From NCBI GenBank assembly GCA_964472395.1, contig CAYYMM010000003.1, positions 13,662-77,661 of the forward strand: a stretch of 64,000 nucleotides of DNA, written 5' to 3'. The DNA comes from an uncultured bacterium. Its GTDB lineage: Bacteria > CSSED10-310 > CALFER01. A program made the translations under genes and the position numbers. Positions 1 to 64,000 of this stretch are shown in pieces (positions within the stretch are counted from its first letter, which is position 1; the number at the start of each line of letters is the position of its first letter). The notes under the pieces were generated by a model, which searched no databases, was not told where the DNA came from, and saw nothing but the letters and a program-made list of their open reading frames with translations.

Positions 1-931
1 TGAAATCACACTCACCACGATCGGGAGCGTGGCGAAACACCCGGAACTATTCTCGAAGTTTCGGTTCATCCTCATCGACGAGTGCCACCTGGTCAACGCC
101 AAGGGAGGCATGTACAAGAAGTTCATCGAGGGGATTGAACAGTGTCGGGTTCTCGGACTGACCGCCACACCCTACCGGCTGGCGAGCAACTCGTTCGGCT
201 CGGAGCTCCGGTTCCTCACCCGGACGCGCCCCCGGGTGTTCCGGGATGTCGTTTACTACGTCCAGAACAGCACCCTTTTCGACGCGGGGTTCCTGGCACC
301 GATCGAATACATCGATGTCCGGGGATTCGATCGATCCAGACTCCGACCCAATAGCACAGGCGCAGAGTTCGATGAGAACTCGGTGCGCTCCTATCAGCGC
401 GCCACGAACTTCCTCGATCATGTTGTCGAGAAAGTCCGCGAGGTGTCGTTCCTGCGGAAAAATGCTCTCGTCTTCACCCGGTTCATCGAGGAGTCGGAAT
501 TCATCGTCCGGAATGTCCCTGGCGCGGTGCTCGTCACGGGCGAGACACCGAAGACCGAGCGGGACCGGATCGGCAACGCATTCAGGAGGGGGACGATCAA
601 GGTCGTGTGCAACTGCGGAGTCTACACGACTGGCTTCGACTACCCGGAACTGGAGACGGTCGTTCTCGCCCGGGCAACCATGTCTCTCGGCCTCCTCTAC
701 CAGATGATCGGGCGCGGGATCCGACCGCACCCGTCGAAGCGCTGCTGCCAGGTCGTCGACATGTGCGGCAACGTCAACCATTTCGGCAAGATCGAGGATC
801 TGAAACTGGTCGATGGCGGGAACGGGAAGTGGTTCATCGAATCCCGCGGTCGGCAGCTCACGAACGTGCTCACCGAGACGTCGCATTCAACGAAAAACTC
901 TCTCTGGAAGAAGCACGCCTGGAGTCGATAG
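1..931 (+). CDS. Superfamily II DEAD/DEAH-box helicase, C-terminal portion (5' end outside window); phage/integrative-element type
   Basis: Reading frame is open to the window edge. Motif II FILIDECH, motif III GLTATP, helicase C-terminal motifs (TTGFDxPELETVVLARAT, QMIGRGIRP). Confidence 0.7.
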   Translation, partial: EITLTTIGSVAKHPELFSKFRFILIDECHLVNAKGGMYKKFIEGIEQCRVLGLTATPYRLASNSFGSELRFLTRTRPRVFRDVVYYVQNSTLFDAGFLAPIEYIDVRGFDRSRLRPNSTGAEFDENSVRSYQRATNFLDHVVEKVREVSFLRKNALVFTRFIEESEFIVRNVPGAVLVTGETPKTERDRIGNAFRRGTIKVVCNCGVYTTGFDYPELETVVLARATMSLGLLYQMIGRGIRPHPSKRCCQVVDMCGNVNHFGKIEDLKLVDGGNGKWFIESRGRQLTNVLTETSHSTKNSLWKKHAWSR

Positions 932-1049
932 AATGCACGCGAGGCCGCTCCATAAATTATTGAAAAATAAGGTCTTTTTCCTTGATGGGTTCCGACCGTC
1001 ACGGCTGAATGAAGATGTCGATGGAACGACACCAACCAAGGAGGAAGAG

Positions 1050-2003
1050 ATGGAACAGCGGAACGAAACAGCAAGAACACCGAGACAGTATCAGGTACCC
1101 AACCAGAGAGCATTCGGAATAACCTTCGGGATCGAGATCGAATGCCTCCTGCCGATCGGATCGGTTCGCGCAGGCGCATACCACGCCGGACGCGAACTGG
1201 GCGGCCGATTCCCCACCGGATGGAATGCACAGAAGGACAGCAGCCTGAGCACCACGCTGCAGGGATACGAAGGAGTCGAGATTGTAAGCCCGATTCTGAA
1301 AGGCATAGACGGTATCGAGCAGGTCAAGAAGGTGGCTGACCTCCTCAACGAGATGGGTGCCCGGGTCAACAAGACCTGCGGATTCCATGTTCACGTAGGA
1401 GTTCGAAGCATCGCCGGACAAGATTACGACCAGGTTGCGGATTTTGTCCGCAGGCTCCTGAAACTGACAGCGCAGCACGAGATGGCCTTCTACGGCGCCT
1501 CCGGATCCGAAAGCAGATTCACAAGCCGATACTGCGCGAGCATCGCGAAGGGCAAATGGGCGACTCGGAAGGATGGCGCACTCGCGAAGAAGAACCTGAA
1601 CGCGGAAGAGCTGAGACTCGCAGCCGCTGGTATCGACCGATACCAACTTCTGAATGTAGCCCCGGTATTCGATTCCAAGAAAACGGTCGAATTCCGGGTT
1701 TTCTCGGGAACGACCAGCGCGATCAAGATGACGGCCTACATCCAGATGGCACTGGCCGCCGCCTCGAGAGCGATGGACAACGACACCGGCTTCGACGCGA
1801 TCAGCACCAAATACGCAGGCAGCGGATCCGCCGGAGCGATGAAGAGATTCTTCTACCTGATGGGCTGGACCCGGGGCCGCAAGGATTACTACCAGCCAGA
1901 GTGCAAGGTGGAAGGCTGGATCGACGACATGGGAAACCTGAAGGCGACGAAAAAAGAGCTGATGCGCCTGGCTCGCAAGTTCGACGAGCAGGTGGGGCAA
2001 TAG
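1050..2003 (+). CDS. Putative amidoligase (Amidoligase_2-like, GS-like fold)
   Basis: In-frame ATG at 1050 preceded by AAGGAGGAAG. Motifs GIEIEC and CGFHVHVG are typical of phage-associated amidoligases. The longer track ORF from 813 would overlap the helicase. Confidence 0.55.
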   Translation: MEQRNETARTPRQYQVPNQRAFGITFGIEIECLLPIGSVRAGAYHAGRELGGRFPTGWNAQKDSSLSTTLQGYEGVEIVSPILKGIDGIEQVKKVADLLNEMGARVNKTCGFHVHVGVRSIAGQDYDQVADFVRRLLKLTAQHEMAFYGASGSESRFTSRYCASIAKGKWATRKDGALAKKNLNAEELRLAAAGIDRYQLLNVAPVFDSKKTVEFRVFSGTTSAIKMTAYIQMALAAASRAMDNDTGFDAISTKYAGSGSAGAMKRFFYLMGWTRGRKDYYQPECKVEGWIDDMGNLKATKKELMRLARKFDEQVGQ

Positions 2004-2057
2004 AAACACGATGGGGGATCGCAGACAGCATGCGATCCCCCGCATCGGAGATCGAGG

Positions 2058-2255
2058 ATGGGAAACGAATTCATATCAACTGGCAAAGCCGCAAGGCGAC
2101 TTGGAATCCACCAGGACACGATTCGAAAAATGTTCCGACAGAACAAGCTCGATGGCTACCTGATCACCACGAACGCCAAGGCCGGAACATATCGCATCAT
2201 GATCTCAGTCCACAGCATCGAGCTCCTCGTGAAGGGCCAGAAGATCGAGAAGTAA
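2058..2255 (+). CDS. Excisionase/AlpA-type HTH_17 DNA-binding protein
   Basis: 65 aa; STGKAARRLGIHQDTIRKMFRQNKL matches the Xis/MerR-like HTH; sits immediately upstream of the integrase. Confidence 0.6.
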   Translation: MGNEFISTGKAARRLGIHQDTIRKMFRQNKLDGYLITTNAKAGTYRIMISVHSIELLVKGQKIEK

Positions 2256-2257
2256 AC

Positions 2258-2581
2258 ATGCCGCCACGTTACCTCTCACCCAAGCAGGCAGCCGAACACA
2301 CTGGTTACAGTGTGGATTACCTGTTGCGGCATAAGAGTGAATTCGGTTATGTTCCTGGCAGGCCGATTAAAATCGATATCCGGGATCTGGATGCCTGGAT
2401 GGACCGGAGGAAGCGTCATGGGAGAGAAGACGGGGAAGATCAGGTTCAGACCAGACAGAAACAGGTGGGAACTCGACATCCACCTGGATGGACAGAGGAT
2501 AAAACGCCTCTTTCCTTCGAAGTCACTCGCGATGGAAAAGTTATCCGAATTGCGAAAAATGAAAGGGTTTGTCGAGTCTGA
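2258..2581 (+). CDS. Second AlpA-like HTH_17 protein (3' end overlaps the integrase start)
   Basis: ATG 3 nt after the stop of the previous gene. LSPKQAAEHTGYSVDYLL...PIKIDIRDLDAWM fits the AlpA consensus. It is the 3' part of track ORF 1556..2581. The 164-nt out-of-frame overlap with int is unusual. Confidence 0.45.
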   Translation: MPPRYLSPKQAAEHTGYSVDYLLRHKSEFGYVPGRPIKIDIRDLDAWMDRRKRHGREDGEDQVQTRQKQVGTRHPPGWTEDKTPLSFEVTRDGKVIRIAKNERVCRV

Positions 2582-3512
2582 GTTGAATCTGCCTTTCAAG
2601 GTCCCGAAAAAACAGACACAGGTCGCCTTCAATACCCTCGTGTCAAAATTCCTGACCATCCGGGAAAGCTCGCACACGAAGCAAACGTTCGCTCGTGAAC
2701 TCTCCATCGTCACAAATCATCTTGCACCCTTCTTCAAAGACATCTTGATTTCTGATATCAGACTCGAACACATCGATCGGTATAAAACAGAGCGGCTCGC
2801 AGATAAAATCTCGCCGGCAACCGTCCGGAAGGAGCTGAATGTCCTGAGTGCAATCCTCACGATGGCAGTCAAGTACCGCTACATCGACCATAACATCCTC
2901 AGAGACGCCGATCGCATCCGCATTCCAGACCGAGACCCGATGTTCCTGAATCCCGATCAGGTGCAGCTGTTCCTCTCGTGCTGCAGTCAGGATTTCCTTC
3001 CGCTTGCGATGACTTATCTGTACTGCGGACTCCGAAGAGATGAAGCATTCAACCTTACCTGGGATGATATCAACTTTGAGCAGAACGAACTCACGATTCG
3101 TGCCGCCACCTCAAAGACAAAGAGAGCGCGCACGATTCCGATTCATCCAGACCTGAAAACTGAACTGATGAAGCAGAAACTCCGGATTGGCGAATCAAAG
3201 TTTGTATTTCCAGGGCAATATGGCAAGAAGCGGATCACCTGCCAGCATGCATTTCGGAAAGCGAAAGCAAAGGCAAAACTCGGAAAACGACTCAGACTCC
3301 ATGATCTGAGGCACACCTGGGCGAGTAACTGTCTGATGGCGGGAATCGACCCGATGACCGTGAAGGAATGGGGCGGCTGGAGCTCGATCAAACTGCTCGA
3401 CATTTATGGTCATCCGGATCGGAGAAAAGACGGAGAGAAAATCAACCGTCTGAATTTTTTTAGTCCCCAAAACGTCCCCAAAAATGAATCAGGCGTGATC
3501 TCTCACGCCTAA
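2418..3512 (+). CDS. int: Tyrosine recombinase / phage-type integrase
   Basis: GGAGG RBS then ATG at 2418. N-terminal arm-binding segment IRFRPDRNRWELDIHLDGQRIKRLF. C-terminal catalytic region HDLRHTWAS...LLDIYGH (R..HxxR..Y). Ends 20 bp from the tRNA-Glu 3' end. Confidence 0.9.
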   Translation: MGEKTGKIRFRPDRNRWELDIHLDGQRIKRLFPSKSLAMEKLSELRKMKGFVESELNLPFKVPKKQTQVAFNTLVSKFLTIRESSHTKQTFARELSIVTNHLAPFFKDILISDIRLEHIDRYKTERLADKISPATVRKELNVLSAILTMAVKYRYIDHNILRDADRIRIPDRDPMFLNPDQVQLFLSCCSQDFLPLAMTYLYCGLRRDEAFNLTWDDINFEQNELTIRAATSKTKRARTIPIHPDLKTELMKQKLRIGESKFVFPGQYGKKRITCQHAFRKAKAKAKLGKRLRLHDLRHTWASNCLMAGIDPMTVKEWGGWSSIKLLDIYGHPDRRKDGEKINRLNFFSPQNVPKNESGVISHA

Positions 3513-3531
3513 GTCATTGATTTCTATGAAG

Positions 3532-3604
3532 CGTCCCCAGCGGGATTCGAACCCGCGTCGCGGCCGTGAAAGGGCCGTGTCCTGGGCCTCTAGACGATGG
3601 GGAC
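3532..3604 (-). tRNA. tRNA-Glu (anticodon TTC)
   Basis: Reverse complement reads GTCCCCATCGTCTAGAGGCCCAGGACACGGCCCTTTCACGGCCGCGACGCGGGTTCGAATCCCGCTGGGGACG. 7-bp acceptor stem, anticodon loop CTTTCAC, GTTCGAATC T-loop, CCA not encoded. Confidence 0.9.
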
Positions 3605-3617
3605 GAACTGAAAACCC

Positions 3618-3690
3618 TGAGCGCAGAAGGATTCGAACCTTCGACCCACGGCTTAAAAGGCCGTTGCTCTACCAACTGAGCTATGCGCCC
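3618..3690 (-). tRNA. tRNA-Lys (anticodon TTT)
   Basis: Reverse complement reads GGGCGCATAGCTCAGTTGGTAGAGCAACGGCCTTTTAAGCCGTGGGTCGAAGGTTCGAATCCTTCTGCGCTCA. Anticodon loop CTTTTAA, canonical D- and T-loops. Confidence 0.9.
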
Positions 3691-3728
3691 GCTTCCGCTA
3701 AACGCGCCGCTCACAACGGCCCGAACGC

Positions 3729-3762
3729 GAACGCCGCCTAACCCTACTCACCACTCCCCTCC
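3729..3762 (-). promoter_or_regulatory. Candidate sigma70-like promoter for the tRNA-Lys/tRNA-Glu pair
   Basis: On the minus strand, TTGACA (plus 3757..3762), a 17-nt spacer, then a weak -10 TAGGGT about 30 nt upstream of tRNA-Lys. The -10 is poor. Confidence 0.25.
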
Positions 3763-4176
3763 TTGTCAAGCCCTTTTTTCTCCTCCGCCTCGCCCCACCC
3801 GTCACCCCACCCTGCCACTCCTTCGCCTCCCCCATCCCATCACCCGCAACGCATTCCCAATCACCAGAAACGATGACCCCATGTCTGCCACAACCGCAGC
3901 GGCGACGAACCATTACGGCGATCCGGTCAGAATGCCTGCAGAAATGCGAATGCCCGAGAGAATCACGGGGAGTGCCGTCGACGGCCTGAGCAGTCTACCG
4001 CTGTCGGATCGAGGGGTTACCGCGCTTCAATCGAAGTCCTTCCCGGGCATGACCCGCTCCCCCTCCTTAGATACCGAATCCCGACACCCGTCTTCAAGCA
4101 GGTGACCCCCATCCCCTTTCATGCTATCGTTCCACCCTGTCGATTCGTTATCCCCAACAGGAGGCTCCCGCAGACC

Positions 4177-5172
4177 ATGACTGACCATTCTTCAGAAATT
4201 TCCGCTGCCGATACACCGGAATCGCGCCTGGCCGCCGAAGGCATCTATTCCGATGTCCCCGAAGTCAACCGAAGGCTCTTCGAGACACTCGATGCACTCC
4301 AGTCCGCCGGATTCCAGTTCATCGACGCCACGCCGATCGCCTACGGCTCGAAACTCACCCTGGAACACACCGGCAAATCGCTGTCAGCCTCCATCTACTA
4401 CTCCTCGAAACGCGGCATCTCGGTCGTCATCCCCCCCAATATTCCTAAAACGATCTCCGACCAGCTCCGCGGCATCCTGCTCGCCCCCCCCTCCGCTCAA
4501 ACCGAAACCGTCCGGGGTGAGGAGTCCCGATACGCATCCTGGATCGGTGCCGACGAGGCCGGCAAGGGAGACTTCATGGGCCCGCTGGTCACCGCGGCTT
4601 TCTTCATCACCCGCGAGATGCTCCCCGAGATCCGCGGGATGGGCGTCCGAGACTCGAAGATGATCCGGAACGACGAATGCCGGGCGATCGCGCGACGGCT
4701 GTTTCTCACATACCGTAACCACATCGCCCTGACAGCACTGCCACCTGAAACTTATAACCGCCTCTATTCCGATTTCTCGGCCGAAGGCAAATCCCTCAAT
4801 GCGCTGCTCGCATGGGCTCATGGCAAATCAATCGGTTCGCTTCTGAATCGGAAACCCGAAGCGGTCATTCTGGATCGGTTTGCCGCGGAAAGCATGATCC
4901 GCCGCTATATCCGGACGGATTGCCCGCTAATCGCGAGGCCTCGTGCCGAAGACAACTCCGCGGTCGCCGCCGCCTCGATTCTCGCGAGAGCCCATTACCT
5001 CCACACCCTCGAACAGCTCTCCAAAACATTCGATATCGATCTGGTGTCCGGATCCGGTGAATCAGCGGATGAGGCGGCTCGTGCCATTTTCCGGCGTCAC
5101 GGCGAGGAAGGGCTGGCACGTTCGATCAAACTGCATTTCAAGAATACCCAGCGTGTAATCGGACTCAAATGA
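4177..5172 (+). CDS. rnhC: Ribonuclease HIII
   Basis: AGGAGG RBS then ATG at 4177. N-terminal DUF3378-like domain, then catalytic motifs WIGADEAGKGDFMGPLV, RDSKMI and AVAAASILA, typical of RNase HII/HIII. The length and N-terminal domain fit HIII. Confidence 0.8.
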   Translation: MTDHSSEISAADTPESRLAAEGIYSDVPEVNRRLFETLDALQSAGFQFIDATPIAYGSKLTLEHTGKSLSASIYYSSKRGISVVIPPNIPKTISDQLRGILLAPPSAQTETVRGEESRYASWIGADEAGKGDFMGPLVTAAFFITREMLPEIRGMGVRDSKMIRNDECRAIARRLFLTYRNHIALTALPPETYNRLYSDFSAEGKSLNALLAWAHGKSIGSLLNRKPEAVILDRFAAESMIRRYIRTDCPLIARPRAEDNSAVAAASILARAHYLHTLEQLSKTFDIDLVSGSGESADEAARAIFRRHGEEGLARSIKLHFKNTQRVIGLK

Positions 5173-5205
5173 AAAAGGCGTCGTTTCCAACGCCTCTTTC
5201 GTGCG
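5173..5205. terminator. Possible bidirectional terminator between convergent rnhC and the response-regulator gene
   Basis: AAAAAGGCGTCGTTTCCAACGCCTCTTT: a GGCGT/ACGCC stem flanked by A and T runs. Confidence 0.35.
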
Positions 5206-5387
5206 ATCTGCCGGTCCCAATTCCAGCAAATCAAGGGTCTTTGCTCCTGCGCTCTATCCTTCGCTCCGCCTGCAGTCCGGTTCCAGGGAGCCTGAACCAC
5301 ACCTGAGCATGATTCAGTGGAAATAGTCTCGGCGATTCCATGAACCGAAACAATCAGGGAATCCCCGAGAACCGACTTCGATAATCC

Positions 5388-6040
5388 TTAGAGCTGCGTC
5401 AAACCCTCACGGATCGCATACTTCGTCAACTCGGCGATGCTGTGTAACCCGAGTTTCTCCATGAGTTGCTGCCGGTAAGTCTCGATCGTCTTGACGCTGA
5501 CGCCGAGTAAAAACGCGACATCCTTCGTCGAGCGTCCCTCGGCAAGCAACTGCAGAACCTCGCGTTCGCGCGCCGTCAGCACCGCAAATGCCGACCGGTC
5601 GTTCTGCGCGAGCTGCGCCACGTAATCTTTGACCACCAGATCGGTAATCTCGGCACTGAGATAGGTCTTGTCGTCCATGACCGCCCGGATGGCTCCGGCC
5701 ATCTCCTCGAACGCGCAATCCTTCAGCAAATACCCCCTCGCCCCCGCTTTAAGTGTCTCAATCACGAACCGCCGGTCGGAATGCATCGATAACGCGATCA
5801 CCCGTATCTGAGGGTGATTGTCACGAATCCGGCGGGTCGCCTCGATCCCGTTGAGCACGGGCATGGACACATCCATGATCACGATATCCGGGAGGATCTC
5901 ATCGACCACCTTCACCGCCTGCGCTCCATCCTCCGCTTCGGCGATAACCCGCATGCCTTTCTGCTTTTCGATCAGCAGTTTTAACCCCTGCCGTACGATG
6001 CGATGATCGTCGGCCAGCAGTATCGTAATCTCATGAGACA
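5388..6040 (-). CDS. NarL/FixJ-family response regulator (REC + LuxR-type HTH)
   Basis: ILLADDH...IVIMDVSMP receiver domain. C-terminal LTAREREVLQLLAEGRSTKDVAFLLGVSVKTIETYR HTH. The start ATG overlaps the stop of the upstream kinase (ATGtctcaTGA). Confidence 0.9.
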
Positions 6041-7209
6041 TGATCCGCACCCTCCAGACTTTCAAGCAACGGCGCGATCAGTACGGCCCGTGTACCCTGC
6101 CCGGGAGTGGAATCGATCCGGAACGACCCGCCGACATGACCCATCCGCTCACGGATGCTGAGCAGCCCGAATCCGCCGTTTCCAGCCAACGCCGCACGAT
6201 TCTCAGGATCAAACCCGACCCCGTCATCCCGAACCTCGACCCGCATCCACATACCATCCCGGTTCATGCTAATCTGGACGTCTCGCGCATGCGCATGCTT
6301 GACGACATTCATCAGCAGCTCACGCACGGACTTGAATACAGCCGCGCGGGTATCATCCCCAAGATTCTTGCTGCGGCCGTCATCGCTCAGCCCGATCGCC
6401 AACCCGTATTTTTCGCGCACCTGATCCGCCAGCCACTCGATCGCCGCCGCACAGCTCAACTCATACAGCGCCGGAGGGCTGAGTTCCGTCATGAGCGAGC
6501 GGGTAAACCGGATCGCGTCCTCCGTCAGTTCGCGAATCGCATTGAGCTCCAGAGCAATCTCAGGGGTTTCAGTTTGCATGGCCAGCGCTCCGAGTCTGAT
6601 TTTGATGACCGCGAGCGACTGACCGATCTGATCGTGCAGTTCCACCGCGATCCTCCGCCGCTCGCGCTCTTCAATCGACGAAAGCTGCATGGTGAGCGTT
6701 CTGAGCTGGTCCTGATACTCGCGGATCCGCCTCGTCCGATCCTCGACGCGCGCTTCGAGATCGTCGTGCGCTCTCTTGAGAGCTTCGTCGGTCCTGCGGC
6801 GTTCGACATAGGATCCGAGCATTTCGGCCACCACGTTGAGGAGATCCCGCTCCTCGATCATGAATGGACCTTCGGATTCCTGGGGTCGCGGTTCGAGATA
6901 GAAAACCTCGATCCATCCGCATTCTCCGCCGGACGTCACGATGGCCGCCCGCTGCCGCCATGCGGTGGGAGTAAAATTCAGCGACGAATAGCTCTCATCG
7001 CCCAAAACGATCCGCACCGCGGTTACCTCGGGATACTGCCAGCCCTGGGGCAGCATCAGAGCGATTTCGTTGATCACGTCGGCAATGGGCCGAGTCGAGT
7101 CCTGAAGGAGTCTCGATGTGCGGATAATCGCCGTCAACTCCTTGACGCGCTCGCGCAGATCGTACACGACACGCGAATGCCGCGGTCTGCCGATCGGTCC
7201 GCGCGCCAT
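6031..7209 (-). CDS. Cytoplasmic NarX/HisKA_3-type sensor histidine kinase
   Basis: No TM segment. H-box ERRRIAVELHDQIGQSL. HATPase_c motifs (VRELLMNVVKHA, DDGVGF, GGFGL). Translationally coupled to the response regulator. Confidence 0.85.
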   Translation of the reverse strand: MARGPIGRPRHSRVVYDLRERVKELTAIIRTSRLLQDSTRPIADVINEIALMLPQGWQYPEVTAVRIVLGDESYSSLNFTPTAWRQRAAIVTSGGECGWIEVFYLEPRPQESEGPFMIEERDLLNVVAEMLGSYVERRRTDEALKRAHDDLEARVEDRTRRIREYQDQLRTLTMQLSSIEERERRRIAVELHDQIGQSLAVIKIRLGALAMQTETPEIALELNAIRELTEDAIRFTRSLMTELSPPALYELSCAAAIEWLADQVREKYGLAIGLSDDGRSKNLGDDTRAAVFKSVRELLMNVVKHAHARDVQISMNRDGMWMRVEVRDDGVGFDPENRAALAGNGGFGLLSIRERMGHVGGSFRIDSTPGQGTRAVLIAPLLESLEGADHVS

Positions 7210-7238
7210 TCAGATCCCGGAATTCCGATCCGAACGCC

Positions 7239-10223
7239 TCATGCTTGCGACTCCGGACGGATCATCTTCAGACTTTGATCCAGGATGGCCGAGATCTGCT
7301 TGAGCGTGTATGGTTTCTGAATGAACCCGCAGACGCCCTCCTCGCGCAGTTCCGCAGCCTTCCCCTCCAGTGAATATCCGGTTGAAATCAGCACATGCGC
7401 ACCCGGATTGATCCGCTTGAGTTCACGGAAACACTCCAACCCGGTGAACTCGGGCATGACCATGTCCAGAATGACGATGTCCACCGACCGGTGATGATCC
7501 CGGAAATAACTCGCTGCGGAATGCCCGTCCGCGAAGACGATGGTCGTGAATCCGAGCGTCTGGAGGAGCGATTCGGCGGTTTCACGGATGAGCTGATCGT
7601 CGTCGACCAGCATGACCGTGCCGGATTGCATGATGATCTCCCCCGAATCGTCTTCGACTTCCCGATCCCTCGATTCGCTGTTCCGGGGAAAAAACACCGA
7701 AAACGTCGTGCCATGGCCGACTTTTGAGTCCACATAGATGCAACCCGCATGATTCTTGACGATGCCATAGACCATCGCCAGTCCCATTCCGGTTCCGGAT
7801 GTCTGTTCCTTGGTCGTGAAAAACGGCTCGAAAATATGCGGTAGATGCTGCGGATCAATACCGCTGCCGGTATCGCTGACGGTGAGCAGGATGTAGTTTC
7901 CGGGTTTGAGTCCCTCGGTGGTGCGAGGATGCGTGGGTTCAACGACCGCCTGGACGGTCGATAGCAGCATTGTGCCCCCCTGCCGCATGGATTCGCAGGC
8001 ATTGACCGCCAGATTCAACACCACTTGCTGAATCTGCGTCGGGTCGCCCATGACGACACAATTCCTTGCATTCAACCGCTCGATGACCTTGATATCCTTC
8101 GAGATTGTCCAGCGGAGGAGCGCCAGCACCTCCTGGATCGATGCATGAAGATCCACGGGGATCGTCTGGTATTTGCCTTTACGGGCGAATCCGAGCAATT
8201 GGCGTGTGAGTTGTGCGGCCTGCTCGGCGGCTTTCTCGATGGTCCTGACGGCATTCATGACCGATGTGTCGAGATTTGGTTTGTTTTTCAGCAGACTGGC
8301 GTATCCGAGAATGCCGGTGAGCATGTTGTTGAATTCGTGAGCCACACCGCCGGCAAGCCTCCCGATCGCCTCCATCTTCATGCTCTGATGGAGCTGTTCG
8401 TAGGCTTCCTTCGCGTCGGTGATGTCCCGCATGATCCCGACCAGCATCGGTTCGCTGTCCGCTGCCGCGAGCGGCGCCCAGGACTGCGAGACCCAGCGGC
8501 ATTCACCGGACTCGCGCACGATACGGTACTCGACCGAAACCCCGCTCGGGCGCTCAAACGCCTCATCGAAATGCTTCTTCATGGCGATCGCATCGTCCGG
8601 ATGCACGAAGGCGAGGGGTTTTCCGATCAACTGCTCGGGGGCGCATCCAAGAATCGTTCGGGAAGCCGCGCTGACGAACCGGTATCGCCCCTCACGATCA
8701 CACAGGAAAATCAGATCCTTCGAATGCGTCATGATCGACCGAAGATGCGCATCGCTTTGCCTGAGTTTCTCCTCGACCGCGATCCGAGCCAGCGCGACAC
8801 CAATCTGATACGCGATCGCTTCGAGTCCTTTCCTGAGAAAATCCGGAACATGCAGATAGGTTTTGGAGGCCAGATTCAGGCACGCGATGACTTCGCCGAG
8901 ATGCCGGATGGGGATATTGACGATCGAAATGAATCCTTCACTGCGCATCAGATTGATCTGAGGACCTAACAATTCACCAATATTTACATATCGGCTCTGA
9001 CCCGACAGAACGACCCCTCCTTCGAACGAATCGAATGTATATCTCGACACCCGCGCCAGGAATGATTCACTGATTCCTTCAGCATACTTCAACGTAATGT
9101 CACGGGAGGCATGATCAACCACATAGATGCCGCCGCTTTCAAAACCGACCGAATGCCGGGCGGCCTTCAGGCTGAGTTTCAACGCGGTGTCGATGTCCGT
9201 CGCCGCGCTCAGATCGATCGCGAGGTTGCGCTGCGTGGCTGCCAGTCGATCGAGCAACATGCGTTCGAGCATGGCGACGTAGACGGACAGCAGCGTCCCA
9301 ATCGACTCGATATCGATCTCGGTCCACTCCTCGTACGGCAGCGGACGCTCGAACCCCACAAACCCCCAGAACACTTTGCCGACGAAAAGAGGCACGAACA
9401 GACAGGAGCCAATCGGCCTGTTGCCCAGAAACGGGCACTCCACGGCAATCGATCCATGATCGATGGATCGCGCGATGCTTCTCCCGGAAGACAACAGCTC
9501 CGACAATTCCGATGGAATCGCACTGTACTGGATTTCCAGCAGCTTCCGCTGATCCGTCGAATCCGAAATTCCGGGATCCGTGTCGATAACAAACATCCGC
9601 GCACACGGTCCCTTCACGATATCGCAATAGTTTTCAAACACATACGCACTCGACGACCGTGTCGCAATCCGGATCTGCACGAGAATCGACCGGAGCGCTT
9701 CCGTGGAGTCTCCTGCTCCGATAAACAGCCGCGTGCATTCGTTCGTTGCTGCCTGATACATCAGACGGACATGCAGATCCTTCAGATACGGTGTCAATCC
9801 GATGTTCCCGGAGCGATGCCGGACAAGAGCCGACGTGATGACCAGCAGTTCGCTGATACCGGCATCCGTTTCATCAAAATGCAGCTGGACCGCGCCCATC
9901 CGGCGGCACTCGAGTCCCAGGGCACCGGACTCCTCAGGCGCCGTGTCAATCACCACGATCGGCACACTCGCATTCATGATCTCAGGCGACTGCCGGACCG
10001 CTGCGATAGCGCCGGCGGGATCCGGCTCTTCGTCGGACCGATGCATCCAGACGATCGAAAAAAACGGTTCGTGCTGCTCGACGACCGAACCGAGTTCATC
10101 CCGGGCAACTGTCACGAATTGATCCCGGCAGACCGACGCATCGCCCGAAACGATCCGATCGAGCATCGACTCGGGCAGTGTGCTCAGAATCCTCCAGCGG
10201 GTATCCCAATCACGCTTCATCAT
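7239..10223 (-). CDS. Hybrid sensor histidine kinase (GAF/PAS - HisKA - HATPase_c - REC)
   Basis: 994 aa. PAS segment ([18 protein letters not shown]...), His[23 protein letters not shown], HATPase [10 protein letters not shown]-terminal receiver VMLVDDD...VILDMVMP. Confidence 0.85.
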
Positions 10224-10315
10224 TCACCGCATCCTTGCTCTCCCCTCACCCCGGACGAGAACAATAATCACTTCATGACGAGAAATCAATGTGGGACAGA
10301 TGCGACAACCTGGTT

Positions 10316-11713
10316 TCACTCGGGGAAGGGATACGGGATGCAGCCGATGACCGTGTCGATGGGCGATCGCGATTCCATTCTGAATGTCGCGTGTTCCCAG
10401 AAGACATGCGTCGCGCCAATGACCGGATTCTGCTGATCGTACGAGTCGCCGGCGAGGATGCGTTCTTTTTTCGACATCAGATCGTAGACGGCAATATCAA
10501 ACGTCTTCGCGCGGCCCTTTCCCCGAGGTCGCAGGTCCAGGGTATTGAGTTTCTGGTAGACGATCGTCGTCCCGTAAATGCTCGGTCTGCCGATCGGCTC
10601 GCTGCTCTCGACCACCGTCGTCGTGCTCCGGGTGCGGCTGTTATAGAGATTCACCGCGAGATTCCCCTTGCCCTTACTCTGATACACGACGTAATTGCCC
10701 GACACGGCAGGCAGATACTGGGACTCCGGGCCTGTTGCGACCGCGGTCGTTTCGCCGGTCGAGAAATCATGCACATAAACGTCCCAGGAACCGTCCCGCG
10801 CATCACTCCAGGTGAGGAGATCGCCCTTGAGAAACGGTTGCTGCTGGTTTCTGGGCGAGGGATCGAGCGCGGTCGGGCTGCCCTTACCAATCTGGGCGAC
10901 GATAACATTCGCCGCTTTCGGATTCGGTTCGATCCAGACAAACCGATCCTCGCTGGTCGTCACGTCGGATTTTCGAGTCGCGGTATCCGAGATCACTTTA
11001 CGCGCGAGCGTGTCCGTCGAATAGGCTGCGACGATATGACCGGCTTCGATGACTACCAGATATCGGTTCCCGAGAGCGAACTGGACGGGTTTGGGATAGG
11101 GTTTCCCGACTGCGGCCGGCCGGCCTCCGATTTCCTTCAGAAAACAGATCTGCCATTCGCGGTCGGATTCGCGCTGAATCCAGGCCACACCGGAATCGCT
11201 GACCGAGATATCCCGCTGTTCACGTTCCCCGGATTCGACTGCATATTTCGGCGTGAGAATTTTCTGGAATCTCAGGGCCAGAACGGTGTCGATCAGCGTT
11301 TCGACGAGTGCCGGATCGAGTTTTTTCTCGAGTCGGAAAGGGCGCGAGCCGATCACCTCGGAAGAAGACGGGCCGAAAACATCGATTCGAATGGCATTTT
11401 TCGCGCCGTCGAGACGATCCGCATCGTATTCGAAGCGAAGCATCAGGCCGATCCCGAGATCCTTCATGATCTGAGCCGGGTCGTTCGAGCGTGTTCGCCC
11501 CGCGTCCCATTCCACCCGATTGACAAGCGTCACGCCGGGTCGGTTTCCGAGCGCTTCCCGGAATGCGTCGTATATGACCCGGGCGGGTTCGGAGATGCGC
11601 TCCTCCGCGGCTTTTCCCTCGAGACGCATCGGTTCGATGTATACGCGCAGCGGTGCGGCTGCCTGAGCGAGCGGAACGATGAAGACAAGCAGAATGCCGA
11701 TCATTCTGAACAC
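10316..11713 (-). CDS. Secreted hypothetical protein with C-terminal TolB/PD40-like beta-propeller repeats
   Basis: N-terminal signal peptide MFRMIGILLVFIVPLAQAAAP. Repeated W/Y-rich blades (WSDARDGSWDVYVHD, GNYVVYQSKG, GTTIVYQK). The antisense ORF 10289..11788 was judged spurious. Confidence 0.6.
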   Translation of the reverse strand: MFRMIGILLVFIVPLAQAAAPLRVYIEPMRLEGKAAEERISEPARVIYDAFREALGNRPGVTLVNRVEWDAGRTRSNDPAQIMKDLGIGLMLRFEYDADRLDGAKNAIRIDVFGPSSSEVIGSRPFRLEKKLDPALVETLIDTVLALRFQKILTPKYAVESGEREQRDISVSDSGVAWIQRESDREWQICFLKEIGGRPAAVGKPYPKPVQFALGNRYLVVIEAGHIVAAYSTDTLARKVISDTATRKSDVTTSEDRFVWIEPNPKAANVIVAQIGKGSPTALDPSPRNQQQPFLKGDLLTWSDARDGSWDVYVHDFSTGETTAVATGPESQYLPAVSGNYVVYQSKGKGNLAVNLYNSRTRSTTTVVESSEPIGRPSIYGTTIVYQKLNTLDLRPRGKGRAKTFDIAVYDLMSKKERILAGDSYDQQNPVIGATHVFWEHATFRMESRSPIDTVIGCIPYPFPE

Positions 11714-11784
11714 GGTCGTTTCCTCCTTCTAAAGACGCATTCTACAGTGTCACGCCGCGCGCGCTCCTGTCAAGGGCGGACGGT

Positions 11785-11813
11785 TTGACAAAGACGTTCC
11801 GGGCATCTACGCT
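11785..11813 (+). promoter_or_regulatory. Candidate sigma70 promoter (TTGACA-17nt-TACGCT)
   Basis: Perfect -35 TTGACA at 11785..11790, 17-nt spacer, -10 TACGCT at 11808..11813. Would give a near-leaderless transcript for the ORF starting at 11821. Confidence 0.4.
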
Positions 11814-11820
11814 CATAAGG

Positions 11821-12276
11821 ATGATGACGCGAATGCGACAACAGGTGGCCTGCATCCTTCTGATCATTTCGGTCCTGACAGCCACGGCCGCGCTCTCCGC
11901 CGGCCCGTTCCAGGGTCAGGTCGGCATCGCGATCGAGCGCACATTCAGCACCGGCCGCGCCCAGCATCTCAAACCATACCTGCCCGACTCTTCCCGCATA
12001 TTCGTTGCCATCCCAGTCGCAGGCATCCAGGCCGGGAACTACTCCCGCAACCAGATCCTCGCGGCACTCGACCAGATGTTCACCCGCCTGTCGACCCGCA
12101 CCTTCACACTCGAAGGAGGCCGTCTCCCGAATCTGCAGCGAGGCCCCGCCCGTGCGCGCTGGCAATTCCGCCCGCTCGACTCGTCGGCCGACGTCACGAC
12201 CTTCCTGTATTTCACGATCACATCCAACCCGCTCAAGCCTCAGATCACGTCGATCCGCGGAGAAGATCCATCGTAA
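11821..12276 (+). CDS. Small secreted hypothetical protein
   Basis: MMTRMRQQVACILLIISVLTATAALSA signal peptide. No recognisable domain. The track ORF begins at a TTG that is actually the -35 box. Confidence 0.45.
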   Translation: MMTRMRQQVACILLIISVLTATAALSAGPFQGQVGIAIERTFSTGRAQHLKPYLPDSSRIFVAIPVAGIQAGNYSRNQILAALDQMFTRLSTRTFTLEGGRLPNLQRGPARARWQFRPLDSSADVTTFLYFTITSNPLKPQITSIRGEDPS

Positions 12277-12306
12277 TCAGTCATCCGTTCCCGGAACCGA
12301 TCCGCC

Positions 12307-13338
12307 TCAATAACCCTGCTCCCGATCCACCTCACCTTTCAGTTCATCACCCCTTTCGAACCGCACAATCGTCTCGACGACATCTCTGAATCGCTCGGGG
12401 CGCTGCAGCGGAGACGCTCCGCGATGCGGAGACAGGATTACGTTATCGAGTTCATGAAACGGTCTGGAATAGGGAAACTTCCGGCCCTCCACCTCAACCG
12501 GTCGGTAGTCGTACCAGACGTCCAGCGCCGCTGAATCGATCCGGCGATCCCGCAGAGCCTCGTACAGCGCCGTCTCATCCACCACCGCCCCCCGGCCGAC
12601 ATTGATCAGCAGCGCATCCGATCGGAGTTGCGCGATCGCCTCAGCATCGATCAGGCCTCGGGTTGAATCCGTGAGCGGAATGGTGATGAGCAGGATATCG
12701 AGTGCACGCAGGAAATCATGCAGCCGATCCACCGGATACACCGGAATGGGAGGGGCGCCCGACGCGCGATCCGGAGGCGATTCGGAGGTGATCGGGAGGC
12801 CTCGACGGGAGCAGGCGATGATGTTCAGACCGAGACCCGCCGCGAAACGGATGACGTGGCGCGCGAGGTGGCCGGTGCCGAGTAAACCAAGTGTTTTCCC
12901 TTCGAGCACGATACTGGGAGGCGTGTCGTCAAAGGCCCGGAAACGGCCCAGACGCATGTGCCGGTCGAAGAACGGGACGCGGTTGGTCAGGGCGAGCAAC
13001 AGTGCCAGCGCATGTTGGGCGGCATGGGAGGTGTTGCCGTGCGAGTTCACGATGCGGATGCCGGGACGCGTGCGCAGAACACTGATCTGGTTGTCGACGC
13101 CGGCCGCCGGGATGATTACCAGCTTGAGATCGGGGGCGGCATCGAGCAGGTCGGCGGTCACGATCCAGGCGACCAGCACGTCCGCACGGGTGAGCAGATC
13201 CGAGCGTTCCGAAATGGTTTTCGAGGGAACGAAATGGAACTCGGCACGGCTGCCGAGATTCCGGAAGGACGATTCGATGTACGAGCGGACTGGTTCGGGG
13301 GGTTCCCAGGCAAATACGACGCGAATCGGTGCGTTCAT
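12307..13338 (-). CDS. D-isomer-specific 2-hydroxyacid dehydrogenase family (NAD-binding)
   Basis: GGAGGAG RBS upstream of MNAPIRV. GLLGTGHLARHV Rossmann GxGxxG. LINVGRGAVVDE...AL region typical of PGDH/GyaR-like enzymes. Confidence 0.8.
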   Translation of the reverse strand: MNAPIRVVFAWEPPEPVRSYIESSFRNLGSRAEFHFVPSKTISERSDLLTRADVLVAWIVTADLLDAAPDLKLVIIPAAGVDNQISVLRTRPGIRIVNSHGNTSHAAQHALALLLALTNRVPFFDRHMRLGRFRAFDDTPPSIVLEGKTLGLLGTGHLARHVIRFAAGLGLNIIACSRRGLPITSESPPDRASGAPPIPVYPVDRLHDFLRALDILLITIPLTDSTRGLIDAEAIAQLRSDALLINVGRGAVVDETALYEALRDRRIDSAALDVWYDYRPVEVEGRKFPYSRPFHELDNVILSPHRGASPLQRPERFRDVVETIVRFERGDELKGEVDREQGY

Positions 13339-13491
13339 GGCTGACTCCTCCGGTTGCGACATCCGTTTCCAGTTTAAAAAGCTAATCGACTCGGCGCAAC
13401 CTCAGGATCAAATTTTTCGGGCGCTCGGCGAAGACTCCGGCGAGGGAGGGTCTGCATAGGGGACTGGAAAAACCGGAACGGATCGCATAGG

Positions 13492-13992
13492 ATGATGGAC
13501 ATGAAACGACGTAATTTCTCAGCGATCCTTGTATTCACGGCCATGGTCATGCTCGGGGGCTGCGACGACGATAACGGCGGGACGGGGCCGAAACCCGATC
13601 CGACGGCATCGAACACGCGGCAGGCGACGGTAACCTATGTGTATGACGGCGACACGATTCAGGTGAACGGAAGCGAAAAAGTCCGCTATATCGGGATCGA
13701 TACACCCGAAATCGGGGAATGTTATTATTCGGAAGCGACCAGTCGAAACCGATTTCTGGTGGACGATGAGGTTGTAACGCTTGAGATCTGCGTCGAAAGC
13801 CCGACGGATCAATACGGGCGGACGCTGGCGCATGTCTCGTGCGATGCGGGGCTGGTCAACGCGATTTTAATTCGGGAAGGTTATGCGCGAGCCTATCGTG
13901 TGCCGCCTTGTACCTCCAAAGCCAACTACTACGCAGATCTCGATCGCGAAGCCCGCGCCGCAGGCCGGGGGATGTGGAGCGCGTGTAATTAA
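13492..13992 (+). CDS. Thermonuclease (staphylococcal nuclease, SNase-like) lipoprotein
   Basis: Signal peptide with lipobox LGGC. SNase motifs VYDGDTIQV, RYIGIDTPE, DQYGRTLAHV, REGYARAY, ARAAGRGMW. Confidence 0.8.
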   Translation: MMDMKRRNFSAILVFTAMVMLGGCDDDNGGTGPKPDPTASNTRQATVTYVYDGDTIQVNGSEKVRYIGIDTPEIGECYYSEATSRNRFLVDDEVVTLEICVESPTDQYGRTLAHVSCDAGLVNAILIREGYARAYRVPPCTSKANYYADLDREARAAGRGMWSACN

Positions 13993-14723
13993 GACGACCG
14001 CTCCTCAGGATTCAGATCGCCGCGGCGCACCTGCTGATCAGACTGCCGACCGGGTTTCGGGCTGAAAACCAGCAGCGCCGACATGATCAGGATTGTCACG
14101 GGATGATACCCGGTTCTCAGAATCAGCCAGGCGATCAACGCCACAAAGGGGAAAAACAGGACGAAAAGATGCATGCGGATGATTTCCATCCGGATTATCT
14201 TCAATTTCTGAACCAAATCCTGTCGCGGCAGCAGGTCCTGCCAGTTTGCGAGCAGTATGGCGATCACCATCGGCCAGTACCGGTTGAGCAGATAGCGGCA
14301 TGGCGTGAAGAAATCCGAGTTTATGAATCCGTTTCGCCCGAAGAATTCATGTGGTTCCATTTCGGCGAAAAATGACAAAAACAGCCCATAGAAACCGAAG
14401 AAGAAGGTGATGGCGCGGAACGCGACGTACCCTCCGCCCAGAGCGACTCCGGCAATGAGCAGACTCAGCAGAGTCGAGGGAATTCGATGCGTGATCGGGA
14501 AGCGGTTCAGGAGCATCTTCTTGTGGTGGCCGCTGTGCAGGATCAGGCTGAGAGTGACCGTGAACGCGAGCGCCCAGGTATAGATCAGTCCGGTCAACCA
14601 GGTGCTCCAGCAGAATTCCTGCGTCGACCAGCGACCGTCGATGCCGAAAGAGACCGTCAGCAGGAAACCGAGAATAGCCGGAATGTGTTTATAGACGCTT
14701 CTCATCTGCACCGCATCACTCAA
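13989..14723 (-). CDS. Multi-pass integral membrane protein of unknown function
   Basis: Six or more hydrophobic helices, no soluble domain; convergent with the nuclease gene. Confidence 0.55.
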   Translation of the reverse strand: MSDAVQMRSVYKHIPAILGFLLTVSFGIDGRWSTQEFCWSTWLTGLIYTWALAFTVTLSLILHSGHHKKMLLNRFPITHRIPSTLLSLLIAGVALGGGYVAFRAITFFFGFYGLFLSFFAEMEPHEFFGRNGFINSDFFTPCRYLLNRYWPMVIAILLANWQDLLPRQDLVQKLKIIRMEIIRMHLFVLFFPFVALIAWLILRTGYHPVTILIMSALLVFSPKPGRQSDQQVRRGDLNPEERSS

Positions 14724-14725
14724 TC

Positions 14726-14989
14726 AGAACCCGGATGTTCCGTTGCAGCACGGGCAGGAAATCCCGCGACTTCTCCAGATAGGGCATCTTCAGCGCCGCT
14801 CCGACCGACTGCAGCAGCTCCGGAGTCGACTCGCCATCGAGAAACCGCCGCAGTTCGGTCTCGGGGATATCCTCCGCCTAGACGGCCTTCGCCATCTCCT
14901 CCCGGTTCGCCGGACTGCGTGCGCCAGCGATAGGAGTGCGTGGATCCGGCAGGTGATCGGATTGTTCCTGAATAATGGTCGGGCATGTT
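14726..14989 (-). pseudogene. Small ORF with strong RBS that continues in the +1 frame past an in-frame TAG (possible frameshifted or pseudogenised small gene)
   Basis: GGAGGttcaacATG at 14989 opens a Gly/Arg-rich frame. The +1 frame reads ...REEMAKAV*AEDIPETELRRFLDGESTPELLQSVGAALKMPYLEKSRDFLPVLQRNIRVLIE*, which looks protein-like. Confidence 0.25.
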
Positions 14990-15102
14990 GAACCTCCGGG
15001 TTGACTGTTCAGAAGCGCAACGGTGATCTCATAGGGTTACGAACGGCAGGCGAAAGCGGTTTCTTCGAGCCGAGGAGGGCGAATCGAAAGCGATCACAGG
15101 CA

Positions 15103-15912
15103 TCAGTGCGGGAGTGCTCCGAGAGACTGGAGGATCGAACGGGCGATCGATTCCCGTTTCGGGGTATCCTTCATGCCACCCGGCAGATCGATATTCAGGG
15201 CGAAAATCACCGGCCCCGTCGGCGTCTCGACCCAGCCAACCCACCAGCCGATCTGCGGTTCGACACGCGCCTGCCATCCGGTCTTCGCTCTCAGGATCCA
15301 ATCCCTCCCGGCCTCGACGATCATGATATCCTTGACCAGACGCTGATGTTCAACTTTGAAGGGAAGCTCGTTTCGATACAGTTTTCGCAGGAAATCCACC
15401 TGTTCCAGGGCCGAAATCCGGAGAGCGCCATCGAGCCAGAAGCGATCGACACCTCCGGACGGATCGGCGTTGCCGTACTGAATCCGAGTCAGATACTCCT
15501 TTTCACGCACCTCACCGATCTCACGCGCAAACTGCTGGTACACCCATACCGTCGAGTGCCTCATGGACGAGCGAAGCGTCTGGTCCTGATTCCAACCGTC
15601 AAAATCCCGTTTCACACCATCCCAGCGAATCACCTGGAACTCGTCCCTGACAACTCCGGCATCGAGCGCAAACAGTGCATGAGGCACTTTAAAAGTCGAT
15701 GCCGGCATGAACCGTTTCTGTGCACGCTCCACATTGTAAGCCAGCATCTCGCCAGAACGCTCGTTGAAAACGACCATCGTCCCGTCGACGCCCTGATCCA
15801 AGAAAAACGGTTTCCAGTCCAAACGCTCCACCGGCGCCTGTGCCGACACGCCGGTAACGAACGTGAGACCAACCAAGATCCAAGCTCCAACTTTCATGGG
15901 AAATCCTTTCAA
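15103..15912 (-). CDS. Class D (OXA-type) beta-lactamase
   Basis: Signal peptide. Active-site STFK, SxV-like STV, YGN, KTG and WVGWVE motifs at canonical spacings. Confidence 0.85.
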   Translation of the reverse strand: MKGFPMKVGAWILVGLTFVTGVSAQAPVERLDWKPFFLDQGVDGTMVVFNERSGEMLAYNVERAQKRFMPASTFKVPHALFALDAGVVRDEFQVIRWDGVKRDFDGWNQDQTLRSSMRHSTVWVYQQFAREIGEVREKEYLTRIQYGNADPSGGVDRFWLDGALRISALEQVDFLRKLYRNELPFKVEHQRLVKDIMIVEAGRDWILRAKTGWQARVEPQIGWWVGWVETPTGPVIFALNIDLPGGMKDTPKRESIARSILQSLGALPH

Positions 15913-16039
15913 TCGTGTGATCCTAAACTCTCAGGGATGATGCCACAGCGTGTGAGGGGACGCAACATGGCTCATCAGCAAAGAGTTGACTGATAAAAAA
16001 GGAGGAGGCAAGATAAAGGTAACAACTCATAGAGCGAAA

Positions 16040-16182
16040 GGGCGGATCGCGATCCGCCCTACCCTGAACCTGTGGCCTGCGGTGCCGAAAGGGCGGATCG
16101 CGATCCGCCCAGACTAGATCCGCCCCTAGATCCGCCCAGACTCATCCTATGGCCACGGGCAAGGGCGGATCGCGATCCGCCC
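16040..16182. repeat. REP-like array: three copies of the perfect 20-bp palindrome GGGCGGATCGCGATCCGCCC plus GATCCGCCC half-sites
   Basis: Palindromes at 16040..16059, 16091..16110 and 16163..16182. Half-sites at about 16121..16140. The flank CCTGTGGCCTGCGGTGCCGAAA is repeated at 16711..16734. Confidence 0.85.
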
Positions 16183-16208
16183 AGACAGCCCATCGCGAGG
16201 AGGACTCC

Positions 16209-16712
16209 ATGCGCTATGATCCTGAGCGACATCATCGCCGATCGATCCGGCTGCGAGGGTATGACTATGGAAAGGCAGGTTACTACTTCGTGACACTGGT
16301 CACCTACCATCGACACCAGATACTCGGCTGGATCGTCGACGGAAAAGTACGCTTGAGTCGCGCCGGAACGATCGTCGCCGAGACTCTGGAATGGCTTGGA
16401 GAGCATTTTGAGAATGTTTCCCTGGACGAATGGGTGATCATGCCCGACCACATCCACTTCATCCTCGTCATCACCAAGAGCAAGGACCCGACTCCGAAAA
16501 AACAAAAACCTCTCGGCAACCTGATCGCAGCCTTCAAGACGGTGTCCACCAAACTGATCAATCTGTGGCGTCACACCCCCGGAGAGCGTGTCTGGCATCG
16601 AGACTACTATGATCGGATCATCCGCTCGCGACAGCAGCTTTATCGTACCAGGGTATACATCCGTACCAACCCGATAAGGTGCAAGGGCGGATCGCGATCC
16701 GCCCTACCATGA
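16209..16712 (+). CDS. REP-associated tyrosine transposase (RAYT; IS200/IS605-like Y1 HuH transposase)
   Basis: GAGGAGG RBS then ATG at 16209. HuH motif MPDHIHFIL and catalytic Tyr region RDYYDRIIRS. About 165 aa. Flanked on both sides by the palindromic repeats. Confidence 0.8.
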   Translation: MRYDPERHHRRSIRLRGYDYGKAGYYFVTLVTYHRHQILGWIVDGKVRLSRAGTIVAETLEWLGEHFENVSLDEWVIMPDHIHFILVITKSKDPTPKKQKPLGNLIAAFKTVSTKLINLWRHTPGERVWHRDYYDRIIRSRQQLYRTRVYIRTNPIRCKGGSRSALP

Positions 16713-16846
16713 TCCTGTGGCCTGCGGTGCCGAAAGGGCGGATCGCGATCCGCCCCTGGATCCTGGATCCGCCCCTGGATCCGCCCCTGGATCCTGGATC
16801 CGCCCCTGGATCCGCCCAGACTCTAGATCCGCCCCTAGATCCGCCC
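16685..16846. repeat. REP-like array 2: two full 20-bp palindromes followed by tandem (CT[GA]GATCCGCCC)n units
   Basis: Palindromes at 16685..16704 and 16736..16755. Eight or more GATCCGCCC units up to 16846. The array overlaps the 3' coding ends of both the RAYT gene and the convergent ABC ATPase gene. Confidence 0.85.
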
Positions 16847-17521
16847 ATCGCGGAGATGGATCACTCGTCCTGCACGAGTCGCCACTGTCTCGTCATGGGT
16901 CACGATGAGAATGGTCCGGCCCTCCCGATGGAGCGTCAGCAGGAGATCCAGGATCTGAGCGCCGCTGCGACTGTCCAGATTGCCGGTCGGCTCGTCCGCC
17001 AGAATCAGGGACGGGTCGTTGACCAGTGCCCGTGCGACGGCGACGCGCTGCTTCTGGCCTCCCGACAGCTCGGCGGGCCGATGTCCCGCGCGATCCATGA
17101 GACCAACGCGCCCGAGCAACTCCAGGGCTCTGTCATGACGCTCGCGTCTCGACACGCCGGCATAGACAAGCGGCAACTCGACGTTTCCCGCCGCGGTCAA
17201 TCTCGGCAGGAGATTGAAGTTCTGGAATACGAACCCGATCCGGTTCTTGCGGATCCGGCTCAGTTCATCGTCATCCAGTCGCCCGACCTCACGGCCGCAG
17301 AACAGATAGTCGCCCGACGTGGGCCGATCCAGACAGCCGATAATGTTCATCAGGGTCGATTTTCCGGATCCGGACGGCCCCATCAGCGCCACGCATTCAC
17401 CCGGGTCGATCCGCGCATCGATCCGATCCAGAACGGGAATCTCCTGGCCCCCGAGCCGATACGATTTCGACAGGCTCTTCAGGAGCACCACAGGTTGGAC
17501 GCTTCCGATGGGTTCATTCAT
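16835..17521 (-). CDS. ABC transporter ATP-binding protein, MacB/LolD family
   Basis: Walker [10 protein letters not shown], signature [15 protein letters not shown], Walker [14 protein letters not shown]-loop IVTHD. Confidence 0.85.
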
Positions 17522-18743
17522 ACCGCAATGCCTCGATCGGATCGAGCGATGCAGCGCGTCGCGCGGGATACAGCCCGAAGAAAACCCCGACCGCCGCGGA
17601 CACGGTCACGGCGATCACGATGGCCTCGAACGAAAACACCATCTTCCATCCCGCGAACCGAGCAATCGAAAATCCGAACAGAATGCCGGCAAGGATCCCG
17701 ATCACACCGCCGACCCCGCTCATCACGACAGCCTCGATCAGAAACTGCCCGAGAATCTCCCGGCGTGTCGCCCCGACCGCCCTCCGTATCCCGATCTCGC
17801 GGATCCGCTGCGTCACGCTCGCGAGCATGATGTTCATGATTCCGATGCCGCCGACCAGGAGCGAAATCGCCGCGATCGCAGCCAGCACGATGTTGAAGGT
17901 CCGCTGCGTCGCCTGACTCTGTTTGAGGAGTTCCAGCGGCACGATCACATCGTAATTCTCGACACCCGAATGCATCCTTCCGAGGATTCTCCGGATGAGA
18001 TCCGCCGCGGGGAGGAGATGATCCGCCGAATCGATCATGACGGTGATCTCCGAGATCTCATGGTTCGGATCCGTGTCAAGCATCCGCTTCCGAGCTGCGC
18101 TGATCGGCACGACGAGATCCCGGTTGACGTTGCGGAACGCCAGCGGTCCGGAGGGTCCCGCCTTCACCGTCTTGTCCTCCATCACGCCCACGACCCGGAA
18201 GATTCCATTCTGAATAAGCACGGTTCCGCCAATCGCATCCTTTCCGAATTCAGAGCGGATCGCGGGCCCGATGACGCACACCCGTTCCGCACCGTCGATG
18301 TCGAACGGGAGCAGAAAACGACCTTCCGACACCATCGAGTTGCTCACCGTGAGATACTCCGGTGAGGTCGCAACGATCTGCACGGGGCACGCCCGCCCGT
18401 CGATCCGGACGGATTCGTCCCGGATGAGAACCGGTGCGACTCTGCGGACGAACGGACAATTCCCGCGAATCGCCTCGACATCGTCCATCGCCAGCCCCCG
18501 GGGATTTTTCTGTTGAGCCGTGATGAGCGCCTGGCCATCAAGTTTCTTTGCAGTGATCCGAATCGTGTTGATCCCCATCAGCGCGAGTTGATCCAGCGCT
18601 TCGACCCGAGCGCCCTCGCCGATGGCAACGCTCGCGATCACCGCCGCCACGCCGAAAATGACACCGAGCATCGTCAGGAACGACCGGAGCTTGTTCGATT
18701 GCAGCTCCATCAACCCGATTTTGACATGCTGGACGACGTTCAT
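17514..18743 (-). CDS. ABC transporter permease (MacB-type, FtsX-like with periplasmic domain)
   Basis: N-terminal TM helix, large periplasmic domain, three C-terminal TM helices with the FtsX signature. 8-nt overlap with the ATPase gene. Confidence 0.8.
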   Translation of the reverse strand: MNVVQHVKIGLMELQSNKLRSFLTMLGVIFGVAAVIASVAIGEGARVEALDQLALMGINTIRITAKKLDGQALITAQQKNPRGLAMDDVEAIRGNCPFVRRVAPVLIRDESVRIDGRACPVQIVATSPEYLTVSNSMVSEGRFLLPFDIDGAERVCVIGPAIRSEFGKDAIGGTVLIQNGIFRVVGVMEDKTVKAGPSGPLAFRNVNRDLVVPISAARKRMLDTDPNHEISEITVMIDSADHLLPAADLIRRILGRMHSGVENYDVIVPLELLKQSQATQRTFNIVLAAIAAISLLVGGIGIMNIMLASVTQRIREIGIRRAVGATRREILGQFLIEAVVMSGVGGVIGILAGILFGFSIARFAGWKMVFSFEAIVIAVTVSAAVGVFFGLYPARRAASLDPIEALRYE

Positions 18744-20128
18744 GCGCCGGCTCCGTTTCCTGCCGCCCCCGCCGCCGGATCGACAACCGCCACCTCATCC
18801 GATTCACGCACCCCCTCATCCACGACCGTCCGCCGGGCCGTCCGAGCACCGCTCACAATCGGTTTCCGTCTGAAGGAATCCCCGCGCCGCACGAAGACAT
18901 ATTCGACACCCGCATCCCGGAACACCGCGGATGAGGGGATCACGAGTGCCTGTTCGAGCGTTCGCGTGACCAGCGTGACCTCGACGCCCATCCCCTGGCG
19001 GAAGCGGGGGTCGGTTGCTTCGAGCGCGAGAACCAGTTCGAAGACCTTGCCGGCATCCGAAACCGATGCGGAGGAGTAATCGGTGCCTCTGGATTGGGCG
19101 CGCGGCACGGCGAGTGAGGCGATGCGGTCGACGCGGGCCGGCAGTTCGAGACCGTCGAGAGCGCTGACACGAACGATCGCCGGCTGTCCGACGGAGACAT
19201 GCCGGTAATCCGATTCGGCGACCTGCGTGACCACCTCCATTTCGCTGAGATCCGGGATTTCGCACACCTGAACCCCCTCCCAGATCTGATCGCCGACCTT
19301 GAACTTCTGCTTCTGCCAGCTCATCCCATGGACCACGATGCCGTCGATCGGGGCACGCAGGATCGCCTTTTCGAGCATTCCGCGGTAAGACTCGAGACTC
19401 CGGGAGGATTGTTCGAATTCAGCCGTCGCAATCGCGATCGACCGCTGGATCATCGCATGGTTCGCCTCGTATTCGACGTCGGATTTTTCCGCCGCGATCC
19501 GCGCCGATTCTTCGCTCAGAAGCCGCGATTCGAGCGTTTCCCGCGCGCGGAGCAGTTCATCTTCCGGTATGAGCCGCCGGCTGAAGCGGTCTTCGAGCCG
19601 GGAAACCTCGAGTTCCGCCTGCTGCCGGACGAGCGTGCTGTGTTCCAGATTCGCACGCATTTCCTTGCGGGTCTGCGCATACTGCGCTTCGGATTCCCTG
19701 AGATTTTCGATCTGGCGGTTGAGTTGCGCCCGGCGTTTCTTGACGTTGATCTCCTCACTCTGAATGTTCTGCGTGAGTTCCTTGTCGTCGAGCCACACGA
19801 CGGGATCCCCTGCCTTCACCATTTCGCCTTCGGGGTGCATCTTGACGATCCGCCCCCCGAATTCGCTCGTGATCCCCCGCGACCGTTTCGCCCGCAGCAG
19901 TCCGACGTCTTCGGGGCCTTCGATGAAGTCCGTCCGGACGACCGAGACCACCCGGGCCGTTTTCAGAAAGTCCGGGAGCGGTTCCTGGGCGCCGCAGCCG
20001 ATGAGCAGGGCCGCGCACCCGACCCACAACGCAGGGAGCACTCCAGCGTGAAGCCACCGGCGGGGCGAGGGGCTGCGTTCAGCGTCCCGTCGAGGCTCGT
20101 TCGATTGGATCCGCAAGATAGACCTCAT
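18740..20128 (-). CDS. HlyD/MacA-family periplasmic adaptor (membrane fusion protein) 2
   Basis: N-terminal TM anchor, long coiled-coil (QIENLRESEAQYAQTRKEMRANLE...), beta-barrel/lipoyl segments. Start chosen at MRSIL to limit overlap with the upstream gene; start uncertain. Confidence 0.65.
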   Translation of the reverse strand: MRSILRIQSNEPRRDAERSPSPRRWLHAGVLPALWVGCAALLIGCGAQEPLPDFLKTARVVSVVRTDFIEGPEDVGLLRAKRSRGITSEFGGRIVKMHPEGEMVKAGDPVVWLDDKELTQNIQSEEINVKKRRAQLNRQIENLRESEAQYAQTRKEMRANLEHSTLVRQQAELEVSRLEDRFSRRLIPEDELLRARETLESRLLSEESARIAAEKSDVEYEANHAMIQRSIAIATAEFEQSSRSLESYRGMLEKAILRAPIDGIVVHGMSWQKQKFKVGDQIWEGVQVCEIPDLSEMEVVTQVAESDYRHVSVGQPAIVRVSALDGLELPARVDRIASLAVPRAQSRGTDYSSASVSDAGKVFELVLALEATDPRFRQGMGVEVTLVTRTLEQALVIPSSAVFRDAGVEYVFVRRGDSFRRKPIVSGARTARRTVVDEGVRESDEVAVVDPAAGAAGNGAGA

Positions 20129-21380
20129 CGCCTTCCGCCAGCCCTTTTTCGATGACCATGCTGTGCTGATTCGCCTGCCCGGCCGTGACGACACGCTTCG
20201 ATGGTCCGGTCAGCCCTGCCAGATACACGAACGCACCGGTCTCGTCCCGGAATACACTTTCGATCGGCACGGTCACGACATCCGCGAGATCGGCAATCAC
20301 GATGTCGACTGCCGCCGTCATGCCGGGCCGCAGTTCATCGGGTTTCGCATCGAGCGCCACGATGACCTCGAACACCTTGCGCCCCGACGACGCCCCTCCG
20401 GCATCCATGTCCAGTTGCGCGTTGTCACGGGCCATGTTGGAGATGCGGGCGACCGTTCCATGGATCTCGAGATCCGGAAAGGCGTCGATATGAATGTCGG
20501 CGCGCATCCCGGTCGAAACTTTCGCGATATCGATTTCGTCGATCAGAGTGAGCAGCTCCAGCGCCGACAGGTCGGGGATCTGCAGGATGGGCTGCCAGGG
20601 TCCGACCTGATCGCCGACCTGCACGAGTCCCTGATTGCCGCCTTTCCAGACCTTGTTATAGAGCACCATGCCGTTGGCGGGCGCACGAATGATCGCTTTC
20701 TCGAGACGCTCGGAGGCACGCTGGAATTCCGCCTCGGCTTTCTCGACGTCCACCCGGCTCGATTCGACATCCGCCTGCTTCATGCCGCGCTGGGACACCT
20801 CGGAATCTTTCGCCTTCTGCAGAGCGATCTCGGCGTTGCTCACCTGCAGCTTCTGACTCAGCACGTCGAGTTCGGCTTCTTCGAGCGCTTTTTGTGGTGA
20901 GAGATTCGCGGCGACCAGTCGCCGGGTCTTGTCGCGCTTCGATTCGCTGTTGAGGAGCTGTTTGCGCTGGTACTCGAGCGACGACTCGGCCTCGATCACG
21001 GCATACCGCGTCGTTTTCGCCGACAGCCCGGCTTCCTCGATGGACCGCTGCAGCTTGCTCCGCGAGATCCCGAGTTCGACGCGTTTGGACTCAAGTTCCT
21101 TCTCGGCTTCATCCGTTTCCATCCAGGCAACCGGCGTGTCTTTCTCGACGAACGATCCTTCCGGAACCAGTCTGGCGAGTTTGCCCCAGGTATCCGGTGA
21201 GATACTCGTGCTGTTGACGGACCTGAGTTCCCCGAGTTGATGCAGGATCGAGACGAATCGGCCCTTCACGGCCTCCGCTGTCGGCGCATCCACCCCACCT
21301 CCCAGACGGCAGACTCGGAGCGTTCCGATGACCGCGAGTATGACGCCGATCAGCATGGCCCAGCGGATGAGGCGTGTCAT
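20079..21380 (-). CDS. HlyD-family periplasmic adaptor (membrane fusion protein) 1
   Basis: TM anchor MLIGVILAVIGTL, coiled-coil, C-terminal beta-barrel. 4-nt overlap with the upstream TolC-like gene. Confidence 0.75.
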   Translation of the reverse strand: MTRLIRWAMLIGVILAVIGTLRVCRLGGGVDAPTAEAVKGRFVSILHQLGELRSVNSTSISPDTWGKLARLVPEGSFVEKDTPVAWMETDEAEKELESKRVELGISRSKLQRSIEEAGLSAKTTRYAVIEAESSLEYQRKQLLNSESKRDKTRRLVAANLSPQKALEEAELDVLSQKLQVSNAEIALQKAKDSEVSQRGMKQADVESSRVDVEKAEAEFQRASERLEKAIIRAPANGMVLYNKVWKGGNQGLVQVGDQVGPWQPILQIPDLSALELLTLIDEIDIAKVSTGMRADIHIDAFPDLEIHGTVARISNMARDNAQLDMDAGGASSGRKVFEVIVALDAKPDELRPGMTAAVDIVIADLADVVTVPIESVFRDETGAFVYLAGLTGPSKRVVTAGQANQHSMVIEKGLAEGDEVYLADPIERASTGR

Positions 21381-22867
21381 TCCGTGACTCCGTCGGAGGC
21401 TTCGTCCGTAAATCGGATTTTGGAGGCGTCGATGGGTCGGCCCAGCGCCACGAGAATTTCCGCTTTGGCGCTGACGAACTCCATGATCGCGCCGATATAC
21501 TCATTCTGCTGCGCCAGCAGGTCGTCCTGGGAGGTGATCAGATCCGTACTCCGGATGATGCCCTCGCTGTAGCTCTGATTCGACAGATCGAGTGCATATT
21601 CGGCCAGTTCGACGGATTTCCGTGTCACATCGATGGTTCGTTTGAGCGTTTCGTAGCGGCGGATCGCCCGTTTGACCTCATCAGTGATCGCGCGTGTCAT
21701 CGTGTCGATCTCGTTGCGCAGAATCATGCAGCGGAACTGAGCCTGCCTCAGGGCTTCGCGCGGCGCGGCATCACCGAACGTCCACCGGAAATCGATCTCC
21801 ATCGCATAGGTTCTGGGATAATCATCGACCATGCCGTCCCAATCGTCGCCATCCTGACGGGATCGCGCTTCGAGAGTCAAATCAAGGCCGGGCAGACGCT
21901 GATTCCAGGCGACCGACACATCGAGTTCAGCGCCTGCGAGATCATTTCGGAGCGATTGGATATCAAGGCGGTTCCGGAGTGCCTCGGCAACCGCTGCATC
22001 GAGTTCAATCGTTTCAGGCTCGAAGTCGACCGTTTCGTCGAGTGTCACGACGGTGTCGGGGGGCAGGAACAGGAGACTGCGGAGTGCATCGAGCGCATCA
22101 TCGGCGGATTGAAGGGTGTTCAGAAGCGAAGTCTGCTGGCGCAGCAACTGGATCTCGGCCTGCGACACATCGATCCGGGCCACCAACCCCTCTTCATAGC
22201 GGATCCGGGTGTGTTCGAGGTGCGTTTCGGCTTCGGCGAGGCCACGCCGGGAAACGTCGACCAGGCGTGCGGCCCGGGCGGCACCGTAATAGGCCTCGAT
22301 GACGGTGAGGATCAGGCGGTTCCGGGTCAGACCGAACGCGTGTTCCGCATTGGCACGACTGAGTTCGGCCCGCACGAGAGGCGCTCGGGACACGGGACTC
22401 CAGGCGTTTCGAAGGAGTGGCTGCATGAGGCGGAGGCCGTAGGTATGCGATGTCGATGTCGTATCGGTCGATGGTTCAATGCCGGCCTGGTAGCGTGTCC
22501 GGTCGAGATCCGAAAAGGCGGAAATGGACGCGCCGGTCCAAGGGATCGATTGCGACAGCTCGATCGAGGAATAGTCGACCGAGTGGCGTTCCGTGGGTGC
22601 ATCGGAGGTTTCTGTATCGTTCTGAAGTTGCTCACCGCCGCTCAGGTTGAGGCGCGGAGTAAAAAGATCGCGAGTCGCTCGCGAGGCGGAATCGGCGATA
22701 TCGAGAGAGGCCCGGGCGGAGCGAAAGGACGGGTTGTGTTCGATGGCGAGATCGACGGCGGCGGGAAGCGTGAGTGCGAGGGTTCGGGGTGCGGGTGGCG
22801 GTGTCTGGGATGAGGCGACGGAGAGTGTCAGGAAAAATGCGAGTGCGGCGAGGCAGCGGTGTTTCAT
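21377..22867 (-). CDS. TolC-like outer-membrane efflux protein
   Basis: Signal peptide MKHRCLAALAFFLTLSVASS; two repeated alpha-helical/beta-barrel halves typical of the OEP family; first gene of the efflux operon. Confidence 0.75.
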   Translation of the reverse strand: MKHRCLAALAFFLTLSVASSQTPPPAPRTLALTLPAAVDLAIEHNPSFRSARASLDIADSASRATRDLFTPRLNLSGGEQLQNDTETSDAPTERHSVDYSSIELSQSIPWTGASISAFSDLDRTRYQAGIEPSTDTTSTSHTYGLRLMQPLLRNAWSPVSRAPLVRAELSRANAEHAFGLTRNRLILTVIEAYYGAARAARLVDVSRRGLAEAETHLEHTRIRYEEGLVARIDVSQAEIQLLRQQTSLLNTLQSADDALDALRSLLFLPPDTVVTLDETVDFEPETIELDAAVAEALRNRLDIQSLRNDLAGAELDVSVAWNQRLPGLDLTLEARSRQDGDDWDGMVDDYPRTYAMEIDFRWTFGDAAPREALRQAQFRCMILRNEIDTMTRAITDEVKRAIRRYETLKRTIDVTRKSVELAEYALDLSNQSYSEGIIRSTDLITSQDDLLAQQNEYIGAIMEFVSAKAEILVALGRPIDASKIRFTDEASDGVTE

Positions 22868-22983
22868 AATGGCGGCATTGTAGTATGGGATGAGGCGGTG
22901 TGCAACCGCGGATTGGGTAGCGCCGGCGTCCCTGCCGGCGAAGCAGGTTGACAATGAACAGAGAATTCCCGACAGTCAGAATC

Positions 22984-25353
22984 ATGAAAATGATGCTTCT
23001 GATCGGTTTGATGCTGCTGACCGCGACCGGCTTCGCCGTGAACCCCGAGGACATGGAGCCGAACAAGTGGTACGACCTGTTACCCGAAGGCTACCGGGTG
23101 ATTAACCTGATCGCCGATCCAATTCTGTTCGGTCATTTTTACGGATTGACCGATGAGTATTACAGCATTCCGGTAAAAAGCACCGATGAAGGAAGAACGT
23201 GGACAGCAAAGACGACTGGCATCGATCCGGAGCATCTGGAGTTCCAGGGTTGGTTGAGATCCTATCGAAATGGTTCTGACTACATTCAATATCTGAGCCT
23301 TAGTAATGGGCATATCTGTGAAGGCAACGATTCAACGTTTCTTTATAAAAGCACGAACCGCGGTGAATCATGGGATAGGATCGCGTCTTATTGCTCATAT
23401 AAATTTTTCTATGTGTCTTCTTCGGACGGGGCGCTGTATACACTATCTAAGGGTCAAGGTCTAACTCATATTCTTCGAAGCACAGACGAAGGCAAACATT
23501 GGGATACTGTCAGCGACGGACTGTCGATGGTGCTCGATATGATGAATTCCCCGATTGATTCGAACATTTTGTTTGCATCGATTGATGATTCCAACACCCT
23601 GATCTATTGGAGCCAGGACAATGGGTTGTCCTGGAGTCAGTATCCCAATGCGCAAGGCATCTCCTGGCGGCTAAATCAGGTTGTTCTTCATCCGAAGGAT
23701 CCCAATACAATCGTCGCAGTCAAATGGTATCCGTATGACTCGAATTACCCGATGAAGATCACGCGAAATGGTGGAGCGACCTGGGAGGATTTCGGTCCGA
23801 GGTACAGTAAATATGAAGGCAATCAGATGGCGTACGGGCTGCACATTGACCCGGATAACCCTGATATCATGATTGCGACCGGGCTAAGTTGCAATTCAAT
23901 GTATCGCACGACAGATGCAGGAAACACATGGACAACAATTCTCAAAGGTGCATTTTGGAACAGTGCGAGTGCTCGAATGGTTGGATTCATTTCCTCTCCT
24001 TGGAGCAGCGATACACTCTATTTGAATATCCGTTCTCTTCTGAAGTCATGTGACGATGGTTTGACATGGTCGGCGATGTCGGCATTTCGCTCTGACCCAA
24101 ACATGTTAGGCTGGGTAAGTAAACATCACTCAGGATTGGTGTTTTGTTTTAGTAATGTGATTGGTTTTTTCAGATCCACAGATTACGGGAACACCTGGAA
24201 ATCACAGAGCTATCCTGATCTTTTTGTTACCCCGAACACGGAGACTGTCACTGAATCAAGTCTGGCACATGTCATCTATTATCTTCGCGGCGGATTATGC
24301 TCAGAATCGATGAGATATGTGTATCCGCTCCGCTGTAGCTACGATGCCGGATTGACCTGGGAAGAGAAGCAGCCAATACTATCGGGACGGCTGGTTTATG
24401 TGACTGCATCGGCCAATCTGGATCGTCGGCTTTTTGGAGTCGTCGATAATCGACAACAGACGGAAGAAGAGTACAGAAGCTGGTTGGCGATCAGTGACGA
24501 TGGTGGAGACACATTTCGCGAGATTCAGATGGTTGGTTCAACACGAGTGTGCGATATCATCGACATTCCTGGTCGACCTAACACGTGGATCGTCCTGGGT
24601 GCAGACATCGAGCATTCTGGTATCTTGTATAAAACTGACGATGATGGCTCAACGTGGGCTGTGATCTCCACTAGTTCAGGATTCACTGCCAATGATAAAC
24701 AGATTTACAACGATTTCGAAGGAGATCTTGGATCTTTAAAACTCGATCCGACAAACTCCGATATTCTATATGTTTTATTCGATGGCTTGTGGAAGAGCGA
24801 AAACAGAGGGTTTAACTGGGTAAAATTGTCGAGTTTCCCAGTGTTTTCGAGAAAGTGCTTTTTTCACATCGATCCTGCGGATACACGTTGTTTGTATCTT
24901 TCGGAGTATGGTCGATCGATTAGAAGCGCAGATGGCGGAAAGACATGGTCCACAGATTCATGGCCGGAGAATATTGGCCTCTCTGGTACAGACCCAGGGG
25001 TAGTGTATGACACGGGTCGGATGCGGAAAATGAGGATTTCTACACAAGCGCCTAAGACGCTGATGGGTGGATATGGTTCCACAAATCTGATTTCATCCGA
25101 ATCCGGAGAATTGGCATTGTTGGCATTCGGGAGTGAATCAGATCTGAACGATCATGTGACGAAGTTTGAATTGTTTTACCAGAGCAACCCTGTAGGCTAC
25201 AGCTTTTCCGACGAGTATCCGGAAGGATCCGGCTTGTTCTACGAAGTGATTCCGGCATATGTCGAGGAACCGGGGTGTCATCTGTTCGAAATGCGAGCGA
25301 TGGATCGCTTCGGAGAACTCAGCCATTCCTGGCCCTATCTTTCCGTCAGGTAA
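22984..25353 (+). CDS. Secreted BNR/Asp-box repeat protein (double beta-propeller; sortilin/Vps10- or GH74-like)
   Basis: Signal peptide MKMMLLIGLMLLTATGFA. At least 12 Asp-box motifs of the form SxDxGxTW (STDEGRTW, STNRGESW, STDEGKHW, SQDNGLSW, TRNGGATW, TTDAGNTW, STDYGNTW, SDDGGDTF, TDDDGSTW, SADGGKTW). Confidence 0.75.
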   Translation: MKMMLLIGLMLLTATGFAVNPEDMEPNKWYDLLPEGYRVINLIADPILFGHFYGLTDEYYSIPVKSTDEGRTWTAKTTGIDPEHLEFQGWLRSYRNGSDYIQYLSLSNGHICEGNDSTFLYKSTNRGESWDRIASYCSYKFFYVSSSDGALYTLSKGQGLTHILRSTDEGKHWDTVSDGLSMVLDMMNSPIDSNILFASIDDSNTLIYWSQDNGLSWSQYPNAQGISWRLNQVVLHPKDPNTIVAVKWYPYDSNYPMKITRNGGATWEDFGPRYSKYEGNQMAYGLHIDPDNPDIMIATGLSCNSMYRTTDAGNTWTTILKGAFWNSASARMVGFISSPWSSDTLYLNIRSLLKSCDDGLTWSAMSAFRSDPNMLGWVSKHHSGLVFCFSNVIGFFRSTDYGNTWKSQSYPDLFVTPNTETVTESSLAHVIYYLRGGLCSESMRYVYPLRCSYDAGLTWEEKQPILSGRLVYVTASANLDRRLFGVVDNRQQTEEEYRSWLAISDDGGDTFREIQMVGSTRVCDIIDIPGRPNTWIVLGADIEHSGILYKTDDDGSTWAVISTSSGFTANDKQIYNDFEGDLGSLKLDPTNSDILYVLFDGLWKSENRGFNWVKLSSFPVFSRKCFFHIDPADTRCLYLSEYGRSIRSADGGKTWSTDSWPENIGLSGTDPGVVYDTGRMRKMRISTQAPKTLMGGYGSTNLISSESGELALLAFGSESDLNDHVTKFELFYQSNPVGYSFSDEYPEGSGLFYEVIPAYVEEPGCHLFEMRAMDRFGELSHSWPYLSVR

Positions 25354-25439
25354 CCGACCGCAACGCCTCCGTTCGGAGACTCGGCGGGGATGAATCGAGA
25401 TTCATGTCGAAAACCGGCAGGATGTTTCGATGGAGTGAG

Positions 25440-26447
25440 ATGCACCTGATGCACGACATATTCACCCGATCCGACAGACTGATCATGATGAGAATCACAC
25501 CGGATGACCTGTCCTTCGGTCTGGAAATCCTCTGTGATGAATCGAGTATGCACTACCTCGGTGGAGCCTGGACGACCGATATCGCAACGGAAACGATGAC
25601 GGAATGGCAGGAATCCTGGGGGCGTGATAACTACTACTATGGCATCCTCAGGAGAATCCCGGATGGAATGGTAGTCGGCATCGCCGGGTTATCAGAAAAC
25701 ACAAATCCGCTCGATCCAGGCATCGAGATTGCCTGGTTTATCCGAAAAGAACATCAGAACAACGGATACGCGACTGAAATCTGTCGATCGATGCTCAGCA
25801 CGATTTTCGTTAACATGCAGAAAGACCGGGTATTCGCAGAAGTCGCTCCGGAAAACGAAGCTGCCAAAAATGTCCTGAGAAAATCCGGATTCAGGGAAAC
25901 TGGCGAGCGCAAGCAGAGGATTGACTATCTGCCGGAAATGCTGATTCAGTCTGTCTGGGAAATCACAAAGCAACACTGGATGGAGATCACCATGGCGAAC
26001 GAACCGATCCCCGCGGAACTCGAGAATCTTCTGGACAATCTGCCCGATGATCGTAAAGTCATCGTTCGTCGGCTGTATCGAATCATCCTCAGGAACCTGC
26101 CTCCAGGGTTCGAACCAACCATTCAATACAAAATGATCGCATTCGTCGTCCCGAAAACACGTTATCCTTCAGGGTATCATGCCGATCCTTCGCAACCGCT
26201 GCCGTTCATCAGCATCGCATCTCAGAAATCCCACATCGCTATCTACCATATGGGAATCTACACCGACGACGCACTCCTCCGATGGTTCTCCGATGAACTC
26301 ATCCGGAGAAAAATCCGCGTGGATATCGGCAAGAGCTGTATCCGGTTCAATCCCACCAAAGAGATCCCTTACGAGCTGATCGGCGAACTCTGCAGCAGAA
26401 TCAGCCCGGACCAGTGGATTCAACGCTACGAAAACAACCGGAAGTAA
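25440..26447 (+). CDS. GNAT N-acetyltransferase fused in-frame to a DUF1801 (YdhG-like) domain
   Basis: GNAT core (RLIMMRITPDD...AWFIRKEHQNNGYATE...), then with no stop a DUF1801-like region (LPDDRKVIVRRLYRIILRNLP...IAFVVPKT...GKSCIRFNPTKEIPYELIGELC). Start is uncertain (25404, 25440 or 25449). Confidence 0.55.
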   Translation: MHLMHDIFTRSDRLIMMRITPDDLSFGLEILCDESSMHYLGGAWTTDIATETMTEWQESWGRDNYYYGILRRIPDGMVVGIAGLSENTNPLDPGIEIAWFIRKEHQNNGYATEICRSMLSTIFVNMQKDRVFAEVAPENEAAKNVLRKSGFRETGERKQRIDYLPEMLIQSVWEITKQHWMEITMANEPIPAELENLLDNLPDDRKVIVRRLYRIILRNLPPGFEPTIQYKMIAFVVPKTRYPSGYHADPSQPLPFISIASQKSHIAIYHMGIYTDDALLRWFSDELIRRKIRVDIGKSCIRFNPTKEIPYELIGELCSRISPDQWIQRYENNRK

Positions 26448-26502
26448 AAATTCATGCTCCCTGGTTTTCGCTGACCTTGACAAAAATGGATTGAGGAACG
26501 TC

Positions 26503-27510
26503 CTAGGACTTTATCAGCCCCATGATCTGCTTCATATCCAGCGTTTTCGATTTCGCCTGAATATCACTCATGTGCAGCGACTGCAGACTCTTCCCCTTCT
26601 GCAGCATCGACGCGAACACGGCCTTGAGCTGATTGCCGTCAATCTTCCGTCCGCCCGCATAATACTGCTTGGCGACATTCCCGAGCGCATACGTCGTCGC
26701 AAACGACACCGACGATCCGACCGCCGCGCTCCCCAGGCCTCCCAGCAGCCCGCCGCCCACGGTCCTCAGCAGCCCGCCGAACAGCTTCCTCCCCATCTGC
26801 TCGATGTACTGCCCGGTCAAACCGATCCCGAGCGTCGCCGCGAAATCCTTGATGTGCCCACGGTCCAACTCGTAATTGAACGCCTTGCCGATCTGATAGA
26901 CCATCTTCATCTGGAGGGGTAAAATGGCCATTGTCGCGAGCGACTGAGGCAGCAGTTCGAGAGCGCCACAGAGAATCGAATAATGAAGGATCGAGGCATC
27001 GAGCGGCGATCCCTCGACGGTTTCCGTCGCGGACTGCGGTGCCGTGATGGTCGGCGACGCGGTATCGATCGGTGCTTCGGCGATCGCCCGGGCGTCCTGC
27101 TCATACGCCTTCGATGCCTCGGCGTCCAACCCCATTGCACGCCGCAACTCCTCGACAAATTGCGCCTCCGGATCGCTCTGCGCGCCATCGGCGTTGCAGA
27201 TCCCGACCGCCATCTCGAAAACTGCCTGGCGCACGGCTTTCTCCGGAATATCCCCGACGATTTCGGCCAGCGTCCGCTTTTTCAACAGCGTTTCATGATA
27301 CAGATCCCGGATCTCCAGTTCGTTGGTTTCACCAAAAGTCGCCGTAATCCGACGGATTTCCGCCTGTTCGCGTTCATCGTTCACTCCGTCGGCCAACGCC
27401 GCCATGTAACAGATGCTCAGTATTGCACGTTCCTGTGGATTCATGATGCCTCCTTCCGCGTGTTCTTCGAAATCATATCGCAGTTCAGAGCCCCGCTCAA
27501 CGATCTTCAT
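26503..27510 (-). CDS. TerB-like (tellurite-resistance/co-chaperone fold) N-terminal domain protein with Gly-rich C-terminal region
   Basis: ERAILSICYMAALADGVNDEREQAEIRRI...PEAQFVEELRRAMGLD resembles the TerB fold. The C-terminal GGLLRTVGGGLLGGLGSAAVGSS part is uncharacterised. Confidence 0.5.
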   Translation of the reverse strand: MKIVERGSELRYDFEEHAEGGIMNPQERAILSICYMAALADGVNDEREQAEIRRITATFGETNELEIRDLYHETLLKKRTLAEIVGDIPEKAVRQAVFEMAVGICNADGAQSDPEAQFVEELRRAMGLDAEASKAYEQDARAIAEAPIDTASPTITAPQSATETVEGSPLDASILHYSILCGALELLPQSLATMAILPLQMKMVYQIGKAFNYELDRGHIKDFAATLGIGLTGQYIEQMGRKLFGGLLRTVGGGLLGGLGSAAVGSSVSFATTYALGNVAKQYYAGGRKIDGNQLKAVFASMLQKGKSLQSLHMSDIQAKSKTLDMKQIMGLIKS

Positions 27511-30500
27511 CCCCTCCCCGCCCGCACCGCGGCGATCAGCTTCAGGATCAGTTTGCCATACCGTTTCATGAGCGCGGGACCGACGCCCGCCACTCCACCG
27601 AGTTCCTCTTCGGTCAGAGGCTGACGCGCGGCCAGCGCATCGAGCACCTGGTTGCTGAAGATGCGGAAGGCCGGAACTCCCAGGCGACGCGACTCATCGA
27701 GCCTCCATTGCCTGAGTGCCGCATGCACGCTTGCGTCGATCCGCACCGCCGCCGTCCGCCGTTCGACTGGCGCTGTGGTCCGGGATCGAGCGGTTCTCGG
27801 GTTTCTGCCGGATACCGCGCCGGACGGCAGCGCGGGCGCGGTCCGGGACGTTTTCGCGGTTTTTCTGCGCTTCGATGCACGCTTCGCGGTCTGCTTTCTT
27901 GGGTGCGTCAGTTCGATCCCACCCACATCAGCCTGCGTGAGTTCGCGTCCGAGCTTCGCCAGAGCGATCCGCTTGTAGTGAATCGTTTCGCCTTCCTTTT
28001 CGAAGGTCTGCTCGGAAATGCTCACGATCTGATGTCTCGACAGACTGCTCAGAAGCTGTTCCATCTCGTTCCGGACGACGGGATGCGATTCCGAGAGACT
28101 CTTGTGGAGTTGTCCCGCGGTGAGACTGCCCTTGCGTCTGAGTTCACTGACGATGGCCCATATCAGGACTGCCTCGTCCGCATCGGGCGCTCTGCGGGCG
28201 GACGCGACCTGGTCCTGCGGCGCACACACATCGCAGACGCCACAGGGCCCCTCACGGTCGTCCATGTCGCCGAAATGCCGGATCAGCGCCTGCATGCGGC
28301 AGCCCGAACCTTCGGCGAACCGGCTCATTTCCTTGAGCTGAGCCTGGCGGAACGCACGCTGCTCGGCATACGCGAACGTCCAGCCCGCACTGCCGGCCCG
28401 GAACCGGTCATCACCCTCGACGATCGCTCCGCTGTGAATCCAGAGTTTCTCGATCGCATTGTCGAACACCTCGGCATCGATGCGCGTCGCCGCAAGAATC
28501 TCGTCGCGCGTCCGGAACTCCTCACCCAGCGCGGTGAAGATGCGCTCGAGAATCGCGGTTTCGGGGTAATTTTTCTGGAAGAGAAAATCCTGAATGCGCT
28601 GATCGGCATAGGAATGAAACAGAATCGCGCGCGACGGCAGCCCGTCCCGCCCCGCCCGGCCGATTTCCTGATAATAGCCCTCGATGCTCCCCGGCAGCGC
28701 GGCGTGAATGACGGTGCGGATGTCGGGTTTGTCGATCCCCATTCCGAAAGCGATGGTCGCGACGATCACATCGAGTCGTCCTTCGAGGAAGGCAGTCTGA
28801 ACCGCATTCCTCCGGGTGGGCGTCATCCCGGCATGATAGACATCCGCGGAAAAATCGCGGTTGAGGTGTTCCGCGAGCCACTCCGCGTTGCGCCGGGTAG
28901 CCGCATAGACGATCGCGGGGCGGCGCGAGGGGTCGGAGAGGATGGCGCGGGCCGCATCGAGACGCTCGTCGACGGGCCTCCCGACAATCTCGACACCGAT
29001 GTTTGTCCGGCGGAATCCGTGAATGAAACGGCGGGGCGACGGCATCCCGAGCAAGGTCACGATGTCGTCCTGAACGCGGGGGGTGGCGGTGGCCGTCATG
29101 GCGATCACGGGCGCCGAGCGGAACTCGGGGAGACGTTCGCCGAGCATCCGGTAGTCCGGGCGGAAATCGTGCCCCCATTGCGAAATGCAGTGCGCTTCGT
29201 CGACGACGATGAGGCTCGGCGGGTGCTGCTGCAACCGGTGGATGAAGCCCTGAAGCGACAGGCGTTCAGGCGCGATGAACAGATACTGCAACTCACCGGA
29301 TGCGTAGCGATTCATGATCGCATCGTATTCCGATCGTTTTTTGCCCGAATGCACGGCGTCGGATCTCAGTCCCAGCGCGGCGAGCTTGCCGGATTGATCC
29401 TCCATCAGCGCGATCAGAGGGCTGATCACGAGCGCCGACCCGCCTCGGATCAGGGCCGGCAACTGGTAGCAGAGCGATTTGCCCATGCCGGTCGGCATCA
29501 CGAGCAGCGCGTCGGTCCCGCCGATCACGGCCTCGCAGACGGCCTTCTGATACGGGCGGAATGCCGGATAACCGAAGTAATGAGACAGAGCGGTTTCCAG
29601 TGTCGGGGAGTCCGGAGGTAGGGATGGCGGCGCAGGAGACGGTTTTGGTGAGGAAACGGCAAGAGTCACGCTGGGGACGGCCGTTTCGATCGGCAACATG
29701 GGCTGCGTGGCGCTCGGGACAACCGCAGCAATCGCAGGCCGAGGCGCAGCGGCATGCGTGAAAATCCCCCTCACGATGTCCCGCACGTAGGTCTCGATGT
29801 CGCTCATGAATCGATCGAACGGTTCGGCGCCCTTTTCCATGCGCTTGAGCTTATACTCCCAGTCACCGGTCAGTTCCGGACTCCTGACGGAAGGATGCAC
29901 CGTTTCGATCAGCCGGATCCCCTTGTCCGTCGCGGAGAGGCTCTTGCCGTCACGCCGGATGAACTCGCGTTTGATCAGCGTTTCGATGATCGCGGCGCGG
30001 GTCGCGGGGGTGCCGAGTCCCCGTTCTCGCATCGCATCGGAGAGATTCCGGTCATCGAGCGTTTTCCCGGCCGTTTCCATGGCGGTCAGCAGGGTCGCAT
30101 CGGTGAGTCTCTGCGGAGGTCTCGTTTCCTTCTCGACCGCTTCGACCTTCAGAATCGACTGCGATTGCCCCTCAACTAAGGAAGACGGGAGCGAGGGCGC
30201 CTGATCGGAGTCTTTTCGTGCTTTCAATTCCAGAACTTTCCAGCCTTCCTGGCGGACCAGCGTTCCGGATGAGTGAAAGCGATCGGTGAGAGGCTCGGAG
30301 GCAACGTCACTCGTTGAAATCACATCGGTGATGACGGTCGTCTCGAGCGCGATGTGGGGCGGCAGCCAGGCGCACAGAAACCGTCGGCAGATCAGGTCAT
30401 AGAGTTTGAGTTGATCGGCGGTCAGAGTGGCCCGGTCCGCCCGGGTCGGAGTCGGGATGATCGCATGATGATCCGACACTTTGGTGTCATCGACGAACCG

Positions 30501-31640
30501 GTCCGGGATGGGGGGCGCCGGTTCATCGAACGGCCAGTGCGGGCGGTAGTGCGGAGCGACGACGGCGATCACCGGTTCGAGCGTACGGGCGATATCCGTC
30601 GAGAGATGACGCGAGTCGGTGCGGGGATAGCTGATGAGTTTTTTCCCCTCATACAGTTCCTGGGCGATGTCCAGAGTCTTCTGAGCGCTGAAACCGAACA
30701 GACGGTTCGCATGTCGCTGCAGTTCGGACAGGTCATACAGCAGTGGAGGGGCAAACGTGCGCGTTCGCGACGTCAGGGATGCGACGGTGGCTCGACCGGT
30801 TCGGACCCGCGACGCGATGCGCTCGACGAGATCCCGATCGAAGGGCAGGCGCGAGGCATCCCGGAGCGGGTCCTGAGACGTTCCGGTTCGTTTCCGGCGT
30901 TCGGTTTCCGAAAACCAGGTGCCTCGGTATACATCTGTCGTTCTATCCGCATATAGGATCATTTCGGGACGAAAATCCACGATGATCTCGAAGTATTTTT
31001 CAGGCTTGAAGTTCCGGATCGCCAGTTCCCGCTCGACGATCATCGCAAGCGTCGGAGTCTGGACACGGCCGACGGACACGAGATCGTTGCCCCGGATCGT
31101 GTAGGCGCGGGAGAAGTTCATGCCGACCAGCCAGTCGGCGCGGCTGCGGGCGTGGGCGGAACGCGCGAGATTGTCATAGTCGGACGAGGGTTTGAGCGTA
31201 TCGAAACCGCGGCGGATGGCGGCAGGGGTCAGCGATGAGATCCAGAGCCGTCGGACGCGTTTTTTGCATTTTGCGGCTTCGTAGATGTACCGGAAGATCA
31301 GCTCGCCCTCGCGCCCTGCATCCGTCGCGCAGATGATCTCGGAGACATCCTTCCGGTTCATGATCTGACGGACGATGTTGAACTGCTGGGCGGTTTTCTC
31401 GATGACGACCACCGGCCAGTCCGGCGGGATCATGGGGAGCGTCGCGCGGGACCAGGTTTTCCACGAGGCGTTGATCTGATGGGGTTCGGGCAGGGTGACG
31501 AGATGTCCGATGGCCCAGGTGACGATGTATCCGTTTCCTTCGAGGGCACCGGATGCTCCATCGAGTTTTTTCGTGGCACCGAGACAATCCGCGATGTCAC
31601 GGGCGACAGACGGTTTCTCGGCAACGACAGCGACAGGCAT
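27507..31640 (-). CDS. Topoisomerase III (type IA) - RecQ helicase fusion protein, 1377 aa
   Basis: aa 1-628: Toprim (VAEKPSVA, ICATDAGREGE) and topo IA core with active-site LISYPRTDSRHL (Tyr338). aa 629-680: Pro/Ser/Ala linker. aa 681-1377: RecQ DEAH helicase (YPAFRPYQ, MPTGMGKSLCYQLPAL, VVDEAHCISQWGHDFRPDY), RQC zinc module (GSGCRMQ...GPCGVCDVC) and C-terminal HRDC. No stop between the modules. Confidence 0.85.
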   Translation of the reverse strand: MPVAVVAEKPSVARDIADCLGATKKLDGASGALEGNGYIVTWAIGHLVTLPEPHQINASWKTWSRATLPMIPPDWPVVVIEKTAQQFNIVRQIMNRKDVSEIICATDAGREGELIFRYIYEAAKCKKRVRRLWISSLTPAAIRRGFDTLKPSSDYDNLARSAHARSRADWLVGMNFSRAYTIRGNDLVSVGRVQTPTLAMIVERELAIRNFKPEKYFEIIVDFRPEMILYADRTTDVYRGTWFSETERRKRTGTSQDPLRDASRLPFDRDLVERIASRVRTGRATVASLTSRTRTFAPPLLYDLSELQRHANRLFGFSAQKTLDIAQELYEGKKLISYPRTDSRHLSTDIARTLEPVIAVVAPHYRPHWPFDEPAPPIPDRFVDDTKVSDHHAIIPTPTRADRATLTADQLKLYDLICRRFLCAWLPPHIALETTVITDVISTSDVASEPLTDRFHSSGTLVRQEGWKVLELKARKDSDQAPSLPSSLVEGQSQSILKVEAVEKETRPPQRLTDATLLTAMETAGKTLDDRNLSDAMRERGLGTPATRAAIIETLIKREFIRRDGKSLSATDKGIRLIETVHPSVRSPELTGDWEYKLKRMEKGAEPFDRFMSDIETYVRDIVRGIFTHAAAPRPAIAAVVPSATQPMLPIETAVPSVTLAVSSPKPSPAPPSLPPDSPTLETALSHYFGYPAFRPYQKAVCEAVIGGTDALLVMPTGMGKSLCYQLPALIRGGSALVISPLIALMEDQSGKLAALGLRSDAVHSGKKRSEYDAIMNRYASGELQYLFIAPERLSLQGFIHRLQQHPPSLIVVDEAHCISQWGHDFRPDYRMLGERLPEFRSAPVIAMTATATPRVQDDIVTLLGMPSPRRFIHGFRRTNIGVEIVGRPVDERLDAARAILSDPSRRPAIVYAATRRNAEWLAEHLNRDFSADVYHAGMTPTRRNAVQTAFLEGRLDVIVATIAFGMGIDKPDIRTVIHAALPGSIEGYYQEIGRAGRDGLPSRAILFHSYADQRIQDFLFQKNYPETAILERIFTALGEEFRTRDEILAATRIDAEVFDNAIEKLWIHSGAIVEGDDRFRAGSAGWTFAYAEQRAFRQAQLKEMSRFAEGSGCRMQALIRHFGDMDDREGPCGVCDVCAPQDQVASARRAPDADEAVLIWAIVSELRRKGSLTAGQLHKSLSESHPVVRNEMEQLLSSLSRHQIVSISEQTFEKEGETIHYKRIALAKLGRELTQADVGGIELTHPRKQTAKRASKRRKTAKTSRTAPALPSGAVSGRNPRTARSRTTAPVERRTAAVRIDASVHAALRQWRLDESRRLGVPAFRIFSNQVLDALAARQPLTEEELGGVAGVGPALMKRYGKLILKLIAAVRAGRG

Positions 31641-31674
31641 GTCCGTTACTCCTCACTTCCCGAGATCCACCGGT

Positions 31675-32229
31675 TCAGCGAAGTGCCGCACGGATGAAGT
31701 CTCCTTTTGCGCGGGTGTATGCGACGCGTCCGAGATTCCGGTCGGCCAGTTCCTGCTTCAACTGACCGTATTGCCGTGCGCTTTCGGGATGGGCAATCAG
31801 ATGATCCCGGAAGGTGAGCCAATCCCATTGCGGAAAGCCGGCTTCGACCATGTGAATATGGTGTGTGCGGACACCGCTCGGATTGCGTTTGATGAACCAG
31901 GCGTAGAAGGGCGGCGTGTCGTCTCCCCAGGATGGGCGCCAGAAGTAATCGTAGTTCCGGGCCTCGAGAATCGGGGCGATCCGACGGCGCGTATCGTCGA
32001 GATCCGTCACCTCGACGAGCAGATCCACGATCGGTTTGGCGCACAGTCCCGGAACGGCCGTGCTGCCGACATGTTCGATACGGCGGATCAGGTCGCGCGG
32101 AAGGCACGCCTCAAGATCGTGTTTTTCGGACAGAAACATCTGCGGCCAGGACGGATCGTAGGGGACGATCACGATGGGTTCGGCCAGAACGCGAGCCACC
32201 TTATCCTGCAGAGTTTCCGGCTCTTTCAT
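31675..32229 (-). CDS. GrpB-family protein (UPF0157, nucleotidyltransferase-like)
   Basis: 184 aa starting at internal Met 259 of the 442-aa track ORF. IEHVGSTAVPGLCAKPIVDLLVEV motif. Its ATG overlaps the stop of the upstream gene (ATGA). Confidence 0.7.
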   Translation of the reverse strand: MKEPETLQDKVARVLAEPIVIVPYDPSWPQMFLSEKHDLEACLPRDLIRRIEHVGSTAVPGLCAKPIVDLLVEVTDLDDTRRRIAPILEARNYDYFWRPSWGDDTPPFYAWFIKRNPSGVRTHHIHMVEAGFPQWDWLTFRDHLIAHPESARQYGQLKQELADRNLGRVAYTRAKGDFIRAALR

Positions 32230-32990
32230 GCCTCGCGCTTTCCGGCGTGCGCTTGAATGCGGTCGCGCACCGTGTTCCAGGCATGTGTGGTCAGGAAGGA
32301 CTCCTCCGCCTGTTCGACCATTTGAACGAATTTGGCCCAGGGGACAGCGAACGAGAGAACGTCCCGGGCAATCCGGGGGCGGGCTGACACGTCGAACATA
32401 CCGAGCACCGCACGGGGGCGCTCCCGGCGGCTCTCGAGGAGGGGATACTGGACGATCGAGGCACACCCCGCGGCGAACGGGGTGATCACAGCCAGGGGAT
32501 CGGTTTCGTCGAAGTTCGCCCAAGTGAACAGGCCCGCCAGGACGTCCGGAGTGGCGAAAAAGATGACGGCTGCGGGCGTTTCCCGGGGTGTCAGATGATC
32601 CCAGCGTTTGAAGATGATGTACTTTTCCGGCGCTTCCAGAACCGGGATCTGCTCCATCCATGCCTTCACGTGTTCCGGAGTTCGTTTGTAGCGTTCGCCT
32701 TCCAGTTGTCCGGGTATTCCACATGATAGAAATTCTTCGAAGTGGGGCCGGAGTTTTGTGGTGAATCCCAGAAAGCGGGCACCGCAGCCCAGTGTGCCGA
32801 GAGAAAAGCAGCGGGAATGGCCATCGAGGATCGGCTGGAGATCGCCGATGAAGCAACGCCAGCCGGACGGTTTGGGTGCCGGCTCGACGCCGCCGGGATC
32901 GGCGCTGTAGTAAAAGGCAATCGGCAAGGGCGCTCCGGGGAAATAGGTCGACCAAATCGAATTGAATGTGTTGAATGTTTCCTGATTCAT
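32226..32990 (-). CDS. Conserved hypothetical protein (possibly DUF169-like)
   Basis: 254-aa ORF translationally coupled to grpB; Cys/Gly motifs. Family assignment is by recollection only. Confidence 0.5.
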   Translation of the reverse strand: MNQETFNTFNSIWSTYFPGAPLPIAFYYSADPGGVEPAPKPSGWRCFIGDLQPILDGHSRCFSLGTLGCGARFLGFTTKLRPHFEEFLSCGIPGQLEGERYKRTPEHVKAWMEQIPVLEAPEKYIIFKRWDHLTPRETPAAVIFFATPDVLAGLFTWANFDETDPLAVITPFAAGCASIVQYPLLESRRERPRAVLGMFDVSARPRIARDVLSFAVPWAKFVQMVEQAEESFLTTHAWNTVRDRIQAHAGKREA

Positions 32991-33130
32991 CGAACACCTC
33001 CATTGTTATCGACAGACTCTACAGTCTCATGCGATGGAGTTCAAGCCGATGGCGGGATTCCGCCGTTTGTTCTATACTTGTGATGAGTGGGATCGGGTCC
33101 CCGGACGGACGAGCGAGGGAGGAGACGGAC

Positions 33131-33610
33131 ATGGATTATCGGTTGGATGCGAGTTGCGGGTTGTATTGCGGCGCGTGCCCGGTGCTGATTGCCAATAAGA
33201 ACGGAACTCTGGAGGAAGCGGCGAAGCAGTGGAATGCCACACCGGAACAGTTGGTGTGTCACGGGTGCAAGAGCGATGCGGTGTGTTCGTTCTGCACGGA
33301 GTGTCATTTCAAGAAATGCTCGAGTGAAAAGGGGATCGAGTTTTGTTTTGAGTGCGGGGATTTTCCCTGTGAAAAACTGACGGCATTCCGGAACGACGAG
33401 TATCCGCATCACTCGATCATCTTCAAGAACCTAGATGAGATCCGCACGGTCGGAGTCGCTCACTGGCTCACCCTTCAGAAGGAACGCTGGAGTTGTCTGG
33501 AATGTGACACGGAATTCGCGTGGTATTCCGACACGTGCCGCAAGTGTGGCGCACCCGTTTTCAACAGCAAATCCGAAGAACACACAATCAGCCGATCTTC
33601 TGAAAACTGA
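33131..33610 (+). CDS. Cys-rich DUF3795-family protein
   Basis: GGAGGAGACGG RBS then MDYRLDASCGLYCGACPV. Multiple CxxC pairs (CHGC, CSFCTEC, CFECGDFPC, CLEC, CRKCG) typical of DUF3795. Confidence 0.6.
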   Translation: MDYRLDASCGLYCGACPVLIANKNGTLEEAAKQWNATPEQLVCHGCKSDAVCSFCTECHFKKCSSEKGIEFCFECGDFPCEKLTAFRNDEYPHHSIIFKNLDEIRTVGVAHWLTLQKERWSCLECDTEFAWYSDTCRKCGAPVFNSKSEEHTISRSSEN

Positions 33611-33668
33611 AAACTGAAAACCGGAAACTGCCTTGGTTTTCAGTGCGACGTGTTCAGTTTTCAAACAA
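33611..33668. terminator. Hairpin-rich convergent terminator region
   Basis: GAAAACCggaaactgccttGGTTTTC hairpin plus T-rich tails, between convergent genes ending at 33610 and 33674. Confidence 0.4.
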
Positions 33669-33673
33669 GATGG

Positions 33674-35923
33674 TTATTCCCAACCGAATTCAGCCGAACC
33701 AAACTGCCCGATCAGAATGTGAACGGCGGGATCGACCAGCGCGGCATAAAACCTGATTCCTTGAGCAGCTCCGACATTGGATGGCCATGAAAACGATGGC
33801 AGAACCTCTACATCGGTCACGTCTTCCGGGAATGAAGGATACTGAGCCAGGTAGGAATCGAACTCCTGCGTGAATGTCGGACCCCAGAAGTAACTGCCGA
33901 ACACATCCAGCAACACAAGGAGCGGGAAACCGGTCAGGACATCGCCGGTGTTGTTGCAGAAGTGTGCCGTGCAGGTGAATATGTCGCCGGCATGGAAGAC
34001 TGATTGCGACAGATCCAGCGTGACACCCATCTGATCGCAGATGTCGGGATTGGAATGACGGTACACGAAGGTTTCGACCGTCACTTCGCCATGACCGCCT
34101 CCGAAGATGGTGGTGCACTTCTGCGCGGAATCATAAACCATCGCATGTCCGTAATACGGAGCGGCTCGTCCACCTTTAGGCTCGATCAGATACCAATCAT
34201 ACCCGTCCCATTCCCAAGTTTCATCGAAACCGGGTTCCAGGTTTTGAACGCCGCCGTGCATGACAACACGACAACGACGTTGATCAAATGTTAACCTCAG
34301 TTCCTTTCTTCGTGCAGGATTGGTCGTGGCCGGTTCGATCCGCGTCCAGTCGACTCCATCGTATTCCCAAGTCTTGTCGTAGTATCCGTTCTCTGCGCAC
34401 CCTCCGAATAGAACCGCGACGCCTCGACAGCTGTCGAATGCCATTCCAAAGCCCCAGAGCCCCGGTGGATGATGATCCGGAAACACCTGATACCATGTGC
34501 TCCCATCATACTCCCATGTCTCGTCCTCCCACTCCTGATAGGGGGGATCGTTATAGTCGGCAGATACTCCTCCGAACAACATGAGCCTGCCTCGGATGGA
34601 ATCATAGACCATTGTAGCACTGGATCTCGGACCGGGAACGACGGGAGGTGTCAGCTCGTTCCATGTCTGATCTCGAAACACCCACATTTTATCATTGAAA
34701 TAGGCGGGGCCGTCCCATTTCCTTCCGCCGTACAAAACGATCCCATCGTGATCGGCAAAATAGGCCATACAATGACGCGAAACCTGCCCGGGATTGGGTG
34801 ACAGATTGTAACAGGACCACGTTTGTCCATCCCATAGATACGTATCGGTTGACATGCATGAGGATTCAACTCCTCCGTATAGCACAGTTGTTTGTGATGA
34901 GGGATCGTATTCCATGTTGTGTCCGCCGAGATCAGGCGGATAATAGGGGTCTGGCGTTACATAGGTCCAGTCCACTCCGTCGTAGAACCAAGTGTCACCA
35001 AACAATTCTGGAGTGTGTGATCCACCGAACAGCATTAGTTGCCGTGATCCGGCATCCCATGTCGCTGCAAAACCTGATCGACCAGATGGTTTATGTGGTG
35101 GGTTCATTTCGTGCCATTGAACACCGTCGAATTCCCACGTGTCATCATAATTTCCGTTGCCGCTGAATAGAACAATCACAGAACGGTCCGGATCGTAAAC
35201 AATACGTTGCACTATCCGTACGGGTGGTCGAGGAGGACTTACCTCCGGATTTTCCCACTGCGAACCATCCCAGTACCATAACTCCAATTTCCCATTAAAG
35301 TCTAACAGAACTACCACCTTCTCGATATCGGGATTATAGATCATCCCAGAAATAAACATCGCCGGAGGCCAAGGATTCGATTTCGGAATTTGATGCCATT
35401 CATCCTGATCCCATTCCCAAAGGTCGTCGAGTGCATCCTCTGAAGTCCCCCCGAAAACACAGATTACATCTCGATTACTGTCATAAGCCAAACTGTAATA
35501 TGTCCACTTCGAAGGAAGGAAATCGCTCTCGTCGATCAAAGACCAATCAGAGTAAGTCCATTCCCAAATTTGAAACAAACTATCCGGATATCTACTACCG
35601 AGCAGAAGAATTCGATTATGCATGGAATCGAACAATAAAGCTGGTTCTCCCCAAAAAACATCAGGAATGTGTTCTCTCAATCGAAAATTCCATCTAGTTC
35701 CATCCCATTCCCACGTATCACTAAGATGGCTTCCGGAGTGTCCTCCAAAAAGCAGCACTGTGCCTGTCTCAGGGTTATAGCATATGCTGGAACCGCTTCG
35801 TGGAGTCAACGGCTTCCCGATCTGCACCCATTCCATCGAGGAGGAGATTACATGGTCCGGATGTGCAAAGCACAAACATGAAAGCAAGATGATTAAACCA
35901 GTATTGGTTTTTACACTGCTCAT
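33674..35923 (-). CDS. Secreted Kelch/galactose-oxidase-like beta-propeller repeat protein, paralog 1, with conserved ~120-aa C-terminal domain
   Basis: GAGGAGG RBS then MSSVKTNTGLIILLSCLCFA signal peptide. About 11 Kelch-like blades (LLFGG..., WEWDG/WEYDG). C-terminal block CDQMGVTLDL...FGWE. Confidence 0.8.
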   Translation of the reverse strand: MSSVKTNTGLIILLSCLCFAHPDHVISSSMEWVQIGKPLTPRSGSSICYNPETGTVLLFGGHSGSHLSDTWEWDGTRWNFRLREHIPDVFWGEPALLFDSMHNRILLLGSRYPDSLFQIWEWTYSDWSLIDESDFLPSKWTYYSLAYDSNRDVICVFGGTSEDALDDLWEWDQDEWHQIPKSNPWPPAMFISGMIYNPDIEKVVVLLDFNGKLELWYWDGSQWENPEVSPPRPPVRIVQRIVYDPDRSVIVLFSGNGNYDDTWEFDGVQWHEMNPPHKPSGRSGFAATWDAGSRQLMLFGGSHTPELFGDTWFYDGVDWTYVTPDPYYPPDLGGHNMEYDPSSQTTVLYGGVESSCMSTDTYLWDGQTWSCYNLSPNPGQVSRHCMAYFADHDGIVLYGGRKWDGPAYFNDKMWVFRDQTWNELTPPVVPGPRSSATMVYDSIRGRLMLFGGVSADYNDPPYQEWEDETWEYDGSTWYQVFPDHHPPGLWGFGMAFDSCRGVAVLFGGCAENGYYDKTWEYDGVDWTRIEPATTNPARRKELRLTFDQRRCRVVMHGGVQNLEPGFDETWEWDGYDWYLIEPKGGRAAPYYGHAMVYDSAQKCTTIFGGGHGEVTVETFVYRHSNPDICDQMGVTLDLSQSVFHAGDIFTCTAHFCNNTGDVLTGFPLLVLLDVFGSYFWGPTFTQEFDSYLAQYPSFPEDVTDVEVLPSFSWPSNVGAAQGIRFYAALVDPAVHILIGQFGSAEFGWE

Positions 35924-36037
35924 CCCGAACCTCCTCTCTGCTATAGAGAATAACCCCAACATTTAGTCAGATCAAATCAGAACATGAATGCCGACTGGGA
36001 AAAAAGCACGGGCACGGTGACCTCCCGTCCGAACCAT

Positions 36038-36080
36038 GATTTGTGCAAATCAAAAGTTTAACTTTCATTTTGCACAAATC
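36038..36080. promoter_or_regulatory. Perfect 12-bp inverted repeat (GATTTGTGCAAA-N19-TTTGCACAAATC), candidate operator
   Basis: Lies 18 nt upstream of the ATPase ATG at 36098, in the divergent promoter region shared with Kelch paralog 1. Confidence 0.4.
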
Positions 36081-36097
36081 TGCCGTATTCTCAGATC

Positions 36098-37291
36098 ATG
36101 ATCAATCGAGATATATCCAAAGAATTGATTCGATCCGCCACGGAGTATCCCGTGGTGACCATTCTCGGACCGCGCCAGTCGGGCAAGACCACCCTGACCC
36201 GAATGACGTTCCCCAATAAGCCCTATTTTTCTCTTGAGGATCCTGATGTCCGGATGGCGGCCGAGGCCGACCCGCGGGGCTTTCTTGCACAAATGGAGAA
36301 CGGCGGTATTTTGGACGAGGTGCAACGCCTCCCGATTCTGCTTTCCTATATCCAGGGGATGGTCGACAAAACCACGCAACGCGGTCGTTTCATCCTGACT
36401 GGAAGCCATCAACCGCAGCTCCATGAGGCTATCAGCCAGTCGTTGGCGGGCCGCACGGCCATCTTGGTTCTATGGCCGTTTTCCCTTCGTGAGATTCGCC
36501 AGTACGATTCGGTCCGAGACCCCTTCGATTTAATCCATCAGGGCTTTTTCCCCAGGCTTCACGAGGAGAATCTGGAAGCGCGCCGGTTTTTCAACGGCTA
36601 CCTGCAGACCTACGTTGAGAGGGATGTCCGCGCCTTGATTCAGTTGCGTGATTTATCGCTGTTTCAGAAATTTCTCACCCTTTTGGCCGGACGGGTGGGA
36701 CATATCGTCAATCTCGCTTCGCTTGGCAATGATGTCGGCGCTTCCGGAACGACGATCAGAAACTGGCTATCCGTTCTGAAGGCATCCTATGTTGTGTTTG
36801 AACTTCCCCCGTTTTTCGAGAATGTTCATAAACGTGTGATCAAGTCGCCAAAAATCTATTTCACCGACGTTGGCCTCGCCGCGTTTCTACTCGGCATCCA
36901 TACATCGGAGCACGTTTCACGTGACCCTTTGCGCGGAAATCTTTATGAGAACCTCATCATCGCCGAAATCGTGAAAAGCGCATTGAACCGTGGAATCAGA
37001 CCTGAGATCTATTTCTTCCGTGATTCCCACGGCAACGAGATCGATCTGCTGGTCAAGGAAAAAGGTGTGCTCACGCCGGTTGAGATCAAGTCTGCTGCGA
37101 CATTTACCACGGATTATCTCCGGCAAATCGAAATGTTTCGAACACTGGGCATCCGGCGTGTTGCGCCTGGTGCGATCCTTTATAACGGCGAGCAAACATT
37201 CAATGTGCGAGGCATCCGTGTCATCAATCCATTCCAGGTGGAAGACATCTGGCAGACCTTGACCGAATTCCCTGAACAAGAAACCACATGA
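36098..37291 (+). CDS. AAA-family ATPase with DUF4143 C-terminal domain
   Basis: Walker A GPRQSGKTT. Architecture typical of AAA_14 + DUF4143 ATP-binding proteins, which are often in mobile or defence neighbourhoods. Confidence 0.7.
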   Translation: MINRDISKELIRSATEYPVVTILGPRQSGKTTLTRMTFPNKPYFSLEDPDVRMAAEADPRGFLAQMENGGILDEVQRLPILLSYIQGMVDKTTQRGRFILTGSHQPQLHEAISQSLAGRTAILVLWPFSLREIRQYDSVRDPFDLIHQGFFPRLHEENLEARRFFNGYLQTYVERDVRALIQLRDLSLFQKFLTLLAGRVGHIVNLASLGNDVGASGTTIRNWLSVLKASYVVFELPPFFENVHKRVIKSPKIYFTDVGLAAFLLGIHTSEHVSRDPLRGNLYENLIIAEIVKSALNRGIRPEIYFFRDSHGNEIDLLVKEKGVLTPVEIKSAATFTTDYLRQIEMFRTLGIRRVAPGAILYNGEQTFNVRGIRVINPFQVEDIWQTLTEFPEQETT

Positions 37292-37421
37292 TTTCGAACC
37301 GAAAATCGAGTGTTTCGATGCCGGTCAGACCGATCAGCGGCAACTCCTTCACCGCGCTGATCAGCCTGAGGCGCCAGTTTCCCCTATATTCGCCGCTGGA
37401 TTGTTCAGCGCCTATGGATTG

Positions 37422-39686
37422 TTATTCCCACCCGAACTCAACCATATCCAGCTGACCGATCAGAATGTGAACAGCAGGATCGACCAGCGCGGCATAGAAC
37501 CTGATTCCTTGAGCAGCTCCGACATTGGAGGGCCAGGAGAATGACGGGAGCACCTCCACATCGGTGATCCCTTCCGGAAATGAAGGATACCGGGCCAGAT
37601 AGGAATCGAACTCCGGAGTGAAGGTCGGACCCCAGAAGTAACTCCCAAATACATCCAGCAACACGAGGAGTGGGTAGCCGGTCAGAACATCGCCGGTGTT
37701 GTTGCAGATGTGCGCCGTGCAGGTGAACGTGTCACCGGCATGAAAGAGTGATTGCGACAGATCCAAGGTCACACCCATCTGATCGCAGATGTCGGGATTG
37801 GAATGACGGTACACGAAGGTTTCGACGGTGATTCCTTGCTGTCCGCCGCCATAGATCATTGAGCATTTCCTGGCTGAATCATAGATCATGGCGGTTGAAT
37901 GATAGGGAGCTGCGCGTCCACCCGTGGGCTCGATCAGATACCAGTCATACCCATCCCATTCCCATGTTTCATCGAAACCGGGCTCCAGGTTTTGAACACC
38001 GCCATGCATGACAACTCGGCATCGGTGTTGATCGAATGTGAATCCAAGGCTCTTACGTCGTGCAGGATTTGTTGTGGCCGGTTCGATCCGGGTCCAGTCG
38101 ACTCCATCGTATTCCCAGGTCTTGTCATAGTATCCGTTCTCAGCGCACCCTCCGAACAGAACCGTGACGCCTCGACAGCTGTCGAATGCCATTCCAAAGC
38201 CCCAGAGCCCTGGAGGATGATGATCCGGATACACCTGATACCAGGTTGTCCCATTATACTCCCACGTCTCGTCTTCCCACTCCTGCTCATAATAATAAGG
38301 TGGCTCGTAATAGAATGCAGACACACCTCCAAACAAGACGAGTCGTCCCCGAATGGAATCATAGACCATAGCAGCATTGGATCTCGGACCTGGAACGGCG
38401 GGAGGTGTCAGCTCATTCCAAGTCTGATCTCGGAAGACCCACATCCTATCAGAGGATAAGTCTGGCCCCTCCTGAGCATAACCACCATATAGAACGACAC
38501 CATTGAGAGAAGTCATATAAGCCATACAATGTGACCGAATCAAACCTGGAGTGACTGGCAAGTTGATTCCTGTCCAGAGTTGACTATCCCAAATAAATGT
38601 CTCGGTTGACATATATGAGGATTCAACTCCTCCGTATAGCACAGTTGTTTGCGCTAAGGGATCATATGCCATGTTGTGTCCACCAAGATCAGGCGGATAG
38701 TAGGGGTCCGGTGCTACAGACGTCCAGTCCACGCCATTATAAAACCAAGTGTCTCCGAAGTTTTCCCCTGCAACATTTCCTCCTCCGAAAAGCATGACTC
38801 GATTCGTTCGAGCATCCCATGTTGCTGAGTAATTTGATCGAGCGGAGGGTTTGTGCGGTGGGTTTATCTCGTTCCATTGAACACCGTCGAATTCCCACGT
38901 GTCATCATAGTTGCTTTCTCCGCTGAACAAAACAATTACCGAGCGTTCCGGATCGTAAACAATATTCTCCGCCCACCGTACGGGTGGTCGAGGAGGACTC
39001 ACCTCCGGATTTTCCCACTCCGAACCATCCCAATTCCAAAACTCAAATATTCCATTGTATTCTAACAGAACCACCACCTTCTGGATATCAGAATTGTAAA
39101 TCATCCCCGTACCAATCTTATCTGGAGGCCAGGGATTCGATCTCGGAATCCGATGCCATTCCTCCTGATCCCATTCCCAAAGGTCAGGGTGCTCAAACAA
39201 TGTATATCCATCAAACACGCAGATTACATTTCGATGACTATCATACGCAAAACTGTAGTATGAGCAGTCTTCAGGAAACGAGCTATTCTCATCGATCAGT
39301 GACCAGTCCGTACCAGTCCATTCCCAGATCTGGAACACGCTGTCAGATATTCGTCTTCCGAACAGTAAAATGCGATTGTTCAGTGTGTCGTAAACCATGG
39401 AAGCATTTCCCCAGAGTTGGTTCGGACTATGCTCCGTCAAACGAAAATTCCATTTTACTCCGTCCCATTCCCAGGTATCAGTAAGTTCGGATCCCGTATT
39501 TCTTCCGCCAAAAAGCAATACTGTGTTTGACTCAGGATTATAGCAGATCTCTAAACCACTTCGTGGAGTCAGCGGCTTCCCGATCTGCACCCATTCCATC
39601 GAGGAGGAGATTACATGGTCCGGAAGTGCAAAGCACAAACATGAAAGCAAGATGATCCATCCAAGTATGTTCTTGACCGTACTCAT
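37422..39686 (-). CDS. Secreted Kelch-like beta-propeller repeat protein, paralog 2, with conserved C-terminal domain
   Basis: GAGGAGA RBS then MSTVKNILGWIILLSCLCFA. Same architecture as paralog 1. Long nucleotide blocks identical to paralog 3. Confidence 0.8.
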   Translation of the reverse strand: MSTVKNILGWIILLSCLCFALPDHVISSSMEWVQIGKPLTPRSGLEICYNPESNTVLLFGGRNTGSELTDTWEWDGVKWNFRLTEHSPNQLWGNASMVYDTLNNRILLFGRRISDSVFQIWEWTGTDWSLIDENSSFPEDCSYYSFAYDSHRNVICVFDGYTLFEHPDLWEWDQEEWHRIPRSNPWPPDKIGTGMIYNSDIQKVVVLLEYNGIFEFWNWDGSEWENPEVSPPRPPVRWAENIVYDPERSVIVLFSGESNYDDTWEFDGVQWNEINPPHKPSARSNYSATWDARTNRVMLFGGGNVAGENFGDTWFYNGVDWTSVAPDPYYPPDLGGHNMAYDPLAQTTVLYGGVESSYMSTETFIWDSQLWTGINLPVTPGLIRSHCMAYMTSLNGVVLYGGYAQEGPDLSSDRMWVFRDQTWNELTPPAVPGPRSNAAMVYDSIRGRLVLFGGVSAFYYEPPYYYEQEWEDETWEYNGTTWYQVYPDHHPPGLWGFGMAFDSCRGVTVLFGGCAENGYYDKTWEYDGVDWTRIEPATTNPARRKSLGFTFDQHRCRVVMHGGVQNLEPGFDETWEWDGYDWYLIEPTGGRAAPYHSTAMIYDSARKCSMIYGGGQQGITVETFVYRHSNPDICDQMGVTLDLSQSLFHAGDTFTCTAHICNNTGDVLTGYPLLVLLDVFGSYFWGPTFTPEFDSYLARYPSFPEGITDVEVLPSFSWPSNVGAAQGIRFYAALVDPAVHILIGQLDMVEFGWE

Positions 39687-40081
39687 CCTGATCTCCTCTC
39701 TGCCATCGAGAATAACCCGATCATTTATGCAGATCAAATCAGAACATGAGATGATCAGACATGCAAGGAAAAGTCATAGGATATGACCTCTACGTTGTTT
39801 TCTATCGGGACTTGACTGAGGATCACGGTCGAACGCATCTCGTAACGCTCTTCGATCACGATGCGTTTCTTTCTGACATGCCGACACGTCGGACACCAGC
39901 CGCGCTGTCGAATCTGGTGGCCACGTAGAATCGGAATTACTTACCAACCGGGGAGGAAGCGGTCGTCTATTCCTGATCGAATTCTATGTGTTGTTTTCAG
40001 GTGCTCGCGAACCCGGAATCACTGCTCGCATTTTACCGGAATTGAAAGTGCTCGCGGCCGGAATATGCACGAAAAGAGAGA

Positions 40082-40504
40082 TCAGTGGTTTCGGGAGTTT
40101 GCGAGGACCTGATTGAGTTTCAGGTCTGAGATCCTATTGAAATGACGAAGGTTTCCGGTGATAAGTTCCAAATCATGTTCGATGGCTGTAGCTGCAATCT
40201 GAATATCTGCGTCAGGGAGGATTACACCAGTATCTTCAAGATTAGCTCGGATTTTACCAAAAACCTTCGCTGTGATGATGTCGAAAGGTAAAACGGTGAC
40301 AGCAGGTAAAACACGTTGCTCGATATTGGTCAGGTGTCGTTCGCGATCACGGGCGCGATATGCACCTTTGTATAACTCACCTATTACAACAGCACTCGTG
40401 AATTGCTCTTCACGCGCAACTTTCATAATCCATTTCACATAAGCTGTTGCAGGGTGTGGGCGGAGAAGTTCCGAAATTGCATCCGTATCAAAGAGGAATG
40501 CCAT
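40082..40504 (-). CDS. vapC: VapC-type PIN-domain toxin
   Basis: MAFLFDTDAISELLRP... PIN fold with conserved acidic residues (FDTD, ...DADIQIAATAIEHDLELITGN). Confidence 0.8.
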   Translation of the reverse strand: MAFLFDTDAISELLRPHPATAYVKWIMKVAREEQFTSAVVIGELYKGAYRARDRERHLTNIEQRVLPAVTVLPFDIITAKVFGKIRANLEDTGVILPDADIQIAATAIEHDLELITGNLRHFNRISDLKLNQVLANSRNH

Positions 40505-40787
40505 TTTTTTGTTCCAGATCCGGAGTATCACGCTGACCCTGTCGAGGAGAAGCGCTGAGGATAGAAACCAGCTCTTCGCTGTTTTCCCAACCCCCAGCAA
40601 TACTGGCAAGTCCACTCCCTGGTCCTGCTTTTCTCAAACGCTCAAGATGTTCGAGGTCACTCGGGCTGACAAGAGCAGCGACAGGTTTACCATGTCTGGT
40701 TATCAGCACAGCATTGCCTGCTTGAACTTTGCGAATGCATTCTGAAAAAGTTGCTTTGGCCTCAGCCACGGAAATGTTCTTCTCCAT
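40488..40787 (-). CDS. Phd/YefM-family antitoxin
   Basis: AAGGAGG RBS. ISVAEAKATFSECIRKVQAGNAVLITRHGKPVAALVSPSDLEHLERL matches Phd/YefM. 17-nt overlap with vapC. Confidence 0.75.
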   Translation of the reverse strand: MEKNISVAEAKATFSECIRKVQAGNAVLITRHGKPVAALVSPSDLEHLERLRKAGPGSGLASIAGGWENSEELVSILSASPRQGQRDTPDLEQKNGIPL

Positions 40788-40803
40788 AATCGGCCTCCTT
40801 TAT

Positions 40804-40825
40804 GGTCATTATAACCATTATGACC
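40804..40825. promoter_or_regulatory. Imperfect palindrome GGTCATTATAACCATTATGACC, candidate TA operator
   Basis: GGTCAT...ATGACC arms immediately upstream of the antitoxin RBS; typical position for TA autoregulation. Confidence 0.35.
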
Positions 40826-41147
40826 TAAATATCAAGAATATGATTGAGACAATCGTATCACTTGCGTTGCTCACAACCTCGGAGCTTCCTACACATCGGG
40901 GATTCGCGCGTCGGCACCCAATGATCGATCGTCATGGTAGCCTTCATTCCAATGCGGATTGAACACAACCTTCAAATATGCAGCTCGTTTGAAGAATAAC
41001 ACGAAGAATCAATCCACCCGCCTTGCCAATAGGGTTCGAAACGGACACATTCCAGACTCGCAGAATCAAGTTCAATAGTGACGTCAATGTCGTGTATGAG
41101 CTCATGGACTGAGGAAATGGCGAACAACAACGTGGAGGTTTCGTCTG

Positions 41148-43394
41148 TTATTCCCACCCGAACTCAACCATATCCAACTGCCCGATCAGAATGTGAACGG
41201 CGGGATCGACCAGTGCGGCATAAAACCTGATTCCTTGAGCAGCTCCGACATTGGATGGCCAGGAGAATGACGGGAGCACCTCCACATCGGTGATCCCTTC
41301 CGGAAATGAAGGATACCGGGCCAGATAGGAATCGAACTCCGGAGTGAAGGTCGGACCCCAGAAGTAACTCCCAAATACATCCAGCAACACGAGGAGTGGG
41401 TAGCCGGTCAGAACATCGCCGGTGTTGTTGCAGATGTGCGCCGTGCAGGTGAACGTGTCACCGGCATGAAAGAGTGATTGCGACAGATCCAAGGTCACAC
41501 CCATCTGATCGCAGATGTCGGGATTGGAATGACGGTACACGAAGGTTTCGACCGTCACTTCGCCATGACCGCCTCCGAAGATGGTGGTGCACTTCTGCGC
41601 GGAATCATAAACCATCGCATGTCCGTAATACGGAGCGGCTCGTCCACCATTCGGCTCGATCAGATACCAGTCATACCCGTCCCATTCCCATGTTTCATCG
41701 AAACCGGGCTTCAGGTTTTGAACACCGCCATGCATGACAACACGACAACGACGGTGATCAAATGCTAACCTCAGATCCTTCCTTCGTGCAGGGTTGGTTG
41801 TGGCCGGTTCGATCCGGGTCCAGTCGACTCCAGTGTACTCCCAGGTCTTGTCATAGTATCCGTTTTCAGCACATCCTCCGAACAGAACCGTGACGCCTCG
41901 ACAACTGTCAAAAGCCATCCCAAAGCCCCAGAGTCCCGGAGGATGATGATCCGGAAACACCTGATACCATGTGCTCCCATCGTACTCCCACGTCTCGTCT
42001 TCCCACTCCTGATAGGGGGGATCGTTATAGTCGGCAGACACGCCTCCGAACAGCACGAGCTTCCCTCGGATGGAATCATAGGCCATCTCAGCGCCAGCTC
42101 TCGGACCGGGAACGACGGGAGGTGTCAGCTCGTTCCATGTCTGATTGCGGAACACCCACATTTTATCATTGAAATAGGCGGGGCCGTCCCATTTCCTTCC
42201 GCCATACAATACGATCCCATCGTGATCGGCAATGTAAGCCATACAATGAACGGAAATCTGACCGGGATTGGGTGACAAACTGTAACCAAACCACGTTTGC
42301 CCATCCCACAGATATGTCTCGGTTGACATGTATGAGGATTCAACTCCTCCGTATAGCACAGTTATTTGTGATGAGGGATCGTATGCCATGTTGTGTCCGC
42401 CGAGATCAGGCGGATAATAGGGGTCTGGCGTTACATAGGTCCAGTCCACTCCGTCGTAGAACCAGGTATCTCCGAATTTCTCCCCTGCATCATTCCCTCC
42501 ACCGAAGATCATGACTCGATTCGTTCGAGCATCCCACGTCGATGCGTAACCTGATCGAGCGGAGGGTTTGTGGGGTGGATCGACCTCGTTCCATCGCGTG
42601 CCGTTGAATTCCCAAGTTTCTTCACTCCAACTCTGACCACCATACATAACCATAGAGGATCGAATCGGATCGAATTCTATTCTCGAACCGCTTCGTTCAG
42701 TCGGATGCGGACCAGATATCTCCGGTTTCTCCCAAACAGAGCCATCCCAATACCAGGGGTCTATCTGTCCGTTGTAATTATCAAAGGCAATCACTCTATG
42801 GATCTCTGAGTTATACGCCAAACCGGCTAATGATAATCCTTGTGGCCAAGGGGTCGATTTCGGTATCTGATGCCATTCGCTTTGATCCCACTCCCAAAGT
42901 TCATATCTGGAAGTGTCTGTATGCCCTCCGAACAAACAGATGACATCACGCTCTTCGTCATATACCGACCGAAAGTAAACCCATCTCAAAGGGAGCAAAT
43001 CGCTCTCGTCGATAAGTGTCCAGTCATTATCTGCCAATTGCCAGATTTGAAATTGTTGCCCGGGATCGACATATCCAGTTAACAGTAACCTATTATTCAA
43101 GGAATCATACAGTAACGCTGGTAGTCCGTAGAAATCTTTGGGCGTGTGAGGTGTCGAGATAAAATTCCACCGCACACCATCCCATTCCCATGTTTCAATG
43201 TCTTCAACGCCTACAGAGTATCCACCGAATAGAAACACTGAGTCGGTTGCTGGATTATAGCAAATGCTGGAACCATATCGTGTAATCAACGGCTTTCCGA
43301 TCTGCACCCATTCCATTGATGATGAGAAAGTACTCTCCGGTATCGACACACACATCCATATCAGCAAAATGACGGGTCCTGCATTCGGCTTCAC
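41148..43394 (-). CDS. Secreted Kelch-like beta-propeller repeat protein, paralog 3 (mosaic of paralogs 1 and 2), with conserved C-terminal domain
   Basis: GTG start with signal peptide KPNAGPVILLIWMCVSIPESTFS. 5' coding blocks nearly identical at nucleotide level to paralog 2 (41246..41556 vs 37520..37830) and to paralog 1 (41521..41645 vs 34046..34170). Confidence 0.8.
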   Translation of the reverse strand: MKPNAGPVILLIWMCVSIPESTFSSSMEWVQIGKPLITRYGSSICYNPATDSVFLFGGYSVGVEDIETWEWDGVRWNFISTPHTPKDFYGLPALLYDSLNNRLLLTGYVDPGQQFQIWQLADNDWTLIDESDLLPLRWVYFRSVYDEERDVICLFGGHTDTSRYELWEWDQSEWHQIPKSTPWPQGLSLAGLAYNSEIHRVIAFDNYNGQIDPWYWDGSVWEKPEISGPHPTERSGSRIEFDPIRSSMVMYGGQSWSEETWEFNGTRWNEVDPPHKPSARSGYASTWDARTNRVMIFGGGNDAGEKFGDTWFYDGVDWTYVTPDPYYPPDLGGHNMAYDPSSQITVLYGGVESSYMSTETYLWDGQTWFGYSLSPNPGQISVHCMAYIADHDGIVLYGGRKWDGPAYFNDKMWVFRNQTWNELTPPVVPGPRAGAEMAYDSIRGKLVLFGGVSADYNDPPYQEWEDETWEYDGSTWYQVFPDHHPPGLWGFGMAFDSCRGVTVLFGGCAENGYYDKTWEYTGVDWTRIEPATTNPARRKDLRLAFDHRRCRVVMHGGVQNLKPGFDETWEWDGYDWYLIEPNGGRAAPYYGHAMVYDSAQKCTTIFGGGHGEVTVETFVYRHSNPDICDQMGVTLDLSQSLFHAGDTFTCTAHICNNTGDVLTGYPLLVLLDVFGSYFWGPTFTPEFDSYLARYPSFPEGITDVEVLPSFSWPSNVGAAQGIRFYAALVDPAVHILIGQLDMVEFGWE

Positions 43395-43686
43395 GGTTAT
43401 CGTCCCATGCCTCCTATCTGCATCCGAGAATATCCGCCGCGTTCCACCGGGTCAACTCAGTCTCTCGGATTCATCTCCCGCTGCGCCCCAACGAACGCAT
43501 CCGATCTATGCACGATGGATATGTAAAAAATCGCTTATCTGAATGAACGCATCCGGAGTCCCGGCCGTTCCTGCTCAACCGCATAAACGGCCTTGGAGAC
43601 TGGCACGGTTGGGCTCTGTATCAATAAACCGAATTAAGTAAGGTGTCCCTTTATTTCGCTAAACTGAAAACTGAAAACCGAAAACC

Positions 43687-44571
43687 CTACTCCATCAAAA
43701 CACTTGCCACAATGCCCTCAAACGCCTTCACGGCCGGATCGCCCGCATCCCCCAGCGCAAACGGAGTGCCTCGGTCACCCCCCCGCCCGATCGACGGAAT
43801 GATCGGTAACCGCCCCAGAAACCGCACGCCCATCTCCTCCGCCATCCCGGCCGCCCCTCCGGTCTCAAAAATCGGACTCTCAACCCCGCAATGCGGACAC
43901 ACGAACCCACTCATGTTCTCGATGACCCCTCTCACATCCAGCCCGACCTGACGACAGAACACGATCGACTTCCGCACATCCGTCACCGCCACGGGTTGCG
44001 GTGTCGATACGATCACGGCATGGCCCGAACAATCCAGCAGCTTCGCCATGGTGAGAGGCTCGTCGCCGGTTCCCGGCGGGCTGTCGATGACCAGAACATC
44101 GAGATCCCCCCAATCGACATCCCGCACGAACTGCCGGATCACCGACGCCTTCATCGGGCCGCGCCAGATGACGGCCTTGTCCGGATGCGGCAGCGCCAAC
44201 CCGACGGACATCGCCCGGATGCCATATACTTCCACCGGTTGAATGACACCATCATGCACACGGATCTGACCGGTCTCCAACCCCAGCATCATCGGGAGAC
44301 TCGGGCCGTGAATGTCGATGTCGAGCAACCCGGTGCGATGCCCCCGTCGAGCGAGCGCAACGGCCAGATTGACGGCACAGGTGCTCTTCCCCACTCCCCC
44401 TTTTCCCGACATCACGAGCAGCTTCGTGCGGATGCGGCCGAGTTGCCGACGGATCAGCTCATCATCCGCACTCATGCCCGTGACCGGATTCCCCTCAACC
44501 GGACGGGTCGGACAGTCCGACCGTCCGCAACTCGAACATTTTTTATCGTCGTCCTTTCGATCAGTCATCAT
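43687..44571 (-). CDS. mrp: Mrp/NBP35-family Fe-S cluster carrier ATPase (ApbC-like)
   Basis: P-loop LVMSGKGGVGKST, CPHCG motif, ParA-like fold. Start at MMTDRK with an AAGGA RBS. Confidence 0.85.
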   Translation of the reverse strand: MMTDRKDDDKKCSSCGRSDCPTRPVEGNPVTGMSADDELIRRQLGRIRTKLLVMSGKGGVGKSTCAVNLAVALARRGHRTGLLDIDIHGPSLPMMLGLETGQIRVHDGVIQPVEVYGIRAMSVGLALPHPDKAVIWRGPMKASVIRQFVRDVDWGDLDVLVIDSPPGTGDEPLTMAKLLDCSGHAVIVSTPQPVAVTDVRKSIVFCRQVGLDVRGVIENMSGFVCPHCGVESPIFETGGAAGMAEEMGVRFLGRLPIIPSIGRGGDRGTPFALGDAGDPAVKAFEGIVASVLME

Positions 44572-44593
44572 ATTCCTTTTCCCTGGAATCCTT

Positions 44594-46267
44594 TCATGGT
44601 GTCGCGGCCCCACCCTGCCATGCGTGAAGCCATCGATGCGCCTCCTCGGCCAGCGACTTCCCGACCTCATCCTCCTCGCTGACCACGAAGTCCGCTCCGG
44701 CATCACGGAGCGATTCCCGGAAAATGTGATACCGCGCCCGCACCATGATCCGGGATTCAGGCGCCAGAAACCGACATAACTCGATAATTTTCCGGTTGAC
44801 AGTCGGATCCGGGATCGTGATCAGAATGGCGCAGGCATGCCGAATGTCCAGATGCTCCAGAACCTCGGGGTTCGTCGCATCTCCCGCATGAAACTCCACT
44901 CCGAGCGACTCGGCATATTGAGCGTTCCTGAGATTCGAATCGAGGACCACGAGATTCTGCTGATGTTCCGGCACGAGACTTGAGACTACACGCTGAGCGG
45001 ACGGTCCGAATCCGATGATCACCACCCGCGGAAGATCCGGAATCCTGCCGGGATGGTGCGTGTTCCGCTCGGATTCCTGCCGGCGCTGCCGGAAACGGAG
45101 AGTCTGAAGTCCATGAGCCAGGTGAGGGGCCATCCGCACGAGATACGGTGTCAGGATGAACAGCACGACCGTCACCGACATGAGGAGCATGGCGAGATCA
45201 TCATCGAGAACACCATTCTTCTGCGCAATGCGGATCAGCACGAACGAAAATTCACCGATCTGCGCCAGACACAAACCCGTGGCCAGCGACACGCCGCGAC
45301 GGAACCCGAACCCCCTCGCAATCAGTGTGATGATGAGCATCTTTCCCAGAACGATGGCGGGCACGGTCAGCGCGACCCGGCTGAGATTGTTCCAGATCCA
45401 GAGGGGATCGGTGAGCATCCCGACACTGCTGAAGAACAAGGTCAAAAACAGCACACGCAAGGCGGAGATATCCGCCCGAATCTGAACTGACAGGGAACAT
45501 TCAGCCAGAAGCATGCCCGACACGAATGCGCCGAACGATGGACTGAGTCCGACTTCATGCGACAGCCAGGACGCTCCGAGTGCAGTGACCGAAGCGAACA
45601 GGACGGTGAGTTCGCGGTTGCGCATCCAGCTCCGCATCTGAATGATCCTCGGAACGATATGCATGAAAAGCAGATACAGCAGAACAATCATCACTGCCGC
45701 TGCTCCGAGTTTTCGGACGATCAGATGGCCGACCGGATTCGAAGTGGAGTTCAAGCCGATCGAGGACACCAGAAGGAGCATCGGGACCACGGCAATGTCC
45801 TGCAGGAGCAGAATGCCGACGGCATTGCGACCGAAGACGCTGTCAAGTTGCGTCGTATCGATCAGAATCCGCACGACAAAAGCCGTACTCGACAGGGTGA
45901 TGACCGCACCGACCACGAGCGACACTCGCCAGTCAAAGTTCGAAAGATACGCAATCAGATCGGCGATTCCCCAGGTGATCAGCACCTGAAGCGTTCCGCC
46001 GATAAAGGTAATCGGGCCGATGCGGATCAGTTTCGAGAGCGAAAACTCAAGTCCGATCGAGAACAGCAGCAGGGTGACGCCCAGTTCGGCAATGGCCTCG
46101 ACACGATCCGCCGACCCGATCAGGTCGAATCCATGCGGCCCGATCAGGATGCCCGCCAGGATGTACCCGATGACGGCACTCTGGCGAAACCGTTCTGCAA
46201 GCGTGCCCAGAAAGAGCGCGCTGGTCAGGATCACGAGAATGCCGATGATGTTGTCCCAGAGGTACAT
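44594..46267 (-). CDS. CPA2-family cation:proton antiporter (KefB/KefC-like) with C-terminal TrkA-N/RCK domain
   Basis: About 12 TM helices with the Na_H_Exchanger signature. C-terminal VVIIGFGPSAQRV Rossmann-like RCK domain. Confidence 0.85.
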   Translation of the reverse strand: MYLWDNIIGILVILTSALFLGTLAERFRQSAVIGYILAGILIGPHGFDLIGSADRVEAIAELGVTLLLFSIGLEFSLSKLIRIGPITFIGGTLQVLITWGIADLIAYLSNFDWRVSLVVGAVITLSSTAFVVRILIDTTQLDSVFGRNAVGILLLQDIAVVPMLLLVSSIGLNSTSNPVGHLIVRKLGAAAVMIVLLYLLFMHIVPRIIQMRSWMRNRELTVLFASVTALGASWLSHEVGLSPSFGAFVSGMLLAECSLSVQIRADISALRVLFLTLFFSSVGMLTDPLWIWNNLSRVALTVPAIVLGKMLIITLIARGFGFRRGVSLATGLCLAQIGEFSFVLIRIAQKNGVLDDDLAMLLMSVTVVLFILTPYLVRMAPHLAHGLQTLRFRQRRQESERNTHHPGRIPDLPRVVIIGFGPSAQRVVSSLVPEHQQNLVVLDSNLRNAQYAESLGVEFHAGDATNPEVLEHLDIRHACAILITIPDPTVNRKIIELCRFLAPESRIMVRARYHIFRESLRDAGADFVVSEEDEVGKSLAEEAHRWLHAWQGGAATP

Positions 46268-46297
46268 TCGTCCATTCTATTCCAGGGATTTTCAAAT

Positions 46298-46939
46298 TCA
46301 ATGCTTTTCCGAAACCAACCGGTCCTCCCGCACGTCCGCCCTTGGACCAGTTGCGCCCGGTTTCAGGATTTCGGCCACCACTTCGGGATTCGCAATGTCG
46401 ATCAAGGCAATACACGTGAGTCTGGAAGACGGATTGAAAGGATCATGGCAATAAACATACAGGTCGGCACGATTCTCAAATCGATTCCGTATCTCGATCC
46501 GATGGACATACGGAAGTTCGCAGACTTCGGTCGGAAGAGACAAACGACCGAACACCATGACCTGTCGATCGGTGATCACATAGGTGCGGTTTTCGGCATG
46601 CGACCTCGCTCGCATCGGAGAACTCCACAACCAGATTCCAAGCAGGATACAAAACGGGCCGAACAACCTGAAAAACAAGGGAGGAGTCGTCTCCATCCGG
46701 GACACATTCCCGATCCCGATCAGCCATATCAAGCCGAAAATCAGTAGTAGAATGGCTTTCGGAGCGTGAGCCGACAAGAAACGGCGGTAACCTTCGACCG
46801 AGGGTTTGCAAATGTATATGATCCGCTCGCCAACGCCCAGCCTGGGTTCAATTTTCTTCCGAAGCAGTTCCGGAACGAGTCTCAGATCAAAGGACCACGC
46901 TCCGTTTATCTGCGGTAAAGTTTCACTCCCCTGTCTCAA
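46298..46939 (-). CDS. Membrane protein with bacterial PH-like domain (bPH_2/DUF304 family)
   Basis: Two TM helices followed by YVITDRQVMVFG...HRIEI, matching the YdbS/YdbT-like bPH_2 pattern. Confidence 0.5.
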   Translation of the reverse strand: MRQGSETLPQINGAWSFDLRLVPELLRKKIEPRLGVGERIIYICKPSVEGYRRFLSAHAPKAILLLIFGLIWLIGIGNVSRMETTPPLFFRLFGPFCILLGIWLWSSPMRARSHAENRTYVITDRQVMVFGRLSLPTEVCELPYVHRIEIRNRFENRADLYVYCHDPFNPSSRLTCIALIDIANPEVVAEILKPGATGPRADVREDRLVSEKH

Positions 46940-47568
46940 GTCGGATCCTCGTACTTCATGTTCGGAAACACCTTTCGCATAATCTCCACCACGGACTTCA
47001 CATCCGGTATATCGAGCATTTGAATACTCGTTGGATCCTTACGATTCCCCACATGAATCGAAACATTACCTCTCCCGCCACCTCTTTCGCTGACCTCGAC
47101 TGAAAATGACTTTCGACTGTCGATAGTCAATCGCGAAACAAAAACACCCATTCCCAGTATCAGGAGTCTGCGATCGGTCACAACATACAGCATCCGTTTG
47201 ATTCTGCCTTCTGCCTGCATCGGGAGAGTGGAAACAAAAATTCCCGCGAGTAAAAACGGAACACCTGTCAGAGGAAACCAAAACCCGATGTCGGGATTCC
47301 CCGAGACTTGTACCGTCGCACCCGCAATCCAGAAAACTGAAAACACAATGAAAAAGATCCCTACCAGAGAGGCCTTTTTATAATATTTTCGAAGCCCCTC
47401 CGCACTTGGCCGCCCATACCACAATACGGTCTCATCGGCCTTCAGTTTGCTCCTGATCTTCTCCATCCACTCAACCGGCAACTCATCGATGCGTATCATG
47501 CATCTCCTCCCGTTTTCAGCAAGGCCCCAATCCTGTCCGGATTCTCGACATAAACTCAAACCATCCAT
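46936..47568 (-). CDS. Membrane protein with bacterial PH-like domain (bPH_2/DUF304 family), tandem paralog
   Basis: Same architecture (WYGRP..., two TM helices, YVVTDRRLLILG). 4-nt overlap with the downstream paralog. Confidence 0.5.
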   Translation of the reverse strand: MDGLSLCRESGQDWGLAENGRRCMIRIDELPVEWMEKIRSKLKADETVLWYGRPSAEGLRKYYKKASLVGIFFIVFSVFWIAGATVQVSGNPDIGFWFPLTGVPFLLAGIFVSTLPMQAEGRIKRMLYVVTDRRLLILGMGVFVSRLTIDSRKSFSVEVSERGGGRGNVSIHVGNRKDPTSIQMLDIPDVKSVVEIMRKVFPNMKYEDPT

Positions 47569-47786
47569 AATCCCGGGCTTTCATGACAGTTGTCTGTCCA
47601 TCTATATTCTTCAGTCCGATATGGTTTCTTCTTCGGAAATCTTCACGTTTTGCGAAACAGAAAAAGCATCCATAGCAGAATTTTTAACATATATTTCGAA
47701 TCCGATCAAACAAGATTTTTCACGCCATTTTGCTTTTTTCGCTGAGGCCGGTAAACTGAAGACATCACGAAACCGGGGAGGTCACC

Positions 47787-49979
47787 ATGGACAGGTTGTC
47801 TGATTCAATCCTCAGCAAAGCGATCTTTTCGATCCTGCTTCTCTGTTGCGGCATACCACGATTCAACACAGCGCTCGCACAATCCTCCCGCGATCACATG
47901 ATCTATTCCGATGCACTCGGAGCAGACTGGGCGAGTTGGTCCTGGAGCGTGATGATCAACGAATCGAATCCGAATCCCGTTCACTCCGGAACATATTCGA
48001 TGTCGGTTCGATACACCGGCGGATGGGGAGGCGTCTTTCTGCATACCGACACGTATCTCGCGGGTTCTGAATACGAATCGCTGTCATTCTGGATTCACGG
48101 GGGCTCGACGGGCGGGCAGGTCCTGCGCGTCGGGATCTACTCCGGAGGAGAACCGACCGAGTATGTCGGCATCACCGCTCCGGCGAACACATGGGAGCAT
48201 CACACGATCCCGATGACCGATCTGGGCAACCCGGAGCAGATCACCGAGATCGTCTGGCAAAGCACCTCGGTGTCGGCACAGGCCATGTTCTACATGGATG
48301 ACATCCTTTTGATCTCGGATCCGACTCCTCCAACTCCGCCGGTTCTTTCGATCGATACTGAGTCGATCACGCATCCCATCGACCCGAACATCTACGGCAT
48401 GAGTTTCGCCGATGAAGATCTCGCGGAGGAACTCGATCTGCCCGTCCGCCGTTTCGGCGGGAACTCGACGACGCGCTACAGTTACATCCACGATACAAGC
48501 AATCGCGCATCGGACTGGTATTTCGAGAACATCCCCGAGGACAACGCCCATCCGGAAGACCTGCCCGACGGATCGTTGACGGATCGATTCATCGAGCAGG
48601 ATGACCGGACGGGGACGGACACGTTGCTGACGATCCCGATGATCGGCTGGACCCCCAAGTCGCGCGCATGGAACTGGGGATTCAGTGTGGCGAAGTATGG
48701 ACCTCAGGAATCGGTGGATCCGTGGCAACCCGATGCGGGAAACGGCGTGGACACCGACGGCGATCCCATCACGATAAATGATCCGCTCGACACCAGCACA
48801 TCGATCGGTCCGGACTTCGTCCAGGGCTGGATGGCCCATCTGATCGGAAAGTACGGGTCCGCCTCGGGGGGAGGGGTTCGCTTTTATAATCTTGACAATG
48901 AACCCATGCTGTGGAATTCGACGCACCGGGATGTCCATCCCGACCCGGCCGGTTATGACGAAATGCGGGACCGTACCGTTGCGTATGCGTCCGCGATCAA
49001 GGCCATGGATCCCGCTGCTCTGACCCTCGGCCCGGTCGTCTGGGGCTGGACGGCGTACTTTTACTCCGCTCTGGATGCCGCGCCCGGAGGGGCATGGTGG
49101 CTCAATCCGCTCGACCGCCTGGCCCACGACAACATCCCGTTCATCGAGTGGTATCTCCAGCAGATGCAGGAATACGAGGACACGTTCGATGTCCGGATAC
49201 TGGACTATGTTGACGTGCACTGCTATCCGCAGCAGAACGGCGTTGCTCTTGGGGAAGCCGGTTCAGCCTCGACGCGGGCTCTCCGGCTCCGATCCACCCG
49301 ACAACTCTGGGATCCGACCTATGTCGACGAGAGCTGGATCGGAGAACCGGTCCGGCTGATCCCCCGGATGAAAGAATGGATCGAAGCGAACTACCCCGGA
49401 ACAAAATCGGCGGTCACGGAATACAACTGGGGCGGCCACGAACACATCAATGGCGCGCTCGCCCAGGCGGACGTTCTCGGGATATTCGGTCGAGAGGGAC
49501 TGGACCTGGCGTGTCTCTGGGGTCCGCCCGGGATCGATCAGCCCTGTGCCTTCGCATTCCGGATGTTCCGCAACTATGACGGATCACACGGCCGCTTCGG
49601 GGATCGATCGATTGCGGCGGTCAGTTCGGATCAGGCGAAACTGTCTGTTTATGGAGCGATCCGTGCACTGGATCAAGCCGTGACGATCCTGGTCGTCAAC
49701 AAATCCGGCACGGCCCTGAACAGCGACGTCGAGTTTGTGCATGACCCCGGTGTGGATACAGCGGAAGTCTATCGCTACAGCGTATCGAATCTGACCGCGA
49801 TTATCCGGGAATCCGACCAGCCCCTCTCTCCGCAAGGCTTCACCGCGCTCTTCCCCGCCGACTCAATCACCCTGTTCGTCATCCCCGGCGCCTTCGAACC
49901 AGTCCCCCTCACCGGGCCTGTTTCGGGCGTGCTCCTGCTCCTCGTCATCTCTCTCATCATCGTTCGAAAGCGTCACTGA
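47787..49979 (+). CDS. Secreted glycoside hydrolase, GH44-like (clan GH-A), with N-terminal CBM-like domain and C-terminal TM/sorting-like tail
   Basis: Signal peptide. RFGGNSTTRYSY...DWYFEN GH44-like signature. NLDNEPMLWN (acid/base NEP) and VTEYNWGG (nucleophile). C-terminus EPVPLTGPVSGVLLLLVISLIIVRKRH. Confidence 0.6.
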   Translation: MDRLSDSILSKAIFSILLLCCGIPRFNTALAQSSRDHMIYSDALGADWASWSWSVMINESNPNPVHSGTYSMSVRYTGGWGGVFLHTDTYLAGSEYESLSFWIHGGSTGGQVLRVGIYSGGEPTEYVGITAPANTWEHHTIPMTDLGNPEQITEIVWQSTSVSAQAMFYMDDILLISDPTPPTPPVLSIDTESITHPIDPNIYGMSFADEDLAEELDLPVRRFGGNSTTRYSYIHDTSNRASDWYFENIPEDNAHPEDLPDGSLTDRFIEQDDRTGTDTLLTIPMIGWTPKSRAWNWGFSVAKYGPQESVDPWQPDAGNGVDTDGDPITINDPLDTSTSIGPDFVQGWMAHLIGKYGSASGGGVRFYNLDNEPMLWNSTHRDVHPDPAGYDEMRDRTVAYASAIKAMDPAALTLGPVVWGWTAYFYSALDAAPGGAWWLNPLDRLAHDNIPFIEWYLQQMQEYEDTFDVRILDYVDVHCYPQQNGVALGEAGSASTRALRLRSTRQLWDPTYVDESWIGEPVRLIPRMKEWIEANYPGTKSAVTEYNWGGHEHINGALAQADVLGIFGREGLDLACLWGPPGIDQPCAFAFRMFRNYDGSHGRFGDRSIAAVSSDQAKLSVYGAIRALDQAVTILVVNKSGTALNSDVEFVHDPGVDTAEVYRYSVSNLTAIIRESDQPLSPQGFTALFPADSITLFVIPGAFEPVPLTGPVSGVLLLLVISLIIVRKRH

Positions 49980-50495
49980 GTGGCCATCACGTTTCAACTC
50001 ATCCTGCCGACCGAGATAGACTCTCTGGGAGAATGGCTGTGTCAGGAACGCTGGCCGTATCATGGCCGTGAACAGCTCACCCGTGATCAGTTCCGGACGG
50101 ATGTCGATCAGGGGGTCTATTTCGGTGACACGGTCCGGTCATTCTGGATTCTCGAAGGTGAGGCGCGAATCGGCTTCATCCGCCTGTTCGACCTCGAGGA
50201 CATGACGCCGCTTTTCGACTTGAGGATCCGGAGTGACATGAGGGGGAAAGGAATCGGGCGTCTGGCTGTGGAATGGCTCACGCGCGAGATCTTCCGGACC
50301 TGGACGCATGTTCGACGGATTGAAGCGTATACCCGCGCCGACAATGTCCCGATGCAACGTGTGCTCATTGCATGCGGATACCGGAAGGAAGCGCATCATC
50401 GGAAAGCATGGCCGGATCAGTCGGGGAATTACCATGATTCCGTCGGATATGCTATTTTAAAAGAGGAGGTCACCGATTCCCGGAATGAGAGCTGA
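49980..50495 (+). CDS. GNAT-family N-acetyltransferase
   Basis: GTG start immediately after the GH44 stop. RGKGIGRLAVEWL acetyl-CoA binding motif. Confidence 0.6.
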   Translation: MAITFQLILPTEIDSLGEWLCQERWPYHGREQLTRDQFRTDVDQGVYFGDTVRSFWILEGEARIGFIRLFDLEDMTPLFDLRIRSDMRGKGIGRLAVEWLTREIFRTWTHVRRIEAYTRADNVPMQRVLIACGYRKEAHHRKAWPDQSGNYHDSVGYAILKEEVTDSRNES

Positions 50496-50658
50496 TGTCG
50501 TCATGGCCGATCTGAAAAAGCTGGACGAGCAATTGCGCATGTGAAATCCCGGCTCATCGATGGCGACTCATCGGACACGAAACGGAGAGTGAAATTCGAA
50601 CTTCCACGGACTTCTGAGACCCGGAAAGACGATGGAACCTGAATGTGAGGTGATCGAC

Positions 50659-51255
50659 ATGGCGCGACGAACTGATGGTTGCCGATCCGTTGTCCTGATG
50701 CTCCCGATGGCATTCCTTGTCGTTCTTTGCGGTTGCTGTGAGTTACTGGGGGACTGCGATGAGCCCTCGGCGACGGCAACGGCAGCACCTCCTGCGACGG
50801 CGACACCTGCGCCATCTGCTTCACCCGAGCCGACCGCGAGCGGGACGCCCGTTCCGACCGAAACGCCTTCAGTGACCCGGATGTTTCGAGGCACGAGCTA
50901 TCGGGAACCGGGAGGCGCTAGGATCGGAGAATGCGCATTCAGTGTCTCACCGAAAGGCTTGGTATCGGGATATGTCACCATGTGGTGGGCCTGTTCGAAC
51001 TCAGACGGAGCACAATGGGAAACGACATTTTCTCATGAATTCTCAACGGAACTGAACGATCAGAATCGATTCTCCTGGGAGTTCGTGGACGAAGGTGGTC
51101 TGGGTTATGCCCATTATCGTCGGGTTTATACGGTCGATGGGTGGGTGGGTGAAACGGATGCCGACGGTGAGTGGGCTGCATCATCCACGGCTTCGGATCA
51201 CTATATGCAGAGCAGTTGCACAGGAAATGGCAAATGGGATGCGGCCATTGAATAA
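50659..51255 (+). CDS. Putative lipoprotein with Pro/Thr/Ala-rich linker
   Basis: GAGGTG RBS. MARRTDGCRSVVLMLPMAFLVVLCGCC signal with lipobox, then a PATATPAPSASPEPTASGTPVPTETP linker. No known domain. Confidence 0.45.
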   Translation: MARRTDGCRSVVLMLPMAFLVVLCGCCELLGDCDEPSATATAAPPATATPAPSASPEPTASGTPVPTETPSVTRMFRGTSYREPGGARIGECAFSVSPKGLVSGYVTMWWACSNSDGAQWETTFSHEFSTELNDQNRFSWEFVDEGGLGYAHYRRVYTVDGWVGETDADGEWAASSTASDHYMQSSCTGNGKWDAAIE

Positions 51256-51281
51256 CGGATCGAGCGAGAGGGGGGGTTGAG

Positions 51282-52784
51282 ATGTTTTTTTTAAGATCTG
51301 TCGTATTGAGCATGCTGGCGCTTCTCGGCGCAACACTCGTTTCAGCCAATCCCATTCAATGGAAAACACCGGTCGTCATTCCCGAGGATCCGACACATGG
51401 GATGGAATTGAAAGGCGGTCCCGACGGCCTGTTCCACATGATTCTCTGTCAGGATTCGACGCACAGTTTCAGTTACGGCAGGCTGGAGGAGACCGGATTT
51501 TACATGCAACTGATCGAATCATACGCGACATCGGGTACGATGTACTGCGCATTGAATTTCTGGGGAAACATGCCGGTCGCCGGCATGAGGTACGAAGCGG
51601 AGCAGAACATGGCTTACTCGATTCGAACCGGAGCGTGGACATCACCCTCTGAAATCCCTCAGACTCTGGATTCGCATCGAATCAAACTCGCGGTCGAAAA
51701 CACGGGAGTGATGCATGTCGCATTCGTGCAGGAAGATGATGCCGGCGGTAGCCATCTGATGTATTCCTACACCGACGGCCCGGACTGGGAACTCGAACAT
51801 GTGTTTCTGCTCTCCGATCATTCGCTCGTGACCCGGATCGACATGGAACTGGATTCCACAAATACGCCTCACTTCGCATGGTTTGACGCAAACTTCAACT
51901 ACATCGGATATGCCGTCCGGACCGGTTTTGCTGAATTCGATGCCGACATTGCGGCGCAGGGAGTCGATGCCTGCCGATGGATCGATCTTGAGTTGATGGC
52001 TCCCGACATTCCTGTGATCGGATTTCTGCAGGGAAGCTCGACCGAATCGGCCACGCTGCACTATACATTCAAATTCGGATCCTCGTTTTATGAAGACGAG
52101 ATCCTCGGAAACGTCGGAATCACATCAGCCGATATGGCTGTTCCTCGTGAAGACACCATCACAACCTCACGACTGTACTTCTTCGCCGCACTGCCAACAG
52201 GAATTCACACGCTCCGCCCGGTCGTCGGCGGATGGGACATGTCCCGCATCGCCGCACTGTACGACGTCAGCAGCAACGTATTGCTGGATGCCGACTGGAA
52301 CAGCGCATCGAATTCTGTTGGACTGCTCATCAGCGACTTCACGGAAGATGAACTCTACTTCATTGAAGGAACGTCGGTCACACCGACTCCGACCGCTCAA
52401 CCGCCGACACCCACTCCGGGGCCGTGCGACCAATTGGGCTGTGACGTGACCATGCCGTCGACCTCATTCCATCCGGGAGATCTCTGCAATTGCCTCGTGA
52501 CGATCTGCAACCCCGGCCCCAAAACTTACATTAACGTTCCGTTGTTCGTCATACTGGACGTTTACGGTGAGTATTTCTTCGCGCCTTCATTCACCGATCT
52601 CGATCATTACACCTACGACTCCATCGCGCCCGGCACTCACCTCCGAACGGTCATACCCGATTTCTCCTGGCCGGAAGGCGTTGGATCGGCAAGTGGGCTG
52701 TTATTTTACGCCGGAATGACCAATGCCGAGATGACCGAGTTGCTCGGCGAGTATGACTCGTTTACGTTCGGGTATTCCGATTGA
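51282..52784 (+). CDS. Secreted hypothetical protein carrying the shared ~120-aa C-terminal domain after a Pro/Thr linker
   Basis: Signal peptide MFFLRSVVLSMLALLGATLVSA, TPTPTAQPPTPTPGP linker, then CDQLGCDV...PLFVILDVYGEYFFAPSFT...IPDFSWPEGVGSASGLLFYAG..., homologous to the Kelch paralog C-termini. Confidence 0.6.
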   Translation: MFFLRSVVLSMLALLGATLVSANPIQWKTPVVIPEDPTHGMELKGGPDGLFHMILCQDSTHSFSYGRLEETGFYMQLIESYATSGTMYCALNFWGNMPVAGMRYEAEQNMAYSIRTGAWTSPSEIPQTLDSHRIKLAVENTGVMHVAFVQEDDAGGSHLMYSYTDGPDWELEHVFLLSDHSLVTRIDMELDSTNTPHFAWFDANFNYIGYAVRTGFAEFDADIAAQGVDACRWIDLELMAPDIPVIGFLQGSSTESATLHYTFKFGSSFYEDEILGNVGITSADMAVPREDTITTSRLYFFAALPTGIHTLRPVVGGWDMSRIAALYDVSSNVLLDADWNSASNSVGLLISDFTEDELYFIEGTSVTPTPTAQPPTPTPGPCDQLGCDVTMPSTSFHPGDLCNCLVTICNPGPKTYINVPLFVILDVYGEYFFAPSFTDLDHYTYDSIAPGTHLRTVIPDFSWPEGVGSASGLLFYAGMTNAEMTELLGEYDSFTFGYSD

Positions 52785-52799
52785 GATAGCAGCAGTCGA

Positions 52800-53582
52800 T
52801 CAGATTGCATGCAGGGGAGTTTCACGGGATTCCGGCTGATCGGGAATGGGTTTATCCGAATCCTGACCGGGTTCGATCCGGCAGTCATCGATCACGACAT
52901 CCACGATGAGTTTGGTGGGATCCATCAGATTTTCCAGCTCCAGGAGGAACTCATCCGTTTCATCCGCCCGTCGTGTTCCGACATGCCGGGAATCTGAGAT
53001 CCGGCCTGTGACGCAGATCGCATCGTCGATGTTCAGCCTCTCCAGCAACCCTTCACGTCCTTTCGGAACATTGGCCTGCACGAGAATCTGATCGGAATGC
53101 TTCGTTGCGCCGGACACGGCCACCCTCACACGATGCGTGACCCGTCCGGCTTCGACATTCCGGATGGCCCCGCAGACCCTGACGTAGCGTCCCTCGATTT
53201 CATCCTTCCACCGTTTCTTCCTCCGGATGTCATTCCCATCCGCCATGATTTCCACTGCAGTTTTCCATCTCGAAGTCAGATCATTGGCTTGTCCGGAATC
53301 GGATTGCGGTGAGTCCGCCAGTGTCATGGGAGTGGGTTTTGGAACGCCATCTTTACATTCACCGACCGTGATCTGTCTGACCTGCATCATCGGGAGGCGG
53401 TGAGGAGTTGCGTCATTCCGGTATGAATAGACCACATACCGTTGATCGTAGATGTCCTCATATTCGACTCGGACACCTGCGATCACCCGCCCGTCCTTCA
53501 GGTGGATGTCGACGCAATCCTGAGCGAGGGTCATCGGGATAACCAGGATCAACCAGATCACAAACAGCAATCTCTTCAGCAT
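52800..53582 (-). CDS. Secreted hypothetical protein
   Basis: Signal peptide MLKRLLFVIWLILVIPMTLA. No recognisable domain. Confidence 0.45.
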   Translation of the reverse strand: MLKRLLFVIWLILVIPMTLAQDCVDIHLKDGRVIAGVRVEYEDIYDQRYVVYSYRNDATPHRLPMMQVRQITVGECKDGVPKPTPMTLADSPQSDSGQANDLTSRWKTAVEIMADGNDIRRKKRWKDEIEGRYVRVCGAIRNVEAGRVTHRVRVAVSGATKHSDQILVQANVPKGREGLLERLNIDDAICVTGRISDSRHVGTRRADETDEFLLELENLMDPTKLIVDVVIDDCRIEPGQDSDKPIPDQPESRETPLHAI

Positions 53583-53742
53583 CGCTTCTCCTTTGATCTA
53601 CGTGTGTCATTCGCATTCTCATCCTCATTCGCCGGTTTGTCAATGGACAACATGACTGAACACACCCCTCATGCCGCCAAACTTTCATTGAGAACACACG
53701 TAATTCCAAATGAATGGTCTGTCATCCTTCCGGGAGGTGTCT

Positions 53743-56700
53743 ATGAAATCAATGCAGTGTTTGATCATTGGATCGTTCTTCTGTCTGTCATCGCTGGCTT
53801 CAGCCGGCATGCACCACGAAACGATCAGTTTCATTGCCGATTCACGCCCTGTTCTAGCTTCGGATCAGATCCACGTTGCGGGGACTTCTCACACACTGGC
53901 TGTTTCGGGCGCACCCGCGTTACCCATGATGGTTCGGCATTTCAATTTTCCGATCGGGAGTCGATTGGTGGACGCACAAATTGAGGGGATCACAACGAAT
54001 CGCATGAGACTCGATCGACCACTCCCGGTCCTGCCGCCAAAACCGATTGTTTCCAACCCTCATCAGCATTTGCAGGTTCCTCCCCTGGTCAGACCCGACG
54101 TGATGTACCCGGGCGACTGGTATGCGATCGAAACGCGTGGCGGACTTGACCCGGACACTCTGGCGCCGGTTCTTTCCGTTACGGTTCGAATATACCCGGT
54201 ACGTGTGACCGATCGGGCAGCGGAATATCTCGAGTCATTCACCTTGAACCTGTCTGTCGACCGCGTCGATGCGCAGGCCACCCGTGATACAGCCGGAATG
54301 CTGATCATTGCTCCTCAGGCGTTCCTGGATGTGATGGGACCATTCATCGCCCATAAAAACTCGCTTGGAATCACCACAATGACGCGATCCGCTGAAGATA
54401 TTCTGGACAACGGCACACCGGGATTCGATTTTCAGGAACAGATCAAGAAGGCTGTCTATGAGGCCTATACCGCATCATCCATTCGCTACGTGCTGCTCGT
54501 CGGAGACGCATCGCTGATCCCTGTCCGCTATACCTTCCATATGGATTTCGGAGGACAGGACGGATGGACAAACACGCCGAGCGATTTGTACTACGCCGAC
54601 CTGCTCGATGCGTCCGGCGAGTATTGTTCGTGGGATTTCGATCAGGACGGTTTATACGGCGAGTTCAACGGCGGGAACGCGGATCAATGCGACCTGCTTC
54701 CGGACGTGCTGCTCGGACGTATTCCGGCTCAGACCACGACGGAACTCCAGGCGGTCCTCGACAAACTGATCGCATACGAGTCGCTCGATGGGTCTCAATC
54801 CTGGCTGAACCGAATCGTTCTTCTCGGAGCGGATACATTCACCGCCGAGGAACACAACGAGCATTCCGGGGTTCCTGAAGGTGAAGCGCTCTGCGAGCGG
54901 CTCAACACGGATCATCTGAGTGATTATGCCACCACGCGTCTTTATCAGACCGATACATACTCGCGTGACGGAGAATTGACGGCGGCAGCGATCACGCAGG
55001 CGATTCAGGCAGGGGCATGCATCGTGAACTATGCCAATCACGGAAACATCAATGTCTGGGGATGGGGAGGCCGGACATACTCCACGGCCAATGTGGAGAG
55101 TCTGGACAATCAGGAAAAACTGCCGATCGTATACTCCTTCGCGTGCCTGACAGCCGCTTTCGATACGGAAAATCCGGAGAATCCCGGATTTGGAATCGTC
55201 GACCGCAGTCTGGGAGAGGCGTTCCTGCTCAAAGCCCCGGGTGGAGCTGCCGGCTTTTTCGGAGCCACACGATCCGCCTTTGGTGGTGGTTACGGCTACG
55301 GCGATCATCTCGGAGCAATGGGCTATCTGGATTGGCAGTACTTCAAAAAAATCGGGGAAGGACAGACTGCGCAGGGCCGGTTGTATCTCGAGACACTTAC
55401 CGAGTTGATTCAGAATATCGGTGTCACGGGAACCGAGGAGTTCATCACGGCACTCGAGTACATCTACTTTGGAGATCCGTCTCTGTGCATCTCCGGAACA
55501 CCGGTCGGACCGAACTTCGATCTGCAGTACAAAGGCATAAATGACAGCTCCGGAGGCAATGACAACAGGTGCGCGGAACCCGGGGAAACCGTCGAGTTGA
55601 TTCATGAGCTTTCCAACGATGGATCCGCCGCATCAGATGTCTCGGCTGTTCTCGCCATTGAGGATCCTGACGTGACAATCATCAACGACACACTTACCAT
55701 TCCTTCGGCGCCACATGGCCACCGGGCGATTCTGGATCCGGGTTTTCAGATTGCGATCCACTCGGATGCCTTGAATCACTCCGTTTTCGGCTCCATTACA
55801 CTCTCGACCGGGACTCACCGGAGTACATTTCCTGTCATATTCAACATCGGAGTCTCCGCGTTTCTCACCGCTGACGAGATGTTTGTCAAAGCGGATCCGA
55901 ACAATGACAACTATGCCAACCCGGGCGAAAGCATCCAGTTTTCACCCGATTTTCATAACATCGGATGCACCGACGCGGCCTTGTTTTCTGCGAGCGTTCA
56001 GATCTCGGATCCCTTCGTTCTGGATTACGGCGCTTGCAGCAGCGGTGCGTTACCCCTGATCGAACCGGGTCGTTCCGCATGTCCGGGCGGTCTTTTCTGG
56101 GCTGAACTCGATCCCGTCACTCCCGATCAGCATCGCATCGATTGCCGGATCGAAATCGATGGTCCTCACGGATTCCATCACGAGCTGATCCTGCCGTTAT
56201 TCGTGAATGATTGTACGATGCCGGTTCTGAGTCAGTTCCGGGTCAGTCCCGAAAATCCGGATCCCGGAGACTCCATCTCCGTTACAGTAAAGGCAGTGGA
56301 TGGCTATGGAGTAGAATCGATCAGCGCCGATTTTACGAGTTACGGATCGCAGAGCATCACCGGAGTCACGATGTCTGATGATGGCCTTCACGGAGATGCG
56401 GAAGCCGGGGATGGCATCTATGGATGTTCACTGACCCTGCCAGACAAACTGATTTACTATCGCGTTGATATCGAGGCGACTGACGGAGCCGGTCATTCCG
56501 GAACGCGCACGGGAATTGGAGGCGTGTCGACCATCGCTTTCGAGTCGGATGATCCGATTCTGATCGTCAGTGGAGCCGAAGATGACCTCTACCTGGGTCT
56601 CTACGCCCAGGCATTGAGCGATGCAGGATTCCGGTATGATGTTTGGTCCTATCTCCGGGGTGTCCCCTCGATGGATGTTCTGAACCGGTATCGAAACGGC

Positions 56701-58581
56701 GCCGTGATCTGGTTCTTTGCGCATGAATATCCGATGTTGCAGGAACCGGAGAGAACCGTAATCGAAGCCTATATCAATGACGGCGGCAAACTGCTGATCA
56801 CCGAACAGGATATCGGTTGGGCTCTTGTCGAAAAGGGCACTTCAGAATCGATGAGATGGTATCACGATGTGTTGAAGGCCGCTTACATAACCGATGGGGT
56901 GGATCAACGGATCGTGGATGGGATTGCGTCCGATCCTGTCAGCGATGGATTGTCATTTTCGATCGAATCGGGAAGCGGAGCCCAGAATCAGGATTACCCC
57001 AGTCTGATCGCTCCAGTGGATGATGCGACGGCCTGCTTTGTTTACAGGGATTATCCGGGACCTGAATCCGGTGTGGCCGGGGTTCGCGCTGATCATACCG
57101 GGGGCGGAAAACATGTGTATCTCGCGTTCGGGTTTGAAGGAATTGACTCGCAACAGAATCGGAGCGACGTCATGGATTCCATCATGACATGGTTCGGCAT
57201 TCCGAAAACCGGCCGGTCATGCCCGTGGAACCAGTCACCGGGATGGTGGATAGGGCCGGAAACACAATCTCCCAACGCCCACACCTACTCGGTTTACTGC
57301 CCGGCGGATCGCATGGTCTATTCGATCGGCGGAGTGAGTGCGAACAACATACTCGACCCGTCCATCTATTACATCGATCCGGAGATGATGACATCAGGAG
57401 ACACCGGTGTCGACCTCGAAACACCCCGGATTCTTCATGCTCAGGCATGTCTGCATGATGGAACGGGATACAAGATCTACATCGCCGGAGGGATGGACAC
57501 CCAGATCCCGATCTACTCCGTTGAGGTGTTCGATCCGATGACACGGACAATCGAGACATTGACATCGGATCCGATGCCGCCCGATTGCGCGGGTATTCCG
57601 GGGACCTACGTTTCCGCGGATAACAAGTTGTACGTAATCGGAGCATGGCAATGGTTGACGTTTCTGACCGGAACGACATGGCAGTTCGACCCGCTCGCTC
57701 CGGCAGGACAGCGCTGGAGCACCCTTCCGGCGTCTCTCAACGTGCTTCGATACTCGGGAGCCGCTGCCGCGCTCGATGGAAAAATCTACGTCATCGGCGG
57801 CTATTCCGCTGAGGAGGATGGATCCGGGAATGTGACTGAACATCTTCACCAGACCGTCGAAGTCCTCGATCTTGGAAACGTGTCCGGAGGCTGGAACGAT
57901 ACCGCTGTCGCCGATATTCCGGAACCGCTGTTGTTCGGAAGCGCATGTGGAGTCCCGAGCGGAGCGAATTCGCAACTTGCAGGATCCATCGTCGTTTCTC
58001 GTGGCTGGCCGATCGGAGGTCATGATCTGACGTATATCTATCATCCCGACAGCGACACATGGGAAGAGTTTTACGCAACGCAGGAGACGCGATTGAACCG
58101 AGGCCATCTGGCATATATTCCGACCTCCCGAGGTCCCGAACTGTGGTTGATCGGTGGGCATTTCGAGACGATTTACCAGAACACGGAAATCCTGCGCCTC
58201 GGTTTCAATCCGAATGGGCCGTACATCGGAATCCGCACGAACGAATCCGGCATCTGCTCAGGGATTCCTCTTCGAATCGAACTCGATCTCCATGGAAGCC
58301 CCTCCGAAGCTCCGATCGACTGCTATATCGCCCTCGAAGCCTATGGACTGTTTTACTTCTTGGTGCCGGATCCTTCGTTCCCCACATTCGTGTCCGCACC
58401 TGAACCGCTCTTCGCACATGCATCGATTCCCCGAGATTTCAGTTACTCGGGCCCGATTCTCGAAATCCCTCTCCCCGCGGATCTCGGACCTTTGAACGGT
58501 TGCTTCTACGCCGCTACGATCCGGAGTGAGTCCGGTCAACTCGACGGCGGGCTGTCATGGACTGACTTTCGGACACTCTAA
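53743..58581 (+). CDS. Giant secreted C25-family (gingipain-like) cysteine peptidase with Ig-like/CARDB-like domains, a Kelch beta-propeller and the shared C-terminal domain
   Basis: GGGAGGTG RBS then MKSMQCLIIGSFFCLSSLASA. C25 propeptide/catalytic region (YVLLVGDASLIPV). Catalytic His NYANHGN and Cys VYSFACLTAAFD. Kelch blades (KIYIAGG, KLYVIGA, KIYVIGGY). C-terminal domain homologous to the other four CTDs. Confidence 0.75.
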   Translation: MKSMQCLIIGSFFCLSSLASAGMHHETISFIADSRPVLASDQIHVAGTSHTLAVSGAPALPMMVRHFNFPIGSRLVDAQIEGITTNRMRLDRPLPVLPPKPIVSNPHQHLQVPPLVRPDVMYPGDWYAIETRGGLDPDTLAPVLSVTVRIYPVRVTDRAAEYLESFTLNLSVDRVDAQATRDTAGMLIIAPQAFLDVMGPFIAHKNSLGITTMTRSAEDILDNGTPGFDFQEQIKKAVYEAYTASSIRYVLLVGDASLIPVRYTFHMDFGGQDGWTNTPSDLYYADLLDASGEYCSWDFDQDGLYGEFNGGNADQCDLLPDVLLGRIPAQTTTELQAVLDKLIAYESLDGSQSWLNRIVLLGADTFTAEEHNEHSGVPEGEALCERLNTDHLSDYATTRLYQTDTYSRDGELTAAAITQAIQAGACIVNYANHGNINVWGWGGRTYSTANVESLDNQEKLPIVYSFACLTAAFDTENPENPGFGIVDRSLGEAFLLKAPGGAAGFFGATRSAFGGGYGYGDHLGAMGYLDWQYFKKIGEGQTAQGRLYLETLTELIQNIGVTGTEEFITALEYIYFGDPSLCISGTPVGPNFDLQYKGINDSSGGNDNRCAEPGETVELIHELSNDGSAASDVSAVLAIEDPDVTIINDTLTIPSAPHGHRAILDPGFQIAIHSDALNHSVFGSITLSTGTHRSTFPVIFNIGVSAFLTADEMFVKADPNNDNYANPGESIQFSPDFHNIGCTDAALFSASVQISDPFVLDYGACSSGALPLIEPGRSACPGGLFWAELDPVTPDQHRIDCRIEIDGPHGFHHELILPLFVNDCTMPVLSQFRVSPENPDPGDSISVTVKAVDGYGVESISADFTSYGSQSITGVTMSDDGLHGDAEAGDGIYGCSLTLPDKLIYYRVDIEATDGAGHSGTRTGIGGVSTIAFESDDPILIVSGAEDDLYLGLYAQALSDAGFRYDVWSYLRGVPSMDVLNRYRNGAVIWFFAHEYPMLQEPERTVIEAYINDGGKLLITEQDIGWALVEKGTSESMRWYHDVLKAAYITDGVDQRIVDGIASDPVSDGLSFSIESGSGAQNQDYPSLIAPVDDATACFVYRDYPGPESGVAGVRADHTGGGKHVYLAFGFEGIDSQQNRSDVMDSIMTWFGIPKTGRSCPWNQSPGWWIGPETQSPNAHTYSVYCPADRMVYSIGGVSANNILDPSIYYIDPEMMTSGDTGVDLETPRILHAQACLHDGTGYKIYIAGGMDTQIPIYSVEVFDPMTRTIETLTSDPMPPDCAGIPGTYVSADNKLYVIGAWQWLTFLTGTTWQFDPLAPAGQRWSTLPASLNVLRYSGAAAALDGKIYVIGGYSAEEDGSGNVTEHLHQTVEVLDLGNVSGGWNDTAVADIPEPLLFGSACGVPSGANSQLAGSIVVSRGWPIGGHDLTYIYHPDSDTWEEFYATQETRLNRGHLAYIPTSRGPELWLIGGHFETIYQNTEILRLGFNPNGPYIGIRTNESGICSGIPLRIELDLHGSPSEAPIDCYIALEAYGLFYFLVPDPSFPTFVSAPEPLFAHASIPRDFSYSGPILEIPLPADLGPLNGCFYAATIRSESGQLDGGLSWTDFRTL

Positions 58582-61500
58582 GAGAGAATCTCCCGCAGTT
58601 TGTCTGAAAGTTGCTGTTTGTTGAAGGGTTTCTGAAGGAAGTGGACATCGGAGCATGAGTCAGGTGACCGAGCCAGTATGTCTTCCGAGTGGCCCGACAT
58701 GCATAGAATCGCGATACCAGGAATCTGGGATCGGAGTCTTTCGACAAGTTCCTTCCCGCTCATACCCGGCATGACCATATCGGTCATCAGAAGATCGATG
58801 TCCGAACCGTGGATATCGGCAATCCGCAGGGCGTCACCAGGAGTCGACGCGGCATGCACCCGATACCCCAGTTTCTCGATCATCAACTGGTAGACGCGCA
58901 GAATCGTCGGATCGTCTTCAACCAGAAGGATCGTCGCATCACGTGCTCGTTCAGGAAGAACCAAATCAGGATGCGGTGCATCATCGGTGTCACCTGTGAA
59001 AACCGGAAGGTGGATATCAAATCGGGAGCCCTGCCCCGGGGCGCTCACGACCGCAATAAATCCCCCATTCTGACGCACGATGCCATAAACGGTCGACAGT
59101 CCCAGACCGGTGCCTCGACCGACCTCCTTGGTCGTAAAAAAAGGCTCGAAGATGCGGGACTTCGTGTCGGGATCCATTCCGATGCCACGATCGATCACCG
59201 ACAATCTGACATACTCGCCAGGTTCCGCATCGGGATGTCGTGATGCAGCGTCCTTTCCGACAACCAGAACATCTGTCCGGATGATGATGCAGGAATGCAG
59301 AGGTGATGCATCCCGGGCATTGATGCACAGATTGGATGCGATCTGCTGGATCTGCGATGCATCGATTTTCACTCTCCCTAATCCGGCTCCCGGTTCCCAG
59401 AGAATCTCATTTTGATCCCCGATCAGGCGATTCAGCAGGCTCATCATACCCCCGAGCGTTTCATTCAGGTCGAGCACTTTCGGGATGATGGGCTGCTTCC
59501 GTGCAAATGCCAGGAGTTGTCGCGTCAACTTCGCCGAATGCTCGGCAGCCTTGAGAATCTCATTGAGTTCGGTCTGTACCGGATGATCCGAATCCAGATC
59601 ATGGATCGCCAGATCCGCGTTGCCGATGATCGTCTGAACCGTGTTGTTGAAATCGTGTGCGATGCCTCCGGCGAGTTGACCGATGGATTCGAGTTTCTGG
59701 ACCTGCGCGAGTTGTTCCCGCAATCGCTCGCGTTCTTCCAGGTTCCGTTTTCGTTCGGTGATATCCAGGAAAAAAACGGCCATCCGGTTCGGCCCCGTGT
59801 GGAATGCATAGATTTCATATGCCCCGCGCAATTCGTCCGATTCGTATACGATCTGATCCAGATTGAAGGGTCGTCCCGTGCGGGCGACCTCACGGTACGA
59901 GTCCGGAATCACCGTATTCACGAGTCCCGGAAAAGCCTCTTCAATTGTTTTTCCGATGTACCCGGAGAGGGGGATTCCGAGAATCGATTCGGCGGATTTA
60001 TTGTATGCCATGAACACGAGACTTCCATCCGGACGGAGTTCATACTGATGCGATCCGAACGGCGCGCCATCAATCAGCGCTCGCAATCGCTCCTCGCTCT
60101 CACGTAAACGCCCTTCCGCCAACTTGCGGTCCGTAATATCGGTGTGAATACCTGCCAACCCGACAATCTGCTCATGTTCATCGAAAATGGCATACGCCTT
60201 CAGCATAACGTGAATGACCCGCCGGGATTTGTCATACATCTCGATCTCACCGCCCCAGGGTCGGCCGCTTCGGATGGTCGTAAACACGTCATCCGCGATC
60301 GATCGATCGACATAAACGTCATGCGGCAGAATACCAATCTCACCGAAAATCGACGTAAATGCGGCATTCTGATAATAGTGAATGCCCTCCGGAGTCGACA
60401 TGGCGATGGCATCCGTCGAGTATTCCACGGACTTCTTGAAAATCAGCAGAGACTCCTCCGTTCGCTTGCTCCTGGTGATGTCTGTATGGAGACCTGCCAG
60501 TCCGATAAGATTACCTTCCTCGTTCATGATCGGATAGGCACGCAACAGAATGTGCAGGATGCTTCGATCCCTGCCATACATCAGAACCTCACCCAACCAG
60601 CAGGCCCCGCTCATGATGCTGTGAAACACCTGCCGTCCGATCGCAGGATCGACATAGAGCGTCGCCGGAGGATCGGAACCGATCTCACCGAACAACTCCG
60701 TAAATGCCGCATTCTGATAGTAATGATACCCGTCCGGTGTGGAAAAACCCACTGCATCCGCCGATTCTTCGATTGATGCCTTGAAGATACGAAGCGATTC
60801 TTCGACCGTTTTCTGTGAGGTGATATCGTATTCGATACCGTTCCAGATTACTGAGCCGTCGTCACGGAATGTCGGAGTCGATACGAACGACGACCACCGG
60901 ACCGAACCATCGGGATTGAACATCCGAACCGTGGCGATCATCGCCTCCCGGTTTTCCAGCGCCGCGTTCTCGGTTTTCACGAGCCGGTCGACGTCCAGGG
61001 GATGAACCCGGCTGTAAACCCGGGTCGGATCCGCCATGGCCTCTTCAACCGTGATCCCGTAAAACCGCTCGACGGACTTGCTGACATAGGTAAAGGATCG
61101 ATCCGTCGCACTCCGATACAGGATCTGGTAAATCATCCCGTTCAACAGATTGTTACTGACATCCCGGAGCTGTTCATCCTTGCTCATCAGTCGAAGACTC
61201 GATTCCTTCAGTTCGTTCCGGTTCCTCGATTGGATCTCGGAATAGGCACACAGCAGATATCCGAACAACAGGCCCAACCCGGATAGTACGAAGAAGGACA
61301 GGTCCGTGTCGCAGTGCTCCCAGGCCTCGCGAATCGGCATTTCCTGATCCGAGAACAGCACTTTGACCGCAATCATGAAAAACCAGGCGACGGTGAAAAT
61401 CAGCGCGGATGCTGCCACGATATACTCGTTGGAACGGGCATGCGGATCCGTTTCGAGTTTCAGGATGCGACGGATCGAGTTCAGCCGGAGCATCGCCAGC

Positions 61501-62060
61501 ACCGCGATCAGGATGTAAAACAGAACGAGACTGTTTTTCAGGATCCAGATATCGATTATTCCATGAGGACCCGAGAACAATCGGGGAGGCGATACATCGA
61601 AGACGAATATCGTGGATGAATCACCCATCCACATGTGAGCGGCGATCCAGAACAGAATAAAAAACACCCAGTGTGACAGCATGGGATGTCGATCAAAACG
61701 CCAATGCGCCGAATCACCATGCAGCGATGCATGCCAGATCAGAAACGCGAAACACAGTGTCAGCGTCCATTGCTGCGCCGGTTCATTCCATATCGGGTGG
61801 AGGTGCATGCTGATCGGGACGTAGACGGTCAGGATCGTGACGAAACCCCAGCGCAAGCCGTAGGCAAACGCGACGAGCAGAGGAAACGCACATGAAACGT
61901 AACAGAATCCATCTATTCCCAACGAATGAATGGCAAGACATATAAAGTACCCTGCCATCCCGAGAGCGATCGAAACAATCCAACGCCACAGTGTATGCGA
62001 AACGGTCCTCCGTGCTTCTTCCATCGATGGATTATAACCTGCAGAGGGCTCAACAAGCAA
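58578..62060 (-). CDS. Hybrid sensor histidine kinase: multi-TM N-terminal sensor, multiple PAS domains, HisKA, HATPase_c, C-terminal REC
   Basis: About 8 N-terminal TM helices, 3-4 PAS repeats, H-box GGIAHDFNNTVQTIIGNADL, GTGLGLSTVYGIV, receiver ILLVEDDP...LLMTDMVMP. Confidence 0.8.
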   Translation of the reverse strand: MLVEPSAGYNPSMEEARRTVSHTLWRWIVSIALGMAGYFICLAIHSLGIDGFCYVSCAFPLLVAFAYGLRWGFVTILTVYVPISMHLHPIWNEPAQQWTLTLCFAFLIWHASLHGDSAHWRFDRHPMLSHWVFFILFWIAAHMWMGDSSTIFVFDVSPPRLFSGPHGIIDIWILKNSLVLFYILIAVLAMLRLNSIRRILKLETDPHARSNEYIVAASALIFTVAWFFMIAVKVLFSDQEMPIREAWEHCDTDLSFFVLSGLGLLFGYLLCAYSEIQSRNRNELKESSLRLMSKDEQLRDVSNNLLNGMIYQILYRSATDRSFTYVSKSVERFYGITVEEAMADPTRVYSRVHPLDVDRLVKTENAALENREAMIATVRMFNPDGSVRWSSFVSTPTFRDDGSVIWNGIEYDITSQKTVEESLRIFKASIEESADAVGFSTPDGYHYYQNAAFTELFGEIGSDPPATLYVDPAIGRQVFHSIMSGACWLGEVLMYGRDRSILHILLRAYPIMNEEGNLIGLAGLHTDITRSKRTEESLLIFKKSVEYSTDAIAMSTPEGIHYYQNAAFTSIFGEIGILPHDVYVDRSIADDVFTTIRSGRPWGGEIEMYDKSRRVIHVMLKAYAIFDEHEQIVGLAGIHTDITDRKLAEGRLRESEERLRALIDGAPFGSHQYELRPDGSLVFMAYNKSAESILGIPLSGYIGKTIEEAFPGLVNTVIPDSYREVARTGRPFNLDQIVYESDELRGAYEIYAFHTGPNRMAVFFLDITERKRNLEERERLREQLAQVQKLESIGQLAGGIAHDFNNTVQTIIGNADLAIHDLDSDHPVQTELNEILKAAEHSAKLTRQLLAFARKQPIIPKVLDLNETLGGMMSLLNRLIGDQNEILWEPGAGLGRVKIDASQIQQIASNLCINARDASPLHSCIIIRTDVLVVGKDAASRHPDAEPGEYVRLSVIDRGIGMDPDTKSRIFEPFFTTKEVGRGTGLGLSTVYGIVRQNGGFIAVVSAPGQGSRFDIHLPVFTGDTDDAPHPDLVLPERARDATILLVEDDPTILRVYQLMIEKLGYRVHAASTPGDALRIADIHGSDIDLLMTDMVMPGMSGKELVERLRSQIPGIAILCMSGHSEDILARSPDSCSDVHFLQKPFNKQQLSDKLREILS

Positions 62061-62063
62061 ACA

Positions 62064-62993
62064 TTACGATCCGTGCGTCTCCTCCAGGGGGATGCAGATA
62101 TCGAACACCCACTTGCCTTCGGGATGATTCTCCGGACTCGAATGATATCGCTCGTAACACGGCCTGTCATCGCATTCATGCCCGTTCTGAACGATCCAGC
62201 GGAACGCCTCATCCCAGGCAGATTGAAAGTTGTCCGCCATGAGTTCAAAGCGGCAGACTGCATACCGCCCACCGGTGATGGTCTGGATATCGATCTGTTT
62301 TTCGGGCTTCATTCCGGGCGGCACGCTGATGCAGGCGTCGACACGGCACTTTTCCGGCGGTGTCACCTCCGGATTGTCCCAGTACACACCGATCATCGTT
62401 CCGGAGTCGATCAGACCTTTCGGCCCCGCCCAGTGCATCAGTTCACCGAACGCCTGCTCACACGTTTCCTTTCCGTACGCTCCCAGTTTCCGCAGATACG
62501 CCACACGATACTCGGGCAAATCCATAATCTTCGCGTGCATCGCCTGTCTCCTTTCCTGAGTCGGCTGGTTGTTGAGCACCATGTCCGCAGAATAGGTGAC
62601 TCTCATGGACAAAGCGTTTCCCGGATTGCTCATTTTGTTTCCAATCCTGCGCATCCGAAACCCGGAAGGCGATACGCCGAAATGCACCCGGAATGCCCTG
62701 GCAAAGTTCTGTGAACTCGAAAAACCATATCGGAAAGCGATTTCGGTCACTGCTTCGCTGCGTTCCGCCATCAGTCGATTCGCGGCAGCCTCCAACCGGA
62801 TCCGACGCGTGAACTCGGAAACGGTCTCGCCGACGACCGCCTTGAAAATCCGATGAAAATGGAACATCGAAAACGAAGCGATCCGCGCGATCTCCTCCAC
62901 GGATAGCTCGCGATCGAGATTCTCGGAGATGAAGTTCATCGCCAGACACACCCTGCGACGATACTCGAGAGCGGTTGACAGCTGGGCTTTCAT
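62064..62993 (-). CDS. AraC-family transcriptional regulator with GyrI-like effector-binding domain
   Basis: N-terminal AraC HTH (EEIARIASFSMFHFHRIFK...FRYGFSSSQNFARAFR). C-terminal GyrI-like/SbmC-like domain. Confidence 0.8.
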   Translation of the reverse strand: MKAQLSTALEYRRRVCLAMNFISENLDRELSVEEIARIASFSMFHFHRIFKAVVGETVSEFTRRIRLEAAANRLMAERSEAVTEIAFRYGFSSSQNFARAFRVHFGVSPSGFRMRRIGNKMSNPGNALSMRVTYSADMVLNNQPTQERRQAMHAKIMDLPEYRVAYLRKLGAYGKETCEQAFGELMHWAGPKGLIDSGTMIGVYWDNPEVTPPEKCRVDACISVPPGMKPEKQIDIQTITGGRYAVCRFELMADNFQSAWDEAFRWIVQNGHECDDRPCYERYHSSPENHPEGKWVFDICIPLEETHGS

Positions 62994-63542
62994 CTACCGA
63001 TTCCTCGCTATCCGATACAGGACGTGCCTCCTCAGCGGATGACCGTCCGGTAGATTGGGATGATCGAAATCGTCCGCTGGATCGTGCTGCATCCCGATAC
63101 GCTCCATGACCCGCCGCGAACGGATGTTGAGGGGAACGGTGAACGACACGATTTCGTTCAGTCCGAGACGATTGAAGCCGAATTCGAGCACGGCGCGTGC
63201 GCCTTCAGTGGCATATCCGTGTCCCCATCGGGAGTGCGAAAGTCTCCAGCCGATCTCGACGCAGGGCATAAAATGGGCCCGGAATGCCGGAACCGACAGA
63301 CCGATGTAACCGCAAAATGATGTCATCGTGGGAATCTCGACCGCCCACAGACCGAATCCGTGCTGCTCGAAATGCCGCTCGATCCGGTCGGCAAACGCAT
63401 CGCTTCCCTCACGATTCAGAACCCCGGGCAGAAACTCACAGACCCGGGGATCCGCGTTCATCGCTGAAAACGGTTCGCGGTCCTCGGCGCGCCATCGCCG
63501 CAACAGCAGCCGATCCGTTCGGATCGATTCACTTCCGGTCAT
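62994..63542 (-). CDS. GNAT-family N-acetyltransferase (RimJ/RimL-like)
   Basis: TDRLLLRRWRAEDREPFSAMNADPRV N-terminus and WGHGYATEGARAVLEFGF motif typical of RimL-type GNATs. Confidence 0.75.
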   Translation of the reverse strand: MTGSESIRTDRLLLRRWRAEDREPFSAMNADPRVCEFLPGVLNREGSDAFADRIERHFEQHGFGLWAVEIPTMTSFCGYIGLSVPAFRAHFMPCVEIGWRLSHSRWGHGYATEGARAVLEFGFNRLGLNEIVSFTVPLNIRSRRVMERIGMQHDPADDFDHPNLPDGHPLRRHVLYRIARNR

Positions 63543-63545
63543 GAT

Positions 63546-64000
63546 TCACCGCCGTCCATACGGGCATACCGCGACACACAGACCGCACACGGCGGTTTCC
63601 GGATTCAACGCTTTCATGTTCTGGAAGTGCCGATCACACGCCGATGCATCGTAGCGGACCGACCGAGGCTCATCCGGCCGGAACGGGGCACCTGTGAAAC
63701 AGTGTGCTGGACATGCGTCCACGCAACGACGGCACTCCCCGCACTGAGGCTCCATGACTTCGCCCGCGGGAGTCAGCGGAGCATCGGTCAGGACGGTTGT
63801 CCAGCGCACTCTCGGTCCCATCTCCGGCGTCACCAGCAGACAGCTCCGGCCGATCCAACCCAATCCCGCGAGATGCGCCGCGAGTTTATGAGAAAAGAGA
63901 CCGCAGATCCGCTCGTCATCGATCCGCCTCGACGCCGGGATCGGGAACGCGCGATACCCCTCCCGCTGAAGATATCCGGCGATCCGTGAAGCGATCTCGT
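63546..64000 (-). CDS. queG: Epoxyqueuosine reductase QueG, C-terminal part (gene continues beyond window end)
   Basis: HKLAAHLAGLGWIGRSCLLVTPEMGPRVRWTTVLTDAPL...CGECRRCVDACP...CGLCVAVCPYG matches the QueG 4Fe-4S region. The reading frame is open to the window edge. Confidence 0.75.
   Translation of the reverse strand, partial: EIASRIAGYLQREGYRAFPIPASRRIDDERICGLFSHKLAAHLAGLGWIGRSCLLVTPEMGPRVRWTTVLTDAPLTPAGEVMEPQCGECRRCVDACPAHCFTGAPFRPDEPRSVRYDASACDRHFQNMKALNPETAVCGLCVAVCPYGRR

Follow-up and report, generated by a model that had tools for sequence, protein, structure and literature searches.

The locus is very probably a REPtron of subclass 2.4 / Group 4, in which one chromosomal, vertically inherited RAYT gene lies amid its cognate REP hairpin, the palindrome GGGCGGATCGCGATCCGCCC. 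RAYTs are domesticated single-strand-DNA transposases, and a REPtron consists of a RAYT amid the REP hairpins that it is thought to move. REPtrons of this kind are already known, and the locus leaves the current understanding of REP/RAYT systems unchanged. The whole stretch of DNA that was analysed, 64 kb in length, is called the window here, and the features of the locus are listed in Table 1.

Table 1. Features of the RAYT locus, in positions of the window.
Feature	Positions	Strand	Remarks
REP copy 1, perfect 20-bp palindrome	16040..16059		Minus strand reads GGTA/GGGCGG...CCGCCC/TTTCG; GTAG foot overlaps the stem by one G
REP copy 2	16091..16110		Without GTAG foot; minus-strand flank GTCT; doublet A (16029-16110) is copy 1, a 31-nt spacer and copy 2
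Two upstream half-REP units	16117..16137	+	GATCCGCCC CTA GATCCGCCC; units at 16117 and 16129
REP copy 3, in the RAYT 5' leader	16163..16182		Part of a ~35-nt insertion (ACGGGCAA-REP-AGACAGC), absent from the sister strain
Shine-Dalgarno-like GAGGAGG	16197..16203	+	5 nt upstream of ATG 16209; read from the sequence
RAYT / TnpA-REP gene, 167 aa	16209..16712	+	Recorded gene call, homology, profile, fold
REP copy 4, in the RAYT frame	16685..16704		Encodes GGSRSAL; GTAG foot on the minus strand; degenerate in the sister strain (GGGCGGATCACGATCCGCCC)
REP copy 5	16736..16755		Doublet B (16674-16755) is copies 4 and 5; 93% identity to doublet A
Tandem half-REP array	16747..16846	+	7 exact GATCCGCCC and 2 truncated GATCCTG; periods 7, 12 and 31 nt
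MacB/LolD-type ABC ATPase, convergent with RAYT	16835..17521	-	Ends in GGG CGG ATC TAG (3 codons and stop), which coincides with the final half-REP unit

The exact 167-aa protein was already on record as a called gene, and ATG 16209 is where the N-termini of the family align. A longer ORF from ATG 16149 (187 aa) was dropped, since 16209 is the start in the homologues and in the recorded gene call, with the Shine-Dalgarno-like sequence in front. Overlapping ORFs that run through the arrays (16618-16848 and 16059-16598 on the minus strand, 16679-17830 on the plus strand) were taken as repeat or antisense artefacts. The RAYT gene was present in one copy in the 64-kb window. The HuH motif was H81/H83 in PDHIHFIL (codons 16449-16457), and the catalytic tyrosine was Y150 in VYIRTNP (codon 16656-16658). 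The initial annotation had placed the HuH motif correctly in HIHFIL, but had taken RDYYDR for the site of the tyrosine, and this stretch aligned with the non-catalytic PRFWEH. In an alignment of 27 sequences, H81, H83, Y150 and N154 were invariant and P155 was nearly so. Every invariant residue of the family, including the HuH and the tyrosine, was kept in the window protein, and the expectation that the ORF would carry these residues on alignment was confirmed. The tyrosine motif YIRTNP fits Y---NP, the signature of class 2 RAYTs, while the IS200 type has Y---Q (PMC6006769). The last 10 residues, CKGGSRSALP, showed no homology to the family tail. This C-terminus had been described as repeat-encoded, and its KGGSRSALP ending did draw codons from REP copy 4.

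The window protein matched NCBIfam NF047646 (REP_Tyr_transpos) with 62.2 bits (E=5e-17), under the equivalog cut-off of 80 bits. By this match the protein is a homologue that falls outside the curated equivalog. Pfam PF01797 (Y1_Tnp) gave 20.3 bits, under the gathering cut-off of 23. Many homologues do carry PF01797, and the shortfall is a matter of the model threshold and not a biological feature. There were 998 homologues, many of them labelled RayT. Comparison of the family profile with E. coli TnpA-REP (4ER8) gave E=1e-6, with HuH on HuH (EHMH) and Y150 on Y115, and the HuH of PDHIHFIL aligned with DHVH of ISDra2. The AlphaFold model had a pLDDT of 81.6 and placed Y150 inside helix 141-152. 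A Foldseek search of the PDB with this model returned Y1 transposases in all of the top 30 matches (E from 8e-7 to 7.5e-5), and 4ER8 was superposed on the predicted fold with a TM score of 0.62 and an rmsd of 3.5 A. By its motifs and predicted fold, the product of 16209-16712 is thus a Y1 HuH transposase. The NCBIfam match, the homologues, the 4ER8 profile and fold, and the dispersed 20-mer described below all upheld the reading of the locus as a RAYT in a REPtron, which the initial annotation had proposed.

The exact 20-mer GGGCGGATCGCGATCCGCCC occurred five times in the 64 kb, all within 16040-16755 and with starts at 16040, 16091, 16163, 16685 and 16736, as had been counted earlier around an IS200-like Y1 transposase. 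The expectation from shuffles was 0. Three copies had been placed upstream of the gene and two downstream; copies 1-3 are indeed upstream of the start at 16209, but copy 4 is in the gene itself, within its last 9 codons, and only copy 5 is downstream. Outside the locus there was no further match to GGGCGGATCGCGATCCGCCC in the 64-kb window, even with 3 mismatches allowed, and a generic-pattern search for related GTAG-footed palindromes elsewhere in the window found none beyond chance. The absence of window copies outside the locus fits the low REP copy numbers reported for Group 4 RAYTs (PMC5581495). The same absence counts against the REPtron model, and abundance of the 20-mer in the source genome is therefore unproven.

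For the nonamer GATCCGCCC, the window had 19 occurrences where 1.75 were expected, and all but one of the 19 were inside 16040-16846. An 82-nt direct repeat, composed of the palindrome, a 31-nt spacer and the palindrome again, brackets the RAYT gene (doublets A and B in Table 1). In the tandem array, TRF detected a period of 31 with 3.3 copies and a score of 151, and sub-periods of 12 and 19. The initial annotation had reported 8 or more tandem units downstream; 7 are exact, with the right arm of copy 5 included, and at least 8 are reached only when the 2 truncated GATCCTG are counted. Doublet A, when folded, formed a single long hairpin with -31.7 kcal/mol (z -7.7), and hairpin and doublet folding of the REPs gave z of about -7.5, in agreement with the hairpins that had been foreseen. 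That the doublets fold as one hairpin is due only to the perfect palindrome in each single REP; their flanks show the REPs of a doublet to be head-to-tail and not inverted as in a REPIN. All five hairpins have one orientation and lie on one strand. A 5' GTAG-like tetranucleotide, also foreseen, was seen as a GTAG foot on the minus strand of copies 1 and 4 (2/5) and was absent from the other three. The two footed copies carry a single foot each, and the 10-bp stem counts as that of a 'long' REP.

The RAYT gene was at the same site in six assemblies of a lineage that is ~93% identical. The repeat arrays, on the other hand, change unusually fast: between strains they differed by indels whose lengths match a REP plus spacer (51 nt), a single REP (about 35 nt) and a tandem unit (31 nt). 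The array at 16747-16846 had one 31-nt unit fewer in a near-identical assembly and only 2 units in the sister strain, which also had a single REP upstream of RAYT instead of the doublet. Each of these indels may be the work either of the RAYT or of slippage. All of them could have arisen by slippage or recombination without RAYT, a point that counts against the REPtron model. So do the scarcity of GTAG feet in the window and in the sister genome, the scores under the NF047646 and Pfam cut-offs, the departures of the protein from the subclass motifs and its lack of an internal REP. The RAYT gene had a dN/dS of 0.11 against the sister strain (dS 0.19), indicating purifying selection, and the neighbouring ABC ATPase gene had a dN/dS of 0.056. 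At least 4 more intergenic copies of GGGCGGATCGCGATCCGCCC were found in the sister MAG, on contigs L083 and L106; the two contigs were ascribed to this MAG from the sample name and from their tetranucleotide profiles (r=0.93 against the window, with all other loci at most 0.82). None of the four dispersed copies had a GTAG foot (0/4), and one was 22 nt past a stop codon.

These data bear on two other explanations. The locus could be an active IS200/IS605-type element, in which a hairpin-tnpA-hairpin unit moves whole and the 82-nt repeats are its left and right ends. In fold, the protein is about as close to the transposases of IS608, ISDra2 and IS200 as to TnpA-REP, the five hairpins on one strand all point the same way, like the ends of IS200/IS605 elements, and the gene is bracketed by the direct repeat. 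This explanation is nevertheless disfavoured and considered extremely improbable: the chromosomal site is fixed across the ~93%-identical lineage (dS 0.19, dN/dS 0.11), only one unit is present in 64 kb, and the motif is the Y---NP of class 2 RAYTs and not the Y---Q of IS200 (PMC6006769). Furthermore, the palindrome was without a nearby tnpA in 117 of 118 loci in other genomes, and the upstream 'end' of the sister strain is a single REP, so that the 82-nt repeat stems from a recent duplication at this locus.

The other possibility is that the RAYT is an inactive relic, that the palindromes are kept for a host function (as bidirectional transcript-end hairpins, for mRNA stabilisation or as sites for protein binding), and that all variation in the arrays comes from replication slippage or homologous recombination. 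The GTAG foot is needed by E. coli TnpA-REP, and most copies in this lineage are without it. The arrays also lie between two convergent genes, with one dispersed copy just after a stop codon, the 7-, 12- and 31-nt periodicity of their modules is what slippage typically gives, and no dispersed copies were found in the 64-kb window. However, a relic is very unlikely, because the gene is intact with all invariant family residues, HuH and tyrosine among them, and is under purifying selection comparable to that on the neighbouring ABC ATPase gene (0.11 vs 0.056). In addition, the ~35-nt insertion is one complete REP with its flanks and not a multiple of the tandem unit, and no intrinsic-terminator-like T tract was found after the hairpins.

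Subclass 2.4 (Quentin et al. 2018, PMC6006769), which corresponds to RAYT Group 4 (Bertels et al. 2017, PMC5581495), has as its signature a palindrome inside the gene that matches the flanking ones (PMC6006769). Palindromes with GTAG feet, both next to the gene and within it, are the hallmark of this subclass, to which the roughly 1000 homologues of the window protein belong. All close homologues (45-58% identity) had the traits of this subclass, namely about 170-200 aa, NH[ILFV]H, WQ and YIxxNP. They also fit it in having long 'double-foot' REPs (GTAG...CTAC), in carrying REPs in frame within the gene, in being spread over many phyla and in their few REP copies (about 14 per replicon). The top homologues (E about 1e-50) have NH[LIFV]H, WQ, YIxxNP and the internal REP peptide RGGSRTAPT. 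In contrast to subclass 2.4, the window protein has DHIH and WH and not NH[IFV]H and WQ, and the window and sister proteins have no REP in the post-HuH loop (SKDPT instead of RGGSRTAPT). The REP in frame is at the C-terminus of the window RAYT, where it replaces the tail, and the window REPs are mostly without GTAG/CTAC feet and are accompanied by tandem half-REP arrays. On these sequence comparisons, the window RAYT is a divergent member of subclass 2.4 / Group 4.

The REPtron of E. coli K-12 (TnpA-REP/YafM, 4ER8; PMC6006769) likewise has a single-copy Y1 HuH enzyme flanked by several REPs; its HuH and Y---NP align with the window protein, and it gave the best structural superposition. However, E. 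coli TnpA-REP is of subclass 2.2 and has only about 18% identity to the window protein, and E. coli REPs are imperfect palindromes in inverted pairs (BIMEs), whereas the window REPs are perfect over 20 bp and in one orientation. The REPIN-RAYT system of Pseudomonas (Bertels & Rainey 2011, PMC3116915) is similar in its vertical, single RAYT and in doublets that can fold into a long hairpin, but the window doublets are head-to-tail and the copy number is apparently tens at most, not hundreds. A survey of GTAG REPs has described them in Chloroflexi, Cyanobacteria and the PVC group, and has also noted REPs that give TAG stops to neighbouring ORFs and REPs in frame within genes (Di Nocera et al. 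2013, PMC3733652); in the window, unlike in those cases, the stop codon is overlapped by a half-REP unit and not by a full REP. With IS200/IS605 elements (IS608, ISDra2) the window locus has in common the fold, presumably the chemistry too, and hairpins on one strand, but the window unit is immobile at a fixed site, has Y---NP and not Y---Q, and is without tnpB.

Elsewhere, the 20-mer GGGCGGATCGCGATCCGCCC was carried by at least 118 loci from many MAGs and many phyla. Among 124 copies elsewhere, 58 had a 5' GTAG and 62 a 3' CTAC, the feet being double in 32 and single in 56. No half-REP tandem array was found at the other 20-mer-bearing loci, nor in any of the other 198 loci examined. A GC-rich palindrome lay inside the gene, at ~+250 to +300 nt, in 61 of 80 metagenomic homologue loci, and internal and flanking palindromes matched within 2 mismatches in 28 of the 37 loci having both. 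RAYT pairs with a common REP core were more alike (61.6% vs 51.5% identity). The nearest relatives of the window protein have the REP GGGCGG[T/A/G]TCGCGA[A/T/C]CCGCCC; the commonest core in the family is GGGCGGTTCGCGAACCGCCC, from which the window core differs by one compensated base pair. A search for the exact 20-mer in the searchable literature found no paper.

In the proposed mechanism of the REPtron, which takes E. coli TnpA-REP and IS608/ISDra2 as its analogues, the RAYT protein would bind the single-stranded REP hairpin, e.g. on the lagging-strand template, and would read the foot tetranucleotide that adjoins the stem. Tyr150 would cut with the aid of a metal held by His81/His83 to give a 5'-phosphotyrosine link. 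RAYT would then rejoin the DNA ends, and in this way REP units would be cut out, duplicated or moved to new sites and the gene would stay put. By the same analogy, the RAYT is probably catalytically active and may be specific for strand and foot. The tandem arrays of half-REPs most likely arose as a side effect, through replication slippage or unequal recombination among GATCC-containing microrepeats seeded by a REP arm.

A different reading of the RAYT family starts from the cognate REP inside the transposase frame, which most members have in the post-HuH loop and the window RAYT has at its C-terminus; enzyme and 'seed' substrate would thereby always be transferred together. The window lineage would then be a later stage, with the internal seed lost and the feet eroding, and the indels and half-REP arrays would come from aberrant cleavage and rejoining by RAYT and not from plain slippage. 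We regard this reading as unlikely. If it is true, co-transfer could explain the same 20-mer, usually GTAG/CTAC-footed, in MAGs labelled as at least 10 phyla.

The RAYT site lies between a class D beta-lactamase gene and a macB operon. The convergent ABC ATPase ends in HLRDGRI, and GGGCGGATC followed by TAG makes up its last three codons and stop. The initial annotation had this C-terminus supplied by the repeat units. The codons do overlap a half-REP unit, but the sister strain has the identical HLRDGRI tail from non-repeat codons, and therefore the tail is ancestral and not newly supplied by the repeat. The window had 807 GATC sites (12.6 per kb), equal to the trinucleotide-Markov expectation, and the locus was only ~3-fold denser; a Dam-type methylation hotspot at the palindromes, as suggested earlier, is speculation. 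An Rfam scan of 15800-17000 detected no known RNA family and only sub-threshold matches to unrelated miRNA/sRNA hairpins. A promoter and terminator scan returned 0 sites, and an intrinsic-terminator role is therefore unsupported.

For annotation, caution is advised with peptides like GGSRSA(L/P) and GRIAIRP and with short ORFs across such arrays, which are repeat-derived. With this locus, subclass 2.4 / Group 4, to our knowledge the least studied REP-associated group, gains a well-documented REPtron from a lineage that is uncultured and poorly characterised. Compared with one another, the three strain-level versions of the locus give a direct view of how REPs are gained, lost and tandemly expanded beside a fixed, selected RAYT, and the locus is a convenient natural test case for telling RAYT-catalysed events from slippage.

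The palindrome GGGCGGATCGCGATCCGCCC was found five times in the window by exact match, and no further matches with up to three mismatches were found there or in shuffled controls. Its half-site, GATCCGCCC, occurred 19 times compared with 1.75 expected, and 18 of the 19 were within 16040-16846. The central gene, encoding a REP-associated tyrosine transposase (RAYT), is flanked by an 82-nt direct repeat (93% identity between copies), each made up of two palindromes with a 31-nt spacer between them. Across the whole window, the only perfect hairpins with a stem of at least 9 bp were the five palindromes and two unrelated ones. The exact count and the shuffles confirmed the clustering of five copies round a transposase gene reported in the initial annotation, which is far beyond chance.

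Features of the RAYT locus and other elements in the window
Feature	Position	Strand	Description
Lone hairpin	2013-2041		between ORFs; 11-bp stem, GGGGGATCGCAgacagcaTGCGATCCCCC
Unannotated gene	13989-14723		244-aa ORF in the window list
Class D (OXA-like) beta-lactamase gene	15103-15912	-	chromosomal; directly upstream of the REPtron
82-nt repeat, first copy	16029-16110		
Palindrome copy 1	16040		
Palindrome copy 2	16091		
ORF-list version of the RAYT gene	16149-16712		start rejected
Palindrome copy 3	16163		
RAYT gene	16209-16712		
82-nt repeat, second copy	16674-16755		
Palindrome copy 4	16685		
Palindrome copy 5	16736		
G-runs of the half-REP array	16736-16850	-	candidate G-quadruplexes
Tandem array	16747-16846		
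Topoisomerase III-RecQ gene	27507-31640	-	1377 aa

The downstream tandem array had a period of 31, 3.3 copies and sub-periods of 12 and 19 according to TRF, and direct reading identified seven exact GATCCGCCC units and two truncated GATCCTG modules; two more GATCCGCCC units are present upstream of the RAYT gene. The half-REP arrays, periodic at 7, 12 and 31 nt, are most simply explained by slippage, and no comparable arrays were found at other loci bearing the 20-mer. The minus strand of the half-REP array carries seven GGG/GGGG runs, 8-15 nt apart, which may form G-quadruplexes. The lone hairpin has the GATCGC motif in common with the REP, yet lies outside the REP family. The region of the locus gave no match to Rfam families and no hits to promoter or terminator consensus sequences. 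GATC was present at 807 sites in the whole window (12.6 per kb), 3.3 times the 242 given by mononucleotide composition and equal to the trinucleotide-Markov expectation, and the locus was about three-fold denser. A specific Dam role found no support from anything tested, GATC being very frequent window-wide.

All five copies share one orientation as judged from their flanks, and the doublets (copies 1 and 2, and copies 4 and 5) are therefore head-to-tail and not inverted. On the minus strand, the foot comes first, followed by the palindrome and by TT(T)CG or TTGC. Copies 1 and 4 have GGTA as their foot (GTAG sharing one G with the stem), copies 2 and 3 have GTCT, and copy 5 has CCAG, so that the anticipated 5' GTAG-like tetranucleotide holds for copies 1 and 4 and not for the other three. 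The head-to-tail doublets nonetheless each form a single long hairpin when folded (-31.7 and -33.4 kcal/mol, z about -7.5), since all their units are perfect palindromes.

The ORF-list start of the RAYT gene was rejected, and the real start is ATG 16209. This codon is preceded at 5 nt by GAGGAGG, its Met is the alignment start for all homologues, and the 167-aa product exactly matched the recorded gene call. The protein matched NCBIfam REP_Tyr_transpos (E=5e-17, 62 bits) and Pfam Y1_Tnp (20.3 bits), under the cut-offs of 80 and 23 bits, respectively. About 1000 homologues were found, with E down to 1e-50 and 45-58% identity, in Chloroflexota, Bacteroidales, Nitrospirota, cyanobacteria and others, and many were named 'REP element-mobilizing transposase RayT'. 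Alignment of 27 sequences showed H81, H83, Y150 and N154 to be invariant, and the HuH/Y residues are thus kept. The profile of this alignment matched E. coli TnpA-REP (4ER8, E=1e-6), pairing PNHLH with PEHMH. Since YIxxNP aligns with DYIYINP of 4ER8, Y150 is the counterpart of the catalytic Y115; the initial annotation had placed the catalytic tyrosine in RDYYDR, a segment that aligns with the non-catalytic PRFWEH. The AlphaFold model (pLDDT 81.6) had only Y1 transposases among its top 30 PDB matches, and its best superposition was on 4ER8 (TM 0.62 at 3.5 A).

TnpA-REP subclass 2.4, defined by Quentin et al. 2018 (PMC6006769), is Group 4 of Bertels et al. 2017. Its members carry NH[IFV]H, WQ and YIxNNP motifs, have a median length of 194 aa and 'long' or 'double-foot' REPs (GT[AG]G ... 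C[TC]AC), and are centred on Cyanobacteria and Bacteroidetes with other phyla scattered; in-frame REPs inside the gene, between HuH and Tyr, are unique to this subclass (PMC6006769). The homologues of the window RAYT fit subclass 2.4 exactly. The peptide R-GGSRTAPT directly follows the HuH strand in almost all homologues of the 27-sequence alignment. Eighty metagenomic homologue loci were fetched for a palindrome survey (L127-L206), and in 61 of them the gene contains a GC-rich palindrome about +250 to +300 nt from its start. Internal and flanking palindromes match within two mismatches at 28 of the 37 loci having both. That homologues as a rule carry an internal palindrome has been published before for subclass 2.4 (PMC6006769). 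The window protein is a divergent member, with DHIH and WH instead of NH[IFV]H and WQ, and with SKDPT instead of an internal REP, the REP being at the C-terminus. In a Chloroflexota MAG (JAIOOU01, L064:1478-2041), a 48%-identical RAYT contains the identical 20-mer in frame, encoding GRGGSRSAPA directly after HuH, and a different palindrome, GTAGGGGCAGGTCGCGACCTGCCCCTAC, follows its stop codon.

The commonest REP core among the homologue loci was GGGCGGTTCGCGAACCGCCC (19 loci), one compensated base pair apart from the window core, which is also present in L064 and in two of the metagenomic loci, L128 and L148. RAYT pairs sharing a REP core were 61.6% identical versus 51.5% for those without, the pairs not being independent, and the nearest relatives of the window RAYT all have a REP of the class GGGCGG[T/A/G]TCGCGA[A/T/C]CCGCCC. 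The enzyme tree therefore agrees with REP class, a comparison that the initial annotation had proposed.

The exact 20-mer was identified at a minimum of 118 loci in a scan of species-representative genomes. By MAG label, the hosts included Anaerolineales and other Chloroflexota, Dehalococcoidia, 'Desulfovibrionaceae UBA6814' (at least 17 loci), Ozemobacteraceae, Gemmatimonadales, Latescibacterota, Omnitrophota, Fibrobacteria, Acidobacteriota, cyanobacteria and others. Among 124 listed copies, GTAG preceded 58 and CTAC followed 62, and 32 carried both feet and so form the 28-nt double-foot palindrome GTAGGGGCGGATCGCGATCCGCCCCTAC. Of the 118 listed loci, each covering 8 kb, just one includes a RAYT, with the 20-mer in frame inside the gene, and elsewhere the 20-mer is therefore a dispersed element. 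The identical 20-mer, usually GTAG/CTAC-footed, thus crosses many phyla by MAG label, among them Chloroflexota, Desulfobacterota, Gemmatimonadota, Omnitrophota, Fibrobacterota, Acidobacteriota and cyanobacteria, and was also seen in a Pasteurellaceae isolate. Finding one identical REP core in different phyla is out of the ordinary for REPs, and suggests that it spread horizontally or is under strong constraint. The exact 20-mer was found in no searchable paper.

The abundance expected of the 20-mer was not borne out in the window, where no copy lies off-locus in 64 kb; this fits the modest Group 4 copy number, about 14 occurrences per replicon for flanking 16-mers (PMC5581495). Two loci, L083 and L106, derive from a MAG of sample ERZ724080, the sample of the sister-strain locus. 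Their tetranucleotide profiles correlated with the window at r=0.93-0.94, matching the truly syntenic loci, and no other locus exceeded 0.82. They carry four more perfect copies, all intergenic: one 22 nt past a stop codon, two arranged in tandem ahead of an ABC transporter gene and one within a longer palindrome. Because of these four copies, the palindrome is probably not unique to the locus. The GTAG foot was absent from all four sister-genome dispersed copies examined.

The gene order of class D beta-lactamase, RAYT, and convergent macB-type ATPase and permease is shared with six assemblies of the sister lineage and with a second assembly, whose strain is almost identical to that of the window. 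Window and sister showed about 89-95% nucleotide identity over aligned blocks and 96% protein identity for RAYT. For RAYT, dS was 0.19 and dN/dS 0.11, compared with a dN/dS of 0.056 for the neighbouring ATPase. From the conserved gene order and this ratio, RAYT has a stable position and evolves under purifying selection, in line with a domesticated RAYT and not with an IS. The repeats differ between the strains. Upstream, the sister has a single palindrome and the window an additional 51 nt, exactly one REP plus spacer; copy 3 lies in a window-only insert of about 35 nt, ACGGGCAA-REP-AGACAGC; copy 4 is degenerate in the sister, GGGCGGATCACGATCCGCCC. On the downstream side, there are two half units in the sister, and the array of the near-identical assembly is one 31-nt unit short of that in the window.

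The beta-lactamase (NF012161, 308 bits, above the 250-bit cut-off) occupies this position in the sister lineage too and is therefore not a recent acquisition. About 1.5 kb from the REPtron, the gene beside an SNase-domain gene differs between the strains, a local gene replacement: the unannotated gene of the window (238 aa in the near-identical assembly, L126) corresponds to a 312-aa 4Fe-4S (Fer4) protein in the sister (L120:932-1870). Elsewhere in the window, a single polypeptide joins DNA topoisomerase III (5-628) and RecQ helicase (683-1026). This fusion is common, with at least 8000 candidate matches and with both topoisomerase and RecQ-helicase Pfam domains in 120 of 120 among the matches listed; the named ones are mostly from Acidobacteriota and annotated just as topoisomerase 3.

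The repeats had been proposed to encode the C-termini of both RAYT and the ATPase, and this holds for RAYT. Its homology stops at about residue 157 (NPIR), the REP of copy 4 takes the place of the C-terminal tail, and the last residues, CKGGSRSALP, are REP-encoded. The ATPase ends in HLRDGRI* in window and sister lineages alike and matches ABC-ATPase profiles through their last positions. The tail codons are GAC GGC AGG ATC TGA in the sister versus GAT GGG CGG ATC TAG in the window; the last ten codons have five differences, four synonymous and the fifth the stop codon. Either the ATPase end was converted by the adjacent array to a same-coding repeat unit, or the array was seeded in part from a native GATCCTGCC end. 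In the array, the truncated GATCCTG modules match the native ATPase gene end of the sister. Under either origin, the repeat makes no new ATPase C-terminus. REP ends providing TAG stops are a known phenomenon (PMC3733652).

The REPtron interpretation of the initial annotation is right, with corrections to the catalytic tyrosine, start codon, ATPase tail and abundance. The analysis shows the catalytic equipment and the fold, cognate hairpins both beside the gene and dispersed elsewhere, and indels of REP size that separate close strains. By homology, the enzyme would act like TnpA-REP, binding the REP hairpin on single-stranded DNA and cutting beside it by Tyr150, with the metal held by His81/His83; rejoining of the ends would move or multiply REP units while the gene stays in place. 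The locus is a somewhat atypical case of a described kind, a subclass 2.4/Group 4 RAYT with its REPs.

Follow-up and report, generated by a model that had tools for sequence, protein, structure and literature searches.

The locus raised the question of whether a topoisomerase III (Topo III) and a RecQ-family helicase, whose functional partnership as separate proteins is established (reviews), were truly encoded as one polypeptide, and what such a protein would do. In the 64,000-nucleotide stretch of DNA analysed here (the window), the original prediction had placed a complete Topo III and a complete RecQ in a single frame of 1377 amino acids. This was borne out by the open reading frame and by the profile searches, in which Toprim, Topoisom_bac, DEAD, Helicase_C, RecQ_Zn_bind and HRDC all matched above the curated Pfam cut-offs. 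Our analysis showed that the frame is a real gene on the chromosome. Its product is a complete RecQ-family helicase to whose N-terminus a complete Topo III is tethered via a disordered, Pro/Ala-rich linker, and it is probably a bifunctional enzyme for ATP-dependent unlinking. A tblastn search revealed no further topB- or recQ-like sequence in the window besides this gene. The coordinates are collected in Table 1.

Table 1. Positions in the window of the fusion gene, its domains and motifs, and its immediate neighbours
Feature	Position	Strand	Residues	Evidence and remarks
TerB/DUF533 gene, 3' of the fusion	26503..27510	-		ATG overlaps the fusion TGA by 4 nt
Whole fusion gene	27507..31640	-	1377 codons + stop	one uninterrupted ORF, ATG start (ORF listing)
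HRDC domain	27534..27728	-	1305-1369	Pfam PF00570, 63.5 bits (cut-off 23.8); helical bundle (AF2)
Second linker, basic	27741..27905	-	1246-1300	12 Arg, 5 Lys, 10 Ala; pLDDT below 50
RecQ-C winged-helix domain with long beta-hairpin (predicted)	27918..28181	-	1154-1241	AF2 pLDDT above 90
RecQ zinc-binding module	28224..28364	-	1093-1139	Pfam PF16124 RecQ_Zn_bind, 36.6 bits (cut-off 25)
Family-specific insertion in the zinc subdomain	28386..28568	-	1025-1085	predicted helix-helix-helix-beta-beta (AF2), winged-helix-like
RecQ SF2 helicase core	28599..29600	-	681-1014	motif 0, Walker A GMGKS, DEAH, aromatic-rich loop, TAT, motif VI
Inter-module linker	29601..29756	-	629-680	52 aa: 14 Pro, 10 Ala, 7 Ser
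Type IA topoisomerase core, DNA-gate toroid	29805..31178	-	155-612	Pfam PF01131 Topoisom_bac, E 8.6e-109, 364.7 bits
Counterpart of the Topo III "decatenation loop"	30021..30077	-	522-540	one-residue gap relative to E. coli Topo III residues about 502-520
Catalytic tyrosine in LISYPRTDS	30627..30629	-	Y338	aligned to the ITYPRSD active-site motif of E. coli Topo III
Toprim domain	31233..31631	-	4-136	Pfam PF01751, 49.6 bits
Toprim acidic motif ATDAGREGE	31302..31328	-	105-113	D107, G109, E111
GGAG ribosome-binding site	31649..31652	-		9-12 nt 5' of the fusion ATG, read from the sequence

The contig that holds the window was assembled from a metagenome, and linkers rich in Pro and GC are prone to errors, so that a false merger of adjacent topB and recQ genes through a linker sequencing error had to be considered; one database entry (P0122) did prove to be a fusion cut short inside the linker by the end of its contig. 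Against such an artefact, an identical protein (P0001) was present in both NCBI and ENA, the ENA copy lying on a separately assembled contig (L069). A sister metagenome-assembled genome (L001) carried a syntenic copy, 94% identical, which was in frame throughout and had no indel in the inter-module linker. The search for orthologous fusions returned at least 120 database clusters with the same architecture, at about 50% identity and 99% coverage relative to the window protein; these came from NCBI, ENA, JGI and Logan, some on contigs of 2-5 Mb. The best 120 matches were 1302-1627 aa long, and both domain sets were found in every one of them. Stand-alone relatives of either half had no joinable partner gene nearby. 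The identical independent contig, the sister copy and the 120 best matches excluded a chimeric join as well as a frameshift or an overlooked stop, and the artefact, to which we give next to no probability, is refuted for practical purposes.

The N-terminal half is a type IA topoisomerase of the topoisomerase III (topB) subfamily, with scores of 666.7 for NF005829 "DNA topoisomerase 3" (cut-off 597) and 571.5 for TIGR01056 topB (cut-off 515.75) among the NCBIfam models. Its residues 6-613 aligned to residues 5-593 of E. coli TopB (E 1e-97), and the C-terminal half aligned to the RecQ proteins of C. sakazakii and E. coli (E about 5e-93 to 2e-92), which excluded chance similarity for both. The codon of the catalytic tyrosine had been placed exactly in the original prediction, and Y338 was invariant in 120 of the 120 best family members. 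Residues 522-540, strongly conserved in the fusion family, aligned to a segment of E. coli Topo III that we take to be the Topo III-specific "decatenation loop". The AlphaFold2 (AF2) model of residues 1-628 had a pLDDT of about 90, and Foldseek matched it to E. coli Topo III (2o19, 1d6m) with TM scores of 0.78-0.85 and an rmsd of 4-5 Å over about 640 columns; in this model, the four-domain toroidal fold is kept.

In the Toprim domain, the catalytic Glu8 (in AEKPS), D107 and E111 were all present and invariant throughout the 120 best members. The canonical second Asp of the acidic cluster was replaced by Gly109 in the same 120 proteins (DAGRE, that is, DxG and not DxD), whereas E. coli Topo III reads DPDREG at the aligned position. 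One canonical Mg2+-binding acidic residue is absent from DxG, an observation that counts against the explanation we prefer. The DAG variant also appeared in 31 stand-alone Topo III loci, which makes it a trait of the subclade and not a sign of decay of the fusion. It was common to the closest stand-alone Topo III relatives of the fusion, and since these have the same residue, the substitution is probably tolerated, as far as sequence comparison can tell.

The C-terminal half matched TIGR00614 recQ_fam in NCBIfam at 389.5 (cut-off 219.8), with the Pfam DEAD and Helicase_C matches covering residues 695-857 and 896-1000. All 120 best members shared F694/R695/Q698, GxGKS (718-722), DEAH (814-817), CISQWGHDFRP (818-828), TAT (849-851) and QExGRAGRDG (991-1000), as well as Cys1114, Cys1133, Cys1136 and Cys1139, which aligned to the E. 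coli zinc motif. The AF2 model of this half (pLDDT 87.3, pTM 0.79) matched RecQ and BLM cores in Foldseek with E values of 1e-37 to 1e-35. It had been claimed that the RecQ was complete. For the DEAH core, the zinc module and the HRDC domain this was confirmed by Pfam, but the winged helix was found in the predicted structure only: PF09382 (RQC winged helix) had no match in the fusion, and the winged-helix and helix-turn-helix matches were all below threshold. The model aligned to RecQ cores with the winged helix included (511-516 residues) over 573-592 columns, and to BLM cores that include HRDC over about 730 columns. The RQC winged helix, as modelled, is thus present by fold and not by sequence profile. 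The basic second linker in front of HRDC, rich in Ala, Lys, Arg and Pro, varied from 30 to 71 aa across the family and carried an in-frame indel of 22 codons in the sister genome. Overall, both halves looked complete and catalytically competent.

The RecQ half was not of the E. coli type. Assignment to that equivalog was rejected because both equivalog models fell below their cut-offs (TIGR01389, 482.9 against 640.2; NF008279, 394.7 against 1015) and because, between the two aligned blocks before the zinc motif, the fusion had 85 residues in place of 20 in E. coli RecQ, from which the insertion is absent. This insertion in the zinc subdomain, roughly 60-75 aa across the RecQ subfamily, gave a DprA_WH match below threshold (E 0.017) and was conserved in the family, with K1065, L1066, W1067, H1069 and G1071 invariant in an alignment of 45 sequences. 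It was found in stand-alone RecQ members too. By these sequence features, the RecQ half belongs to a separate subfamily within the RecQ family. The stand-alone RecQs P0142 and P0159 belong to the same subfamily without a topoisomerase domain, and no topoisomerase gene lay within 6 kb of them. Such proteins were 46-49% identical to the RecQ half of the window and shared with it the winged helix, the pre-HRDC linker, HRDC and a spacing of 113-116 residues from motif VI to the first zinc cysteine. The stand-alone Topo III relatives likewise had no recQ nearby. Taken together, these stand-alone proteins showed that the partnership is not obligatory in the wider clade.

The inter-module linker, whose extent and Pro/Ala/Ser-rich composition were as predicted originally, had no Pfam match and an AlphaFold pLDDT of 30-37 over residues 630-673. 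Across the family its length ranged from 33 to 361 aa, its sequence was not conserved, and in one member a Zeta_toxin-like domain was inserted in it. When the whole fusion was modelled, both halves were confident (pLDDT about 88) but their mutual orientation was not fixed (pTM 0.57), and AlphaFold predicted no fixed interface between the modules, which leaves allosteric coupling unsupported. The description of the protein as a "self-contained machine" was accordingly too strong: with a hypervariable linker and modules that AlphaFold left unfixed, the protein is better described as a tethered pair.

The same linker would suit modules fused merely for co-expression or stoichiometry, or by neutral drift, which act on separate substrates with no mechanistic coupling; Topo III, for example, would decatenate DNA or remove R-loops while RecQ served RecF-pathway resection. 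The disorder of the linker, its tolerance of a whole inserted domain, the missing confident interface and the occurrence of both modules as stand-alone proteins in related lineages would all agree with this. We nevertheless consider it unlikely. The fusion stayed intact among members only about 50% identical, with invariant active sites and the order Topo then RecQ in all family members examined, whereas frequent decay or splitting would be expected of a neutral fusion; moreover, RecQ and Topo III families form the best documented helicase-topoisomerase partnership. Judged by dN/dS between the window and L001, both modules are under purifying selection, the values being 0.13 for Topo, 0.06 for the RecQ core, 0.06 for the insertion with the zinc module, 0.06 for the winged helix and 0.12 for HRDC, with 0.31 for the inter-module linker.

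To our knowledge, reverse gyrase is the only well-known natural case in which a single chain fuses an SF2 helicase-type ATPase and a type IA topoisomerase. Its interface is tight and latch-mediated, and it is limited to thermophiles. RecQ unwinding together with a topoisomerase is also known to alter plasmid topology in vitro. With an SF2 ATPase and a type IA topoisomerase in one chain and a weak match to the reverse gyrase model, the fusion might by analogy use ATP hydrolysis by the helicase to drive directional strand passage and introduce supercoils, for instance positive ones, instead of unlinking DNA. Several observations argued against this reading, which we regard as very unlikely. Reverse gyrase has its helicase-like module at the N-terminus and its topoisomerase at the C-terminus, so that the domain order is the opposite, as the original prediction had noted. 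That module is not a RecQ and has no zinc module, winged helix or HRDC, whereas the helicase here is a full RecQ with winged helix and HRDC and not a minimal helicase-like module. The TIGR01054 rgy model scored 112 bits against a cut-off of 471.7, over the topoisomerase part only, and reverse gyrase was absent from the 50 best structural matches. On domain order, model score and structural matches, membership in the reverse gyrase family was rejected. The long, variable and disordered linker differs from the tight interface of reverse gyrase, and the database matches with an organism name were almost all Acidobacteriota, the named lineages being from soil and sediment and not thermophiles. On the models and the range of linker lengths, we read the fusion as a strand-passage enzyme with RecQ and Topo III tethered in a single chain, and not as an integrated machine like reverse gyrase.

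The gene neighbourhood was consistent with an ordinary chromosomal gene. The fusion and the overlapping TerB/DUF533 gene are probably co-transcribed. This neighbour was kept only in the close relative L001 and was missing beside the homologues L070-L072, and it lies outside the conserved unit. At the loci examined the neighbours differed each time and were ordinary genes of the chromosome, among them purH, GrpB, TerB, efflux pumps and sensor kinases, and none of these loci had conserved neighbours pointing to a pathway. Conjugative elements commonly carry Topo III genes, and Dpd is one of the defence systems in which RecQ-like helicases occur. A role in a mobile element or in an anti-phage or conflict system would fit a weak NCBIfam DpdF match (216 bits, cut-off 550), a PIN/FitA toxin-antitoxin pair adjoining the gene of P0003, IS66 and HEPN/SIR2 genes 5-8 kb from the gene of P0092, and the Zeta_toxin-like insert. 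In the window, an integrase adjoined two tRNAs 24 kb from the fusion gene, with the tRNA pair lying between the integrase and the gene. The changing, ordinary neighbours speak against such a role, and two scans of a viral contig collection revealed no Topo+RecQ fusion, the 80 loci kept in the alignment-based scan being all RecQ-only. The GC content near the gene (0.58-0.63) was at the upper end of the range in the window (0.48-0.63) but was equalled elsewhere in it. A mobile or defence function is extremely unlikely in our view, and the context of the fusion gene is chromosomal and non-mobile.

The closest functional model for the tethered enzyme is provided by systems in which the two partners are separate proteins. 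E. coli RecQ, Topo III and SSB, like Sgs1-Top3-Rmi1 and BLM-TOP3A-RMI, catalyse the unlinking reaction. The E. coli proteins form a system for strand passage, decatenation and the resolution of converging forks, and the same reaction would be expected of the fusion. Both enzyme families, the decatenation-loop region and the RecQ zinc cysteines, winged helix and HRDC are common to the two. The differences are that the partners are separate in E. coli and covalently joined in the fusion, that the linker and RecQ take the place of the basic C-terminal tail of TopB, that the fusion RecQ carries the winged-helix-like insertion and scores below the equivalog cut-off, and that its Toprim motif departs from that of TopB. 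In the eukaryotic dissolvasome (Sgs1-Top3-Rmi1; BLM-TOP3A-RMI1/2), a RecQ-family helicase is likewise physically coupled to Topo III, and in the fusion this association takes the form of one polypeptide kept in at least 120 clusters. In yeast, Sgs1 is bound by Top3 at its disordered N-terminus, and in the fusion, too, the topoisomerase is on the N-terminal side of the helicase core and joins RecQ through a disordered segment. The eukaryotic complex is non-covalent, whereas the fusion is covalent and bacterial and its Topo III is of the bacterial topB type; Pfam detected no Rmi1-like or OB-fold domain within the fusion ORF. An artificial covalent pair has also been made in yeast: Bennett and Wang (PNAS 2001;98:11108) reportedly found that an engineered Top3-Sgs1 fusion could replace the Top3-binding N-terminus of Sgs1, and the natural protein described here would be its evolutionary counterpart.

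The enzymatic activities of the fusion, their coupling and the substrates in vivo, as we infer them, would be as follows. The RecQ module would bind branched or gapped DNA via its winged-helix and HRDC domains and unwind the duplex with ATP, exposing single-stranded DNA beside the junction. The tethered Topo III, which needs single-stranded DNA, would then cut one strand via Tyr338, pass another through the gate and reseal. As a net outcome, late replication intermediates, precatenanes, hemicatenanes and double Holliday junctions would be unlinked in an ATP-dependent reaction with no crossover. The covalent tether would stand in for the protein-protein recruitment used elsewhere and would ensure 1:1 stoichiometry and co-localisation.

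The sequence itself is not new, being common in public databases, where it is labelled only "DNA topoisomerase 3". No published account of a natural Topo III-RecQ fusion was found in full-text literature searches or in topoisomerase reviews, in agreement with the original suggestion that this is not a characterised class. A more ambitious proposal, which we put forward tentatively and hold to be possible rather than probable, is that the fusion is a single-chain bacterial dissolvasome with coupled modules. Such an enzyme would far outperform the separated halves in dissolving late replication intermediates, hemicatenanes and double Holliday junctions, would do so with no adaptor of the Rmi1 or SSB type, and would be the sole RecQ and Topo III of its host lineages. 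If true, it would provide the first "Rosetta-stone" proof that RecQ and Topo III form an ancient functional unit in bacteria on which selection can act.

ORF calling, Pfam and NCBIfam confirmed that a single 1377-aa frame on the reverse strand joined a topoisomerase to a RecQ helicase. The N-terminal half belonged to the topoisomerase III family (NF005829, 666.7 bits against a cut-off of 597; TIGR01056, 571.5 against 515.75), and the C-terminal half to the RecQ family (TIGR00614, 389.5 against 219.8). The original prediction had placed the catalytic tyrosine in ISYPRTDS and a 52-aa Pro/Ser/Ala linker between the modules; the tyrosine was Y338 at exactly the predicted codon, and the linker was found with the predicted boundaries and composition, so that the first reading of the coordinates and description was accurate.

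Features of the Topo III-RecQ fusion (window positions; residues numbered from the ATG)
Feature	Residues	Position	Strand	Basis or composition
Fusion ORF, 1377 aa, ATG start		27507..31640	-	ORF calling
GGAG, 9-12 nt 5' of the ATG			-	read from sequence
Toprim	4-136			Pfam, above curated cut-off
Topoisom_bac	155-612			Pfam, E 8.6e-109, above curated cut-off
Catalytic tyrosine, motif ISYPRTDS	Y338	30627..30629 (codon)	-	
Inter-module linker	629-680	29601..29756	-	14 Pro, 10 Ala, 7 Ser of 52
DEAD	695-857			Pfam, above curated cut-off
Helicase_C	896-1000			Pfam, above curated cut-off
RecQ_Zn_bind	1093-1139			Pfam, above curated cut-off
HRDC	1305-1369			Pfam, above curated cut-off

Three findings led to the rejection of an assembly or annotation artefact. 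A 13.7-kb ENA contig from a separate assembly encoded exactly the same 1377-aa protein, and a syntenic locus with 80-98% nucleotide identity was present in a MAG from another sequencing run (L001). The ORF of this sister locus encoded 1399 aa, was in frame throughout and shared 94% protein identity with the fusion, the sole difference in length being an in-frame indel of 22 codons in the second linker. Finally, the search for orthologous fusions among 5.8 billion proteins revealed at least 120 homologous fusions. The best 120 matches were all 1302-1627 aa long with both domain sets in each, and most were about 50% identical to the fusion over 99% of the query. Their source assemblies were those of NCBI, ENA, JGI and Logan, and some of the contigs that carried them were 2-5 Mb long. 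These findings exclude a missed stop, a frameshift and a chimeric join.

In the topoisomerase half, residues 6-613 aligned with residues 5-593 of E. coli Topo III (E about 1e-97), and the counterpart of the decatenation loop aligned with a gap of only one residue. The AlphaFold model of this half superposed on E. coli Topo III with a TM score of 0.78-0.85. An alignment of 120 family members showed that E8, D107, Y338 and H391/H392 were invariant and that E111 was retained in 119. The Toprim acidic motif (31302..31328) read ATDAGREGE, with the second Asp of the canonical DxD replaced by Gly in all 120 members. The same DAG variant was common to 31 stand-alone Topo III loci, including those of Verrucomicrobia (Chthoniobacterales), Caldisericales and Rhodocyclaceae, and more distant Topo III relatives (Eubacteriales, Treponema) kept DADREGE. 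This pattern identifies DxG as a trait of the Topo III subclade that gave rise to the module, rather than decay within the fusion, and it remains a caveat for the predicted topoisomerase activity.

The RecQ half aligned to the cores of C. sakazakii (E 5e-93) and E. coli (2e-92) RecQ together with their zinc motif. It had been predicted to be a complete RecQ; the DEAH core, the zinc module and HRDC were all found, but the RQC winged-helix model of Pfam had no match in the fusion, and the winged helix was recovered structurally only, as residues 1154-1241 with a long β-hairpin. The AlphaFold model of this half (pLDDT 87.3, pTM 0.79) placed two RecA-like domains, the zinc helices, the winged helix, a disordered basic linker and the HRDC bundle in this order. 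The best Foldseek matches were RecQ catalytic cores (E about 1e-37); the alignments covered 573-592 columns, the RecQ targets being 511-516 residues long, winged helix included, and BLM cores containing HRDC aligned over about 730 columns. Motif 0 (F694, R695, and Q698), GxGKS, DEAH, the aromatic-rich loop, TAT, QExGRAGRDG and the four zinc cysteines were invariant in the 120-member alignment.

The fusion had 85 residues separating its helicase core from the zinc cysteines, where E. coli RecQ had 20. The insertion (residues 1025-1085, 28386..28568) was modeled by AlphaFold as a helix-helix-helix-β-β unit resembling a winged helix, and its only sequence match was to DprA_WH, below threshold (E 0.017). 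K1065, L1066, W1067, H1069 and G1071 of the insertion were invariant in an alignment of 45 sequences. The score of the E. coli-type RecQ equivalog model was below the cut-off (483 against 640) because the RecQ module carries this insertion. When 1.84 billion representatives were searched exhaustively by HMMER with residues 1015-1250 as the query, 392 proteins matched at E <= 1e-10; they comprised full and truncated fusions as well as genuine stand-alone RecQs. Among the latter, P0142 was downstream of an HNH gene, and P0159 followed a DTW gene of the opposite strand; P0122, a further stand-alone candidate, was rejected as a fusion cut off at a contig end. Motif VI and the first zinc cysteine were 113-116 residues apart in fused and stand-alone members alike. 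An insertion of about 60-75 aa in the zinc-binding subdomain, present in the fusion, P0142, P0159 and L075:6001-8115, defines a RecQ subfamily whose members occur either joined to Topo III or on their own, and which may merit separate study. Another member of the subfamily, P0138 (772 aa), had a Guanylate_cyc match at its N-terminus in place of DEAD, which may reflect chimerism, mis-assembly or a genuine exchange of domains.

The linker between the modules had no match in Pfam, varied in length between 33 and 361 aa among family members and showed no sequence conservation. In a 1627-aa homologue (P0108), a Zeta_toxin-like (P-loop kinase) domain was located at residues 780-859 within the linker, which therefore tolerates insertions of whole domains. 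AlphaFold modelling of residues 1-1200 gave the modules a mean pLDDT of 87.9 and the linker a pLDDT of 30-37; the pTM was 0.57, compared with that of 0.79 for the RecQ half alone. A structure search found no PDB chain spanning both halves, and reverse gyrase, in which the order of the modules is opposite to that of the fusion, was absent from the top 50 matches. A rigid, latch-coupled machine of the reverse-gyrase type was disfavoured by the disordered and variable linker, the low pTM and the absence of reverse gyrase from those matches. The model did not support a fixed interface between the modules and points to two putatively autonomous modules on a flexible tether.

The ratios of dN/dS between the window and L001 were 0.13 for Topo, 0.06 for the RecQ core, 0.06 for the insertion with the zinc module, 0.06 for the winged helix, 0.12 for HRDC and 0.31 for the inter-module linker. 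By this estimate, purifying selection acts on both modules.

The genes of the window were those of an ordinary chromosome, encoding sensor kinases, MacB/HlyD/OEP efflux components, Kelch-repeat proteins, a GH44 glycosidase, a Peptidase_C25 protein, RNase HII and a cation/proton antiporter. Apart from the fusion, nothing resembling topB or recQ was found within the 64 kb. The start of a TerB/DUF533 gene (26503..27510, reverse strand) overlapped the stop of the fusion by 4 nt (ATGA), which suggests translational coupling of the two genes; this neighbour was retained in the close relative L001 only, and other family members were without it. No gene neighbourhood was conserved across four loci, and the neighbours in three other family members were entirely different. 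A phage origin was rejected since neither of two scans of viral contigs contained a Topo and RecQ fusion, the first being empty and the second yielding RecQ only. Descent from a topB-recQ operon was also rejected: stand-alone relatives of the Topo III (Chthoniobacterales, Paludibacter) had no recQ within 8 kb, and the stand-alone RecQ had no topoisomerase within 6 kb. Given the ordinary chromosome, the unlike neighbours, the lack of a viral fusion and the lack of nearby partner genes, a role of the fusion in a mobile element or in defence is unlikely. A neighbour-joining tree of the RecQ modules, built without support values, had a star-like shape and mixed fused with unfused members, so that it favours neither a single nor a repeated origin of the fusion.

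Several other features of the window were observed. A tyrosine recombinase of the phage integrase family (2310..3509, forward strand) adjoined tRNA-Glu (3531..3604) and tRNA-Lys (3618..3690), both on the reverse strand, and an Amidoligase_2 gene was located at 813..2000. The region 813..3690 probably marks the boundary of an integrated element running off the left end of the window, with the tRNAs between the element and the fusion. Large Kelch-repeat/β-propeller proteins were clustered at 33674..43394 and 53710..58581; the ORFs at 37422..39737 and 41148..43394 were domain-scanned, 33674..35962 corresponded to a 749-aa Kelch protein called on the ENA contig (L069), and a 1623-aa protein joined Peptidase_C25 with Kelch repeats. 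The Kelch paralogues of L001 and the window matched at 80-98% of nucleotides, and the set is an unusual expansion for a bacterium. The RNase HII homologue (4102..5172, forward strand), a GTG ORF of uncertain start, had an N-terminal extension of about 147 aa with no Pfam match.

The named hosts among the best 120 matches were almost all Acidobacteriota (Bryobacteraceae, Ca. Solibacter, and Thermoanaerobaculia), with one MAG of Pseudomonadota. The fusion protein itself grouped with only two other clusters, P0002 (63%) and P0003 (68%), away from this majority. The antiporter (44594..46267) had one relative at 77% identity, and its named relatives were all at about 50% or less and spread over many phyla. 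The source lineage of the window is poorly sampled. The fusion homologues were labeled in databases just as “DNA topoisomerase 3”, an automated name that conceals half of the protein.

The evidence fits best with a tethered RecQ-Topo III strand-passage enzyme, whose enzymatic steps we infer throughout. The RecQ module would recognise branched or gapped DNA and unwind it with ATP, and the tethered Topo III would act through Tyr338 on the single strand thus exposed. Late replication intermediates, precatenanes, hemicatenanes and double Holliday junctions would be the targets of unlinking; reviews document the same reactions for the separate E. coli proteins and the eukaryotic dissolvasome. In yeast, Top3 binds the disordered N-terminus of Sgs1. 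The likeness is suggestive, as in both Sgs1-Top3 and the fusion the topoisomerase is attached to the N-terminal side of the helicase through a disordered segment. An engineered Top3-Sgs1 fusion was reportedly studied by Bennett and Wang in 2001.

The original prediction did not recognise the fusion as a characterised class. In literature coverage that was partial, with subscription journals thinly represented, so that absence is not proof, we found no description or characterisation of a natural Topo III-RecQ fusion, including in Forterre & Gadelle 2009, Garnier et al. 2021, Valenti et al. 2008 and a 2021 single-molecule review of type IA topoisomerases. Both parts and the partnership of RecQ with Topo III are already known, and databases contain many sequences of the family; what appears to be new is that the two are covalently joined, with the modules in reverse order relative to reverse gyrase, and that RecQ carries the insertion. 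The fusion is a single polypeptide with a fixed 1:1 stoichiometry and lacks the extensive disordered regions and the accessory subunits that the eukaryotic enzymes have. As a putative single-chain dissolvasome it is experimentally convenient, and it is an attractive object for studying dissolution and decatenation by cryo-EM and single-molecule methods. RecQ helicases work together with Topo III in organisms as distant as E. coli and humans, and Bloom syndrome results when the human complex is lost; their physical and mechanistic coupling is debated, chiefly in bacteria, whose two enzymes are believed to interact indirectly. Because the fusion is conserved, has both active sites intact and occurs in many lineages that share only about 50% identity, it counts as independent evolutionary evidence for RecQ-Topo III as a functional unit. 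A specialist would not be astonished by such a fusion, but it still provides a clean evolutionary argument for this unit in bacteria.

Follow-up and report, generated by a model that had tools for sequence, protein, structure and literature searches.

Mosaic Kelch paralogs of differing copy number in an accessory island of an uncultivated bacterium

The Kelch genes, their C-terminal domain and upstream regions

Three minus-strand genes of the window, which is the whole 64,000-nucleotide stretch of DNA analysed here, encode Kelch-repeat proteins (K1, K2, and K3; Table 1). Open reading frames and Pfam Kelch models bear out the coordinates and the length of about 750 aa given for them in the first-pass annotation, and PF24681 is matched by all three at 124–139 bits (gathering cut-off 50). 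The AlphaFold2 model of K3 (pLDDT 87.8) matches the six-bladed Kelch domains of KLHDC2 and LZTR1 in Foldseek, with a TM of about 0.77, and the 12 blades of each protein probably form two six-bladed propellers. Signal peptides had been proposed for all three genes and are supported from sequence features alone: a basic N-region, a hydrophobic stretch, and an 'SS|MEW' junction that is present family-wide. The proteins are predicted to be exported and located at the cell surface, where the propellers would have a putative ligand-binding role without catalysis. The host is an uncultivated bacterium of Gram-negative type.

Each protein ends in a C-terminal domain (CTD) of 127 aa, modelled as a beta-sandwich (pLDDT 87.3), for which searches of Pfam, NCBIfam, and PDB sequences gave no match. 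The position of the CTD is modular: it is found at the end of over 2,000 protein clusters, whose extracellular domains are diverse. The window holds a fourth copy, which closes an unrelated secreted protein of 500 aa (51282..52784) that gave no match in a Pfam search. In homologs with only about 50–59% identity over the whole protein, amino acid identity in the CTD is 64–79%. One possibility is that the CTD is a sorting or anchoring module not described before. It resembles the C-terminal domains of type IX secretion system (T9SS) cargo in being a beta-sandwich that closes many otherwise unrelated secreted proteins at their very C-terminus, in having partners that include a C25 (gingipain-family) peptidase, beta-helix/PMP proteins, and propellers, and in often following a Pro/Thr-rich linker. 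Unlike T9SS tails, it has no sequence match to the NCBIfam or Pfam T9SS tail models, is larger (about 125 aa, against about 70–100 aa), and carries three near-invariant cysteines and a terminal GW-x-E motif.

A 20-mer had been noted as part of a conserved 5′ leader, and in plus-strand writing it lies at 35968..35987 upstream of K1 and at 39730 upstream of K2. On the gene strand it covers a −35-like hexamer, TTGATC, within about 75 conserved nt that hold a promoter-like site and a ribosome-binding site; the version of this stretch at K3 is weaker. The leader is thus present upstream of K1 and K2, but as a duplicated promoter and ribosome-binding region, not as the mark of a variation family. 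For K1 and K2, the promoter-like sites were read from an alignment of the regions upstream of K1, K2, K3, and R1 (the intact copy of the sister population, below); the promoter scan reported the K3 site only. A palindrome in the divergent K1/DUF4143 intergenic region may be an operator.

Table 1. Features of the Kelch locus and related sites in the window
Feature	Position	Strand	Description and evidence
K1	33674..35923	-	749 aa; signal peptide, 12 Kelch blades, CTD; ORF, translation, Pfam Kelch models, CTD profile
K2	37422..39686	-	754 aa; signal peptide, 12 Kelch blades, CTD; ORF, translation, Pfam
K3	41148..43394	-	748 aa; GTG start, 12 Kelch blades, CTD; clearest mosaic
CTD-coding part of K1	about 33677..34057	-	CTD profile match, 224 bits
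CTD-coding part of K2	about 37425..37805	-	CTD profile
Fourth CTD copy	52425..52781	+	39% identical; tblastn; CTD profile, 177 bits
Exact K3/K2 tract, 296 nt	41257..41552 = 37531..37826	-	Almost wholly inside CTD
Exact K3/K1 tract, 152 nt	41497..41648 = 34023..34174	-	Blade 12 and CTD start
K3 5′ third		-	Unlike K1 and K2
K3 segment	42604..42514	-	K2-like
K3 segment	42484..41560	-	K1-like
K3 segment	41560..41170	-	K2-like
K1 promoter-like site and leader	35924..36000	-	TTGATC-17-TATTCT, then AGAGGAGG ribosome-binding site
K2 promoter-like site and leader	39687..39765	-	Homologous to that of K1; 20-mer at 39730..39749
K3 promoter-like site and ribosome-binding site	43395..43460	-	TTGACC-17-TATTCT at 43455..43427; diverged copy of the K1/K2 leader
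Palindrome (pair I1)	36038..36080	.	21-nt arms, 86% complementary; inverted-repeat search
AAA_14 and DUF4143 ATPase	36098..37291	+	Pfam; PADLOC PDC-S01, E=1e-98; PMC12988326, PMC3424549
VapC-type PIN toxin	40082..40504	-	140 aa; Pfam PIN; start set from L091 (sister) ortholog; 17-nt overlap with Phd end
Phd/YefM (PhdYeFM) antitoxin	40488..40787	-	Pfam
Heptamer array (CTGAAAA) x4.4	33600..33630	.	K1-side island border; TRF; also in sister
Heptamer array (CTGAAAA) x3.6	43661..43685	.	K3-side island border, directly after ParA stop codon; TRF; also in sister

The surrounding island

Between the Kelch copies, Pfam identifies the DUF4143 ATPase and the Phd-VapC pair that had been reported there. 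Upstream of the Phd/YefM gene are a promoter-like site (40835..40808; 11/12 matches in the promoter scan) and a 9-nt tandem repeat (40807..40825; TRF). In comparison with the sister population, synonymous divergence (pS) is 0.020 for the PIN toxin and 0.028 for the antitoxin. The ATPase gene matches the PDC-S01 model (PADLOC; an AAA ATPase joined to a PD-(D/E)XK-like domain, DUF4143) over its full length, with E=1e-98. PDC-S01 is a PADLOC 'guilt-by-embedding' candidate, and most such candidates still await experimental validation (PMC12988326). The gene is an unvalidated defence candidate that sits among the Kelch genes.

GC3 is 0.52–0.54 in the Kelch genes, 0.38–0.40 in the toxin-antitoxin genes, and 0.61 in the DUF4143 gene, compared with 0.71–0.75 in the core-type flanking genes (TopoIII-RecQ, ParA, Na/H exchanger, and GH44). 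This low GC3, the differences in copy number and content in the sister, and the PADLOC candidacy of the ATPase support the earlier suggestion of a recombination-prone accessory island. Both borders carry the same heptamer array, the pattern search giving five overlapping 14-mer matches (0.01 expected by chance), grouped at the two borders plus one site with 1 mismatch at 47330. The array at 33600..33630 contributes to an imperfect hairpin whose other side is 33635..33657 (inverted repeat I2).

Mosaic structure and the sister population

The near-identity reported between K3 (41246..41556) and K2 (37520..37830) is confirmed, with 308 of 311 nt the same. The block reported as identical between K3 and K1 is also identical, but not at the K1 coordinates 34046..34170, which as written match at 30/125 positions because the register is one base off; in the corrected register, 41521..41645 equals 34047..34171 (125/125). 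The exact K3/K2 and K3/K1 tracts overlap over 56 nt, the first 56 of 41497..41648, and these are the same in all three genes, therefore the K2-to-K1 crossover falls there. Alignment of the three loci, as had been suggested, maps exact tracts of 296, 152, 79, 56, 53, and 52 nt, with divergence that is not uniform and a closest partner that changes along the genes.

At the 618 informative sites compared among K1, K2, and K3, discordant sites are clustered into 240 runs, against 404±11.6 expected, and the longest runs are of 35 and 36 sites; 0 out of 10,000 shuffles reached this clustering and none produced runs as long. Tracts were defined from three or four sequences, and the pairings carry no donor/recipient direction. 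For each paralog pair, pS swings from 0.00 to about 1.0 along the genes, with zero-pS tracts adjoining tracts of pS 0.5–1.0, which indicates patchy gene conversion and not protein-level conservation. Together with the switching of partners, this bears out the proposal of recent segmental conversion.

Comparison among MAGs, also suggested in the first-pass annotation, shows that the sister population differs in Kelch copy number and gene content. At this locus it has only one intact copy (R1) and one frameshifted, internally deleted remnant, and a unit comprising one Kelch copy plus the DUF4143 gene is missing (L091, L001). In the remnant, which retains its 3′ end, a 17-nt TWEWDG microhomology holds the junction of blade 1 with blade 11, at which 1 nt has been lost. 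R1 is itself a mosaic, being K1-like at nt 0–300 (92–96%), K2-like at 765–1035 (96–100%), and unlike all three at 1080–1660. Flanking genes differ between the window and the sister at pS 0.11–0.29, which makes the zero-pS tracts more recent than the split from the sister. The positional orthologs K1 and R1 have a pS of 0.445, higher than the flanking genes, consistent with recombination having brought in divergent sequence. Over the central part of the CTD, K2 and K3 are 100% identical, whereas K3 is 87% identical to its positional ortholog, the remnant, and K1 is 90% identical to R1. More distant Kelch homologs (51–59% identical) are single-copy at their loci.

Origin of the mosaics

Assembly artefact, in which chimeric joins would arise where shared repeats led the assembler from one paralog or co-existing strain to another, is very unlikely. 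The source contig is metagenome-assembled, the assembler broke sister contigs inside Kelch genes (L001, L002, and L004), therefore the region is hard to assemble, and the exact repeats of 152–296 nt are longer than common k-mer sizes. However, a repeat is output twice only when both of its contexts are in the reads, therefore the identical blocks themselves are real. Each of the three ORFs also runs unbroken through about 2.25 kb, without a frameshift at any junction, the mosaicism extends beyond exact repeats to many levels of divergence (80–100%), L091 is contiguous over the whole locus, and the similarly mosaic R1 is 99.8–100% identical across three separately assembled samples (L001, L091, and L092). 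It is more improbable still, to the point of being scarcely credible, that these are old duplicates without recent exchange, with identical blocks kept by strong purifying selection on the CTD and last blades. The longest identical tracts do lie in the most conserved region, yet across about 100 codons of the CTD K2-K3 pS is 0.00 where K1 shows pS 0.3–0.55 and pN <= 0.07, the partner changes from K2 to K1 within the conserved region, and 296 successive matches at roughly 88% per-site identity would be expected by chance at about 1e-17. Based on the synonymous sites, this reading was rejected, since protein-level selection cannot erase synonymous differences.

The first-pass annotation likened the genes to a contingency or surface-variation family with conserved N- and C-termini and a variable core. 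Variability is instead a gradient along the protein, with 52–69% of positions variable among K1, K2, and K3 in blades 1–5, 24–32% in blades 9–12, and 12% in the CTD. An array generating frequent variants of a surface propeller, like pilE/pilS, vlsE, or bab, with decayed copies as donor cassettes and phages or predators as the selective force, would be in keeping with this much more variable N-terminal propeller, with features usual in secreted or surface proteins (signal peptides, a modular C-terminal domain), with positional orthologs that diverge faster than flanking genes, with a truncated sister remnant whose 3′ end could make it a donor, and with defence-type neighbours. Such programmed variation is nevertheless unlikely. 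All three window copies are complete, each with a promoter-like site, ribosome-binding site, and signal peptide, therefore there is no division into expression site and silent cassettes. No simple-sequence repeats were found in the Kelch genes and leaders, nor inverted repeats for inversion (invertons) or a nearby recombinase. Whole-gene dN/dS is 0.20–0.28 (pN/pS about 0.3), no 30-codon window along the paralogs has pN > pS, and variable residues are not enriched in the presumed ligand-binding B-C and D-A loops of the Kelch binding face (odds ratio 1.4, Fisher p about 0.18). The largest identical tracts fall outside the variable part, in blade 12 and the conserved CTD, and their effect is to make the copies more alike, not more varied.

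It is likely that the locus is a small, unstable paralog family shaped by patchy gene conversion and by copy birth and death, within an accessory island. The three same-strand copies would serve as substrates for general homologous recombination, presumably of RecA type, with short non-reciprocal transfers of tens to about 300 nt between paralogs layered at different ages. Unequal or intragenic recombination between copies or blades would add, delete, or truncate copies, and the outcome would be concerted evolution, seen as local identity within one genome, along with birth and death of copies, in a compositionally atypical island shared with the Phd-VapC module and the PDC-S01 defence candidate. 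Paralogs copying DNA into one another is a real yet familiar evolutionary route, with no sign here of programmed variation.

Similar processes are seen in the bab genes of Helicobacter pylori, in which RecA-type intragenomic chimeras form and strains differ in copy number and locus occupancy; this species is a host-associated pathogen, and its Bab proteins are beta-barrel adhesins in the outer membrane, which have glycans as known ligands and are subject in addition to phase variation through dinucleotide repeats. Intragenomic gene conversion there acts on full-length outer-membrane-protein paralogs, babA, babB, and babC (PMC3444412, PMC4552749). The Kelch genes are likewise several full-length, separately located paralogs encoding exported proteins with conserved ends, although they encode Kelch propellers in an uncultivated environmental bacterium, they have no simple-sequence repeats, and their newest tracts homogenise the conserved 3′ part. 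In Neisseria pilE/pilS, Borrelia vlsE, and Treponema tprK, one expressed locus is accompanied by many promoterless partial cassettes, variation is of high frequency, and dedicated cis elements are often required. Segmental non-reciprocal transfer gives mosaics in these systems as in the Kelch genes, and the sister has a truncated, non-functional copy, but the three window copies are complete and look as if each could be expressed on its own, and they showed no cis element.

Concerted evolution by gene conversion is established for duplicated bacterial genes such as tufA/tufB and the rRNA operons, and was reportedly reviewed by Santoyo and Romero in 2005. As in such genes, the Kelch paralogs within a genome are locally closer than orthologs between genomes and have zero-synonymous tracts. 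In the Kelch genes, however, homogenisation is only partial and patchy, and the N-terminal propeller is highly diverged, with pS near saturation.

Kelch propeller genes and their mosaic structure

Three minus-strand ORFs encoding Kelch-propeller paralogs, K1, K2, and K3, are present where the first-pass annotation had placed them. Pfam Kelch propeller models match all three proteins over residues about 40–615, far beyond curated thresholds; PF24681 reaches 124–139 bits against a cut-off of 50, and PF24981, Kelch_3, and Kelch_4 are likewise over cut-off. Signature repeats of ~50 aa accompany these matches, with 10–11 W-x-W-D-G-x-x-W motifs in each protein. The AlphaFold2 model of K3 (pLDDT 87.8, pTM 0.80) has twelve four-stranded blades followed by a C-terminal beta-sandwich, and in Foldseek ~330 of its columns align to the six-bladed Kelch domains of KLHDC2 and LZTR1 (TM about 0.77). 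Together, the blade count and this alignment suggest a probable architecture of two six-bladed propellers in K1–K3. The galactose oxidase name comes only from generic Kelch repeat models titled 'galactose oxidase, central domain' in Pfam. Galactose oxidase itself, a catalytic seven-bladed propeller with a Cu site, a Tyr-Cys cofactor, and flanking domains 1 and 3, is missing from the top 50 Foldseek matches of the K3 model, and K1–K3 combine Kelch repeats with a C-terminal domain (CTD) and have no catalytic domain.

The N-terminus of K1–K3 is basic, then hydrophobic, and is followed by an SS|MEW junction found family-wide. The 'LLSC' cysteine of K1 and K2 is not kept in homologs, which makes it unlikely that K1 and K2 are lipoproteins. 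Close members of the family are 49–59 % identical, of equal length, carry the CTD, and come from MAGs only. The protein database includes the exact K1 sequence, without a recorded encoding contig; a scan of metagenome contigs with generic WEWDG patterns from the family alignment returned only distant Kelch proteins (25–38 % identity).

Coordinates of the features in the window and, where available, of their counterparts on contig L091 of the sister population.
Feature	Window position	Strand	L091 position
K1	33674..35923	-	
K2	37422..39686	-	
K3	41148..43394	-	
CTD of K1	33677..34057		
CTD of K2	37425..37805		
CTD of K3	41151..41531		
Fourth CTD copy, 39 % identical	52425..52781		
500-aa secreted protein	51282..52784		
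AAA_14+DUF4143 ATPase	36098..37291	+	
Phd antitoxin	40488..40787		
PIN toxin	40082..40504		
Phd-VapC pair	40082..40787		7365..8070
Border heptamer arrays, (CTGAAAA)n	33600..33630 and 43661..43685		5960..5990 and 10680..10715
Single heptamer site, 1 mismatch	47330		
Palindrome	36038..36080		
TopoIII-RecQ	27507..31640	-	
Tyrosine integrase	2310..3512	+	
tRNA-Glu(TTC) and tRNA-Lys(TTT)	3531..3690	-	
Direct repeat	16038..16137 and 16683..16786		
GH44 glycoside hydrolase	47787..49979		
GH44 C-terminus	49880..49979		
C25 peptidase	53710..58581		
C25 peptidase, last ~90 residues	58300..58581		

K3 had been described as a patchwork of K2 and K1 produced by recent segmental gene conversion. The K2-like block, 41246..41556 in K3 and 37520..37830 in K2, is identical at 308 out of 311 positions. 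The K1-like block, K3 41521..41645, is identical at 125 out of 125 positions to K1 34047..34171; the K1 coordinates first reported were one base off and give 30 out of 125. The longest exact tracts extend over 296 nt with K2 (K3 41257..41552 = K2 37531..37826) and 152 nt with K1 (K3 41497..41648 = K1 34023..34174). The switch of partner is placed in the 56-nt overlap of these tracts, because K1, K2, and K3 all agree there. In a sliding-window comparison, the nearest paralog shifts repeatedly along the genes: K1 and K2 are the closest pair in the 5′ third, K2 and K3 at K3 42604..42514, K1 and K3 at 42484..41560, and K2 and K3 again at 41560..41170.

Discordant sites are clustered, the 618 informative sites forming 240 runs compared with 404±11.6 in 10,000 shuffles, and no shuffle produced runs as long as the longest observed, of 35 and 36 sites. 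For whole genes, the paralogs have pS of about 0.45–0.475, pN of 0.14–0.18, and dN/dS of 0.20–0.28, and in Nei-Gojobori windows every pair spans pS values between 0.00 and about 1.0. Tracts with zero synonymous divergence adjoin tracts in which it is high; in the codons of the CTD, K2 and K3 have pS=0 and K1 differs from them with pS of 0.3–0.55 and pN of no more than 0.07. Identity at synonymous sites is not explained by protein conservation and therefore indicates recent non-reciprocal exchange. The clustering of discordant sites and the zero-pS tracts beside high-pS tracts thus support the proposed gene conversion.

The island and its counterpart in the sister population

Pfam agrees with the earlier description of the genes between the Kelch copies as a DUF4143 ATPase and a Phd-VapC pair. 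The ATPase is a candidate defence gene, matching PADLOC PDC-S01 (PDLC04790, E=1.1e-98, residues 1–372 of 397). As a single-gene defence candidate PDC-S01 is very common; it joins an ATPase and a PD-(D/E)XK-like domain in one protein (PMC12988326, PMC3424549), and most candidates of this type still await experimental validation (PMC12988326). In the toxin-antitoxin module, the antitoxin gene (PF02604, 50 bits) lies just upstream of the PIN toxin gene (PF01850, 62 bits) and overlaps it by 17 nt, as in Phd/YefM-VapC modules, with a promoter-like site upstream (11/12 matches). Between the divergent starts of K1 and the DUF4143 gene there is a near-perfect palindrome with 21-nt arms, which may be an operator.

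The sister population, a related bacterium with a syntenic locus, is sampled by a CALFER01 MAG (L001, L002, and L004) and by two contigs, L091 and L092. Gene order in its flanks matches that of the window, the flanking genes having pS of 0.11–0.29. L091 spans the locus without a break and carries ParA, a Kelch remnant, Phd-PIN, the intact Kelch gene R1 (the positional ortholog of K1), DUF3795, DUF169, GrpB, and TopoIII-RecQ; neither the DUF4143 gene nor a third Kelch copy is present at this locus. In the remnant, blade 1 is fused to blade 11 within a 17-nt microhomology encoding TWEWDG, with the loss of 1 base at the fusion causing a frameshift. The same junction is present in L004, which was assembled independently. 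A further Kelch copy, R2 (L002), is on a separate 3.5-kb contig with another downstream gene. Loci of this kind break up metagenome assemblies, and that of the sister MAG is fragmented exactly at its Kelch genes.

R1 is itself a mosaic, K1-like at nt 0–300 (92–96 %) and K2-like at nt 765–1035 (96–100 %) and 1710–1800, and its nt 1080–1660 resemble none of the window copies. The pS between K1 and R1 (0.445) is higher than that of the flanking genes, which fits the import of divergent sequence by recombination. Midway through the CTD, K2 and K3 are 100 % identical, compared with 87 % for K3 and its positional ortholog, the remnant, and 90 % for K1 and R1. On the sequences compared, this pattern is one of concerted evolution, paralogs being closer than positional orthologs, locally and not gene-wide. 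The Phd-VapC pair has a pS of 0.02–0.03 between the window and the sister, about ten times below the flanking genes, which suggests that the module was recently exchanged between the two lineages.

GC3 is 0.52–0.54 in the Kelch genes, 0.38–0.40 in Phd and PIN, and 0.61 in the DUF4143 gene, against 0.71–0.75 in the core-type flanks (TopoIII-RecQ, ParA, Na/H exchanger, and GH44); GrpB and DUF3795, which adjoin K1, are intermediate (0.58–0.64). This atypical composition and the differences from the sister in copy number and content bear out the suggestion of a recombination-prone accessory island. An origin as a mobile element was considered and rejected, since the island has no match in plasmid and phage collections (megablast). 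The same heptamer array lies at both outer borders of the 10-kb island and also at both borders in the sister. Elsewhere in the window there is one site with a mismatch, where 0.01 matches are expected by chance; the arrays may form a terminator-like hairpin, belong to an intergenic repeat specific to the lineage, or be a trace of the insertion of the island.

More distant Kelch-CTD homologs have one copy per locus. In two of these relatives, a ~1300-aa gene without a Pfam domain precedes the single-copy Kelch-CTD gene in divergent orientation (L009 5914..9855 and L093 5958..9857, both minus strand); it is conserved in relatives of this type and has no counterpart at the window Kelch copies. 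In other genomes of the lineage, PIN toxin-antitoxin modules are found again only a few kb from Kelch-CTD homologs: L090 (12413..14072), L009 (17845..19344), and L091 (18277..18919). This association may reflect just a high density of toxin-antitoxin modules, as they are found elsewhere in the loci too.

Candidate mechanisms of surface variation

The assembled sequence supports a reading of the Kelch trio as patchy gene conversion with copy gain and loss in a secreted-protein family. The first-pass annotation went further, likening the trio to a contingency or surface-variation gene family. There is variation from strain to strain, but no sign of a dedicated mechanism, and a reading as programmed variation is not supported. 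The conserved 5′ leader cited in its favour does exist, as a ~75-nt stretch common to K1, K2, and R1 and weaker in K3; what it contains is a promoter-like site (TTGATC-17-TATTCT) together with the ribosome-binding site AGAGGAGG. Both sites accompany each of K1, K2, and K3, as do a start codon and a putative signal peptide. Because these leader elements are on every copy, each would appear to be independently expressible. Cassette-type antigenic variation, with one expression locus and silent donors as in pilE/pilS and vlsE, would call for donors that are truncated or lack a promoter, and a truncated Kelch gene is found in the sister population only; all three window copies are complete. Phase variation through simple sequence repeats is likewise not indicated, TRF at a minimum score of 30 finding just the border heptamer arrays and three short 2-copy repeats, and none in the Kelch genes or leaders.

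An inverton or shufflon is not indicated: the only inverted repeats are short (16–23 nt) and imperfect, the Kelch copies are directly oriented, and Pfam scans identified no recombinase in or adjoining the island. The sole integrase in those scans is 30 kb away, beside two tRNA genes; an integrated element may have its border at that site, which seems to have no connection with the Kelch island. For a diversity-generating retroelement, self-BLAST of the window revealed no partial copy beyond K1–K3, and no reverse transcriptase is among the subset of window ORFs scanned. An RNA element in the leaders is not favoured either, no Rfam family matching within the island. Diversifying selection focused on the top-face loops is not evident, since comparing the B-C and D-A loops with all other positions yields an odds ratio of 1.4 (p about 0.18, both propellers) and variable residues are scattered through the strands as well as the loops. 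Among the recent tracts, the clearest make the conserved 3′ end more uniform and do not diversify the variable 5′ propeller. The closest analogue is babA/babB of H. pylori, in which there is intragenomic recombination among full-length paralogs (PMC3444412, PMC4552749); phase-variable repeats and known ligands set the bab genes apart from the Kelch trio. The trio shows no new mechanism; it is a clean, quantified case of patchy conversion plus copy gain and loss in the secreted proteins of an uncultivated bacterium.

The C-terminal domain and other features of the window

The last 127 residues of K1–K3, the CTD, have three invariant cysteines and end in FGWE, a GW-x-E motif. A fourth copy closes an unrelated secreted protein. 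The CTD has no sequence match in Pfam (isolated CTD, E<=10), NCBIfam (full Kelch proteins, E<=0.01), or PDB sequences. It does not match the T9SS sorting tails (NCBIfam/TIGRFAM type A or B; Pfam Por_Secre_tail), and Foldseek finds generic Ig-like and E-set folds only (TM 0.45–0.5). Word-indexed searching with the isolated CTD recovered only 2 proteins. In a full HMMER scan across 1.84 billion representative proteins, the CTD profile identified 2,043 at E<=1e-3, 262 of them at E<=1e-30, the more than 2,000 CTD-bearing protein clusters being defined at 50 % identity. In 143 out of the 157 retrieved sequences with a CTD, the domain ends within 3 residues of the C-terminus. It often follows a Pro/Thr-rich linker, and its partners include beta-helix/PMP repeats, Kelch, FG-GAP, FGE-sulfatase, BNR, and C25 and S8 peptidases.

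From this modular terminal position, the CTD may serve as a sorting or anchoring module not described before. If so, it would define the surface proteome of a lineage that is poorly known, perhaps together with a secretion route, and this widespread domain is a more useful lead than conversion in the Kelch trio. A broader view is rather unlikely, namely that the CTD is a new surface-display signal for many proteins and the Kelch trio one family of its cargo, with the N-terminal propeller kept diverse from strain to strain by recombination between intact and decayed paralogs under phage or predator pressure. Such pressure would match the place of the trio next to defence-type genes.

Genes for an outer-membrane efflux protein and for components of MacB-type transporters lie in the window, and the organism is therefore diderm. 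At the C-terminus of the GH44 glycoside hydrolase, …VPLTGPVSGVLLLLVISLIIVRKRH, an LPXTG-like motif precedes a hydrophobic helix and then a basic tail, resembling a sortase/exosortase-type signal in this diderm organism. The 1623-aa C25 (gingipain-family) peptidase also carries Kelch repeats; its C-terminus is CTD-like by eye (…YGLFYF…PSFP…FYAA…) and under the detection limit of the CTD profile. The flanking TopoIII-RecQ protein (1377 aa) is a Toprim/topoisomerase III fused to a RecQ helicase (DEAD, Helicase_C, RecQ_Zn_bind, and HRDC). This fusion is widespread, with thousands of full-length matches, and the nearest named relatives, from Acidobacteriota MAGs, are only about 50 % identical. In addition, the window contains a direct repeat of ~100 nt, the copies of which are 91 % identical and ~650 nt apart.

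Follow-up and report, generated by a model that had tools for sequence, protein, structure and literature searches.

Two machineries were reached in the past through the C-terminal sorting domains of their substrates: the T9SS from the CTD of gingipains, and the exosortases from PEP-CTERM. The T9SS type A CTD is a single Ig-like beta-sandwich located at the extreme C-terminus of proteins with Sec signals. It is lineage-restricted, occurs in tens of copies per genome, and is carried by diverse large cargo that includes C25 peptidases, subtilases, beta-helix proteins and propeller proteins. LPXTG, PEP-CTERM and GlyGly-CTERM signals, which combine a short motif with a transmembrane helix and a basic tail, are also C-terminal, multi-copy and lineage-specific. 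Dockerins (Ca-binding helical repeats) and SLH modules (helical) are conserved terminal modules attached through Pro/Thr linkers to many secreted proteins, presumably for recognition by one partner. PPC (PF04151) is a C-terminal beta-sandwich confined to secreted peptidases, and CARDB (PF07705; PDB 3idu/2kl6, PF1109) is usually internal or tandem.

Here we describe a C-terminal domain of ~118 residues that resembles the T9SS type A CTD in each of the respects listed above, the Ig-like fold being a predicted one. It differs from that domain in failing sequence membership (no HMM match), in being longer and better conserved, and in belonging to a phylum beyond those from which the T9SS is known; by analogy, we infer that the T9SS CTD is its nearest functional analogue. 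With the LPXTG, PEP-CTERM and GlyGly-CTERM signals it shares position, copy number and lineage specificity; in contrast to them, it is predicted to be folded and soluble, and it ends in ...F.FGW.[ED] with neither a hydrophobic helix nor a basic tail. The terminal, linker-borne arrangement is that of dockerin and SLH modules, whereas the predicted structure is all-beta without helices; a cohesin-like scaffold did not turn up. The domain is separated from CARDB by an identity of 12%, the absence of an HMM match and its strictly terminal, single occurrence, and from PPC, another C-terminal beta-sandwich found on secreted peptidases, by the fact that most of its carriers are not peptidases.

The domain was recognized in a 64-kb stretch of DNA (64,000 nucleotides, hereafter the window) from an uncultured bacterium of CSSED10-310. 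According to the original prediction, five exported proteins of the window share it. A family profile built from 246 members was searched against the window translated in all six frames. Four copies were recovered (E 1e-42 to 1e-51), namely those of a 500-aa protein and three Kelch paralogs, and nothing else fell below E=1. The prediction accordingly held for four proteins, and the fifth, a C25 peptidase, has a tail that is only a probable degenerate copy. Signal-like N-termini of the Sec type were observed on all five. The features are summarized in Table 1.

Table 1. Carriers and copies of the C-terminal domain in the window (positions count from the first nucleotide of the window)
Feature	Position	Strand	Remarks
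Kelch paralog 1, C-terminal domain (gene 33674..35962)	33677..34042	-	HMM E 2.9e-42; Kelch Pfam matches upstream
Kelch paralog 2, C-terminal domain (gene 37422..39737)	37425..37790	-	HMM E 7.9e-45
Kelch paralog 3, C-terminal domain (gene 41148..43394)	41151..41516	-	HMM E 3.6e-45
500-aa exported protein, gene	51282..52784	+	Signal peptide MFFLRSVVLSMLALLGATLVSA, ~340-aa passenger, PT linker, C-terminal domain
Linker rich in Pro/Thr (TPTPTAQPPTPTPGP region), joining the passenger to the domain	52371..52421	+	
C-terminal domain copy of the 500-aa protein, conserved Cys to last residue	52422..52781	+	HMM E 1.2e-51; AlphaFold model with eight strands, pLDDT 95.1
1623-aa exported C25 peptidase, gene	53710..58581	+	Peptidase_C25 residues 197-592, choice-of-anchor X motif, Kelch propeller, degenerate tail
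Degenerate, probable relic domain copy at C25 peptidase C-terminus	58225..58578	+	5.3 bits; hhalign P 2.3e-4

The last ~120 residues of the 500-aa protein begin with CDQLGC and end with FTFGYSD, and its ~340-aa passenger has no Pfam or NCBIfam match. An ortholog is present in CALFER010000076.1 (locus L002), which is syntenic with the window at ~89% nucleotide identity. The two proteins are 92.6% identical over all 500 residues, with similar values for the passenger (92.3%) and the domain (92.5%). The adjoining ORFs at 50632..51255 (+) and 52800..53582 (-) match no known family; in the product of the former, a hydrophobic N-terminus containing a Cys cluster (LCGCC) is accompanied by a stretch rich in PT/PA and a domain rich in Cys and Trp.

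The three Kelch paralogs lie in tandem (33674..43394, -), and an AAA_14/DUF4143 ATPase gene (36098..37291, +) is located between paralogs 1 and 2. In paralog 1, the domain is fused straight onto the propeller without a PT linker. The domain copies of paralogs 2 and 3 are identical (100% protein identity in the final ~120 aa). In mid-gene, the identity between paralogs 1 and 3 is 97-98%, whereas the N-terminal halves of the Kelch paralogs are only 37-63% identical. This mosaic of identities suggests gene conversion among the copies. Because the Kelch copies are recent paralogs and not independent, the window contains two independent versions of the domain, one in the Kelch proteins and the other in the 500-aa protein, with 37-39% identity between the two versions.

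The tail of the C25 peptidase did not reach significance in searches across the whole window (E 7.9 in one; absent from the scan with the 246-member profile). When it was treated as a single pre-specified target of the family HMM, the bit score given in Table 1 corresponded to an E of about 1e-3, and the hhalign comparison with the family had a probability of 44%. An in-register alignment (E 3e-4) pairs the tail with the significant domain copy of a C25 homologue at locus L019, and the region comprising the Kelch propeller and the tail is collinear with a paralog at locus L004 that has a Kelch propeller, a PT linker and a canonical domain. The MPS, CxC..CN, FxWP and FGW motifs are missing from it, a homologue search with the tail as query found none, and a single-sequence AlphaFold model was uninformative (pLDDT 38). 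Taken together, these alignments indicate a probable degenerate relic of the domain.

A parallel with gingipains, which are C25 peptidases carrying a T9SS CTD, had been drawn for this protein, and it holds within the phylum: the product of the L019 gene (L019:14622-18266) combines Propeptide_C25 and Peptidase_C25 with a long PT linker and a domain copy that is significant (iE 8.5e-19). We also considered the idea that the C25 peptidase adjacent to the 500-aa gene is a dedicated sortase or universal processing enzyme, and regard this as unlikely. In L002, only a ~240-bp stretch and a frameshifted tail of the C25 gene are kept and ~4.3 kb are absent (window 53749..58224 compared with L002 11324..11561), yet the domain-bearing 500-aa neighbor is retained, which weakens the idea. 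The loss in L002 could mean either that the gene is dispensable or that the MAG assembly collapsed there. Against the PorU model, the C25 peptidase of the window scored 86 bits, compared with a cutoff of 420.

An exhaustive HMMER search beyond the window, as the original prediction had proposed, revealed a large family, with 2168 cluster representatives at E<=1e-3, 1507 at E<=1e-10 and 406 at E<=1e-30; word-indexed searches yielded 199 relatives. All named source records of the family belong to candidate division CSSED10-310. When one genome from each GTDB species was scanned, 71 loci from about 10 MAGs were obtained, and every named MAG was again CSSED10-310. Copies of the domain across this phylum are 40-60% identical. 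Sampled only in part, the MAG JAFGLW had at least 25 copies and CALFER had at least 28. Since JAFGLW has 2515 genes (PMC8248873), the domain is present on at least 1% of them.

The position of the domain was almost invariant. Its end lay within 3 residues of the protein C-terminus in 245 of the 255 complete domains identified in 254 fetched sequences, and within 3 residues of the stop codon in 113 of the 124 copies at 72 genomic loci. As a rule, there is one copy per protein. A PT linker commonly precedes it: in 111 of 172 longer members, P, T and S make up at least 50% of the 40 preceding residues. A few members (P0132, P0146 and P0187) contain an internal copy that is followed by a second PT linker and another domain. 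In the 440-aa protein P0122, the two halves of the domain occur in swapped order and are followed by a full terminal copy; this permuted and partial arrangement suggests recombination within the domain or the linkers.

The family consensus is C..tGVtI.MPS..F.PGD.CyC.V.VCN......PLFVILDVYG.YFFAPSF..FDyY....PG.T.veVLPeF.WP.GaGSAsGI.WYAAMTDPeiTeLfGemD.FeFGW.e, with about 25 positions conserved in at least 90% of the members and four Cys in 67-89%. The motifs originally listed from the window (CDQ[ML]G, PL[FL]VxLDV[FY]GxYF, FSWPxxVG and FG[WY]) coincide with the most conserved columns of the family. Many database 'proteins' of ~108-115 aa (P0002-P0005, P0074, P0081, P0086 and others) begin at the conserved Met of MPS. 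We rejected these ~109-aa entries as stand-alone proteins and regard them as truncated gene calls of the domain, because they start at this Met and come mostly from ~1-kb contigs, and because the median reading frame ending in the domain at genomic loci is 650 aa. About 10 of the 124 genomic copies are held in short frames (frameshifts or relics).

We compared 62 isolated domains with Pfam and NCBIfam at E<=1, and found no model that matched; the families without a match include Por_Secre_tail (TIGR04183 / PF18962), CHU_C/type B (TIGR04131 / PF13585), FlgD_ig (PF13860), CARDB, PPC and the choice-of-anchor families. A scan of 76 full-length members with both libraries likewise gave no model for the domain, and the five window proteins had no match over it at E<=0.1. 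A choice_anch_Q match (P0090, residues 2-26) was rejected as the identity of the domain, as it is located upstream. Choice-of-anchor modules do occur upstream of the domain in two carriers: this choice_anch_Q in P0090, and choice_anch_X at residues 886-909 of the C25 peptidase of the window. NCBIfam gave these families their name because they occur together with alternative C-terminal sorting signals. In the literature searched, we found no description of the domain, and for the phylum only a brief genome announcement. The domain family is undescribed in Pfam, NCBIfam and this literature, in agreement with the original view of an unrecognised, modular and appended unit that does not belong to an existing sorting-domain family.

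A beta-sandwich had been anticipated, and the AlphaFold2 model computed from a 62-sequence alignment agrees with it: the model has eight beta strands and no helices (pLDDT 95.1, pTM 0.85), from which we predict with confidence that the domain is an eight-strand Ig-like beta-sandwich. In Foldseek searches, RhoGDI, Der p 2, TRAP and CARDB ranked first with TM-scores of only about 0.5; CARDB and Ig domains of glycosidases are taken as the nearest folds, and the matches also include the PKD domain of an M14 peptidase. Structures of the T9SS CTD were absent from both lists of fold matches, the entries of which are generic Ig-like neighbors. A profile search of PDB sequences gave nothing genuine, and we attribute its match to Tec kinase (E 0.038) to chance. 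The most invariant elements are the N that ends strand 2, APSF..FD.Y, FxWPxGxGSA and the terminal FGW. If a simple up-down strand topology is assumed, these elements would lie at the same pole of the model as the N- and C-termini, and such an arrangement would suit a recognition surface of which the free C-terminus is a part.

The passengers of the carriers are unrelated and include Beta_helix, Kelch, NosD, Chlamydia-PMP repeats, Peptidase_S8 subtilases, M1 and C25 peptidases, FG-GAP, BNR and PQQ propellers, Metallophos, CBM96 and Temptin_C; the proteins reach 2166 aa in length. Among the small carriers, the commonest (~270 aa; P0012, P0041, P0046, P0097 and about 15 others) consist of a signal peptide, Temptin_C with a haem-c-like motif (CxxCH), a PT linker and the domain. 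Some members comprise a signal, CBM96, a linker and the domain, and nothing more. A crude rule assigned Sec-type N-termini to 103 of 160 testable members, of which 94 had no lipobox; the carriers are signal-peptide proteins, and not mainly cytoplasmic ones. The phylum CSSED10-310 is Gram-negative and sister to Acidobacteriota (PMC8248873). In line with a diderm host, the window contains genes for a TolC-like OEP and its MacB and HlyD partners.

Co-occurring sortase, exosortase or T9SS-like genes had been suggested as partners of the domain. We clustered 832 ORFs from the 72 loci and found neither a conserved neighboring gene that could be a machinery candidate nor a recurring sortase, exosortase or T9SS-like gene beside the 124 copies; the recurring neighbors were only generic (radical SAM, ABC ATPases, Ser/Thr kinases, sulfatases and glycosyltransferases). 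Within the window, no sortase-, exosortase- or T9SS-like gene was present, and a check of its remaining genes gave only the TolC/MacB/HlyD efflux set, kinases and similar genes. Components of the T9SS core (PorK/L/M/N, Sov/SprA, PorV and PorU) were found neither in the window nor among the recurring neighbors.

Two other genes of the window are recorded here. A GH44 (EpsB-like) glycoside hydrolase (47787..49979, +) is without the domain and ends in ...FEPVPLTGPVSGVLLLLVISLIIVRKRH, a terminus composed of a motif, a hydrophobic helix and a basic tail in the manner of LPXTG/PEP-CTERM signals; the NCBIfam sorting models gave no match to it. A 1377-aa ORF (27507..31640, -) encodes a type IA topoisomerase (Toprim and Topoisom_bac) fused to a RecQ helicase (DEAD, Helicase_C, RecQ_Zn_bind and HRDC). 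Topo III and RecQ usually exist as two separate proteins that act as partners, and a natural fusion is unusual.

The domain probably serves as a common address label by which proteins are displayed on the surface or anchored. More specifically, it could be a lineage-specific C-terminal signal for export or attachment that works like the T9SS CTD, a proposal built on analogy to which we give a little less than an even chance. A Sec signal at the N-terminus would bring the precursor into the periplasm, where the folded C-terminal domain, common to all cargo, may be recognized by one envelope partner. This recognition might then deliver the passenger across the outer membrane, hold it on the surface, or both. 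As the host appears to be diderm, Sec export alone would leave the cargo in the periplasm. The conservation of the domain on unrelated cargo points to one shared partner, and the combination of a single, almost always terminal copy, presence on at least 1% of the genes, Sec signals and arbitrary cargo suggests a module that is read by a common partner. The near-strict terminal position is counted in favor of such a signal. The proteins that contain only a CBM96 between signal and linker would be sensible if the domain is the cell-side attachment. A bolder version of the proposal, in which the domain marks an undescribed outer-membrane export or surface-attachment pathway that is independent of the T9SS, operates in a phylum outside the FCB group and possibly uses a domain-bearing C25-family peptidase for processing as PorU does, seems doubtful to us. 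The original suggestion of a distinct secretion or attachment pathway is best kept as a hypothesis: no conserved machinery gene was found beside the 124 copies, a few members have internal copies, and the conserved loops fit an anchor equally.

The domain might instead stay on the mature protein as a non-covalent anchor of the dockerin-, SLH- or LPS/lipid-binding type, which we judge a real possibility though not a probable one. The cargo would leave through a general route such as the T2SS, and the sandwich would attach to a conserved ligand of the envelope, such as a glycan, lipid or scaffold protein, and tether the passenger via the PT linker. The strongly conserved loops suit a ligand-binding anchor as well as they suit a secretion signal, and both the PT-linker architecture and the rare internal copies favor the anchor. 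However, a pure binding module has no reason to end, as about 96% of the copies do, 3 or fewer residues from the C-terminus, no candidate for the ligand or scaffold emerged, the structural matches are generic, and carriers of up to 2166 aa would still require a further route through the outer membrane. It is improbable that the domain is a generic Ig- or CARDB-like spacer or a CBM, without a role in sorting or anchoring, that was expanded in the phylum by chance: neither CARDB nor any other Pfam family matched the 62 members, spacer and Ig domains mostly occur inside proteins and in tandem, unlike this single, terminal domain, the cargo are mostly not CAZymes, and the conservation is far beyond what maintenance of the fold alone would need. 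Least credible to us is a C-terminal pro-domain or intramolecular chaperone, like PPC, that aids folding or keeps an enzyme inactive during export and is then cleaved off. The terminal beta-sandwich on subtilases and on M1 and C25 peptidases would agree with such a function, as would the M14-peptidase PKD domain among the fold matches, but the carriers are mainly non-peptidases (Kelch, beta-helix, PMP, CBM96 and Temptin_C proteins), a single chaperone sequence is unlikely to serve unrelated folds, and no PPC or PKD model matched.

A family model would annotate more than 2000 clusters of 'hypothetical' proteins and flag the ~109-aa calls that are truncated copies of the domain. One unmodelled domain on at least 1% of the genes would define the surface and secreted proteome of an uncultured diderm phylum, and it provides a handle for finding the partner that reads it via phylogenetic profiling. 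Should that partner prove to be a new system for export or attachment, the secretion repertoire of diderm bacteria would grow; if the domain is a ligand-binding anchor, it would represent a new module for surface display.
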